From Eledone cirrhosa (taxonomy: Eukaryota): a DNA stretch of 64,000 bases. Shown piece by piece: positions 1 to 64,000 of the stretch. Within the stretch, counting starts at the first letter, position 1; each line of letters opens with the position of its first letter. Below the pieces are notes generated by a model. It was not told where the DNA came from. It was given only the letters and a program-made list of their open reading frames with translations, and searched no databases. Location of the stretch: the NCBI GenBank assembly GCA_964016885.1, contig OZ024741.1, forward strand, positions 36,022,001 through 36,086,000. Direction: 5' to 3'. The translations under genes and the position numbers were made by a program.

Positions 1-371
1 TTCTGGCGGGAGGTTATGTAGCGGTTGTCTCCCTTGTTTCGATTAACATCTAGACGGGAAGTAGAACCCTTTCTGTAACTTCCGGTCAGAACCCTATAAA
101 ACTAACAACTTTAAGTTCTCACTCTCTCATTGCCCTTTCGGCACCAGGCCAAGAGCCTCTCATTTGCCTTTCGGCGCCTGGGCCTTAGCCAGGCGTCCTC
201 TGCCAGCCGCGTTTGCCTGGCAATCAAAACGGTAACGACTAACTTTGTTTCATTCTTTCATCTATTTCTTTGGCATGTCAACTATACTATCTACCATTGT
301 TAATTAAATATTATACACATCAAACCATGTCTCGTTTTGTTACATTCATGCAACCCAGTACTCTCGCTATA
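1..371 (+). mobile_element. 3' LTR (17-371) with preceding polypurine tract of a Gypsy-type LTR element; diverged relative of the element at 20177-22285
   Basis: TTCTGGCGGGAGGTTA is followed by TGTAGCGGTTGTCTCCC...CAGTACTCTCGCTATA. This is colinear with the reverse complement of 20177-20560, including the PPT. TATA-like CCCTATAAAA lies at ~92-101. The terminal CA has decayed to TA. Confidence 0.85.
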
Positions 372-3310
372 TGACAATGCTCCTTACATGCAAACAAACA
401 CAAAAAACCTCACTCCTCACCAACAATGAGTGAAAAATAAAATAAAGACGATGTGTAGTAACAGTAGAACCAGAACTCTCCAATATAAGCTGATCACTCT
501 CAAACAAGAATTCAGAGCTGTTAGCGAAAAACGCCGATACCTGAAGAAAGTAGATGAGAGAAAAGTGCTTAATAAAAGATTCAGACGAAACCAAACATCA
601 GTCTATAGAGATATGAAGGGCAAAATAATAAGTGTCACTGAGGCCCCATCCCAGAAAGACATAGATTCCTTTTGGAGTAAAATATGGGGTGGAAAGAAGA
701 ATTTCAACCAAGATGCAGTGTGGCTAAGAGAAATCCGAAAGAATTATTGCTCCTACACTACAACAAAAACATACGAAATAAGTGAGGGTACCCTTGAGAC
801 TGTGATAGGAAAACTCCAAGATAAGAAAACACCAGGAAGAGACACGATTGTCGGCTACTGGTACAATAAAGTGATATTCTATTGGAGGCATCTTACTAAC
901 CTCTACCAACAAGTTCTTAAGGGAGATGCACTTATACCAGAATGGTTGACATTAGCACAAACATTATTGGTCACCAAGAACAAAGACACCCACTTGGCAA
1001 AAAACTACCGACCCATTGCATGCCAGAACCTGATGTATAAGATGTATACAGCCTGCCTGAACCTATTCCTCCAAGATCAATGAAAATAATATCATCACAG
1101 GTGAACAAGCAGCTGGAAAGAAAGGGGTTTGGGGATGTGCTGAACAACTCCTAATCAACAAAACTGCGATGTCAGAGGTGCGACAAATTAGGAGGAATAT
1201 GGCTATAGTCTGGCTGGACTACAGGAAAGCTTTCGATTCTGTTCCCCACTCTTGGATGATAGAGGCCCTCCAACTTGCTAAAGTCCCAGACATTATTGTC
1301 AGAGCCATAGAGAGGCTGTTTTCTTATTGGGCTACTATCCTAAGGTTAAAGACAGAGAGGGAGGACTCTATTTTCACTGATAAAATAAAATATTGCAGGG
1401 GTATATTTGAGGGGGACAGTCTCTATCTGTGATATTATTCATCTTGTCATTAAACCCCTTGTCCTTTCTGCTCAAGAAATGTGAGGGATACATCATTGGC
1501 TCACAGGAGGACAGAAATACGAACCTAACCCATAATTTCTTTGTGGACGATCTGAAACTCTATGCCAAGAACATGGATGGGATGAAGAAAAATCTTGACC
1601 TGGTTACAACATTCTCAAAGGATATAGGAATGGAGTTTGGCCAAGATAAATGCTCATACATGACTGTAAAGCGGGGAAAAACAACAACCCAATCTAGCAA
1701 CATTGTCATCAATGGCCTAACTGTTTCACCGATATCTGATGAGGACTGCTACAGATACCTGGGGATAGATGAGAACATATCCTATAATGGTATCTGTAAT
1801 AAAGAATGCGTAACCAGGGAATACTACACCCGATTAAGAAATATCTGGTCATCGGAACTCTCTGTGCAAAACAAAACAGTGACTCACAATGTGTTTGCTG
1901 TGCCTGTCCTAACACCAACGTTTGGAATACTCAATTGGACGATAGACGAAATCCGAACAGTTGATGTTGGAACTCGAAAAATACTAAACAACACTGGAAA
2001 CTTCCACATCAACAGTGACATAAACCGCGTTTACTTGAAACGTAAGCAGGGAGGCAGAGGCCTAACATCAGTCCAGACAACATTTGAATGTCGCATCATA
2101 TCTCTCCGACAACATCTACGAACCTCGAAGCGTAGGAGCCCGTTTCTCGAGTAAGTCTATCTGCATGAAACAGATAAGATCATGAGAGTTGGGAAAGAAC
2201 TCCTCAAGAGATATTCCCTGTGTGATAATCAAAAACTCGCACCCAGGGAAGTCGCTCAGCAGTATCGGAGTGAATCCATGGATGAAAGACTGCATACTTA
2301 TCAGCAAAAAAACATGCATGGATATGTTGCCAGGAAGCTCCAGAGTGAGAGTAATATAGATAAGGAAAGTAGTCTATCTTGGACCAACAACCACTATATT
2401 GGCTCCCACTTTAAAGGATACGCTTTTGCAATCCAAGAACAGGAGATTAACACGAAATACCTGATTCACAAAAGAGATAGGGATGCAGGCAAAACACCTA
2501 CATGTGATAACAAGTGCAGACTCTGCAGAACTAACATCGAGGATATCACCCATATCATCAGCAGCTGTCCAAAGATGTCATCGCGGTACTATCTACCTAT
2601 GAGGCATGATGTAGTGGCCAAAACACTGTACAATGCAGTTCGTAAAAAAGATAACCCCGATAATAAACACATTAAAAGCTACAGCAATGTGGAAGACATA
2701 CATGTACATAATATGAAAGAGTACTGGTGGAATGTTCCAGTAAAAACCCCAATAAAATACAGGCATAACAGACCAGATATTATGATATGGGACAGGGAGA
2801 AGAAAGCATGCACAGTAGTGGAAATTAGCTGCCCAGCAGATGCCAATATAATATCAAAGATTAGTGAAAAGGAGTATATTTATGCAGAACTTATGAGAAA
2901 TCTGCAGATACTCCACTCTGACTATACCTGATTTATGCCTGTGATTATTGGGGCACTGGGGTATGTTAGTAACTGCCTCAGTACAAATCTTGAGAAGCTA
3001 GGCTTTACAGGAACAGAAAGAACACAACTAGTTAGGAAATTACAAGTACAATCCATTAATGGAACAGTAAAAATATGTAAAACATTCCAAAAATGTTGCA
3101 TCTAATAACTGTATATACACATGCACACATACAACTCAAAACATACACATCCACACATACAATAACATCCATATCCATATATGCATGCATACATACATAT
3201 CTACCTAGTTGATGTTGTGTAAATTCCAATGAGATAGTCTTGTGTCTATGTTAGAATCCGACTCTCTCTCTATTGGGAAAAAATGTGTAAAATTTTAAAA
3301 CCAGAAGAAC
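372..3310 (+). mobile_element. Degenerate non-LTR retrotransposon with restriction-like endonuclease (R4/Dong-like); 5' part interrupted by the LTR
   Basis: Consecutive ORF pieces give RT motifs (NYRPIAC, WLDYRKAFDSVPH, RGIFEGDS, FFVDDLKLYA, YRYLGI), a CCHC knuckle (CRLC..EDITHIISSC), RHD, and the RLE motif RPDIMIWD..VVEISCP. The 3' UTR runs to the (CATA)n tract at ~3310. Confidence 0.85.
430..3105 (+). pseudogene. RT/RLE polyprotein pseudogene of the R4/Dong-like element
   Basis: Frameshifts at ~1081 and ~1428. In-frame stops at 2152-2154 and 2929-2931. The reading frame continues FMPVIIGALG...KTFQKCCI* to 3105. Confidence 0.85.
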
Positions 3311-3478
3311 ATACATACACACATAAAACATACATACATACACATACATACATACATATATACAAAGATGCATACATACATACATACATACATACATACA
3401 TACATACTTGCATACATATATGCTTGCATACATGCATACATATATACATGCATACATACATACATACATACATATATA
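3310..3478. repeat. (CATA)n/(CATG) microsatellite
   Basis: Direct reading. Confidence 0.95.
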
Positions 3479-3480
3479 GT

Positions 3481-4314
3481 TGAAAACTCTGGTACAAACA
3501 CTACACTTGTGACAATTATTGTCACATGGAGGCACATGGCTTAGTGGTTAGAGCATTGGGCTTGCAATCGAAAGGTTGTAAGTTCAATTCTCAGACTGAG
3601 TGATGTGTTGTTTCCTTGAGCAAGACACTTTATTTCACATTGCTCCAGTTTACTCAGCTGTAGAAATGAGATGATAGGGACTGGGGTCCCTATTATTCCA
3701 CTGCAAAGTGGTCGTGGAGGTGCCACGGCAAAAAAGCACCCAGCAGTCACTGTAAATGAGGTTGGTGTTAGGAAGGGCATCCAGCTGTAGAAATCAAGCC
3801 AGAATCAGTTCCCGTCCCACCCTTGCAAGCAGGGAAATGTGGACGTAAAATGAAATGAAAGTGCTGGGCCCATGGTACCATGTGACGACAAGTGCAGAGA
3901 GATCTCCAAATATAAAGCAATGCCTGTGCCGTGAAGCTTTTATAGTGAGCAAAGGCACTGCACAAAGCCAGTCCCACTCTCTTGACCAAGATGATATTTA
4001 CCAAAAAGAAGAACAAGTCAACATCATTGGATACCATCAGGGTTGCAGGTGTTATATCAGAGTTTTCCATCTCCTAGAATTCTGCCTTGACAAAGGCTAA
4101 GGGGTCATCTCTCCCGGTGATTTTGGATGGCCATTGACTCTTAAGAGCTCCTTTGCCCTTTGACAGGTTTTGTTTTTAGTCCTGCAGGATGTCCAAAGTC
4201 ACCCTCCTCACCAAGAAACCTTGGTGGGGTTGCCAGTTTAGTCGCCAACGACCCGACCATGAGACAGGTTGTACTTGGATACATGTTACCAGTAGCACCA
4301 ACTGGTGACCTGAC
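3481..4314 (-). mobile_element. Non-autonomous bipartite RTE derivative (5' UTR fused to C-terminal Zn-finger remnant), interrupted by a SINE, 3' end missing
   Basis: 3915-4314 is homologous to the RTE 5' UTR at 8823-9050 and to 9490-9873. 3481-3527 translates CHKCSVCTRVF on the minus strand. Confidence 0.7.
3528..3859 (+). mobile_element. tRNA-derived SINE with CORE-like middle and LINE-derived tail
   Basis: A-box TGGCTTAGTGG and B-box GTTCAATTC. CORE-like segment CCTTGAGCAAGACACTT...CAGCTGTAGAAATG. The tail is shared with the LINE 3' UTR at 10408-10600. Confidence 0.85.
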
Positions 4315-4379
4315 ATACATACATACATACATACATGCTTCCATACATGCATACATACTTGCATACATATATGCTTGCA

Positions 4380-4644
4380 TGGTGGCTACCAACTCGTTTT
4401 CGAGTACGGCCACTACTTTATATCCATGTAGGAGAACCCCTACCAATGCGCTGAATGAGTGTGACTTTTTAGTCCAGCCTGTGACATGAAAACTCTGGTA
4501 CAAACACTACACTTGTGACAATTATTGACACATAGTGCTGGGCCCATGGTACCATGTGACGACAAGTGCAGAGAGATCTCCAGATATAAAGCAATGCCTG
4601 TGCCGTGAAGCTTTTATAGTGAGCAAAGGCAGTGCACAAAGCCA
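4380..4644 (-). mobile_element. 5'-truncated second copy of the bipartite RTE derivative (no SINE), with RTE-type 3' end
   Basis: 4487-4644 matches 3481-3527 joined directly to 3860-3970. The minus strand encodes CSVCTRVFMSQAGLKSH. The 3' stem-loop CTCG-AAAA-CGAG precedes the microsatellite. Confidence 0.7.
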
Positions 4645-4798
4645 TATGCTTGCATACATGCATACATACATACATGCATACATACATACTTGGATACATA
4701 TATGCTTGCATACATACATAAATACATGCATATATACATACATACATGCTTGCATGATGATGGCTGCCCCCTCATTATCGAGTATGGCCATTGCACGA

Positions 4799-4838
4799 GA
4801 AAAAAAAAAAATAAAATAAATAAAATAAAATAAAATAA

Positions 4839-4886
<48 letters not shown>

Positions 4887-4903
4887 AATAAATAAAAAAA
4901 AAG

Positions 4904-4946
<43 letters not shown>

Positions 4947-5020
4947 CATATATACATACACACATACATACACATACACACACACATATACACACACACA
5001 CACACACATACATTAATAAC

Positions 5021-5058
<38 letters not shown>

Positions 5059-5185
5059 TAATAATAATAATAATAATAATAGCAATAATAATAATAACGA
5101 CAACAACAATAATAATATACATATTCATATGTATATACACACACGCACGCACATAAGCATATCTACACACACACACACACACACG
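4799..5185. repeat. Compound microsatellite An/(TAAAA)/(TAA)/(TA)/(CA)
   Basis: Direct reading. Confidence 0.95.
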
Positions 5186-5192
5186 ATAACAA

Positions 5193-8100
5193 CTAACAGT
5201 GCTGCGATCGAATGTGGCTTTTTAGCCCAGCCAATGATCTACAATGTCTTGCACAGAGTCGGCAACCAAAACATTCACTGGGAATAGTCGGCTGTGGTTG
5301 GAGTTTGTGTACTTTTGCATGTCGCTTGAGCCCTCCTGCTGATTTACATTCTCTACTACATGTTTGGCAAGCATGATGAGTAGCATCTCCAACAGCAGCC
5401 TGGTAGTCAACCACTGGTCTTACTTTATGACTGCGAAGATGACTTTCGAGTCCAGCTTTGCTTAGGCAGAGTCTCGCACAGACGCTGCATGTCAGCACCA
5501 TAGGAGGACCCTCGCCGTCTGGAAGTGCAATGCCCTTCCTCACATCCCGCTTTACTTTCTCGTGTGCGATTCGAGATGCCTCAAAGGCAACTTTTCCCTC
5601 ATATACAGTCTTTCTCCATTTATTACGATCAGCAGCAATATTTTCCCATGTATCAGCAGAGATGTTAGCGTCTTTCAGAGAGGCTTTCAAGGAATCCTTA
5701 TACCTCTTTTTTGGTTTATGTGGCGGTCGTTTTCCTTTAACCAACTCTCCATAGAAGAGTTGTTTTGGTATTCTAGAATCCTTCATCCTGGCAAGGTGAC
5801 CACTCCAACGGAGTTGTTGCTTAAGCACAAGAGCTTCTATACTGTCACACATAGAGCTTTCCAAAATCTCGACATCACTGATGTGGTCCCTCCAGTGAAC
5901 GCCATGGATCCGTCTGAGACACATCTGATGGAAACGCTCCAATTGCTTAAGGTGGTGTCGATATGTGACCCAGGTCTCGCAGGCATAAAGAAGACAAGAG
6001 AGTACACATGCCCTGTACACCTTTACCTTTGTCCTCCTGCATATGTCTCGCCGACCCCAGAGTCGCCTTTCTAGCTTTCCGAAAGCATCACTTGCTTTCC
6101 TAATCCTAAGTGAGATTTCACTGTCAAGGTTGCCGTATCGATTGACAGTGCTTCCCAGGTAGACAAACTGATCAACCACTCCAAGTCGTTTGCCATACAC
6201 ATAGATGTTTGGTTCAGTGTACTGCTTACTAGGGGCAGGGTGGTACATGACGACGGTTTTCTTGAGACTGACAGTCAAACCCAGGGCAGTGCAAGCGTCA
6301 GAAAATGCATTCAAAATGTGCTGCATATCACTCTCTGTGTGCGCTACAAGATCGCAATCATCTGCATACAAGAGGTCTCTTATGATTGATGTAAATACCT
6401 TTGTCTTCGCAGCAAAGCGCCTGATGTTAAATGTGCTGCCTGAGGTTCGATATCGGATGTAAACACCATGCTCGCAATTCCTGAATGCAATACAGAAAAC
6501 CATTGCAAAGTATATGGCAAACAGGGTCGGTGCTGGAATATCCCCCTGTTTCACTCCATTTTTTACTGAGATAGGCTCCGACATGTTACCTCCGACATTA
6601 ACCCAAGCCTTCATGTCGTCATGGAAAGACCTAACTAAAGCAAGGAACTTATCAGGGCAACCAAGTTTCTGGAGAACCTTCCATAATGCCTCTCTGTTGA
6701 TAGTATCGAAAGCCTTTGTCAGATCGACAAAAACCTGATACAGATCCAAGCCTTGTTCAATGCACTTCTCCTGGAGCTGTCTAGCTGAAAAGATCATATC
6801 AGTAGTGCCGCGTCCAGCACGAAAACCAGATTGACTTTCAGGAAGAACACAATCTGCAATGTGTGTCAGCAGACGGTCCAGAAGCACCCTACATAAAACT
6901 TTCCCTACGACAGAAAGCAATGATATACCTCTGTAGTTCCCACAATCATTCGTTACCCTTTCCCTTGTACAAGACCACCATTACTGCATCTCTCCAGTCC
7001 TCAGGTACGGATTCATTAGCCCATATCCTTCCAAACAAAGAGTGCAGATGTTGCAGGAGTCTCTCACCACCATATTGTAGGAGCTCAGCATGTATGCCAT
7101 CCATACCTGGAGATCTCCCACTGTTTAGCTTCGAAATAGCCACTGCAACCTCCACAAGCGTCGGAGGTTCTGCGAGAGCTACTTTCACAGGACTTTCTGG
7201 AATGAGATTGAGGAAATCTTCACTGACGACAGACGGCTGATTCAAAAGATCATCAAAGTGCTCTCGCCACCTTCGTAGAATTCCCTGTGAGTCACGAAGA
7301 AGTTCTTTGCCATCCTTGCTGCGAAGCGGTGTCACCAGAGAAGAAGGCGGTCCATAAACCTCACGCAAGAGACTGTACAACAGCTTTGTGTTATTGGAAT
7401 CAGACGCAGTTTGTATCTCACCAGCCTTCTCACTCCACCACTGATCCTTCATCTGAGAAAGACTCCGCCTAACACGTGATTTTACATCCCTGAGCTCCTC
7501 ATGCAACGTATTCCTCTCCTGTGGTTTTGCCGTCAAGTAGCGTGACAGAGCACGCCTCTTATCAGCCAACAAGTCTTCTATATGTACATCATTCTCATTA
7601 AACCGGTCCTGATGTTTTCTCTGCACCAATGCCAGAACACGCCTGCCTACACCATAAACCGACTTTTTAAGGGTCGGCCAATCCTCACCAAGATCTGCAG
7701 CCTGCATCTCTTCTTCCAATGTCCTCTTCACATTTTTATCCTTAAGACGAGCAGCATTCAATCTTTTGGGCAGGGTAACACCAGGAGCCCGGATTTTACG
7801 TTTGGTGATTAGTTTAACTTTTGCGCGTACCAGGCGGTGGTCCGTCCAGCACTCAGCTCCACGAAGAACACGAACACACTGCACATCCTGTCTGTCACGC
7901 ATCCTGACTAGGACGTAGTCCAAAAGATGCCATTCCTTAGATGCAGGATGCATCCATGTGGTCTTGAATTTGTTCTTTTGTTGGAACATGGTGTTGGTAA
8001 CACACAGATCCAGCTCCTCACACATCTGCAGCAGGAGCATACCATTGCTGTTACACTTTCCCACCCCATGCCTTCCGATTACATTCCATGTGTTAAAATC

Positions 8101-8729
8101 CCTACCCACTCTAGCATTAAAGTCACCAAGCACGATGACTTTGTCTGCCTGAGGGATATTTCTTAGAACACCTTTCAAGGCATGGTAAAAGGACACTTTT
8201 CCTCATTGACAGAACTCATAGTTGGAGTATACACACTCACCAGGGTAGCATATCTTCCTTTGTCCAGCGGAACTCTCATGGACATAAGACGCTCACTAAT
8301 CCCTACTGGGAATTCTTCTAATTTATTCACAAGTACAGTCTTCACAGCAAATCCTACCCCAGCCTCTCTTCTGGTTCCTTCATCTCTTCCTTTCCAGAAG
8401 AATGTATATTCTCCACAAAATTCCGTAAGATGACCCTCTCCAGCTAACCTCGTCTCAGATAAAGCCACGATGTCAAGATCGTAACGTCGAAGCTCCTTTG
8501 CAACAAGAGCGGTCATTCGTTCAGGACGCTCCAAGGAATCCCTGTCAAGCAGCGTCCGTACGTTCCAGCAGCCAAGACTAAATGCCTTGTTTGGATCTAT
8601 TAAAATGGCACGATGACGAGCGGGCCCAGGCTGTGATAACTTGGGGCCCCTGCCCTTATTGCCAATGATCTTTTTTGTTCCAGAACCTAAATTGCCAATT
8701 ATCTCTTTTACATTGTTCTGGAACATCAT
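5193..8729 (-). pseudogene. RTE ORF: AP endonuclease + reverse transcriptase + three C2H2 zinc fingers; two frameshifts
   Basis: Endonuclease motifs GCWNVRTL, DIVALSETR, VLGDFNARVG, LLDYVLV, WTDHRLV. RT motifs FVDLTKAFD, GVKQG, LLYADD, FVYLGS. C-terminal CxxC..HxxxH x3. Frameshifts at ~8190 and ~6950. Confidence 0.9.
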
Positions 8730-9235
8730 TGAATTGAAAAAAAAAAAAAAAAAAAAAAAAGTAATAATAATAATAATAATAATAATAATAGTACACTATT
8801 AATAATTATTAATGCACTCGCGCAATGCCTGTGCGTGACGAATATTTTTAAAGTGAGGAAAGACTGTGCACTGAGCCAATCCCACTCTCTGAGCGACAGT
8901 AGCTATAACCCGAAAAGAAGAAAAGATCAACATCATCGGTAACTACTGAGCCGCAGGTTTTATATCGGAGTTAACCCAGTTTCCTGAGATGCCTTCTCCT
9001 AGAAGAATGCCCTGACAAGGGCTAGGGGTTCTTCACTCCCAGTGGTTTAACTGCGCGATCGGGTATCCAGCCCGATTATTTCTATGTCCCCGCGCAAAAA
9101 GAAAAAAAAAACAAAAAAAAACTCACTTATTGACACTTATACGTACGACATACACACACACGCATACATATGCGCGCACACAGCAACACATCATACAAAC
9201 AAATACACACACACGCTACTCTACTCACTTACACG

Positions 9236-9266
<31 letters not shown>

Positions 9267-9334
9267 TACCGTCATTACATGCTTGCATACATACATACAT
9301 ACATACATGCTTGCATACATGCATACATACATGC

Positions 9335-9873
9335 ATGATGATGGCTGCAACTCGATTTGGAGTAATGCCATCGCTATAGTATCACAAGTATGAGGATCAT
9401 AGATGTGGCTTTTTAGTCCTGCTAGGGACTTGCATGTGGCCAGCAATACCAAGCATCGCTAAGAAATGTCAAATATCAAGCTGCCCGCTTCAAGCTTTTT
9501 TTAAGTGAGGGAAGGCTTTGCACGGAGCCAATCCCACTCTCTGAACACCGAATGCATTTACCCAAAAAGAAGAACTGGTCTACATCATTGATTGCAAACA
9601 AAGTCACAGGTTTTATATCAGAGTGACCTTCTCCTAGAGAGATGTTTTAATGAAGACTAGTACTCTCTTGCTCAAAAATAAAAAATAAAAATCTTTATTG
9701 GATGGCCGTTGACTCTCCTGAGTTCCTACCCACTTTGACGGGTCTTGTTTTTCATCTAGCTGGGTGTAGAAGCACACCCTCCTCACCAAGCTAGCTCGGT
9801 GGGGTTACCAGTTTAGTCACCAATGACCCAACAATGCATAGGTTGTACTGGTAGCGCTAAAGAGCAACCTGAC
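9335..9873 (-). mobile_element. Complete ~540-bp bipartite non-autonomous RTE element
   Basis: The 5' UTR homolog (9873-9490) is joined to a TCKSLAGLKSHI zinc-finger remnant (~9440-9400) and an RTE 3' end. It is flanked by (CATA)/(TA) microsatellites. Confidence 0.75.
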
Positions 9874-9921
9874 ATATACAAAAATATATATATATACATA
9901 CACATATACATATACATACAC

Positions 9922-9962
<41 letters not shown>

Positions 9963-10244
9963 TCATCATCATCATCATTTTACGTCTGCTTTTCCCTGCT
10001 TGCAAGGGTGGGACGGGAACTGATTCTGACTTGATTTCTACAGCTGGATGCCCTTCCTAACACCAACCTCAGTGAGTTACTGGGTGCTTTTTTTCCGTGG
10101 CACCTACACGTCCACTTTACAGTGTGGGCTGGGTGCTTTTTTTGCCGTGGCACCTCAACGACCACACATCACCCAGTCTGAGAATTGAACTCACAACCTT
10201 TCGATTGCAAGGCCACTGCTCTAACCACTAAGCCATGTGCCTCC
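9963..10244 (-). mobile_element. tRNA-derived SINE, same family as 3528-3859 (middle deleted)
   Basis: The reverse complement starts GGAGGCACATGGCTTAGTGGTTAGAGCAG and ends GACGTAAAATGATGATGATG. Confidence 0.85.
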
Positions 10245-10407
10245 ATATATATAAAAACATATATATATGTGTGTGTATATCATCATCATCATCATCATCA
10301 CCATTTTACATCAATTTTTTCCATGCTAGCATGGGTTAGACGATATGCGTGTGTGTGTGTGTATGTGTTTGTGTGTGTGTGTATGTATGTATATATATAT
10401 ATATATA

Positions 10408-13252
10408 TCATCATCATCATCATCATCAGCGTTTAACGTCCGTGTTCCACGCTTGCATGGGTTTGGACGGGGGTAGTCCCACTTGAGGCAAGAGTGATTG
10501 TCTTGCTCGCATAGGACTGTCTGGCAGGTTTTCTACAGTTGGATGCCCTTCCTAACACCAACCACATTTACAGTGTGGGTCTGGGAGGTTTTTACCGTGT
10601 TGCCTACACGGCCACATTACAGCGTGGACTGTGTGTTTTTTTGTCGTGACACCTACACGATCTCATTTGTTTCGGCCTCGATGGCGCGGCACCAACATAA
10701 CTTTACATAGAACGGGGTGGTGTGGATCGGGTGGGGGTGGTGGGACGGGGTGTATTTGTTAGAGATGCCTACTGGCTGGAGTAGGTTTTACTATATATTT
10801 AGGTAAGGCGGGTCTTCTCTGTTACTGAGTACCGCCAAAGGTCTCGGTCCAGTGACATTGTCTTGGAGAGGTGTAAGTGTGTGATGTCGGAGTTTATCAG
10901 CTCGTCCCAGGTTTTTCTAGGTCTGCCTATTCCGTGACTACCGTCTATCTTTATTGCCCTGCACTTTGTTATACAGCTATCGACTTTCATGCGCATCACG
11001 TGTCCATACCAACGTAGCCTTCTCTCGAGTAAACAACATCTGATCCCTCTTATCTCTAATTTATTCCTTAGTTCGTTTATGCTTTGCCGTTCACGTATAT
11101 TACTGTTACACATCCAGCGGAGCATGCAAGCTTCGTTCCTCTCTAGTCTGCGTATATCCTCTGCACACAATGCCCAGGTCTCACTGCCATGCAGCATTGC
11201 TGTTCGTATGCAGGCATCGTACAACCTGCCTTTCATTTTTAGTGAGAACCCTTTAGCAGCTAATAGTGGTATAAGCTCTCTGAACTTTTTCCAACCAGTT
11301 CTGACTCTAGCTACAGTACTTTCAGAGCACCCTCCCCCACTGCTGATTTTATCGCCCAGGTAACGGAAGCTGTCCACTATTTCTATAGAACCCTCTGCGC
11401 AATTGAAAGAGCTAGTAGTTTGTGGGCACTTGCTGCTACTTATTGCACCAGAGCACCGGCCACATGTAAAATCTATGTTCTTAGTTAGCCTACCTGTGAT
11501 CCCACTACATCTTTTATGCACCCATACTTTGCATTTAGGACATAAAATGGAGTTTCTACCTACGCCTTTCCTACACACCGAGCACGACCATTTCCCAGAA
11601 GGGACCGCCGCCTTGTTTTCTTTCCTACAAACTAGTACTTTGGTCTTAGCCAGGTTAATTTTAAGTCCTTTTGACTCTAGGCCGTGCTTCCATGTTTGGA
11701 ATTTCTTCTCTAGCTCGGCCATTGATTCCGCTATGAGTGTCAGGTCGTCTGCGTATAGGAGTTCCCATGGGCAGCCTGTCTTGAACTCCTCTGTTATGGC
11801 CTGAAGGGCAATAATAAATAGTAGTGGACTGAGAACAGAGCCCTGATGGACGCCGACTTTTACGCTAAACTCTTCACTATATTCGTTGTTAATTCTAACC
11901 TTGCTGACTGTTTCTTTATACATGGCTTGTATAGCCCTCACAAGCCATTCGTCAACGCCTAGTTTTCTAAGAGCCCACCAGATAATGGAGCGGGGGACTC
12001 TGTCGAAGGCTTTCTCCAAGTCGACAAAAGCTAAGTAGAGGGGTTTACCTTTAGCTAGGTACTTCTCTTGTAGTTGTCGTACTATGAAAAGAGCGTCTGT
12101 GGTACTTTTGCCTGACACAAACCCGAACTGCATTTCATCTAGGTCAATTCTCTCTCTGATTAGTTGCGCTATTACTCTTTCCGTGACCTTCATGACCTGG
12201 TCGATTAATTTAATGCCTCTATAGTTACTCCTATCTAGGGCGTCTCCTTTACCCTTATAACAGTTAACGATGATGCTGCTATGCCAGTCCTTCGGAACAA
12301 CCCCGTTTTGTACGACTTGGTTAACTATGCGGGTGACCATGGTGTGTCCCACCGTGCCAGATGCCTTCAGCATCTCAGCAACTATTTCCGAAGGCCCAGC
12401 CGCCTTACCAGTCTTCATATCCTTGATTGCCTTACTTATTATACTCCCCTCGACTAACACTGCTGGTCCCTCTATTGGGTCGATATGGGGGAGACTGCCT
12501 TTCTCCCAATTATTCTCCTCATTTAGAAGCCTTTCATAGTGACACTTCCAAGCTACCTTCTTATCAGCGTCGGTGATGGCAAGTGTGCCATCGTCGTTTA
12601 GTACACACTTCTCCCCGACAATATCACGGTTTTCCTTGACGCATTGCCTAGCAATCCTGAACACCTCACGTTTTTGGTCATCGCGTTGTAGAACATGCTT
12701 GAACTTTCTTTCCTCAGCTACCCTTCTTGCTAAGTACACTTGTCTCCTAGCTTCCCTCCTGGCCACTTGATAGTCCTCTCTACTTCCCCCATCCCGCCAT
12801 ACTTTCCAAGCCTGCTTTTTGGCCTTAATTGACCCCTCCACCTTACTGTTCCACCACCATGTTACTCTCCTCCTGCCTACAGGCCTGCTCCAGCCACAGA
12901 CCTCGTCTGTCGCCAACAGCAGGTTTGCTTTCAGAAATTCCCACTCTCCCTCTATATTGTCCGACTCTAAATGTTCTTCCTTACTGTCGAAAGCATCAAG
13001 TAATATGCTTTGAAATTTATTCCTGGCTGTGGGGTCCTTTAACTTCCATATTTTCCTCCTGAGGATAGTCCTCTTCTGTTGTCGAGTACGTCTCGTCCTG
13101 ACTATGAGGTCGCTAATTATCAGTCTATGTTGGGAGGTGCATTCTTCATGGGGGAGGGATTTAGTGTTAACAACAGACACTCTGTCACGTCTTCTGGTAA
13201 GGATATAATCTACCTGGCTTGTGTGTTCCCCGGATCTATAGGTGATCAGGTG
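10408..13252 (-). mobile_element. 5'-truncated RTE-type LINE inserted in a (TA)n tract
   Basis: Open ORF, then a ~390-bp 3' UTR ending GGACGTTAAACGCTGATGATGATG. (TA)n lies on both sides. Confidence 0.85.
10799..13252 (-). CDS. Uninterrupted but N-terminally truncated LINE ORF: end of AP endonuclease, RT, PHD-like Cys/His insert
   Basis: Motifs QVDYIL..SQHRL, NYRGIKL, FVDLEKAFD, GVHQGSVLSP, LLYADD, CxxC..CxxC..HxxC..CxxC, FRYLG. The first ~34 aa of the listed ORF are translated microsatellite, so there is no true start. Confidence 0.8.
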   Translation of the reverse strand, partial: HLITYRSGEHTSQVDYILTRRRDRVSVVNTKSLPHEECTSQHRLIISDLIVRTRRTRQQKRTILRRKIWKLKDPTARNKFQSILLDAFDSKEEHLESDNIEGEWEFLKANLLLATDEVCGWSRPVGRRRVTWWWNSKVEGSIKAKKQAWKVWRDGGSREDYQVARREARRQVYLARRVAEERKFKHVLQRDDQKREVFRIARQCVKENRDIVGEKCVLNDDGTLAITDADKKVAWKCHYERLLNEENNWEKGSLPHIDPIEGPAVLVEGSIISKAIKDMKTGKAAGPSEIVAEMLKASGTVGHTMVTRIVNQVVQNGVVPKDWHSSIIVNCYKGKGDALDRSNYRGIKLIDQVMKVTERVIAQLIRERIDLDEMQFGFVSGKSTTDALFIVRQLQEKYLAKGKPLYLAFVDLEKAFDRVPRSIIWWALRKLGVDEWLVRAIQAMYKETVSKVRINNEYSEEFSVKVGVHQGSVLSPLLFIIALQAITEEFKTGCPWELLYADDLTLIAESMAELEKKFQTWKHGLESKGLKINLAKTKVLVCRKENKAAVPSGKWSCSVCRKGVGRNSILCPKCKVWVHKRCSGITGRLTKNIDFTCGRCSGAISSSKCPQTTSSFNCAEGSIEIVDSFRYLGDKISSGGGCSESTVARVRTGWKKFRELIPLLAAKGFSLKMKGRLYDACIRTAMLHGSETWALCAEDIRRLERNEACMLRWMCNSNIRERQSINELRNKLEIRGIRCCLLERRLRWYGHVMRMKVDSCITKCRAIKIDGSHGIGRPRKTWDELINSDITHLHLSKTMSLDRDLWRYSVTEKTRLT

Positions 13253-13765
13253 ATATATATATATATATACACATATATATATATATACACATATATATAT
13301 ATATATATACACACACACATATATAGGGTGTCCCAAAAAAATATATACATACATACATACATATATACATGATGGTTATCTGCTCTTTGCAATTGTTCTT
13401 TTTTTTATTAAGCATGAGATGTTAAATGACTTTTGAGTCCTGAAAGCCATTTGAAGAATTGACCAGAAATACTGTAACAATGTGTCATATCAGGATTGGC
13501 TCCATTTTCTATTGGTTTATTGAGGATATTCAAGAGTTACTTCAATCCTCCACATGGCTTGCAGGTTTTAAAACTGGTCATCTGGCATGATATTCTCATA
13601 ATCTACATGTGTCTTACCTGTATGGGCATGCTGGTGTGATTTCAGACCAACATAAATTAGGGATACTTTTTTGCATAAGGAACATTTATAGAAAGAATGA
13701 GAATCCATCCCAATGCTATTGCTATTAATCTCATTTTTATGTACTTTTTATTTCAACATTCTTAA

Positions 13766-13974
13766 CCCTTTAGTATTTACATTACTCTATATTTACTATT
13801 ATATTTTCACGGTAAACACTTTATTTCACATACTTATCTCACATAATATCGAATCTACAAGATTTTGATATTATTTATTTTGAGAACAATACCATTACAT
13901 CAGTATGGGCAGCCAATTATGACCAGTTTGAACAGAAATAGTTGAGAGAATTCTGGCCAGATATGGCTAAAGGG
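13766..13974. mobile_element. piggyBac-type MITE
   Basis: TTAA|CCCTTTAG ... CTAAAGGG|TTAA: 8-bp TIRs and a TTAA TSD. Confidence 0.75.
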
Positions 13975-14148
13975 TTAACTTTATCAAACTCAAAATCTTT
14001 AACACTGCCCCACATTGTAACTTGCCATGCTTCCCTATCTGCTGCAAGTGATTCAAGACTTTTGTAACTTACTTTATGATATTTCAAATTTAATTTTACA
14101 GAGTCTTTGTATAGTTTCTTTGACTTACTATTTTTTTTTCTTTCTCAG

Positions 14149-14208
14149 CATGAACTCACCATGAAACAATTGCTTGGGGATGCAGTCATCATCCATGAGT
14201 ATGAAATG
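14149..14208 (+). CDS. Candidate 60-nt host exon (HELTMKQLLGDAVIIHEYEM); gene unidentified
   Basis: Strong acceptor TTTTTTTTTCTTTCTCAG, open phase-0 frame, GT donor (GTTTGT), in non-repetitive sequence. Confidence 0.4.
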
Positions 14209-14227
14209 GTTTGTCCATCGTAGTTAA

Positions 14228-14713
14228 TCTATATACATAAATGGCAATTTCTGTCTGTTTGTTTGTGAACCTAAAACTCAAAAGCTACCAAACCGATCTT
14301 GATGACACGTGTGTAGGGCTCATGCCCATTTGATTTCTTACGTATATTTCATTTTAATCAAAGGGTTCCCCTGGGGCTCAAATCCCCGCTGAAAATTTTT
14401 CCCTTCGATTTATATGAAATCTAAACCATAGGTAAATGACAAGATATGATGCCTATCCACAAAAGTTTTGAATTGATATTTTGAAAAAAATTATTTACAA
14501 GAAACAAAATAAGAATAAGATTTAATAATGTAATTTTGATTTGATATATTACAAAAAATAATGTTTTCCAATTTTTCATGCATTACATTTTACATTGAGT
14601 AATATTGAAATGCAGAGTTTTTCTCCATAAATTATATCACTGATTTAAAATCAATCATCATTTTCTTACAAAAAAATGTGTGAAACGCAGCAAGGTGTGG
14701 GTAATTCGGCTAG
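14228..14713 (+). mobile_element. Non-autonomous Helitron-like element
   Basis: Starts A|TCTATATACATAAA followed by a (TCTG/TTTG) tract. Ends in an imperfect subterminal hairpin and CTAG|T. No TSD. Confidence 0.65.
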
Positions 14714-14930
14714 TTCCTAATAAGCAAGACGTGGATTGATGTGATCCTAACTTCAGCGAGAACCTCAGTGTCAGTAAAAAGTGAGGATCAGCTTATTCAA
14801 GAAGGCACTGTATTTTGGGGTGAAATATATACATACATACACACACAGACATGCATACATACTTACATACATACATACATACACACACATATACCCACAT
14901 ACATACATACATACCTACATATACACATAC

Positions 14931-15096
14931 ATGGTGGCTGCCCCCTTGTTATCTAGTGTGGCCATTGCACGATATACCATTATTAGTAATTATTAATTAA
15001 TTCCGTTGTCCAATGCCTGTGTGCAAAGATTTTTTTAAAGTGAAGAAAGACTGTGCACTGATCCAATCCCACTCTTTGAGCAACAGTAACTATAAC
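14931..15096 (-). mobile_element. 5'-truncated bipartite RTE derivative, closely related to the LINE at 4755-9050
   Basis: 14931-14972 matches 4759-4798, and 14979-15096 matches 8796-8909; no ORF lies between them. Confidence 0.75.
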
Positions 15097-15239
15097 ATAC
15101 ATACATACGTACATACATACATGCATACACACACACATACATGCATACATACATACACACATACATACATACACGTGTGTGTGTGTGTGTGTGTGTGTCT
15201 GAATGTGTGTTTGTAGATATGACATATATTGATTATTTT

Positions 15240-15500
15240 TAATATTTATAAAAATGTTATTTTCTTCTCTTAACTCAGTATTTCATTGATCCTCTACCAG
15301 TGGATTACGAGATATCAAGCTGTCTCCTATAGCCTTGGGTATCTAGCACCTTTTGTATAGTTCTTGCTGTGCCAAGCAAACAAGCCTTCTCAAGAATCAA
15401 GGAATTTCCTTCTATATCCAAAGTCTTTAATCAACCAATTAAACTTCTAGCCACTTTCCCTAAGGCACCTAAGACAACTGGGATGATAGCAACTGTGGCA
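15240..15500 (-). mobile_element. 3' fragment of an RLE-type (R4/Dong-like) LINE
   Basis: The minus strand translates IIPVVLGALG...LEKACLLGTARTIQKVLD, the typical RLE C-terminus (compare 2932-3105). Confidence 0.7.
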
Positions 15501-15525
15501 ATAATAATAATAATAATAATAATAA

Positions 15526-16411
15526 TGCTTTCTTTATTAACCACAAAGGTTTACACAAAGTAGGCATTAAGGACAGTACAGGACAATACAGGGTGGTACA
15601 AAAGGGCATTTCTGTGTGTAAAAAAACAAAAAACAGAGGATGTAATAAAAAAAGAACAATGAAAAATTCCTCAATAGGGGGGAGACTTCCAAGGGCCACC
15701 GTGGAGAAAGCCCATTAAAAAAAGCCACGGTGACCCTGACCACCAGAGCAAGTGCCCTCTCCCAGTTTTCCACCTTCAATTTATAGACACATACTCAGAG
15801 TAGGCCCATTCACTCGGGCCATTCTTGCCTCTCTCTTCCATCTTTCAACAAAATGCTGGGAAGAGAGCACTTCCCTCTCTACCCTGATTTTCCTTTTCAA
15901 ATGAAATTTGAAAAAGTTAATCAGGGCATCACCAAAGAGGTAAGTACTCATCTTCAGCCCTTTCAGATGCATCCACCATACTATCTCTTTCGCCATGGCC
16001 ACCAGACAGATAAAAACTGCCTGCCCTTTCCAGTTAAAGGAAGAGGGTGGGGCAATCCTCACGATGGACTCAGCTGATAGCCGGATCCGTTCTACACGCG
16101 ACAGCAGGTGTTCGACATAAACCCACAAGTCAGCAATGCTCGGACACTGGACGAGTGCATGCAGGACGGTTTCGTTGCCCTGCGCATATCTCAGTCATGC
16201 CTGGCTGACAGCACTTCCGTGCCTGTAGAGTTTATCCCGAACTGGCAAAGCTCCTCGGTAGCACTGCCAGGCCAGGGATTTCTGGAAATTGTCCATAGGC
16301 CCCAGCCCGAAAGTTCTTCTGAAGAGATTGGCTAGTTGATTTTCGTTGACGCCTAGAGTTTCCCCAAGTACGTCTTCACTCTTCTCCTCCACTAATCCTC
16401 TATAGAACGCC
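15526..16411 (-). mobile_element. 3' fragment of an L1/Tx1-like LINE in an (AAT)n tract
   Basis: zf-RVT-like segment AWQCYRGALPVRDKL...ETVLHALVQC..LW. AATAAA precedes the (ATT)n tail. (AAT)n lies on both flanks. Confidence 0.7.
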
Positions 16412-16704
16412 AATAATAATAATAATAATAAGAAGAAGAAGAATTATGTTTAGATTTTACTTTGTGTTTGTACGAGCTGACTCCAAGTTTCACCCAAAGA
16501 CCTCAAAAGACAGCAAGTTATAAGTTCAAGTGGGCATTATGAGTAGAATGGTTGATAACTGCCATGTTGTGTAGGGCTGGGAAGAATGTAGTTCAGTGAT
16601 AAGGATTTGTGTTTCGATCGTGTGTCTTGGACTCGTAAAAAATATTGTTCTCGAAAATGTCTGTCAAAAGTAAATTAAAAGTAGTTGTTTGGTGCTAAAA
16701 TAAC

Positions 16705-16925
16705 CACGCTGTAAAGTGGTCGTGTAGGCAACACAGCAAAAAGCACCCAGCACACACTGTAAATGTGGTTGGCGTTAGGAAGGGCATCCAGCCATAGAAA
16801 CCAAGCCAATTTCAGTTCTGTGTGAGCAAATCACAGTCCTATGATCTGATCTCTCACAAAGGGACAGCCCATCCTACCCATGCTAGTGTGGAAGATGGAT
16901 GTTAAACGATGAGGATGATGATGTT
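16705..16925 (+). mobile_element. 3' part of SINE/LINE tail (family of 3528-3859 and 10408-10660)
   Basis: AAAAAGCACCCAGCAC..GTTAGGAAGGGCATCCAGCC..GGATGTTAAACGATGAGGATGATG. Confidence 0.75.
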
Positions 16926-17297
16926 GAGGCCCTGTACTAGTTAAGTTATGAGGCCCCTTACTCATAAAAAAGTTTTTTGACAGGAAGATGGGCTCCCCTG
17001 GCCAAGGGGACCCTGTGTTCAAGCACACCTAAGCACAATGATAAATCTGGCAATGAGGGTGACACAGTATGCAATAAGGATGGACCTTTGAATAACAGTT
17101 ATAGATAATCCATCTAACAGTTTATATCTACCCCATTCACAAGGCATGGTTCAGTTTAAGGAAATGGTAAAGATGCTTACCTTAGATACCACACAGTCGG
17201 ATTGAACTGGTGACCTTAGAATTCAGAAACAAACTTTTAAACAAATGAGTTCGGCTTGTATCCATGTTAATACCATATATTATATTCTTTTATTCTT

Positions 17298-17511
17298 TGG
17301 TGGATTGGCAGTATCGGTAGAGCATTAGACACCCTGCTTCATGGCATAGAGTTACAGTCCTTTATGTTCTGAGTTCAAATCCCGATGAGGTAAGCTTTGC
17401 CTTTCATCCTTACGGGGTCGATAAAATAAAGTACCAGTCATGCACTGGGGTCGATTCAAATGACTTTCCCCTTCCCTTCAAATTGCTGGCCTTGTGCCTA
17501 AATCAGAAACC
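17298..17511 (+). mobile_element. tRNA-derived SINE with Nin/Deu-like domain
   Basis: A-box TGGCAGTATCGG, B-box GAGTTCAAATCC, and CTTTGCCTTTCATCCTTACGGGGTCGATAAAATAAAGTACCAG. Confidence 0.7.
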
Positions 17512-17549
17512 ATTCTTTTATTTATTTTTTTATTAGATTCATTCATTCA

Positions 17550-17814
17550 ACTACAGCCTTACTTATTTTTTCAAGTCTGGTACTTATTTTATCCATCTCC
17601 TTTTGTCAAACTGCTAAGTTTCAAGGCACAAACAAATAGTAGATAGACAATGGGTTTCCACAGTTTCTGTCTACTAAATTTCACTCACAAGGTATTGATC
17701 AAACCATGGTTTTAGTAGCAGACAGTTTCCCAAGGTTCCATGCAGTGGAACTGAAGCCAAAACAATGTGGCTTTGAAGCAAACTCCTAAACCACACAGCC
17801 ATACCTCTGCACCT
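17550..17814 (-). mobile_element. Degenerate tRNA-derived SINE; a more decayed relative lies at ~17120-17260
   Basis: Reverse complement TGGCTGTGTGGTTTAGGAG...GCTTCAGTTCCACTGCATGGAACCTTGGGAAAC (A/B boxes plus CORE-like start). Confidence 0.6.
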
Positions 17815-18164
17815 ATAACCACACAAACAATAGTTTTCAATGCGCAAGAGCTGCTGGAATGCAACTGTCAAAGAATGAGAAAAGATATAGAAATAACTAT
17901 GGTAAGAAACTAGACGAAAATAATGAAGAATTTGAAGGTCATCTTCAGTTGATTTAACTAACTGCATTAGATATAAGAACTACACAAATATTAGTAGATG
18001 TGTGGAATCTGTATACAAATAAGCCAAGTGTAAAATCACCTTTAAAAGCATAAAAATAGCATAATATTGGCAGAATATAAAATATTATTTTATAAAGGTC
18101 AGTTATTCTTTTTTTTACAATGCATGGTTGGTTACATTAATGGTATAATCTTATAAAAAGAATA

Positions 18165-18340
18165 ATAGTTTCTGATTTAGACACATGGGAGGATAGGAAA
18201 GTCAGTTCTCCAGTACATTGCTGGTATTATATTTTATCAAAATAATGTTGATATCAGTGGAATTTGAACCCAGAATATAGAGGGCCATAACAAAATACTG
18301 CAATGCATTTCATCTGACATGCTAACGATTCTACCAATTC
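18165..18340 (-). mobile_element. Degenerate SINE related to 17298-17511
   Basis: Reverse complement TTGGTAGAATCGTTAGCATG...TTCTGGGTTCAAATTCC...GATAAAATATAATACCAG...TCTAAATCAGAAAC. Confidence 0.55.
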
Positions 18341-18486
18341 ATAACATATATAGAATAATACACCTTACACCTTAATGAAAGTCAAAAAATATCAGTTTGT
18401 TCCAAAATTCATCAAAAGCATATTTATCATTTCCTGTTCAGATGTTATAAAGATTTGTTTAGGCTTTATCAACAGGCTATTACATA

Positions 18487-18681
18487 TACGAGAGTTGACT
18501 GAAACATTCATTAGCTGACTATGAAGGAGTGATACTAGAGCTGTGAAATGTTGCATGCATTAATTTCAACCCTACTCTTCTTATCAATATACTTTTTTTT
18601 CTTTTCATGAACTATGTTGAAAAATAAACCTCATTTGATCATTCCATGAGAGTATTTTGTCAGCCTATGAACTTTTCAGCC
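18487..18681 (+). mobile_element. Internally deleted mariner (MITE-like); right TIR runs into the satellite
   Basis: Left end TA|CGAGAGTTGACTGAAACATTCATTAGCTGAC. Right end GTCAGCCTATGAACTTTTCAGCC (18659-18681) matches the left-end reverse complement at 18/23 positions. A transposase C-terminal remnant YVEK* is at 18613-18627. Confidence 0.8.
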
Positions 18682-20176
18682 TATTAACTCTTCAGGCTAT
18701 TAACTCTTCACCCTAAGAACTCTTCAGCCTATGAACTCTTCTGCTATGGAGTCTTCAGCCTATGAACTCTTCACCCTTACAACTCTTCAGCCTATGTACT
18801 CTTCAGCCTATGAACTCTTCACCCTAAGAACTCTTCAACCTATGGACTCTTCAGCCTATGAACTCTTCACCCTTAGAACTCTTCAGGCTATTAACTCTTC
18901 ACCCTAAGAACTCTTCAGCCTATGAACTATTAACCCTAAGAACTCTTCAGCCTATGGACTCTTCAGCCTATGGACACTTCAGCCTATGAACTCTTCACCC
19001 TAAAAACTCTTCAGACTATGAACTCTTCAGCCTATGAACTCTTCAGCCTATGAATTCTTCACACTAAGACCTCTTCAGCCGATGAACTCTTCAAACTATG
19101 GACTCATCAGCCTATGGACTCTTCACCCTAAGAACTCTTCAGCCTATGGACTCTTCAGCCTATGGACACTTCAGCCTATGAACTCTTCACCCTAAGAACT
19201 CTTCAGCCTATGAACTCTTCAGCCTATGAACTCTTCAGTCTATGAACTCTTTACCATAAGAACTCTTCAGCCTGTGAACTCATCACACTAAGAACTCTTC
19301 AGCCTATGGGCTCTTCACCCTAAGAACTCATCAGCCTATGGACTCTTCAGCCTATGAACTCTTCATTCTATTGACTCTCCAGACTATGGACTCTTCACCC
19401 TAAGAACTCTTCGGCCTATGGAATCTTCACACTAAAATCTGTTCACCCTGAGAACTCTTCAGCCTATGAACTCTACACACTTAGAACTCTTCAGGCTATT
19501 ATCTCTTCACACTACGAACTCCTCAGCCTATGAACTCTTCACCCTACGAACTCTTCAGCCTATCGACTCTTCAGCCTATGGACTCTTCAGCCTATAGACT
19601 ATTCAGCCTATGGAACCTTCAGCCTATGAACTCTTCACACTAAGAAATCTTCAGCCTTTGAACTATTCAGCCTCTGAACTCTTCACCCTAAGAACTCTTC
19701 AGCCTATGGACTCTTCAGACTATGAACTCTTCAGCCTATGGACTCTTCACCCTAAGAACGCTTCAGCCTATGGACTCTTCCGCCTATGAACTCTTCACCA
19801 TTAGAACTCTTCAAGCTATTATCTCTTCACCCCAAGAACTCTTCAGCCTATGAATTATTCACCCTAAGAACTCTTCAGCCTATCGACTCTTCAGGCTATG
19901 GACTCTTCAGCCTATAGACTCTTCAGCCTATGGACATTTCAGCCTATGAACTCTTCATACTAAAATCTCTTCAGCCTATGAACTCTTCACCCTAAGTAAT
20001 ATTCAGCCTATGGACTCTTCAACCTATGGACTCTTCACCCTAAGAACTCTTCAGCCTATGAACTCTTCAGCCTATGGACTCTTCTGCCTATAAACTCTTC
20101 ACCCTAAGAACTCTTCAGCCTATGGACTCTTCACCGTAAGAACACTTCAGGCTATGGACTCTTCAACCTATGAACT
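18659..20176 (+). repeat. 16-bp satellite, edge segment
   Basis: Tandem (A/G)ACTCTTCAGCCTATG and AACTCTTCACCCTAAG monomers. Confidence 0.98.
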
Positions 20177-20542
20177 TGTAGCGGGATTACTGGTTGCATG
20201 AATGTAACAAAACGAGACAATGTTTGTGTATATAATATTTAATTAACGGTAGATAGAATACTTGACATGTCAAAGATAGATGTTAGAATGAAACAAAGTT
20301 AGCAGTTACCGTTTTGATTGCCAGGCAAACGCGGCTGGCAGAGGGCGCCTGGCTAAGGCCAGGCGCCTGTTGGCCAAATTAATGGCAGAGCCAAATGAGA
20401 AGACTCTTGACCTGGTGCCGAAAAGGCAAAGAGAGAGAGGAAGCTCAAAGCCGCCAGTTTTATAGGGCTCTGACCGGAAGTCGCAGAAAGGGCTCCACCT
20501 CCCGTCCAGATCCCAACCAAAACAAGGGAGACAACCGCTACA

Positions 20543-20558
20543 TAACCTCCCGCCAGAA
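20543..20558 (-). promoter_or_regulatory. Polypurine tract
   Basis: TTCTGGCGGGAGGTTA immediately precedes the 3' LTR; it is identical to bases 1-16. Confidence 0.75.
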
Positions 20559-20872
20559 TTTTAGTGTATAAAAATCGAAATGAAAATATGTAGCAAGTTG
20601 GCGAGAATGTTGTAACAGGCATGAAAATTACGACAAAAGAATGTTTGGAAAAATCAATGCTAGATATCAAGGTAGTAAAGTAAGGGAAGGGCTCAAAGTT
20701 CAAATGTACAAAATATAGTTCACTGGTGTGCAATCACATGACCGCAGGAAAGAAAGTGTGTTCCAGAGAATGAATGCAGGTGGTCTCTGTTCTGTGGTAT
20801 ATCGTGAATTTCCAACCTCCGAATGGATTTTCTCACAGGAAGAGTGCTGCAAAAATAAATTCTCTGGCTTTG

Positions 20873-20874
20873 GT

Positions 20875-20906
<32 letters not shown>

Positions 20907-21046
20907 CTGCTGCTGTATTGCTGTTGCTGCTGCTGTTGCTGTTGTTGCTGCTGTAGTTGCTGTTGCTGCTGCTGTATTGCTGTTGCTGCTGTATTGAAGT
21001 TGCTGCTGTATTGCTGTTGCTGCTGCTGTTGTTGCTGCTGCTGTTG
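20873..21046. repeat. (CAG/CAA)n trinucleotide tract inside the LTR element
   Basis: Direct reading (TGC/TGT on the + strand). Confidence 0.95.
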
Positions 21047-21528
21047 TCTCGCTGAGTGAGCGTATTCGGTGTTTCAACTCACAGTAGACAAAAAATTTTT
21101 CAGAAAAAATGAGTTGCGCAAAGTGCTAGAAATAGCAGCCGAAGTTGATGGTCGATGTTGAGAATGCGTTGATCTGGAAGGGTCCAGAGGCCAGCGACCA
21201 GAGAAATAAGCATTCTTACTAAATGCGCGGTTATCAACGGTAAATTTACATTGCAAACTTATAAACCGGCAAAGAGAAGAATGTAGCTTAAGGCTGAAGA
21301 ATCCTTGGGGGAGAAATGCTATCTCTGGCGTGCGGCTGTCTGTGAGTAAGAGACATCTCAGTGAATCGAGAATTTATGCTGCCTACACGTGCCAATACAA
21401 GGTTGAAAAAAAATATTTCTAACACGCGATAAAATGATAGTGCAATTTTGAAAGTGACCATGATGAAAAAGAAAGGCTTCCATCAGCATAATTATAGGTG
21501 TGAACTTTGGAAAAAAACAAAAAACTAG

Positions 21529-21564
<36 letters not shown>

Positions 21565-21886
21565 TGTTTTGAAAGAGTTCGTTGTAAGAAACGAGAAACA
21601 TATATATATATATATCGTGAAATGTTTTTTTTTTTTTTTTTTTTTTTTTTTTTGTAAGTGTTCGTTGTAAGAAACGAGAAACATATATATATTGGTGAAA
21701 TGCGACAGTTAATTGATGCGTGAGAGAAAAAGTATGTCTGTGCGAATTCCACATGTGCGTGTGTGCGTGTCCTTGAGTATTTTCATAGTTTGTCGCTAAA
21801 TTTGCTGTGTATTCGTAATGTTACTCACAAAACCAGATGTGCTATTTTTTTCTTTTTTTGGGGGGTGACCACTTATAGCGATGAAC

Positions 21887-21918
21887 GGCTGCGTGTTCGT
21901 ATCACGTCAGGGTTACCA
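21887..21918 (-). promoter_or_regulatory. Extended primer-binding site complementary to the tRNA-Trp 3' end
   Basis: The + strand reads GGCTGCGTGTTCGTATCACGTCAGGGTTACCA, against the recalled metazoan tRNA-Trp end GGCTGCGTGTTCGAATCACGTCGGGGTCACCA (29/32). It lies 1 nt from the 5' LTR. Confidence 0.85.
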
Positions 21919-22285
21919 ATGTAGCGGGATTACTGGTTGCATGAATGTAACAAAACGAGACAATGTTTGTGTATATAATATTTAATTAACGGTAGATAGA
22001 ATACTTGACATGTCAAAGATAGATGTTAGAATGAAACAAAGTTAGCAGTTACCGTTTTGATTGCCAGGCAAACGCGGCTGGCAGAGGGCGCCTGGCTAAG
22101 GCCAGGCGCCTGTTGGCCAAATTAATGGCAGAGCCAAATGAGAAGACTCTTGACCTGGTGCCGAAAAGGCAAAGAGAGAGAGGAAGCTCAAAGCCGCCAG
22201 TTTTATAGGGCTCTGACCGGAAGTCGCAGAAAGGGCTCCACCTCCCGTCCAGATCCCAACCAAAACAAGGGAGACAACCGCTACA

Positions 22286-25200
22286 AACTCTTCAGCCTAT
22301 GGACATTTCAGCCTATGAACTCTACATACTAAAATCTATTCAGCCTATGAACTCTTCACCCTAAGTACTCTTCAGCCTATGGACTCTTCAACCTATGGAC
22401 TCTTCACCCTAAGAACTCTTCAGCCTATGAACTCTTCAGCCTATGGACTTTTCAGTCTATGAACTCTTCACCCTAAGAACTCTTCAGTCTATGAACTCTT
22501 TAGCCTATGGACTCTTCAGCCTATGGACTCTTCACCCTAAGAACTCTTCACACTAAGAACTCTTCAGCCTATGAACTCTTCACCCTAAGTACTCTTCAGC
22601 CTATGAACTCTTCAACCTATGGACTCTTCACCCTAAGAACTCTTCAGCCTATGGAATCTTCAGCACATGAACTCTTTACCCTAAGAACTCTTCAGCCTGT
22701 AAATTCTTCATGCTAAGAACTCTTCAGCCTATAGACTCTTCACCCTAAAAACTCTTCAGTCTATGGACTCTTCAGGATATTAACTCTTCACCCTAAGAAC
22801 TCTTCAGCCTATGTACTCTTCACCCTAAGAACTCTTCAGCCTATGGACTCTTCAGCCATTGAACTCTTCACCCTAAGAACTCTTCAGCCTATGGACTCTT
22901 CAAACTTTGAACTCTTCAGCCTATGAACTCTTCAGACTATGGACTCTTCAGCCTATGAATTATTCACCATAAGAACTCTTCAGCCTATAAACTCTTCAAC
23001 CTATGGACTCTTCAGCCTATGGACTGTTCAACCTAAGAACTCTTCAGCCTATGGGCTCTTCAGCCTATGAACACTTAAGCCTATTGGACTCTTCACACTA
23101 AGAACTCTTCAGCCTATGAACTGTTCATCCTAAGAACTCTTCAGCCTATGGACTCTTCATCCTATGGACTCTTCAGCCTATGAACTCTTCACCCTAAGAA
23201 CTCTTAAGCCTATGAACTCTTAAGCCTATGAACTCTTCAGCCTATGAACTCGTCACCATAAGAACTCTTCAGACTATGAACTCTTCAGCCTATGAACTCT
23301 TCAGCTTATTGACTCTTCAGCCTATGAAATCTTCAACCAATGGACTCTTCAACCTATGAACACTTCAGCCTATGAAATATTCAGTCTATGAACTATTCAG
23401 CCTATAGACTCTTCAGCCTATGAACTCTTGAGCCTATGGACTGTTCCCCCTAAGAACACTTCAGCTTATGAACTCTTCAGACTATGAACTCTTCAGGCTA
23501 TAAAATCTGCACCCTAAGAAATCTTCAGCCTATGAACTTTTCACCATAAGAACTCTTCAGCCTGAGGACTTTTCACCCTAAGAACTCTTCAGCCTATGAA
23601 CTGTTCACTCTTAGAGCTCTTTAGCCTAAGAACTGTTCAGCCTATGGACTCTTCAGCCTATGAATTCTTCTCCTTTAGAACTTGTCGGCACATGAAAGCT
23701 TCACCCTAAGAACTCTTCAGCATATGGACTCTTCAGCCTATGAACTCTTCAGCCTATGGACTATTCAGCCTATGGACTTTTCATTCTAAAAACTATTGAG
23801 TCTATAGACTTTTCATCCTAAAAACTCTACAGCCTATGAACTCTTCAGCCTATGGTCTCTTCAGCCTATGAACTCTTCAGCCTATGGACTCTTCAGCCTA
23901 TGAAATCTTCACACTTAGAACTCTTCAGGCTATTAACTCTTCACCCTAAGAACTCTTCAGCCTATGGACTCTTCAGACAATGGACACTTCAGCGTATGAA
24001 CTCTTTACCCTAATAACTCTTCAGCCTGTGGACTCTTCACCCTAAGAACTCTTCAACCTATGGGCTCTTCACCCTAAGAACTCTTCAGCCTGTGGACTTT
24101 AAGCCTATGTACTCTTCAACCTATGGACTCTTCAGCATATGGACTCTTCACCCTAAGAACTCTTCAGCCTATGGACTCTTCAGCCTATGAACTCTTCAGC
24201 CTACGGACTCTTCACACTAGGAACTCTTCAGCCTATCAACTCTTCAGTCTATGAACTCTTCACCCTAAGAACTCTTCAGCCTATGGACTCTTCACCCTAA
24301 TAACTATTCAGCCTATGAACTGTTCACACTAAGAACTCTTCAGCCTAAGAACTGTTCAGCCTATGGACTCATCAGCCTACTAACTCTTCACCCTATGGAC
24401 CCATCAGCCTATGGACTCTTCACTCTAAGAAATATTTAACCTATGGACTCTTCAGCCTATGGTCTCTTCAGCTTGTGAACTCTTCAGCCTATTGACTCTT
24501 CAACCAATGGACTCTTCATCCTAAGTAAGCTTCAGTCTATGGACGCTTCACACAAAGAACAGTTCACCCTTAGAACTCTTCAGCCTATGAAGTCTTCACC
24601 TTTAGAACTCTTCAGGCTATTATCACTTCAACCTAAGAATTCTTCAGCCTATGAACTCTTCACCCTAAGAACTCTTCAGCCTATGGTCTTTTCAGCCTAT
24701 GAACTCTTCACCTTAGAACTCTTCAATCTATTATCTCTTCACCCTGCAGAACTCTTCAGCCTGTGAACTCTTCACCGTAAGAACTCTTCAGCCTATGAAC
24801 TCTTCAGCCTATGAACTCTTCAGTCTATGGACTCTTCAGCCTATGAAGTCTTCACCCTAAGCACTCTTCAGCCTATGAACTCTTCACCATAAGAACTCTT
24901 CAGCCTATGGATTCTGCACCCTAAGAACTCTTCAGCCTATGAACTGCTCACTCTTAGAACTCTTCAGCCTAAGAACTGTTCAGCCTATGGACTCTCAGCC
25001 TATGAATTCTTAACCCTTAGAACTCTTCAGCCTATGGACTCTTCACCCTAAGAACTCTTCAGCCTATGGACTCTTCAGCCTATGGAAACTTCAGCCTATG
25101 AACACTTTACCTTAAGAACCCTTCAGCCTGTGAAGTCTTCACCCTAAGAACTCTTAAGCCTATGGGCTCTTCACCCTAAGAACTCTTCAGCCCGTGGACT

Positions 25201-28200
25201 TTCAGCCTATGAACTCTTCAACCTATGGACTCTTCACCCTAAGAACTCTTCAACCTATGGACTCTTGAGGCTATTAGCTCTTCACCCTAAGAATTCTTCA
25301 GCCTATGAATTCTTCAAACTAAGAACTCTTCTGCCTATGAACTCTTCAGCCTATGAACTCTTCAGTCTATGAACTTTTCACCCTAACAACTCTTCAGCCT
25401 ATGAACTCTTCACCTTAAGAACTCTTCAGCCTATGGATCTTCACCCTAAGAACTCTTCAGCCTATGGACTTTCAGCATATGTACTCTTCAATCTATGGAC
25501 TCTTCAGCATATGGACTCTTCACCCTAAGAACTCTTCAGCCTATGGACTCTTCACCCTAAGAAATATTCAGCCTATGAACTGTTCACACTAAGAACTCTT
25601 CCGCCTAAGAACTCTCAGCCTATGAACTCTTCACACTTAGAACTCTTCAACTTAAGAACTCTTCAGCCTATGGACTCTTCAGCCTATGAACTCTTCACCC
25701 TATGGACACTTCAGCCTATGGACTCTTCACTCTAAGAAATCTTAAGCCTATGGATTCTTCAGCCTATGGTCTCTTCAGCCTGTGAACTCTTCAGCCTATG
25801 GACTCTTCAACCTATGGACTCTTCACCCTAAGAACTCTTCAGCCTATGGACTCTTCACCCTAAGAAAAGTTCACCCTTAGAACTCTTCAGCCTATGAACT
25901 CTTCATCCTTAGAACTCTTCAGGCTATTATCACTTCGACCTAAGAATTCTTCAGCCTATGAACTCTTCACCCTTAGAACTCTTCAGCCTATGGATTTTTC
26001 AGCCTAGAGACTCTTCAGCCTATGGACACTTCAGCCTAAGAACTCTTCATACTAAGAACTCTTCAGCCTATGAACTCTTCACCCTAACAACTCTTCAGCC
26101 TATGGACTTGTCAGACTATGGACTCTTCACCCTAAGAACTCTTCAGCCTATGGACTTTTCAACCTATGAACTCTTCATCCTTAGAACTCTTCAGGCTATT
26201 ATCTCTTCACTCTGAGAACTCTTCAGCCTATGAACTCTTCACCCTAAGCACTCTTCAGCCTATGGACTCTTCAGTCTATGGACTCTTCACCCTAAGATCT
26301 CTTCAGCCTATGAACTCTTCAGCCTATGGAATCTTCAGCACATGAATTCTTTACGCTAAGAACTCTTCAGCCTATAAACTCTTCAAGCTAAGAACTCTTC
26401 AGCCTATAGGCTATTCACCCTAAGAACTCTTCAGCCTATGGACTCTTCAGCCATTGAACTCTTCACCCTATGAACTCTTCAGCCTATGGACTCTTTAACC
26501 TATGAACTCTTCAGCCTATGGACTCTTCAGTCTATGAACTCTTTACCCTAAGCACTCTTCAGCCTGTGAACTCTTCACACTAAGAACTCTTCAGCCTATG
26601 GACTCTTCAGCCTATGAAATCTTCACCCTAACAACTCTTCAGCCTATGAACTCTTCAACCTATGGAATCTTCAGCCTATGGACTTTTCACCCTAAGAACA
26701 CTTCAGCCTATGGATTTTTCAACCTATGAACTCTTCAACCTATGAACACTTCAGCCTATGAATTCTTCACCCTAAGAACTCTTCAGCCTATGAACTCTTC
26801 AACGTATGGACTCTTCAGCCTATGGACTCTTCACACTAAGAACTCTTCAGCCTATGGACTCTTCATCCTATGAATTCTTCAGCCTATGAAATCTTCAACC
26901 TATGGACTCTTCACCCTAAGAACTCATGAGCCTATGGACCGTTCAGCCTATGAACTCTTTAGCCTATTGGACTCTTCACCCTAACAACTCTTCAGCCTAT
27001 ATACTGTTCACCCTAAGAACTCTTCAGCCTATGGACTCTTCAGCCTATGGACTCTTCAGCCTATGAACTCTTCACCCTAAGAACTTTTCAGCCTATGGAC
27101 TCTTCAGCCTATGAAATTTTCAACCAATGGACTCTTCAAACTATGAACTCTTCAGCCTATGAACTCTTCAGTCTATGAACTATTCAGCCTATAGACTCTT
27201 CAGTCTATGAACTATTGAGCCTATGGACTCTTCACCCTAAGAACTCTTCAACCTATGGACTCTTGAGGCTATTAGCTCTTCACCCTAAGAATTCTTCAGC
27301 CTATGAATTCTTCAAACTAAGAACTCTTCTGCCTATGAACTCTTCAGCCTATGAACTCTTCAGTCTATGAACTTTTCACCCTAACAACTCTTCAGCCTAT
27401 GAACTCTTCACCTTAAGAACTCTTCAGCCTATGGATCTTCACCCTAAGAACTCTTCAGCCTATGGACTTTCAGCATATGTACTCTTCAATCTATGGACTC
27501 TTCAGCATATGGACTCTTCACCCTAAGAACTCTTCAGCCTATGGACTCTTCACCCTAAGAAATATTCAGCCTATGAACTGTTCACACTAAGAACTCTTCC
27601 GCCTAAGAACTCTCAGCCTATGAACTCTTCACACTTAGAACTCTTCAACTTAAGAACTCTTCAGCCTATGGACTCTTCAGCCTATGAACTCTTCACCCTA
27701 TGGACACTTCAGCCTATGGACTCTTCACTCTAAGAAATCTTAAGCCTATGGATTCTTCAGCCTATGGTCTCTTCAGCCTGTGAACTCTTCAGCCTATGGA
27801 CTCTTCAACCTATGGACTCTTCACCCTAAGAACTCTTCAGCCTATGGACTCTTCACCCTAAGAAAAGTTCACCCTTAGAACTCTTCAGCCTATGAACTCT
27901 TCATCCTTAGAACTCTTCAGGCTATTATCACTTCAACCTAAGAATTCTTCAGCCTATGAACTCTTCACCCTTAGAACTCTTCAGCCTATGGATTTTTCAG
28001 CCTAGAGACTCTTCAGCCTATGGACACTTCAGCCTAAGAACTCTTCATACTAAGAACTCTTCAGCCTATGAACTCTTCACCCTAACAACTCTTCAGCCTA
28101 TGGACTTGTCAGACTATGGACTCTTCACCCTAAGAACTCTTCAGCCTATGGACTTTTCAACCTATGAACTCTTCATCCTTAGAACTCTTCAGGCTATTAT

Positions 28201-31200
28201 CTCTTCACTCTGAGAACTCTTCAGCCTATGAACTCTTCACCCTAAGCACTCTTCAGCCTATGGACTCTTCAGTCTATGGACTCTTCAACCTAAGATCTCT
28301 TCAGCCTATGAACTCTTCAGCCTATGGAATCTTCAGCACATGAATTCTTTACGCTAAGAACTCTTCAGCCTATAAACTCTTCAAGCTAAGAACTCTTCAG
28401 CCTATAGGCTATTCACCCTAAGAACTCTTCAGCCTATGGACTCTTCAGCCATTGAACTCTTCACCCTATGAACTCTTCAGCCTATGGACTCTTTAACCTA
28501 TGAACTCTTCAGCCTATGGACTCTTCAGTCTATGAACTCTTTACCCTAAGCACTCTTCAACCTATGAACTCTTCAGCCTATGAATTCTTCACCCTAAGAA
28601 CTCTTCAGCCTATGAACTCTTCAACCTATGGACTCTTCAGCCTATGGACTCTTCACACTAAGAACTCTTCAGCCTATGGACTCTTCATCCTATGAATTCT
28701 TCAGCCTATGAAATCTTCAACCTATGGACTCTTCACCCTAAGAACTCATGAGCCTATGGACCCTTCAGCCTATGAACTCTTTAGCCTATTGGACTCTTCA
28801 CCCTAACAACTCTTCAGCCTATATACTGTTCACCCTAAGAACTCTTCAGCCTATGGACTCTTCAGCCTATGAACTCTTCACCCTAAGAACTTTTCAGCCT
28901 ATGGACTCTTCAGCCTATGAAATCTTCAACCAATGGACTCTTCAAACTATGAACTCTTCAGCCTATGAACTCTTCAGTCTATGAACTATTCAGCCTATAG
29001 ACTCTTCAGTCTATGAAGTATTGAGCCTATGGACTCTTCACCCTAAGAACTCTTCAGCGTATAAACTCTTCAGCCTATGAACCCTTCAGTCTATAAAATC
29101 TGCACCCTAAGAACTCTTCAGCCTATGAACTATTCACGATAAGAACTCTTCAGTCTGAGGACTCTTCACCCTAAGAACTATTCAGCCTATGGGCTCTTCA
29201 GCCTATGAATTCTTCAGCCTATGGACTATTCATCCTATGGATTTTCATCCTAAAATCTCTACAGCCCATGAAATCTTCAGCCTATTGACACTTCAGCCTA
29301 TGAACTCTTCACACTAAGAACTCTTCAGCCTATGGACTCTTCACCCTAAGAACTCTTCAGTCTATGAACTCTTCAGCCTATGGACTCTTCAGCCTATCAA
29401 CTCTTCACGCTTAGAACTCTTCAGCTTATGAACTCTTCACACTAAGAACTCTTCAGCCTATGGAGTTTCAGCCTATGTACTCTTCAACCTATGGACTCTT
29501 CAGCATATGGACTTTTCGCCCTAAGAACTCTTCAGTCTATGGACTCTTCAGCCTATGAACTCTTCAGCCTATGGACTCTTCACACTAGGAACTCTTCAGC
29601 CTATCAACTCTTCACTCTATGAACTCTTCACCCTAAGAACTATTCAGCCTATGAACTGTTCACACTAAGAATTCTTCAGCCTAAGAACTGTTCAGCCTAT
29701 GGATTCTTCAGCCTTAGAATTCTTCAGCCTATGAACTCTTCAGCCTATGAAATCTTCACCCTATGGACACTTCAGCCTATGGAGTCTTCAATCTAAGAAA
29801 TCTTTAGCCTATGGACATTTCAGCCTATGGTCTCTTCAGCCTGTGAACTCTTCAGCCTATGGACTCTTCATCCTATGGACTCTTCACCCTAAGAACTCTT
29901 CAGCCTATGAACTCTTCACCCTTAGAACAGTTCACCCTTAGAACTCTTCAGCCTATGAACTCTTCACCCTAAGAACAGTTCACCCTTAGAACTCTTCAGC
30001 CTATGAACTCTTCACCCTTAGAACTCTTCAGGCTATTATCACTTCAAACTAAGAATTCTTCACCCTAAGAACTCTTCAACCTATGGACTCTTCAGCCTAT
30101 TGACTTTTCACCCTAAGAACTCTTCATCCTATGGACTCTTCAGCCTATGAACTCTTCAGCCTATGAAATCTTCAGCCTTTTGGACTCTTCACACTAAGAA
30201 CACTTCAGCCTATGAACTGTTCACCCTATGAACTCATCAGCCTATGGACTCTTCAGCCTAAGGACACTTCAGCCTATGAACTTTTCACCCTAAGAACTCT
30301 TCAGCCTATGATCTCTTCAGCCTAGGAACTCGTCACCCTAAGAACTCTTCAGACTATGATCTCTTCAGCCTATGGACTCTTCAGTCTATGAAATCTTCAA
30401 CCAATAGACTCTTCAACCTATGAACTCTTCACCCTATGAAATCTTCAGTCTATGGACTATTCAGCCTATAGACTCTTCAGCCTATGAACTCTTGAGCCTA
30501 TGGACTCTTCACCCTAAGAATTCTTCAGCTTATGAACTCTTCAGCCTATGAACTCTTCAGTCTATAAAATCTGCACCCTAAGAACTCTTCACCATAAGAA
30601 CTCTTCAGCCTATGAACTCTTCACCCTAAGAACAGTTCACCCTTAGAACTCTTCAGCCTATGAACTCTTCACCCTTAGAACTCTTCAGGCTATTATCACT
30701 TCAAACTAAGAATTATTCAGCCTATGAACTCTTCACCCTAAGAACTCTACAACCTATGGACTCTTCAGCCTATTGACTTTTCACCCTAAGAACTCTTCAG
30801 CCTTTGGACTCTTCAGCCTATGAACTCTTCAGCCTTTTGGACTCTTCACACTAAGAACTCTTCAGCCTATGAACTGTTCACCCTATGAACTCATCAGCCT
30901 ATGGACTCTTCAGCCTAAGGACACTTCAGCCTATGAACTCTTCACCCTAAGAACTCTTCAGCCTATGAACTCGTCACCCTAAGAACTCTTCAGACTATGA
31001 ACTCTTCAGCCTATGAACTCTTCAGCCTATGGACTCTTCAGTCTATGAAATCTTCAACCGATAGACTCTTCAACCTATGAACTCTTCACCCTATGAAATC
31101 TTCAGTCTATGGACTATTCAGCCTATAGACTCTTCAGCCTATGAACTCTTGAGCCTATGGACTCTTCACCCTAAGAATTTTTCAGCTTATGAACTCTTCA

Positions 31201-34200
31201 GTCTATAAAATCTGCACCCTAAGAACTCTTCACCATAAGAACTCATCAGCCTATGAACTGTTCACTCTTAGAGCTCTTCAGCCTAAGAACTTTTCAGCCT
31301 ATGGCTCTTCAGCCTATGAATTCTTCTCCCTTAGAACTTTTCGGCACATGAACTCTTCAAGCTAAGAACTCTTCAGCCTATGGACTCTTCAGCCTATGAA
31401 CTCTTCAGCCTATGGACTATTCAGCCTATGGACTTTTCATCCTAAAAACTCTACAGCCTATGGAATCTTCAGCCTATTGACACTTCAGCCTATGAACAAT
31501 TCACACGAAGAACTCTTGAGCCTATGAACTCTGCAGCCTATGAACTCTTCACTCTAAGAACTCTTAAGCCTATGGACTCTTAAGCCTATAAACTCTCTTC
31601 AGCCTATGGACTCTTCAGCCTGTGGACTCTTCACCCTAAGAACTCTTCAGCATATGGACTCTTCACCGTAAAAACTCTTCAGCCTATGGACTCTTCAGCC
31701 TATGAACTCTTCAGCCTACGGACTCTTCACACTAGGAACTCTTCAGCCTATCAACTCTTCAGTCTATGAACTCTTCACCCTAAGGACTCTTCAGCCTATG
31801 GACTCTTCACCCTAAGAACTATTCAGCCTATGAACTGTTCACACTAAGAACTCTTCAGTCTAAGAACTGTTAAGCCTATGGACTCATCAGCCTATGAACT
31901 CTTCACCCTATGGACACTTCAGCCTATGGATTCTTCACTCTAAGAAATCTTTAACCTATGGACTCTTCAGCCTATGGTCTCTTCAGCCTGTAAACTCTTC
32001 AGCCTATGGACTCTTCAACCTATGGACTCAACCCTAAGCACTCTTCAGTCTATGGACTCTTCACACTAAGAACAGTTCACACTTAGAACTCTTCAGCCTA
32101 TGAACTCTTCACCCTAAGAACTCTTCAGACTATGGAATCTTCAGCCTATGGACTCTTCAGCCTAGAGACTCTTTAGCCTATGGACAATTCAGCCTATGAA
32201 CTCTTCACCCTTAGAACTCTTCAGACTATCGAATCTTCAGCCTATAGACTCTTCAGCCTAGAGACTATTCAGGCTATGGACTCTTCAGCCTATAGACTCT
32301 TCATCCTATGGACATTTCAGCCCATGAACTCTTTACACTAAGAACTCTTCAGCCTATGGATTCTTCATCCTAAGAACTCTTCCGCATAAGAACTCTTCAG
32401 CCTATGGACTCTTCAGCCTATAAATTCTTCACACTTAGAACTCTTCAGCCTATGAATTCTTCATCCTAATAACTTAACTCTTCAGCCTATGGACTCTTCA
32501 GCCTATGGATTATTCAGCCTATGAACTATTTACCCTAAGAGCTCTTCAGCCTGTGAAGTCTTCAGCCTAAAAACTCTTCAGCCTATGAACTCTTCAGCCT
32601 ATGAACTATTTACCCTGGAGAACTCTTCAGTCTGTGAACTCTTCACCCTAAGAACTCTTCAGCCTATGAACTCTTCAGCCTATGAACACATCAGTCTATG
32701 GACTATTCAGCCTATGAAGTTTTCACCCTAAGCACTCTTCAGCCTATGAACTCTTGACCATAAGAACTCTTCAGCCTATGGATTCTTCACCCTAAGAATT
32801 CTTCAGCCTATGAACTGTTCACTCTTAGAACTCTTCAGCCTAAGAACTGTTCAGCCTATGGCCTCTCAGCCTATGAATTCTTAACACTTAGAACTCTCCA
32901 CCCTATGGACTCTTCACCCTAAGAATTCTTCAGCCTATGGACTCTTCAGCCTGTGAACTCTTCAGCCTATGGACTCTTCAGCCTATGGAAACTTCAGCCT
33001 ATGAACACTTTACCTTAAGAACTCTTCAGCCTGTGAACTCTTCACCCTAAGAACTCTTCAGCCTATGGGTACTTCACCCTAAGAACCCTTCAGCCTATGA
33101 ACTATTGAGGCTATTAGCTCTTCACCCTAAGAACTCTTCAGCCTATGAATTCTTCATCCTATGAACTCTTCAGCCTATGAACTCTTCACACTTAGAACTC
33201 TTGAGCCTATGAACTCTTCACTCTAAGAACTCTTCAGTCTATGGTCTCTTTTGGCTATGAACTCTTCCGCCTATAGACTCTTCAGCCTATGGTCATTTTA
33301 GCCTATGAACTCTTTACACTAAGAACTCCTCAGCCTATGGTCTCTTCACCCTAAGAACTCTTCAGCCTATGGATTTTTCAGCCTATGAACTCTTCACCCT
33401 ATGGACACTTCAGCCTATGGATTCTTCACTCTATGAAATCTTTAGCCTATCGACTCTTCAGCCTATGGACTCTTCAGCTTGTGAACTCTTCAGCCTATGG
33501 ACTCTTCAACATATGGACTCTTCACCCTAAGAACTATTCAGCCTATGGACTCTTCACCCTAAGAACAGTTCACCCTTAGAACTCTTCAGCCTATGAACTC
33601 TTCATCCTTAGAACTCTTCAGGCTATTATCACTTCAACCTAAGAATTCTTCAGCCTATGAACTCTTCACCCTAAAAACCTTTCAGCCTATGGACTCTTGA
33701 GCCTATGGACTCTTCAGCCTAGATACTCTTCAGCCTATGGACACTTCAGCCTATGAAATCTTTACACTAAGAACTCTTCAGCCTATGAACTCTTCACCCT
33801 AACAACTCTTCAGCCTATGGACTCGTCAGCCTATGAACTCTTCAGCCTATTGACTCTTCAGCCTATGGACTCTTCACCCTAAGAACTCTTCAGCCTATGG
33901 ATTTTTCAGCCTATGAACTCTTCACCCTTAGAACTCTTCAGGCTATTATCTCTTCACCCTGAGAACTCTTCAGCCTATGAACTGTTCACCCTAATAACTC
34001 CTCAGCCTATGGACTCTTCAGGCTATGGAATCTTCAGCACATGAATTCTTTACCCTAAGAACACTTCAGCCTGTAAACTCTTCACGCTAAGAACTCTTCA
34101 GCCTATAGGCTCTTCACCCTAAGAACCCTTCAGCCTATGGACTCTTCAGCCATTGAACTCTTCCCCCTAAGAACTCTTCAGCCTATGAACTTTTCAACCT

Positions 34201-37200
34201 ATGGAATCTTCAGCCTATGGACTTTTCACCCTAAGAACTCTTCAGCCTGTGAACTCTTCACACTAAGAACTCTTCAGCCTATCGACTCTTCAGCCTATGA
34301 ACTCTTCACACTAAGAACTCTTCAGCCTATGGACTCTTCAACCTATGGAATCTTCAGCCTATGGACTTTTCACCCTAAGAACACTTTAGCCTATGGATTC
34401 ATGAACCTATGAACGCTTCAGTCTATGAACTCTTCAGACTATGGACTCTTCAGCCTATGAATTATTCACCCTAAGATCTCTTCAGCCTATGAACTCTTTA
34501 ACCTATGAACTCTTCAGCCTATGGACTCTTCACCCTAAGAACTCTTCAGCCTATGGACTCTTCAGCCTATGAACTCTGCATCCTATGAAATCTTCGACCT
34601 ATGGACTTTTCACCCTAAGAACTCATTAGCCTATGGACAGTTCAGCCTATGAACCTTTCAGCCTATTGGACTCTTCAGCCTAACAACTCTTCAGCCTATC
34701 AACTCTTCACCCTAAGAACTCTTAAGCCTATGAACTTGTTACTCTAAGGACTCTTCAGACTATGAACTCTTCAGCCTATGGACTATTCAGCCTATGAAAT
34801 CTTAAACCAATGGACTCTTCAACCTATGAACTCTTAAACCTATGAACTCTTCAGTCTATGAACTATTCAACCTATAGACTCTTCAGCCTATAAACTCTTG
34901 AGCCTATGGAGTCTTCACCCTAAGAACTATTCAGCGTATGAACTCTTCAGCCTATGAACTCTTCAGTCGATAAAATATGCACGCTAAGAACTCTTCAGCC
35001 TATGAACTCTTCACGATAAGAACTCTTCAGCCTATAAACTGTTCACCCTAAGAACTCTTCAGCCTATGAATTCTTCAGCCTATGGACTATTCAGTCTATG
35101 GACTTTTCATCCTAAAAACTCTACAGCCTATGAAATCTTCAGCCTATGAACTCTTCACACTAAGAACTCTTCAGCCTATGGACTCTTCAGCCTATGAACT
35201 CTTCAGCCTATGGACTCTTCAGCCTATGAAATCTTCACACTTAGAACTCTTCAGCCTATGAACTCTTCGCCTTAAGAACTCTTCAGCCTATGTACTCTTC
35301 ACCCTAAGAACTCTTCAGTCTATGAACTGTTCACTCTTAGAACTCTTCAGCCTAAGAACTGTTCAGCCTATGGACTCTTCAGCCTATGAACTCTTCACGC
35401 TTAGAACTCTTCATCCTAAGAACTCTTCAGCCTATGGACTTTCAGCCTATGTACTCTTCGCCCTAAGAACTCTTCAGCCTATGGACTCTTCAGCCTATGA
35501 ACTTTTCAGCCTATGGACTCTTCACACTAGGAACTCTTCAGCCTATCAACTCTTCACTCTATGAACTCTTCACTCTAAGAACTCTTCAGCCTATGGACTC
35601 TTCATCCTAAGAAATATTCAGCCTATGAACTGTTCACACTAAGAATTCTTCAGCCTAAGAACTGTTCAGCCTATTGACTCTGCAGCCTATGAACTCTTCA
35701 CCATAAGAACTCTTCAGCCTATGGACTCTTCAGCCTATGAACTATTCACCCTATGGACACTTCAGCCTATGGACTCTTCACTCTAAGAAATCTTTAGCCT
35801 CTGGACTCTGCAACCTATTGGTTCTTCACCCTAAGAACTCTTCAGCCTATGGACTCTTCGCCCAAAGAACAGTTCACCCTTAGAACTCTTCAGGCTATTA
35901 TCACTTCAACCTAAGAATTCTTCAACCTATGAACTCTTCACCCTAAGAACTCTTCAGACTATGGAATTTTCTGCCTATGGACTCTTCAGCCTAGAGACTC
36001 TTCAGCCTATGGACACTTCCGCCTATGAACTCTTCACACTAATAAATCTTCAGCCTATGAACTATGCACCATAACAACTCTTCAGCCTATGGATTCGTCA
36101 GCCTATGAACTCTTCAGCCTATTGACTCTTCAGCCTATGGACTCTTCACCCTAAGAACTCTTCAGCCTATAGATTTTCAGCCTATGAACTCTTCAACCTT
36201 AGAACTTTCAGGCTATTATCTCTTCACCCTGAGAACTCTTCAGCCTGTGAACTCTTCACCCTAAGAACTCTTCAGCCTATGGACTCTTCACCCTAAGAAC
36301 TCTTCAGCGTATGGACTCTTCAGCCTATGGAAACTTCAGTCTATGAACACTTTACCTTAAGAACACTTCAGTCTGTGACCTCTTCACTCTAAGAACTCTT
36401 CAGCCTATGGGCTCTTCACCCTAAGAACTATTCAGCCTGTGGATTTTAAGCCTATGAACTCTTCAACCTATGGACTCTTCACCCTAAGAACTCTTCAGCC
36501 TATGGACTCTTCACGCTATTAGTTCTTCACCCCTAAGAAATCTTCAGCCTATGAATTATTCACCCTAAGAACTCTTCAGACTATGAACTCTTAAACTTAA
36601 GAACTCTTCAGCCTATAGACTCATCACCCTAAGAATTCTTCAGTCTATGAACTGTTCACTCTTAGAAATCTTCAGCCTAAGAACTGTTCAGCCTATGGAC
36701 TCTTCAACCTATGAACTCTTCAACCTATGGACTCTTCAGCCTATCGACTCTTCAGCCTATGAACTCTTTACCCTAAGAACTTTTCAGCCTGGGAATTCTT
36801 CACACTAAGAACTCTTCAGCCTATGGATTCATCAACCTATGAACGCTTCAGTCTATGAACTCTTCAGCCTATGGATTCTTATGCTTATGAACTCTGCAGC
36901 CTATGAAATCTTCAACCTATGGACTCTTCACCCTAAGAACTCATCAGCCTATAGACAGTTGAGCCTATGGTCTCTTCAGCCTATGGACTCTTCAGCCTAT
37001 GAACTCTTTACCCTAAGAACTCTTCAGCCTATGAACTCTTCAGCCTATGAACTCGTTACTCTAAGAACTCTTCAGACTATGAACTCGTCAGCCTATGAAC
37101 TCTTCAGCCTATGGACTCTTCACCCTAAGAACTCTTCAGCCTATGGATTTTTCAGCCTATGAACTCTTCACCCTTAGAACTCTTCAGGCTATTATCTCTT

Positions 37201-40200
37201 CACCCTGAGAACTCTTCAGCCTATGAACTGTTCACCCTAAGAACTCCTCAGCCTATGGACTCTTCAGGCTATGGAATCTTCAGCACATGAATTCTTTACC
37301 CTAAGAACACTTCAGCCTGTAAACTCTTCACGCTAAGAACTCTTCAGCCTATAGGCTCTTCACCCTAAGAACCCTTCAGCCTATGGACTCTTCAGCCATT
37401 GAACTCTTCCCCCTAAGAACTCTTCAGCCTATGAACTTTTCAACCTATGGAATCTTCAGCCTATGGACTTTTCACCCTAAGAAAACTTCAGCCTATGGAC
37501 TCTTTAGTCTATGGAATCTTCAGCCTATGAACTCTTTACCCTAAGAACTCTTCAGCCTGTGAACTCTTCACACTAAGAACTCTTCAGCCTATCGACTCTT
37601 CAGCCTATGAACTCTTCACACTAAGAACTCTTCAGCCTATGAACTCTTCAACCTATGGAATCTTCAGCCTATGGACTTTTCACCCTAAGAACACTTTAGC
37701 CTATGGATTCATGAACCTATGAACGCTTCAGTCTATGAACTCTTCAGACTATGGACTCTTCAGCCTATGAATTATTCACCCTAAGATCTCTTCAGCCTAT
37801 GAACTCTTTAACCTATGAACTCTTCAGCCTATGGACTCTTCACCCTAAGAACTCTTCAGCCTATGGACTCTTCAGCCTATGAACTCTGCATCCTATGAAA
37901 TCTTCGACCTATGGACTTTTCACCCTAAGAACTCATTAGCCTATGGACAGTTCAGCCTATGAACCTTTCATCCTATTGGACTCTTCAGCCTAACAACTCT
38001 TCAGCCTATCAACTCTTCACCCTAAGAACTCTTAAGCCTATGAACTTGTTACTCTAAGGACTCTTCAGACTATGAACTCTTCAGCCTATGGACTATTCAG
38101 CCTATGAAATCTTAAACCAATGGACTCTTCAACCTATGAACTCTTAAACCTATGAACTCTTCAGTCTATGAACTATTCAACCTATAGACTCTTCAGCCTA
38201 TAAACTCTTGAGCCTATGGAGTCTTCACCCTAAGAACTATTCAGCGTATGAACTCTTCAGCCTATGAACTCTTCAGTCGATAAAATATGCACGCTAAGAA
38301 CTCTTCAGCCTATGAACTCTTCACGATAAGAACTCTTCAGCCTATAAACTGTTCACCCTAAGAACTCTTCAGCCTGTGAATTCTTCAGCCTATGGACTAT
38401 TCAGTCTATGGACTTTTCATCCTAAAAACTCTACAGCCTATGAAATCTTCAGCCTATGAACTCTTCACACTAAGAACTCTTCAGCCTATGGACTCTTCAG
38501 CCTATGAACTCTTCAGCCTATGGACTCTTCAGCCTATGAAATCTTCACACTTAGAACTCTTCAGCCTATGAACTCTTCGCCTTAAGAACTCTTCAGCCTA
38601 TGTACTCTTCACCCTAAGAACTCTTCAGTCTATGAACTGTTCACTCTTAGAACTCTTCAGCCTAAGAACTGTTCAGCCTATGGACTCTTCAGCCTATGAA
38701 CTCTTCACGCTTAGAACTCTTCATCCTAAGAACTCTTCAGCCTATGGACTTTCAGCCTATGTACTCTTCGCCCTAAGAACTCTTCAGCCTATGGACTCTT
38801 CAGCCTATGAACTTTTCAGCCTATGGACTCTTCACACTAGGAACTCTTCAGCCTATCAACTCTTCACTCTATGAACTCTTCACTCTAAGAACTCTTCAGC
38901 CTATGGACTCTTCATCCTAAGAAATATTCAGCCTATGAACTGTTCACACTAAGAATTCTTCAGCCTAAGAACTGTTCAGCCTATTGACTCTGCAGCCTAT
39001 GAACTCTTCACCATAAGAACTCTTCAGCCTATGGACTCTTCAGCCTATGAACTATTCACCCTATGGACACTTCAGCCTATGGACTCTTCACTCTAAGAAA
39101 TCTTTAGCCTCTGGACTCTGCAACCTATTGGTTCTTCACCCTAAGAACTCTTCAGCCTATGGACTCTTCGCCCAAAGAACAGTTCACCCTTAGAACTCTT
39201 CAGGCTATTATCACTTCAACCTAAGAATTCTTCAACCTATGAACTCTTCACCCTAAGAACTCTTCAGACTATGGAATTTTCTGCCTATGGACTCTTCAGC
39301 CTAGAGACTCTTCAGCCTATGGACACTTCCGCCTATGAACTCTTCACACTAATAAATCTTCAGCCTATGAACTATGCACCATAACAACTCTTCAGCCTAT
39401 GGATTCGTCAGCCTATGAACTCTTCAGCCTATTGACTCTTCAGCCTATGGACTCTTCACCCTAAGAACTCTTCAGCCTATAGATTTTCAGCCTATGAACT
39501 CTTCAACCTTAGAACTTTCAGGCTATTATCTCTTCACCCTGAGAACTCTTCAGCCTGTGAACTCTTCACCCTAAGAACTCTTCAGCCTATGGACTCTTCA
39601 CCCTAAGAACTCTTCAGCGTATGGACTCTTCAGCCTATGGAAACTTCAGTCTATGAACACTTTACCTTAAGAACACTTCAGTCTGTGACCTCTTCACTCT
39701 AAGAACTCTTCAGCCTATGGGCTCTTCACCCTAAGAACTATTCAGCCTGTGGATTTTAAGCCTATGAACTCTTCAACCTATGGACTCTTCACCCTAAGAA
39801 CTCTTCAGCCTATGGACTCTTCACGCTATTAGTTCTTCACCCCTAAGAAATCTTCAGCCTATGAATTATTCACCCTAAGAACTCTTCAGACTATGAACTC
39901 TTAAACTTAAGAACTCTTCAGCCTATAGACTCATCACCCTAAGAATTCTTCAGTCTATGAACTGTTCACTCTTAGAAATCTTCAGCCTAAGAACTGTTCA
40001 GCCTATGGACTCTTCAACCTATGAACTCTTCAACCTATGGACTCTTCAGCCTATCGACTCTTCAGCCTATGAACTCTTTACCCTAAGAACTTTTCAGCCT
40101 GGGAATTCTTCACACTAAGAACTCTTCAGCCTATGGATTCATCAACCTATGAACGCTTCAGTCTATGAACTCTTCAGCCTATGGATTCTTATGCTTATGA

Positions 40201-43200
40201 ACTCTGCAGCCTATGAAATCTTCAACCTATGGACTCTTCACCCTAAGAACTCATCAGCCTATAGACAGTTGAGCCTATGGTCTCTTCAGCCTATGGACTC
40301 TTCAGCCTATGAACTCTTTACCCTAAGAACTCTTCAGCCTATGAACTCTTCAGCCTATGAACTCGTTACTCTAAGAACTCTTCAGACTATGAACTCGTCA
40401 GCCTATGAACTCTTCAGCCTATGGACTCTTCAGCCTATGAAATCTTCAACCAATGGACTCTTCAACCTATGAAATCTTCAGACTATGAACTCTTCAGTCT
40501 ATGAACTATTCACCCAATAGACTCTTCAGCCTATGAATTCTTGAGCCTATGGACTCTTCACCCTAAGAACTCTTCAGCGTATGAACTCTTCAGCCTATGA
40601 ACTCTTCAGTTTATAAAATCTGCACCCTAAGAACTCTTTAGCCTATGAACTCTTCACGATAAGAACTCTTCAGCCTGAGGACTCTTCACCCTAAGAACTG
40701 TTCAGCCTATGGACTCTTCAGCCTATGAATTCTTCAGTCTATGGTCTATTCGGCCTATGGACTTTTCATCCTAAAATCTCTACAGCCTATGAAATCTTCA
40801 TCCTATTGACACTTCAGCCTATGAACTCTTCACACTAAGAACTCTTCAGCCTATGGACTCTTCACCCTAAGAACTCTTCAGCCTATGGACTCTTCAGCCT
40901 GTGAAATCTTCAGCCTATGGACTCTTCAGCATATGGACTCTTCAGCCTATGGGCTCTTCACCCTAAGAACTCTTCATCCTATGGACTCTTCACCCTAAGA
41001 ACTCTTCATCCTATGAACTCTTCACCCTAAATACCCTTCAGCCTATGGATTATTCAGCCTATGGACTCTTCAACCTAAGAACTCTTCAGCCTATGAACTC
41101 TTCAACCTATGGCCTCTTCAGCTTATGGACTCTTCCCCCTATGAACTCTTCAGTCTATGAAATCTTCACCCTAAGAAATCTTCAGCCTATGAACTCTTCA
41201 ACCTATGGACTCTTCACACTAAGAACTGATCAACCTATGGACTCTTCAGCCTATGAATTCTTCCGCCTGTGGGCTCTTCACCCTAAGAACTCTTCAGCCT
41301 ATGGACTCTTCAGACTATGAAATCTTCACACTTAGAACTCTTCAGCCTATGGACTCTTCACCCTAAGAACTCTTCAGGCTGTGAACTGTTCACTCTTAGA
41401 ACACTTCAGCGTAAGAACTGTTCAACCTATGGACTCTTCAGCCTATGAACTCTTCAGGCTTAGAACACTTCAGCGTACGAACTCTTCACCCTAAGAACTC
41501 TTCAGCCTATGGACTCTTCAGCCTATGAACTATTCACCCTATGGACACTTCAGCCTATGGACTCTTCACTCTAAGAAATCTTTAGCCTCTGGACTCTGCA
41601 ACCTATTGGTTCTTCACCCTAAGAACTCTTCAGCCTATGGACTCTTCGCCCAAAGAACAGTTCACCCTTAGAACTCTTCAGGCTATTATCACTTCAACCT
41701 AAGAATTCTTCAACCTATGAACTCTTCACCCTAAGAACTCTTCAGACTATGGAATTTTCTGCCTATGGACTCTTCAGCCTAGAGACTCTTCAGCCTATGG
41801 ACACTTCCGCCTATGAACTCTTCACACTAATAAATCTTCAGCCTATGAACTATGCACCATAACAACTCTTCAGCCTATGGATTCGTCAGCCTATGAACTC
41901 TTCAGCCTATTGACTCTTCAGCCTATGGACTCTTCACCCTAAGAACTCTTCAGCCTATAGATTTTCAGCCTATGAACTCTTCAACCTTAGAACTTTCAGG
42001 CTATTATCTCTTCACCCTGAGAACTCTTCAGCCTGTGAACTCTTCACCCTAAGAACTCTTCAGCCTATGGACTCTTCACCCTAAGAACTCTTCAGCGTAT
42101 GGACTCTTCAGCCTATGGAAACTTCAGTCTATGAACACTTTACCTTAAGAACACTTCAGTCTGTGACCTCTTCACTCTAAGAACTCTTCAGCCTATGGGC
42201 TCTTCACCCTAAGAACTATTCAGCCTGTGGATTTTAAGCCTATGAACTCTTCAACCTATGGACTCTTCACCCTAAGAACTCTTCAGCCTATGGACTCTTC
42301 ACGCTATTAGTTCTTCACCCCTAAGAAATCTTCAGCCTATGAATTATTCACCCTAAGAACTCTTCAGACTATGAACTCTTAAACTTAAGAACTCTTCAGC
42401 CTATAGACTCATCACCCTAAGAATTCTTCAGTCTATGAACTGTTCACTCTTAGAAATCTTCAGCCTAAGAACTGTTCAGCCTATGGACTCTTCAACCTAT
42501 GAACTCTTCAACCTATGGACTCTTCAGCCTATCGACTCTTCAGCCTATGAACTCTTTACCCTAAGAACTTTTCAGCCTGGGAATTCTTCACACTAAGAAC
42601 TCTTCAGCCTATGGATTCATCAACCTATGAACGCTTCAGTCTATGAACTCTTCAGCCTATGGATTCTTATGCTTATGAACTCTGCAGCCTATGAAATCTT
42701 CAACCTATGGACTCTTCACCCTAAGAACTCATCAGCCTATAGACAGTTGAGCCTATGGTCTCTTCAGCCTATGGACTCTTCAGCCTATGAACTCTTTACC
42801 CTAAGAACTCTTCAGCCTATGAACTCTTCAGCCTATGAACTCGTTACTCTAAGAACTCTTCAGACTATGAACTCGTCAGCCTATGAACTCTTCAGCCTAT
42901 GGACTCTTCACCCTAAGAACTCTTCAGCCTATGGATTTTTCAGCCTATGAACTCTTCACCCTTAGAACTCTTCAGGCTATTATCTCTTCACCCTGAGAAC
43001 TCTTCAGCCTATGAACTGTTCACCCTAAGAACTCCTCAGCCTATGGACTCTTCAGGCTATGGAATCTTCAGCACATGAATTCTTTACCCTAAGAACACTT
43101 CAGCCTGTAAACTCTTCACGCTAAGAACTCTTCAGCCTATAGGCTCTTCACCCTAAGAACCCTTCAGCCTATGGACTCTTCAGCCATTGAACTCTTCCCC

Positions 43201-46200
43201 CTAAGAACTCTTCAGCCTATGAACTTTTCAACCTATGGAATCTTCAGCCTATGGACTTTTCACCCTAAGAAAACTTCAGCCTATGGACTCTTTAGTCTAT
43301 GGAATCTTCAGCCTATGAACTCTTTACCCTAAGAACTCTTCAGCCTGTGAACTCTTCACACTAAGAACTCTTCAGCCTATCGACTCTTCAGCCTATGAAC
43401 TCTTCACACTAAGAACTCTTCAGCCTATGAACTCTTCAACCTATGGAATCTTCAGCCTATGGACTTTTCACCCTAAGAACACTTTAGCCTATGGATTCAT
43501 GAACCTATGAACGCTTCAGTCTATGAACTCTTCAGACTATGGACTCTTCAGCCTATGAATTATTCACCCTAAGATCTCTTCAGCCTATGAACTCTTTAAC
43601 CTATGAACTCTTCAGCCTATGGACTCTTCACCCTAAGAACTCTTCAGCCTATGGACTCTTCAGCCTATGAACTCTGCATCCTATGAAATCTTCGACCTAT
43701 GGACTTTTCACCCTAAGAACTCATTAGCCTATGGACAGTTCAGCCTATGAACCTTTCATCCTATTGGACTCTTCAGCCTAACAACTCTTCAGCCTATCAA
43801 CTCTTCACCCTAAGAACTCTTAAGCCTATGAACTTGTTACTCTAAGGACTCTTCAGACTATGAACTCTTCAGCCTATGGACTATTCAGCCTATGAAATCT
43901 TAAACCAATGGACTCTTCAACCTATGAACTCTTAAACCTATGAACTCTTCAGTCTATGAACTATTCAACCTATAGACTCTTCAGCCTATAAACTCTTGAG
44001 CCTATGGAGTCTTCACCCTAAGAACTATTCAGCGTATGAACTCTTCAGCCTATGAACTCTTCAGTCGATAAAATATGCACGCTAAGAACTCTTCAGCCTA
44101 TGAACTCTTCACGATAAGAACTCTTCAGCCTATAAACTGTTCACCCTAAGAACTCTTCAGCCTGTGAATTCTTCAGCCTATGGACTATTCAGTCTATGGA
44201 CTTTTCATCCTAAAAACTCTACAGCCTATGAAATCTTCAGCCTATGAACTCTTCACACTAAGAACTCTTCAGCCTATGGACTCTTCAGCCTATGAACTCT
44301 TCAGCCTATGGACTCTTCAGCCTATGAAATCTTCACACTTAGAACTCTTCAGCCTATGAACTCTTCGCCTTAAGAACTCTTCAGCCTATGTACTCTTCAC
44401 CCTAAGAACTCTTCAGTCTATGAACTGTTCACTCTTAGAACTCTTCAGCCTAAGAACTGTTCAGCCTATGGACTCTTCAGCCTATGAACTCTTCACGCTT
44501 AGAACTCTTCATCCTAAGAACTCTTCAGCCTATGGACTTTCAGCCTATGTACTCTTCGCCCTAAGAACTCTTCAGCCTATGGACTCTTCAGCCTATGAAC
44601 TTTTCAGCCTATGGACTCTTCACACTAGGAACTCTTCAGCCTATCAACTCTTCACTCTATGAACTCTTCACTCTAAGAACTCTTCAGCCTATGGACTCTT
44701 CATCCTAAGAAATATTCAGCCTATGAACTGTTCACACTAAGAATTCTTCAGCCTAAGAACTGTTCAGCCTATTGACTCTGCAGCCTATGAACTCTTCACC
44801 ATAAGAACTCTTCAGCCTATGGACTCTTCAGCCTATGAACTATTCACCCTATGGACACTTCAGCCTATGGACTCTTCACTCTAAGAAATCTTTAGCCTCT
44901 GGACTCTGCAACCTATTGGTTCTTCACCCTAAGAACTCTTCAGCCTATGGACTCTTCGCCCAAAGAACAGTTCACCCTTAGAACTCTTCAGGCTATTATC
45001 ACTTCAACCTAAGAATTCTTCAACCTATGAACTCTTCACCCTAAGAACTCTTCAGACTATGGAATTTTCTGCCTATGGACTCTTCAGCCTAGAGACTCTT
45101 CAGCCTATGGACACTTCCGCCTATGAACTCTTCACACTAATAAATCTTCAGCCTATGAACTATGCACCATAACAACTCTTCAGCCTATGGATTCGTCAGC
45201 CTATGAACTCTTCAGCCTATTGACTCTTCAGCCTATGGACTCTTCACCCTAAGAACTCTTCAGCCTATAGATTTTCAGCCTATGAACTCTTCAACCTTAG
45301 AACTTTCAGGCTATTATCTCTTCACCCTGAGAACTCTTCAGCCTGTGAACTCTTCACCCTAAGAACTCTTCAGCCTATGGACTCTTCACCCTAAGAACTC
45401 TTCAGCGTATGGACTCTTCAGCCTATGGAAACTTCAGTCTATGAACACTTTACCTTAAGAACACTTCAGTCTGTGACCTCTTCACTCTAAGAACTCTTCA
45501 GCCTATGGGCTCTTCACCCTAAGAACTATTCAGCCTGTGGATTTTAAGCCTATGAACTCTTCAACCTATGGACTCTTCACCCTAAGAACTCTTCAGCCTA
45601 TGGACTCTTCACGCTATTAGTTCTTCACCCCTAAGAAATCTTCAGCCTATGAATTATTCACCCTAAGAACTCTTCAGACTATGAACTCTTAAACTTAAGA
45701 ACTCTTCAGCCTATAGACTCATCACCCTAAGAATTCTTCAGTCTATGAACTGTTCACTCTTAGAAATCTTCAGCCTAAGAACTGTTCAGCCTATGGACTC
45801 TTCAACCTATGAACTCTTCAACCTATGGACTCTTCAGCCTATCGACTCTTCAGCCTATGAACTCTTTACCCTAAGAACTTTTCAGCCTGGGAATTCTTCA
45901 CACTAAGAACTCTTCAGCCTATGGATTCATCAACCTATGAACGCTTCAGTCTATGAACTCTTCAGCCTATGGATTCTTATGCTTATGAACTCTGCAGCCT
46001 ATGAAATCTTCAACCTATGGACTCTTCACCCTAAGAACTCATCAGCCTATAGACAGTTGAGCCTATGGTCTCTTCAGCCTATGGACTCTTCAGCCTATGA
46101 ACTCTTTACCCTAAGAACTCTTCAGCCTATGAACTCTTCAGCCTATGAACTCGTTACTCTAAGAACTCTTCAGACTATGAACTCGTCAGCCTATGAACTC

Positions 46201-49200
46201 TTCAGCCTATGGACTCTTCAGCCTATGAAATCTTCAACCAATGGACTCTTCAACCTATGAACTCTTCAGACTATGAACTCTTCAGTCTATGAACTATTCA
46301 CCCAATAGACTCTTCAGCCTATGAATTCTTGAGCCTATGGACTCTTCACCCTAAGAACTCTTCAGCGTATGAACTCTTCAGCCTATGAACTCTTCAGTTT
46401 ATAAAATCTGCACCCTAAGAACTCTTTAGCCTATGAACTCTTCACGATAAGAACTCTTCAGCCTGAGGACTCTTCACCCTAAGAACTGTTCAGCCTATGG
46501 ACTCTTCAGCCTATGAATTCTTCAGTCTATGGTCTATTCGGCCTATGGACTTTTCATCCTAAAATCTCTACAGCCTATGAAATCTTCATCCTATTGACAC
46601 TTCAGCCTATGAACTCTTCACACTAAGAACTCTTCAGCCTATGGACTCTTCACCCTAAGAACTCTTCAGCCTATGGACTCTTCAGCCTGTGAAATCTTCA
46701 GCCTATGGACTCTTCAGCATATGGACTCTTCAGCCTATGGGCTCTTCACCCTAAGAACTCTTCATCCTATGGACTCTTCACCCTAAGAACTCTTCATCCT
46801 ATGAACTCTTCACCCTAAATACCCTTCAGCCTATGGATTATTCAGCCTATGGACTCTTCAACCTAAGAACTCTTCAGCCTATGAACTCTTCAACCTATGG
46901 CCTCTTCAGCTTATGGACTCTTCCCCCTATGAACTCTTCAGTCTATGAAATCTTCACCCTAAGAAATCTTCAGCCTATGAACTCTTCAACCTATGGACTC
47001 TTCACACTAAGAACTGATCAACCTATGGACTCTTCAGCCTATGAATTCTTCCGCCTGTGGGCTCTTCACCCTAAGAACTCTTCAGCCTATGGACTCTTCA
47101 GACTATGAAATCTTCACACTTAGAACTCTTCAGCCTATGGACTCTTCACCCTAAGAACTCTTCAGGCTGTGAACTGTTCACTCTTAGAACACTTCAGCGT
47201 AAGAACTGTTCAACCTATGGACTCTTCAGCCTATGAACTCTTCAGGCTTAGAACACTTCAGCGTACGAACTCTTCACCCTAAGAACTCTTCAGCCTATGG
47301 ACTTTCAGCCTATGTACTCTTCAACCTATGGACTCTTCAGCATATGGACTCTTCGCCCTAAGAACTCTTCAGCCTATGTACTCTTCATCCTATGAACTTT
47401 TAAGCCTATGGACACTTCAGCCTATGGATTCTTCACTCTAAGAAATCTTTAGACTATGGACTCTTCACCCTAAGAACAGTTCACCCTTAGAACTCTTCAG
47501 CATACGAACTCTTCACCCCTAGAACTCTTCAGGCTATTATCACTTCAACCTAAGAATTCTTCAGCCTATGAAGTCTTCACCCTAAGAACTCTTCAGACTA
47601 TGGAATCTTCAGCCTATGGACTCTTCAGCCTAGAGACACTTCAGCCTATGGACACTTCAGCCTATGAACTCTTCACACTAAGAACTCTTCAGCCTATGAA
47701 CTCTGCAGCCTAACAAAACTTAAGCCTATGGACTCGTCAGCCTATGAACTCTTCAGCCTATTGACTCTTCAGCCTATGGACTCTTCACCCTAAGAACTCT
47801 TCAGCCTATGGACTTTTCAGCCTATGAACTCTTCACCCTTAGAACTATTCAGGCTATTATCTCTTCACCCTGAGAACTCTTCAGCCTGTGAACTCTTCAC
47901 CCTAAAAACTCTTCAGCCTATGGACTCTTCACCCTAAGAACTCTTCAGCCTATGGAATTCTTCATACTTAGAACTCTTCAGCCTATGAACTCTTAACCCT
48001 AAGAACTCTTCAGCCTGTGAACTCTTCAGCATATGAACTCTTTACCCTGGAGAACTCTTCAGCCTGTGAACTCTTAACGCTAAGAACTCTTCAGCCTATG
48101 AATTCTTCAGCCTATGAACTCTTCAGCCTATGAACTCTTCACCCTAAGCACTCTTCAGCCTATGAACTCTTCACCATAAGAATTTTTCAGCCTATGAAAT
48201 CTTCACCCTAAGAACTATTCAGCCTATGAACTGTTCACTCTTAGAACTCTTCAGCCTAAGAACTGTTCAACGTATGGACTCTTCAGCCTATGGACTCTTC
48301 ACCCTAAGAACTCTTCAGCCTATGAATTCTTCAGCCTCTGGTCTATTCAGTCTATGGACTTTTCATCCTAAAAACTCTACAGCCTATGAAATCTTCAGCC
48401 TATGAACTCTTCACACTAAGAACTCTTCAGCCTATGGACTCTTCAGCCTATGAACTCTTCAGCCTATGTACTCTTCACCCTAAGAATCCTTCAGTCTATG
48501 AACTGTTCACTCTTAGAACTCTTCAGCCTAAGAACTGTTCAGCCTATGGACTCTTCAGCCTATGAACTCTTCACGCTTAGAACTCTTCATCCTAAGCACT
48601 CTTCAGCCTATGGAATTTCAGCCTATGTACTATTCGCCCTAAGAATTCTTCAGCCTATGGACTCTTCAGCCTATGAACATTCAGCCTATGGACTCTTCAC
48701 ACTAGGAACTCTTCAGCCTATCAACTCTTCACTCTATGAACTCTTCACTCTAAGAACTCTTCAGCCTATGGACTCTTCACCCTAAGAAATATTCAGCCTA
48801 TGAACTGTTCACACTAAGAATTCTTCAGCCTAAGAACTGTTCAGCCTATTGACTCTTCAGCCTATGAACTCTTCACCATAAGAACTCTTCAGCCTATGGA
48901 CTCTTCAGCCTATGGACTCTTCAGCCTAGATACTCTTCAGCCTATGGACACTTCAGCCTATGAACTCTTTACATTAAGAACTCTTCAGCCTATGAATTCT
49001 TCACCCTAACAACTCTTCAGCCTATGGACTCGTCAGCCTATGAACTCTTCAGCCTATTGACTCTTCAGCCTATGGACTCTTCACCCTAAGAACTCTTCAG
49101 CCTATGGATTTTTCAGCCTATGAACTCTTCACCCTTAGAACTCTTCAGGCTATTATCTCTTCACCCTGAGAACTCTTCAGCCTATGAACTCTTCACCCTA

Positions 49201-52200
49201 AGAACTCTTCAGCCTATGGAGTCTTCAGGCTATGGAATCTTCAGCACATGAATTCTTTACCCTAAGAAAAATTCAGCCTGTAAACTCTTCACGCTAAGAA
49301 CTCTTCAGCCTATAGGCTCTTCACCCTAAGAATCCTTCAGCCTATGGACTCTTCAGCCATTGAACTCTTCACCCTAAGAACTCTTCAGCCTATGAACTTT
49401 TCAACCTATGGAATCTTCAGCCTATGGACTTTTCACCCTAAGAACACTTCAGCCTGTGGACTCTTCAACCTATGAACTCTTCAGCCTATAGACTCTTCAG
49501 CCTATGGATTCTTCAGCCTATGAACTCTTTACCCTAAGAACTCTTCAGCCTGTGAACTCTTCACACTAAGAACTCTTCAGCCTATGGACTCTTCAGCCTA
49601 TGAACTCTTCACACAAAGAACTCTTCAGCCTATGAACTCTTCAACCTATGGAATCTTCAGCCTATGGACTTTTCACCCTAAGAACACTTCAGACTATGGA
49701 TTCATGAACCTATGAACGCTTCAGTCTATGAACTCTTCAGACTATGGACTCTTCAGCCTATGAATTATTCACCCTAAGAACTCTTCAGCCTATGAACTCT
49801 TTAACCTATGGACTCTTCAGCCTATGAACTCTGCAGCCTATGAAATCTTCAACCTATGGACTTTTCACCCTAAGAACTCATTAGCCTATGGACATTTCAG
49901 CCTATGAACCTTTCAGCCTATTGGACTCTTCAGCCTAACAACTCTTCAGCCTATCAACTCTTCACCCTAAGAACTCTTCAGCCTATGAACTTGTTACTCT
50001 AAGAACTCTTCAGACTATGAACTCTTCAGCCTATGAACTCCTCATCCTATGGACTATTCAGCCTATGAAATCATAAACCAATGGACTCTTCAACCTATGA
50101 ACTCTTAAACCTATGAACTCTTCAGTCTATGAACTATTCAGCCTATAGACTCTTCAGCCTATAAACTCTTGAGCCTATGGAGTCTTCACCCTAAGAACTA
50201 TTCAGCGTATGAACTCTTCAGCCTATGAACTCTTCAGTCGATAAAATATGCACGCTAAGGACTCTTCAGCCTATGAACTCTTCACGATAAGAACTCTTCA
50301 GCCTATAAACTGTTCACCCTAAGAACTCTTCAGCCTATGAATTCTTCAGCCTATGGACTATTCAGTCTATGGACTTTTCATCCTAAAAACTCTACAGCCT
50401 ATGAAATCTTCAGCCTATGAACTCTTCACACTAAGAACTCTTCAGCCTAAGGACTCTTCAGCCTATGAACTCTTCAGCCTATGGACTCTTCAGCCTATGA
50501 AATCTTCACACTTAGAACTCTTCAGCCTATGATCTCTTCGCCTTAAGAACTCTTCAGCCTATGTACTCTTCACCCTAAGAACTCTTCAGTCTATGAACTG
50601 TTCACTCTTAGAACTCTTCAGCCTAAGAACTGTTCAGCCTATGGACTCTTCAGCCTATGAACTCTTCACGCTTAGAACTCTTCATCCTAAGAACTCTTCA
50701 GCCTATGGATTTTCAGCCTATGTACTCTTCGCCCTAAGAACTCTTCAGCCTATGGACTCTTCAGCCTATGAACTTTTCAGCCTATGGACTCTTCACACTA
50801 GGAACTCTTCAGCCTATCAACTCTTCACTCTATGAACTCTTCACTCTAAGAACTCTTCAGCCTATGGACTCTTCATCCTAAGAAATATTCAGCCTATGAA
50901 CTGTTCACACTAAGAATTCTTCAGCCTAAGAACTGTTCAGCCTATTGACTCTTCAGCCTATGAACTCTTCACCATAAGAACTCTTCAGCCTATGGACTCT
51001 TCAGCCTAGATACTCTTCATCCTATGGACACTTCAGCCTATGAACTCTTTACATTAAGAACTCTTCAGCCTATGAACTCTTCACCCTAACAACTCTTCAG
51101 CCTATGGACTCGTCAGCCTATGAACTCTTCAGCTTATTGACTCTTCAGTCTATGGACTCTTCCCCCTAAGAACTCTTCAGCCTATGGATTTTTCAGCCTA
51201 TGAACTCTTCACCCTTAGAGCTCTTCAGGCTATTATCTCTTCACCCTGAGAACTCTTCAGCCTATGAACTCTTCACCCTAAGAACTCTTCAGCCTATGGA
51301 CTCTTCAGGCTATGGAATCTTCAGCACATGAATTCTTTACCCTAAGAACACTTCAGCCTGTAAATCCTTCACGCTAAGAACTCTCCAGCCTATAGGCTCT
51401 TCACCCTAAGAATCCTTCAGCCTATGGACTATTCAGCCATTGAACTCTTCACCCTAAGAACTCTTCAGCCTATGAACTTTTCAACCTATGGAATCTTCAG
51501 CCTATGGACTTTTCACCCTAAGAACACTTCAGCCTGTGGACTCTTCAACCTATGAACTCTTCAGCCTACGGACTCTTCAGCCTATGGATTCTTCAGCCTA
51601 TGAACTCTTTACCCTAAGAACTCTTCAGCCTGTGAACTCTTCACACTAAGAATTCTTCAGCCTATGGACTCTTCAGCCTATGAACTCTTCACCCTAAGAA
51701 CACTTCTGCCTATGGATTCATGAAACTATGAACGCTTCAGTCTATGAACTCTTCAGACTATGGACTCTTCAGCCTATGAATTATTCACCCTAAGAACTCT
51801 TCAGCCTATGAACTCTTTAACCTATGGACTCTTCAACCTATGGACTCTTCACCCTAAGAACTCTTCAGCCTATGGATTCTTCAGCCTATGAACTCTGCAG
51901 CCTATGAAATCTTCAACCTATGGACCTTTCACCCTAAGAACTCATTAGCCTATGAACCTTTCAGCCTATTGGACTCTTCAGCCTAACAACTCTTCAGCCT
52001 ATCAACTCTTCACCCTAAGAACTCTTCAGCCTATGAACTTGTTACTCTAAGAACTCTTCAGACTATGAACTCTTCAGCCTATGAACTCTTCAGCCTATGG
52101 ACTATTCAGCCTATGAAATCTTAAACCAATGGACTCTTCAACCTATGAACTCTTAAACCTATGAACTCTTCAGTCTATGAACTTTTTAGCCTATAGACTC

Positions 52201-55200
52201 TTCAGCCTATAAAATCTTGAGCCTATGGAGTCTTCACCCTAAGAACTATTCAGCGTATGAACTCTTCAGCCTATGAACTCTTCAGTCGATAAAATATGCA
52301 CGCTAAGAACTCTTCAGCCTATGAACTCTTCACGATAAGAACTCTTCAGCCTATAAACTGTTCACCCTAAGAACTCTTCAGCCTATGAATTCTTTAGCCT
52401 ATGGACTATTCAGTCTATGGACTTTTCATCCTAAAAACTCTACAGCCTATGAAATCTTCAGCCTATGAACTCTTCACCCTAAGAACTGTTCAGCCTATGG
52501 ACTCTTCAGCCTATGAATTCTTCAGTCTATGGTCTATTCGGCCTATGGACTTTTCATCCTAAAATCTCTACAGCCTATGAAATCTTCATCCTATTGACAC
52601 TTCAGCCTATGAACTCTTCACACTAAGAACTCTTCAGCCTATGGACTCTTCAGCCTGTGAAATCTTCAGCCTATGGACTCTTCAGCATATGGACTCTTCA
52701 GCCTATGGGCTCTTCACCCTAAGAACTCTTCATCCTATGGACTCTTCACCCTAAGAACTCTTCATCCTATGAACTCTTCACCCTAAATACCCTTCAGCCT
52801 ATGGATTCTTCAGCCTATGGACTCTTCAACCTAAGAACTCTTCAGCCTATGAACTCTTCAACCTATGGCCTCTTCAGCTTATGGACTCTTCACCCCATGA
52901 ACTCTTCAGTCTATGAAATCTTCACCCTAAGAAATCTTCAGCCTATGAACTCTTCAACCTATGGACTCTTCACACTAAGAACTGATCAACCTATGGACTC
53001 TTCAGCCTATGAATTCTTCAGCCTGTGGGCTCTTCACCCTAAGAACTCTTCAGCCTATGGACTCTTCAGACTATGAAATCTTCACACTTAGAACTCTTCA
53101 GCCTATGGACTCTTCACCCTAAGAACTCTTCAGGCTATGAACTGTTCACTCTTAGAACACTTCAGCGTAAGAACTGTTCAACCTATGGACTCTTCAGCCT
53201 ATGAACTCTTCAGGCTTAGAACACTTCAGCCTATGAACTCTTCACCCTAAGAACTCTTCAGCCTATGGACTTTCAGCCTATGTACTCTTCAACCTATGGA
53301 CTCTTCAGCATATGGACTCTTCGCCCTAAGAACTCTTCAGCCTATGTACTCTTCATCCTATGAACTTTTAAGCCTTTGGACACTTCAGCCTATGGATTCT
53401 TCACTCTAAGAAATCTTTAGACTATGGACTCTTCACCCTAAGAACAGTTCGCCCTTAGAACTCTTCAGCATATGAACTCTTCACCCCTAGAACTCTTCAG
53501 GCTATTATCACTTCAACCTAAGAATTCTTCAGCCTATGAAGTCTTCACCCTAAGAACTCTTCAGACTATGGAATCTTCAGCCTATGGACTCTTCAGCCTA
53601 GAGACACTTCAGCCTATGGACACTTCAGCCTATGAACTCTTCACACTAAGAACTCTTCAGCCTATGAACTCTGCAGCCTAACAAAACTTCAGCCTATGGA
53701 CTCGTCAGCCTATGAACTCTTCAGCCTATTGACTCTTCAGCCTATGGACTCTTCACCCTAAGAACTCTTCAGCCTATGGACTTTTCAGCCTATGAACTCT
53801 TCACCCTTAGAACTATTCAGGCTATTATCTCTTCACCCTGAGAACTCTTCAGCCTGTGAACTCTTCACCCTAAAAACTCTTCAGCCTATGGACTCTTCAC
53901 CCTAAGAACTCTTCAGCCTATGGAATTCTTCATACTTAGAACTCTTCAGCCTATGGACTCTTAACCCTAAGAACTCTTCAGCCTGTGAACTCTTCAGCAT
54001 ATGAACTCTTTACCCTGGAGAACTCTTCAGCCTGTGAACTCTTAACGCTAAGAACTCTTCAGCCTATGAATTCTTCAGCCTATGAACTCTTCAGACTATG
54101 AACTCTTCACCCTAAGCACTCTTCAGCCTATGAATTCTTCACCATAAGAATTTTTCAGCCTATGAAATCTTCACCCTAAGAACTATTCAGCCTATGAACT
54201 GTTCACTCTTAGAACTCTTCAGCCTAAGAACTGTTCAACGTATGGACTCTTCAGCCTATGGACTCTTCACCCTAAGAACTCTTCAGCCTATGAATTCTTC
54301 AGCCTCTGGACTATTCAGTCTATGGACTTTTCATCCTAAAAACTCTACAGCCTATGAAATCTTCAGCCTATGAACTCTTCACACTAAGAACTCTTCAGCC
54401 TATGGACTCTTCAGCCTATGAACTCTTCAGCCTATGGACTCTTCAGCCTATGAAATAATCACACTTAGAACTCTTCAGCCTATGAGCTCTTCGCCTTAAG
54501 AACTCTTCTGCCTATGTACTCTTCACCCTAAGAATCCTTCAGTCTATGAACTGTTCACTCTTAGAACTCGTCAGCCTAAGAACTGTTCAGCCTATGGACT
54601 CTTCAGCCTATGAACTCTTCACGCTTAGAACTCTTCATCCTAAGCACTCTTCAGCCTATGGAATTTCAGCCTATGTACTCTTCGCCCTAAGAACTCTTCA
54701 GCCTATGGACTCTTCAGCCTATGAACATTCAGCCTATGGACTCTTCACACTAGGAACTCTTCAGCCTATCAACTCTTCACTCTATGAACTCTTCACTCTA
54801 AGAACTCTTCAGCCTATGGACTCTTCACCCTAAAAGATATTCAGCCTATGAACTGTTCACACTAAGAATTCTTCAGCCTAAGAACTGTTCAGCCTATTGA
54901 CTCTTCAGCCTATGAACTCTTCACCATAAGAACTCTTCAGCCTATGGACTCTTCAGCCTAGATACTCTTCAGCCTATGAACTCTTTACATTAAGAACTCT
55001 TCATCCTATGAATTCTTCACCCTAACAACTCTTCAGCCTATGGACTCGTCAGCCTATGAACTCTTCAGCCTATTGACTATTCAGCCTATGGACTCTTCAC
55101 CCTAAGAACTCTTCAGCCTATGGATTTTTCAGCCTATGAACTCTTCACCCTTAGAACTCTTCAGGCTATTATCTCTTCACCATGAGAACTCTTCAGCCTA

Positions 55201-58200
55201 TGAACTCTTCACCCTAAGAACTCTTCAGCCTATGGAGTCTTCAGGCTATGGAATCTTCAGCACATGAATTCTTTACCCTAAGAACACTTCAGCCTGTAAA
55301 CTCTTCACGCTAAGAACTCTTCAGCCTATAGGCTCTTCACCCTAAGAATCCTTCAGCCTATGGACTCTTCAGCCATTGAACTTTTCACCCTAAGCACTCT
55401 TCAGCCTATGAACTTTTCAACCTATGGAATCTTCAGCCTATGGACTCTTCACACTAAGAACTCTTCAGCCTAAGGACCCTTCAGCCTATGAACTCTTCAG
55501 CCTATGGACTCTTCAGCCTATGAAATCTTCACACTTAGAACTCTTCAGCCTATGAACTCTTCGCCTTAAGAACTCTTCAGCCTATGTACTCTTCACCCTA
55601 AGAACTCTTCAGTCTATGAACTGTTCACTCTTAGAACTCTTCAGCCTAAGAACTGTTCAGCCTATGGACTCTTCAGCCTATGAACTCTTCACGCTTAGAA
55701 CTCTTCATCCTAAGAACTCTTCAGCCTATGGATTTTCAGCCTATGTACTCTTCGCCCTAAGAACTCTTCAGCCTATTGACTCTTCAGCCTATGAACTCTT
55801 CACCATAAGAACTCTTCAGCCTATGGACTCTTGAGCCTATGGACTCTTCAGCCTATGAACTCTTTACATTAAGAACTCTTCAGCCTATGAACTCTTCACC
55901 CTAACAACTCTTCAGCCTATGGACTCGTCAGCCTATGAATTCTTCAGCCTATTGACTCTTCACCCTATGGACTCTTCACCCCAAGAACTCTTCAGCCTAT
56001 GGATTTTTCAGCCTATGAACTCTTCACCCTTAGAACTCTTCAGACTATTATCTCTTCACCCTGAGAACTCTTCAGCCTATGATCTCTTCACCCTAAGAAC
56101 TCTTCAGCCTATGAACTCTTTAACCTATGGACTCTTCAACCTATGGACTCTTCACCCTAAGAACTCTTCAGCCTATGGATTCTTCAGCCTATGAACTCTG
56201 CAGCCTATGAAATCTTCAACCTATGGACTTTTCACCCTAAGAACTCATTAGCCTATGGACATTTCAGACTATGAACCTTTCAGCCTATTGGACTCTTCAG
56301 CCTAACAACTCTTCAGCCTATCAACTCTTCACCCTAAGAACTCTTCAGCCTATGAACTTGTTACTCTAAGAACTCTTCAGACTATGAACTCTTCAGCCTA
56401 TGAACTCTTCAGCCTATGGACTATTCAGCCTATGAAATCTTAAACCAATGGACTCTTCAACCTATGAACTCTTAAACCTATGAACTCTTCAGTCTATGAA
56501 CTTTTTAGCCTATAGACTCTTCAGCCTATAAAATCTTGAGCCTATGGAGTCTTCACCCTAAGAACTATTCAGCGTATGAACTCTTCAGCCTATGAACTCT
56601 TCAGTCGATAAAATATGCACGCTAAGAACTCTTCAGACTATGAACTCTTCACGATAAGAACTCTTCAGCCTATAAACTGTTCACCCTAAGAACTCTTCAG
56701 CCTATGAATTCTTTAGCCTATGGACTATTCAGTCTATGGACTTTTCATCCTAAAAACTCTACAGCCTATGAAATCTTCAGCCTATGAACTCTTCACCCTA
56801 AGAACTGTTCAGCCTATGGACTCTTCAGCCTATGAATTCTTCAGTCTATGGTCTATTCGGCCTATGGACTTTTCATCCTAAAATCTCTACAGCCTATGAA
56901 ATCTTCATCCTATTGACACTTCAGCCTATGAACTCTTCACACTAAGAACTCTTCAGCCTATGGACTCTTCAGCCTGTGAAATCTTCAGCCTATGGACTCT
57001 TCAGCATATGGACTCTTCAGCCTATGGGCTCTTCACCCTAAGAACTCTTCATCCTATGGACTCTTCACCCTAAGAACTCTTCATCCTATGAACTCTTCAC
57101 CCTAAATACCCTTCAGCCTATGGATTCTTCAGCCTATGGACTCTTCAACCTAAGAACTCTTCAGCCTATGAACTCTTCAACCTATGGCCTCTTCAGCTTA
57201 TGGACTCTTCACCCCATGAACTCTTCAGTCTATGAAATCTTCACCCTAAGAAATCTTCAGCCTATGAACTCTTCAACCTATGGACTCTTCACACTAAGAA
57301 CTGATCAACCTATGGACTCTTCAGCCTATGAATTCTTCAGCCTGTGGGCTCTTCACCCTAAGAACTCTTCAGCCTATGGACTCTTCAGACTATGAAATCT
57401 TCACACTTAGAACTCTTCAGCCTATGGACTCTTCACCCTAAGAACTCTTCAGGCTATGAACTGTTCACTCTTAGAACACTTCAGCGTAAGAACTGTTCAA
57501 CCTATGGACTCTTCAGCCTATGAACTCTTCAGGCTTAGAACACTTCAGCCTATGAACTCTTCACCCTAAGAACTCTTCAGCCTATGGACTTTCAGCCTAT
57601 GTACTCTTCAACCTATGGACTCTTCAGCATATGGACTCTTCGCCCTAAGAACTCTTCAGCCTATGTACTCTTCATCCTATGAACTTTTAAGCCTTTGGAC
57701 ACTTCAGCCTATGGATTCTTCACTCTAAGAAATCTTTAGACTATGGACTCTTCACCCTAAGAACAGTTCGCCCTTAGAACTCTTCAGCATATGAACTCTT
57801 CACCCCTAGAACTCTTCAGGCTATTATCACTTCAACCTAAGAATTCTTCAGCCTATGAAGTCTTCACCCTAAGAACTCTTCAGACTATGGAATCTTCAGC
57901 CTATGGACTCTTCAGCCTAGAGACACTTCAGCCTATGGACACTTCAGCCTATGAACTCTTCACACTAAGAACTCTTCAGCCTATGAACTCTGCAGCCTAA
58001 CAAAACTTCAGCCTATGGACTCGTCAGCCTATGAACTCTTCAGCCTATTGACTCTTCAGCCTATGGACTCTTCACCCTAAGAACTCTTCAGCCTATGGAC
58101 TTTTCAGCCTATGAACTCTTCACCCTTAGAACTATTCAGGCTATTATCTCTTCACCCTGAGAACTCTTCAGCCTGTGAACTCTTCACCCTAAAAACTCTT

Positions 58201-61200
58201 CAGCCTATGGACTCTTCACCCTAAGAACTCTTCAGCCTATGGAATTCTTCATACTTAGAACTCTTCAGCCTATGGACTCTTAACCCTAAGAACTCTTCAG
58301 CCTGTGAACTCTTCAGCATATGAACTCTTTACCCTGGAGAACTCTTCAGCCTGTGAACTCTTAACGCTAAGAACTCTTCAGCCTATGAATTCTTCAGCCT
58401 ATGAACTCTTCAGACTATGAACTCTTCACCCTAATCACTCTTCAGCCTATGAATTCTTCACCATAAGAATTTTTCAGCCTATGAAATCTTCACCCTAAGA
58501 ACTATTCAGCCTATGAACTGTTCACTCTTAGAACTCTTCAGCCTAAGAACTGTTCAACGTATGGACTCTTCAGCCTATGGACTCTTCACCCTAAGAACTC
58601 TTCAGCCTATGAATTCTTCAGCCTCTGGACTATTCAGTCTATGGACTTTTCATCCTAAAAACTCTACAGCCTATGAAATCTTCAGCCTATGAACTCTTCA
58701 CACTAAGAACTCTTCAGCCTATGGACTCTTCAGCCTATGAACTCTTCAGCCTATGGACTCTTCAGCCTATGAAATAATCACACTTAGAACTCTTCAGCCT
58801 ATGAGCTCTTCGCCTTAAGAACTCTTCTGCCTATGTACTCTTCACCCTAAGAATCCTTCAGTCTATGAACTGTTCACTCTTAGAACTCGTCAGCCTAAGA
58901 ACTGTTCAGCCTATGGACTCTTCAGCCTATGAACTCTTCACGCTTAGAACTCTTCATCCTAAGCACTCTTCAGCCTATGGAATTTCAGCCTATGTACTCT
59001 TCGCCCTAAGAACTCTTCAGCCTATGGACTCTTCAGCCTATGAACATTCAGCCTATGGACTCTTCACACTAGGAACTCTTCAGCCTATCAACTCTTCACT
59101 CTATGAACTCTTCACTCTAAGAACTCTTCAGCCTATGGACTCTTCACCCTAAGAAATATTCAGCCTATGAACTGTTCACACTAAGAATTCTTCAGCCTAA
59201 GAACTGTTCAGCCTATTGACTCTTCAGCCTATGATCTCTTCACCATAAGAACTCTTCAGCCTATGGACTCTTCAGCCTAGATACTCTTCAGTCTATGGAC
59301 ACTTCAGCCTATGAACTCTTTACATTAAGAACTCTTCATCCTATGAATTCTTCACCCTAACAACTCTTCAGCCTATGGACTCGTCAGCCTATGAACTCTT
59401 CAGCCTATTGACTATTCAGCCTATGGACTCTTCACCCTAAGAACTCTTCAGCCTATGGATTTTTCAGCCTATGAACTCTTCACCCTTAGAACTCTTCAGG
59501 CTATTATCTCTTCACCATGAGAACTCTTCAGCCTATGAACTCTTCACCCTAAGAACTCTTCAGCCTATGGAGTCTTCAGGCTATGGAATCTTCAGCACAT
59601 GAATTCTTTACCCTAAGAACACTTCAGCCTGTAAACTCTTCACGCTAAGAACTCTTCAGCCTATAGGCTCTTCACCCTAAGAATCCTTCAGCCTATGGAC
59701 TCTTCAGCCATTGAACTTTTCACCCTAAGCACTCTTCAGCCTATGAACTTTTCAACCTATGGAATCTTCAGCCTATGGACTCTTCACACTAAGAACTCTT
59801 CAGCCTAAGGACCCTTCAGCCTATGAACTCTTCAGCCTATGGACTCTTCAGCCTATGAAATCTTCACACTTAGAACTCTTCAGCCTATGAACTCTTCGCC
59901 TTAAGAACTCTTCAGCCTATGTACTCTTCACCCTAAGAACTCTTCAGTCTATGAACTGTTCACTCTTAGAACTCTTCAGCCTAAGAACTGTTCAGCCTAT
60001 GGACTCTTCAGCCTATGAACTCTTCACGCTTAGAACTCTTCATCCTAAGAACTCTTCAGCCTATGGATTTTCAGCCTATGTACTCTTCGCCCTAAGAACT
60101 CTTCAGCCTATTGACTCTTCAGCCTATGAACTCTTCACCATAAGAACTCTTCAGCCTATGGACTCTTGAGCCTATGGACTCTTCAGCCTATGAACTCTTT
60201 ACATTAAGAACTCTTCAGCCTATGAACTCTTCACCCTAACAACTCTTCAGCCTATGGACTCGTCAGCCTATGAACTCTTCAGCCTATTGACTCTTCACCC
60301 TATGGACTCTTCACCCCAAGAACTCTTCAGCCTATGGATTTTTCAGCCTATGAACTCTTCACCCTTAGAACTCTTCAGACTATTATCTCTTCACCCTGAG
60401 AACTCTTCAGCCTATGATCTCTTCACCCTAAGAACTCTTCAGCCTATGAACTCTTTAACCTATGGACTCTTCAACCTATGGACTCTTCACCCTAAGAACT
60501 CTTCAGCCTATGGATTCTTCAGCCTATGAACTCTGCAGCCTATGAAATCTTCAACCTATGGACTTTTCACCCTAAGAACTCATTAGCCTATGGACATTTC
60601 AGACTATGAACCTTTCAGCCTATTGGACTCTTCAGCCTAACAACTCTTCAGCCTATCAACTCTTCACCCTAAGAACTCTTCAGCCTATGAACTTGTTACT
60701 CTAAGAACTCTTCAGACTATGAACTCTTCAGCCTATGAACTCTTCAGCCTATGGACTATTCAGCCTATGAAATCTTAAACCAATGGACTCTTCAACCTAT
60801 GAACTCTTAAACCTATGAACTCTTCAGTCTATGAACTTTTTAGCCTATAGACTCTTCAGCCTATAAAATCTTGAGCCTATGGAGTCTTCACCCTAAGAAC
60901 TATTCAGCGTATGAACTCTTCAGCCTATGAACTCTTCAGTCGATAAAATATGCACGCTAAGAACTCTTCAGACTATGAACTCTTCACGATAAGAACTCTT
61001 CAGCCTATAAACTGTTCACCCTAAGAACTCTTCAGCCTATGAATTCTTTAGCCTATGGACTATTCAGTCTATGGACTTTTCATCCTAAAAACTCTACAGC
61101 CTATGAAATCTTCAGCCTATGAACTCTTCACCCTAAGAACTGTTCAGCCTATGGACTCTTCAGCCTATGAATTCTTCAGTCTATGGTCTATTCGGCCTAT

Positions 61201-64000
61201 GGACTTTTCATCCTAAAATCTCTACAGCCTATGAAATCTTCATCCTATTGACACTTCAGCCTATGAACTCTTCACACTAAGAACTCTTCAGCCTATGGAC
61301 TCTTCAGCCTGTGAAATCTTCAGCCTATGGACTCTTCAGCATATGGACTCTTCAGCCTATGGGCTCTTCACCCTAAGAACTCTTCATCCTATGGACTCTT
61401 CACCCTAAGAACTCTTCATCCTATGAACTCTTCACCCTAAATACCCTTCAGCCTATGGATTCTTCAGCCTATGGACTCTTCAACCTAAGAACTCTTCAGC
61501 CTATGAACTCTTCAACCTATGGCCTCTTCAGCTTATGGACTCTTCACCCCATGAACTCTTCAGTCTATGAAATCTTCACCCTAAGAAATCTTCAGCCTAT
61601 GAACTCTTCAACCTATGGACTCTTCACACTAAGAACTGATCAACCTATGGACTCTTCAGCCTATGAATTCTTCAGCCTGTGGGCTCTTCACCCTAAGAAC
61701 TCTTCAGCCTATGGACTCTTCAGACTATGAAATCTTCACACTTAGAACTCTTCAGCCTATGGACTCTTCACCCTAAGAACTCTTCAGGCTATGAACTGTT
61801 CACTCTTAGAACACTTCAGCGTAAGAACTGTTCAACCTATGGACTCTTCAGCCTATGAACTCTTCAGGCTTAGAACACTTCAGCCTATGAACTCTTCACC
61901 CTAAGAACTCTTCAGCCTATGGACTTTCAGCCTATGTACTCTTCAACCTATGGACTCTTCAGCATATGGACTCTTCGCCCTAAGAACTCTTCAGCCTATG
62001 TACTCTTCATCCTATGAACTTTTAAGCCTTTGGACACTTCAGCCTATGGATTCTTCACTCTAAGAAATCTTTAGACTATGGACTCTTCACCCTAAGAACA
62101 GTTCGCCCTTAGAACTCTTCAGCATATGAACTCTTCACCCCTAGAACTCTTCAGGCTATTATCACTTCAACCTAAGAATTCTTCAGCCTATGAAGTCTTC
62201 ACCCTAAGAACTCTTCAGACTATGGAATCTTCAGCCTATGGACTCTTCAGCCTAGAGACACTTCAGCCTATGGACACTTCAGCCTATGAACTCTTCACAC
62301 TAAGAACTCTTCAGCCTATGAACTCTGCAGCCTAACAAAACTTCAGCCTATGGACTCGTCAGCCTATGAACTCTTCAGCCTATTGACTCTTCAGCCTATG
62401 GACTCTTCACCCTAAGAACTCTTCAGCCTATGGACTTTTCAGCCTATGAACTCTTCACCCTTAGAACTATTCAGGCTATTATCTCTTCACCCTGAGAACT
62501 CTTCAGCCTGTGAACTCTTCACCCTAAAAACTCTTCAGCCTATGGACTCTTCACCCTAAGAACTCTTCAGCCTATGGAATTCTTCATACTTAGAACTCTT
62601 CAGCCTATGGACTCTTAACCCTAAGAACTCTTCAGCCTGTGAACTCTTCAGCATATGAACTCTTTACCCTGGAGAACTCTTCAGCCTGTGAACTCTTAAC
62701 GCTAAGAACTCTTCAGCCTATGAATTCTTCAGCCTATGAACTCTTCAGACTATGAACTCTTCACCCTAAGCACTCTTCAGCCTATGAATTCTTCACCATA
62801 AGAATTTTTCAGCCTATAAAATCTTCACCCTAAGAACTATTCAGCCTATGAACTGTTCACTCTTAGAACTCTTCAGCCTAAGAACTGTTCAACGTATGGA
62901 CTCTTCAGCCTATGGACTCTTCACCCTAAGAACTCTTCAGCCTATGAATTCTTCAGCCTCTGGACTATTCAGTCTATGGACTTTTCATCCTAAAAACTCT
63001 ACAGCCTATGAAATCTTCAGCCTATGAACTCTTCACACTAAGAACTCTTCAGCCTATGGACTCTTCAGCCTATGAACTCTTCAGCCTATGGACTCTTCAG
63101 CCTATGAAATAATCACACTTAGAACTCTTCAGCCTATGAGCTCTTCGCCTTAAGAACTCTTCTGCCTATGTACTCTTCACCCTAAGAATCCTTCAGTCTA
63201 TGAACTGTTCACTCTTAGAACTCGTCAGCCTAAGAACTGTTCAGCCTATGGACTCTTCAGCCTATGAACTCTTCACGCTTAGAACTCTTCATCCTAAGCA
63301 CTCTTCAGCCTATGGATTCTTCAGCCTATGAACTCTGCAGCCTATGAAATCTTCAACCTATGGACTTTTCACCCTAAGAACTCATTAGCCTATGGACATT
63401 TCAGACTATGAACCTTTCAGCCTATTGGACTCTTCAGCCTAACAACTCTTCAGCCTATCAACTCTTCACCCTAAGAACTCTTCAGCCTATGAACTTGTTA
63501 CTCTATGAACTCTTCAGACTATGAACTCTTCAGCCTATGAACTCTTCAGCCTATGGACTATTCAGCCTATGAAATCTTAAACCAATGGACTCTTCAACCT
63601 ATGAACTCTTAAACCTATGAACTCTTCAGTCTATGAACTTTTTAGCCTATAGACTCTTCAGCCTATAAAATCTTGAGCCTATGGAGTCTTCACCCTAAGA
63701 ACTATTCAGCGTATGAACTCTTCAGCCTATGAACTCTTCAGTCGATAAAATATGCACGCTAAGAACTCTTCAGACTATGAACTCTTCACGATAAGAACTC
63801 TTCAGCCTATAAACTGTTCACCCTAAGAACTCTTCAGCCTATGAATTCTTTAGCCTATGGACTATTCAGTCTATGGACTTTTCATCCTAAAAACTCTACA
63901 GCCTATGAAATCTTCAGCCTATGAACTCTTCACCCTAAGAACTGTTCAGCCTATGGACTCTTCAGCCTATGAATTCTTCAGTCTATGGTCTATTCGGCCT
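22286..64000 (+). repeat. 16-bp satellite main array with higher-order repeats; continues past the window end
   Basis: Same monomers as the edge segment, in a single orientation. Diagnostic variants recur at offsets of 657, 1998, 3310, 5788, 2048, 4319 and 4335 bp. Confidence 0.98.

Follow-up and report, generated by a model that had tools for sequence, protein, structure and literature searches.

Results

Features of the locus

The window analysed here, the whole 64,000-nucleotide stretch at G000:C2:36,022,001-36,086,000 of a 3.0-Gb genome that, judging by the resemblance of its SINEs, is probably an octopus genome, contains a short non-autonomous mariner element (a MITE) whose right TIR passes directly into a tandem array of 16-bp units. 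Tandem Repeats Finder placed the 16-bp arrays at 18660-20176 and 22286-63987 of the window, on either side of an LTR element. The features are as follows.

18487..18681, plus strand: non-autonomous mariner MITE, with the majority base of 29 other copies at 169 of 190 aligned bases
18487..18519, plus strand: TA and left TIR of the MITE, 33 bp including the TA
18613..18627, plus strand: last transposase codons, YVEK followed by a stop, the same as in parent copies L149, L186 and L218
18659..18681, plus strand: partial right TIR, consisting of TCAGCC (18660), 10 bp and TCAGCC (18676), with the final 10 TIR bases absent
18660..20176, plus strand: proximal 16-bp array, about 95 units
20177..22285, minus strand: non-coding LTR element of 2,109 bp, with TG...CA ends, two 366-bp LTRs showing 0 differences and an AACT target duplication
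22286..64000, plus strand: main 16-bp array, which runs past the window and gives way to a Penelope-like fragment at G000:C2:36,263,669

The preliminary description of this DNA had reported the TA with its left TIR, the transposase codons and a right TIR holding TCAGCC twice, 16 bp apart, and all were present where it had placed them. The 16-bp repetition that it had put at more than 45 kb is in fact much longer (220,901 bp), but it is not continuous, being split by the LTR element.

Three LINE-like reverse transcriptase elements lie 5′ of the MITE (window 430-2931, 5193-8795 and 10799-13375), with frames of up to 858 aa. No host gene was seen near the array start, and an Rfam search of window positions 1-24000 gave 0 matches.

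The MITE is a deletion derivative of a mariner

A DNA search with window positions 18480-18690 returned 3,697 candidates, the best 40 of which scored at 83-87% identity. Alignment of 29 copies defined an element of 202 bp including both TAs, with TIRs of 33 bp including the TA. Both TIRs follow one consensus, in which two TCAGCC hexamers stand 16 bp apart; the monomer thus lies inside the family TIR, as had been proposed. The family terminus is GACCCTCGTA. The preliminary description had expected a terminus close to AACYCTCGTA, and this has to be replaced: AACTCTCGTA is a left-end variant private to the window copy. After removal of two double-counted rows and with L012 left out, 17 of 28 distinct copies had TA at both ends, and each end taken singly had it in 21 of 28. 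The TA duplication described earlier therefore holds for other members of the family; for the window copy it is not demonstrable, because only the left TA is present. Genome-wide, allowing up to 2 mismatches, there were 1,916 matches to the right end of the MITE and 1,235 to the left.

Four longer copies (L144, L149, L186 and L218) have both MITE halves in common and carry broken transposase frames, two or three of which end in YVEK and a stop. Since both halves align to the ends of these longer transposase copies, the MITE is an internal deletion derivative of a mariner, whose parent measured about 1.2 kb or more. Pfam HTH_48 or Transposase_1 was matched by four of five transposase pieces; Transposase_1 was above cut-off in L186 (1.6e-11) and L144 (8.6e-7), and HTH_48 just under cut-off in L186 and L149. 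The closest solved structures to the parent transposase were Mos1 and SETMAR. By hand count, 34 residues separate the second and third catalytic D in L186 (QDNAP...YSPDLAPS); the third is N in the decayed L186 and D in L144. The TA target, TIRs near 30 bp, transposase domains and D34D spacing identify the element as a mariner (DD34D), in agreement with the earlier assignment, and the short, non-coding, high-copy derivative that retains the ends of this parent is a MITE. The motif pair QDNA-YSPDLAP is present in whitefly irritans lineages, according to a passage of PMC8664452, and is a lead only as to subfamily. The parent copies were obtained from TIR pattern matches. A search with PF01359 had yielded other mariner families at its 30 best loci, and only L091 held a stray MITE half.

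The two ends of the MITE differ at TIR position 10. The base at the left position (window 18496) is nearly random (35, 28, 27 and 13 of 103 copies); at the right end the corresponding position has G in 61 of 94 copies and never C, in a sample partly selected for G. This contrast is a second asymmetry of the MITE ends, beside the one described below. The left TIR terminus of the window copy (18487-18502) reads AACTCT on the reverse strand, identical to the array's private six bases, which may be chance or may mean that the array variant derived from the lost right terminus. Several copies (L159, L166, L168, L175, L204 and L206) hold a SINE inside their AT-rich middle. The MITE also seeds longer tandem repeats: about 6 copies of 109-bp right-half units at L299 (G000:C12:36,985,850-36,986,500), with further clusters on C12; 170-bp units made of the MITE left end and flank at L300 (C1:235,628,340-235,628,920); and 143/159-bp MITE cores joined via a common CTATGAA at L189 (C5:15,960,000-15,960,900).

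The array repeats the TIR interval in register over 221 kb

We followed the array beyond the window through twenty adjoining stretches to its end at extended position 241,669, which is G000:C2:36,263,669. Without the LTR insert it comprises 220,901 bp (about 221 kb) and 13,814 parsed head-to-tail units, the long array expected of satellite DNA, and 13,482 of these units are exactly 16 bp in length. Unit 1 (18660-18675) is the TIR interval itself, identical at 16 of 16 bases. The array consensus matches the interval in register at 15 of 16 bases, for which the chance at a fixed start is near 4e-8 (15 or more matches), and the sole difference falls at position 15. There the 13,482 units have C in 88.6% and T in 3.4%, and unit 1 ends in AACTTT, consistent with the earlier observation that the first unit is TIR-type and later units are mostly of the C variant. 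The change is abrupt: unit 2 already has the C variant, all three unit types that dominate the array (1,672, 1,556 and 1,058 of the 13,814 units) occur within the first 20 units, and beyond unit 1 the array start is no more TIR-like than the remainder.

Blocks inside the array are duplicated in nested fashion, at lags that range from 125 to 2,308 units and include 125, 207, 362, 175, 271, 979 and 1,045. The 1,045-unit block (16.7 kb) is a near-perfect duplicate that may have arisen in assembly. Sequence shared with the rest of the array is lowest in its final 1,300 or so units.

The LTR element, whose strand was inferred from primer-site-like and purine-rich ends, is a very recent insertion, as its LTRs are identical. 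Together with the AACT target duplication, this indicates that the array was continuous before the element arrived. It contains long T runs and a CAG/CTG-rich tract, and its primer site (minus strand) resembles, we presume, tRNA-Trp.

At the far end, where the preliminary description had proposed looking for a TIR terminus followed by unique flank, the last array unit instead adjoins the 3′ portion of a multi-copy element; about 1 kb further on there is an assembly gap of 200 N. Other copies of this element carry reverse transcriptase and GIY-YIG-like frames, motifs from which we take it to be Penelope-like. The TIR terminus was absent at the far array end and over the next 222 kb, which hold only two separate MITE copies.

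A single large array and a ladder of small ones

A diagnostic 30-mer matched the genome exactly at 471 places, every one of them inside the array. A looser dimer pattern gave 402 matches, 313 in the array and 89 outside; among the 89, as far as positions were among the matches listed, at least 15 fell in one small array on C1, leaving 74 without placement, 65 of them on the minus strand and possibly marking a further array of middling size. Neither pattern indicated a second array of similar size in the assembly. The satellite thus occupies one locus in the assembly, rather than the several loci over which satellites may be spread, and neither pattern revealed an older large array outside a TIR context of the kind that would have spoken against birth here.

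Other MITE copies hold 0, 1, 2, 3, 4, 5, 12 and about 29 units. TIRs with zero units gave 265 pattern matches, and all 30 that were fetched stood in TIR context. When 136 right ends were parsed, 71 had one unit, 59 two units, 3 three units, and one each had four, five and 12; as these loci were chosen by pattern the counts are not frequencies, and six of the two-unit calls are really junctions of tandem MITE cores. Besides the big array, ten copies with at least three units were read, and 10 of 10 were in right-TIR context, which for these copies answers the earlier question whether other arrays of this monomer begin in TIRs; the three-unit locus L127 lacks the usual MITE core upstream. The C1 array follows a MITE 3′ half, has 27 units plus two decayed ones homogenised to their own variant, and closes with the TIR terminus. 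A recognisable terminus closes most expanded copies, and smaller arrays open and close on the flanking direct repeat (for example L141, L128 and L298), whereas the far end of the big array is cut by another repeat. The parent-type, transposase-bearing copy L186 also has a duplicated unit, with a private base in both units. No stage was found on this ladder between about 29 and 13,800 units.

In L141 (G000:C5:23,453,563-23,453,653) the five units alternate between variants, a 32-bp higher-order repeat at birth. A group of 17 identical zero-unit right ends clusters on G000:C24 and C26 and was probably carried within another repeat or a duplicated block.

Units are gained almost only at the right TIR

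With up to 2 mismatches allowed, 190 right ends matched the gain pattern and 1,916 matched the plain one, a share of about 9% for gains, and 27 of the best 30 right matches that were read were true gains. The left gain pattern occurred at 15 places, just one of them a true gain, and plain left ends numbered 1,235. When the right side was restricted to its 65 best matches, the odds ratio was 42 (p = 7e-13). Losses, in contrast, occurred at both ends: of 86 exact matches, a hand count put 34 at the left and 52 at the right, 17 of the right losses, on C24 and C26, looking like duplicates; the test, performed on 33 and 53, gave p = 0.9.

The two ends also differ in predicted folding. A hairpin with a 7-bp stem encloses the inner hexamer at the left end (-3.9/-4.5 kcal/mol left versus -1.2/-1.1 right), and the mean fold energies over 53 and 127 real ends were -3.2/-3.8 left versus -1.35/-1.2 right. 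End folds of L014, a single copy with a mutated left stem, gave no signal. The left hairpin, by hiding the inner hexamer needed for slip-back, is the most likely reason why gains prefer the right TIR; as the cause of the polarity it is a candidate to which we give slightly less than even credence. A hairpin blocks slip-back in one synthesis direction only, and so may not alone explain a bias of about 40-100-fold.

The array in other sequencing runs

Runs X5 and X6 (organism D), which may come from the assembly's own source sample, reached a summed depth of 15,000-75,000 over the array units, compared with about 13 for unique flank. In X1, from a relative (organism A), the MITE family was present, as was the flank (about 90% identical), and array units had a depth of 0-480; a contig of 642 nt covers flank 17796-18321. 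The MITE family was present in X2 and X3 and the flank was not. RAD runs X8 and X9 had 10-20 reads on array units, too few to size the array. Among the contigs listed none bridged flank, MITE and array, and 18380-18461 was uncovered in every contig run. Because contigs show presence and not absence, a recent, species-specific origin of the array is only hinted at by these runs.

Discussion

Origin of the array

The array starts in register in the right TIR of a MITE, and probably grew there from the 16-bp interval of that TIR. Birth in place is favoured by the identity and register of the monomer with the TIR interval, by the single locus and by the ladder of unit numbers in other copies, and these also support the proposal in the preliminary description that the satellite is an expanded TIR born in situ. 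The MITE would have inserted at a TA; slippage or microhomology repair between the two hexamers would then have produced a dimer. As a dimer offers longer homology, further slippage could have extended it to tens of units while the private T-to-C change at position 15 became fixed, just as the copy of about 29 units fixed a different variant. Unequal exchange would subsequently have duplicated blocks of 100-1,000 units until 221 kb was reached. Slippage, the mechanism suggested earlier, can thus explain the first units, but the bulk of the array was built by duplicating such blocks. Retroelements would have come later: the LTR element close to the MITE, and at the other extremity of the array a Penelope-like element whose insertion may have displaced or removed the TIR terminus. 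Two other schemes were rejected: insertion of the MITE into an older satellite, by the register, the 15/16 identity and the ladder; and retrotransposition with tail slippage, by the TIR terminus that expanded copies retain after their repeats.

The missing far TIR end would be accounted for if the array had been born in another MITE copy or an extrachromosomal circle and joined here by recombination via the common 16-22 bp. Such a history would also fit the C variant from unit 2 on and the presence of all three main unit types within the first 20 units. We nevertheless consider it very unlikely, as the assembly holds no donor array, the join is in perfect register, and gain in place is common among MITE copies. 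Less probable still is an assembly artefact affecting the junction or the array's length. The near-perfect 16.7-kb duplicate and the gap 1 kb past the array are what one might cite for it, but the array is mostly diverged with nested blocks, short reads cover its units at thousands-fold depth, a misjoin would hardly fall in register by chance, and the junction recurs in small arrays.

Growth in place may have had an inherited beginning. A master MITE already carrying two units in its right TIR could have spread by transposition, with only later growth in situ, and this would explain the right bias. It is a possibility we regard as rather unlikely, though it has evidence on its side: about 9% of right ends have the gain pattern, the subfamily tree of copies is star-shaped and so compatible with one origin, and the first two units do not have private bases in common significantly more often than chance would give (4 of 59 duplicated copies versus 1.85 by permutation, p = 0.10). 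Against a single inherited dimer, however, 30 expanded and 45 plain copies were not separated by any core position beyond one site (p = 0.015, uncorrected), and the expansion label takes 28 changes on the tree versus 23 in shuffles. In addition, all four bases occur at left position 10 among expanded copies, and a transposase-bearing copy is duplicated too. The right bias might otherwise come from the transposase, if the right end were nicked or cut more often and break repair duplicated the interval. End asymmetry is known in mariners, and one-sided gains with two-sided losses are not what plain replication slippage predicts. But one consensus serves both TIRs, there is no direct sign of cutting, and all parent copies read are broken, which makes this explanation doubtful.

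Returning to birth in place, we tentatively suggest, at rather less than even likelihood, that the first duplication recurs independently on thousands of identical TIR templates, that the hairpin serves as a one-way valve through which loss is allowed and gain blocked, and that one copy ran away to become a 221-kb species-specific satellite attached to its parent. The array most likely reflects neutral repeat growth, with no function implied.

Relation to known systems

Minisatellite birth offers a close parallel. In the model of Haber and Louis (1998), as summarised in a passage of review PMC6947457, a unit between direct repeats of 5-10 bp is duplicated by slippage or unequal crossing-over and then amplified. 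Here, too, the unit is flanked by short direct repeats, duplicated and amplified. The difference is that the template is a TIR present in thousands of copies, so that the birth is replayed many times, and that one copy has reached 221 kb, far above minisatellite size.

Arrays associated with DNA transposons have also been described. Within the TIR of Tetris of Drosophila virilis, satellite-like arrays (TIR-220) are amplified; PMC4079207 describes a foldback element, probably of Mutator type, whose long TIRs already have 220-bp tandem repeats and whose assembled arrays reach at most 66 copies. In contrast, the mariner TIR is short and without a tandem repeat, its unit is 16 bp, and about 13,800 units stand at one locus; most copies have one unit, and the left end is almost never expanded, unlike the repeats at both ends of Tetris. 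In Xenopus, miDNA4 and Xstir/Xmix are MITE-linked satellites with varied array lengths for which microhomology was proposed, and for miDNA4, a Tc1/mariner MITE, capture of a pre-existing internal repeat has been proposed (passages of PMC12628747 and PMC9659126). The unit described here is instead cut from the TIR itself, and its gains are one-sided. Mouse Ms6-hm and Hm-2 are tandem arrays in MaLR LTRs (passage of PMC9659126). They resemble our array in being an expanded short-unit array at a single locus inside a transposon copy, with the difference that theirs is a retrotransposon LTR and ours a mariner TIR. The units of Ms6-hm and Hm-2 are pentamers or tetramers, and their arrays are much shorter.

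A literature search that covered few subscription papers turned up no earlier description of this MITE, no satellite derived from a short mariner TIR and no comparable polarity between transposon ends. The part of the octopus repeat annotation PMC13282606 that was available had no passage on the MITE or the array, and its supplements or repeat library may list the MITE.

The finding points to no new biological function. Its value lies elsewhere: the first units of a satellite are usually inferred after the trace has been lost, and here the template, stages from 0 to about 29 units and the large product are found in one genome. The two TIRs of each copy are a built-in control, and the MITE system makes it possible to measure how fast units are gained and lost at either end, how local secondary structure influences this and how slippage gives way to block duplication. 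Transposon-derived satellites are already known and the class of mechanism is familiar; what is unusual is the complete ladder, the attached 221-kb product at a single locus and the one-sided gain.
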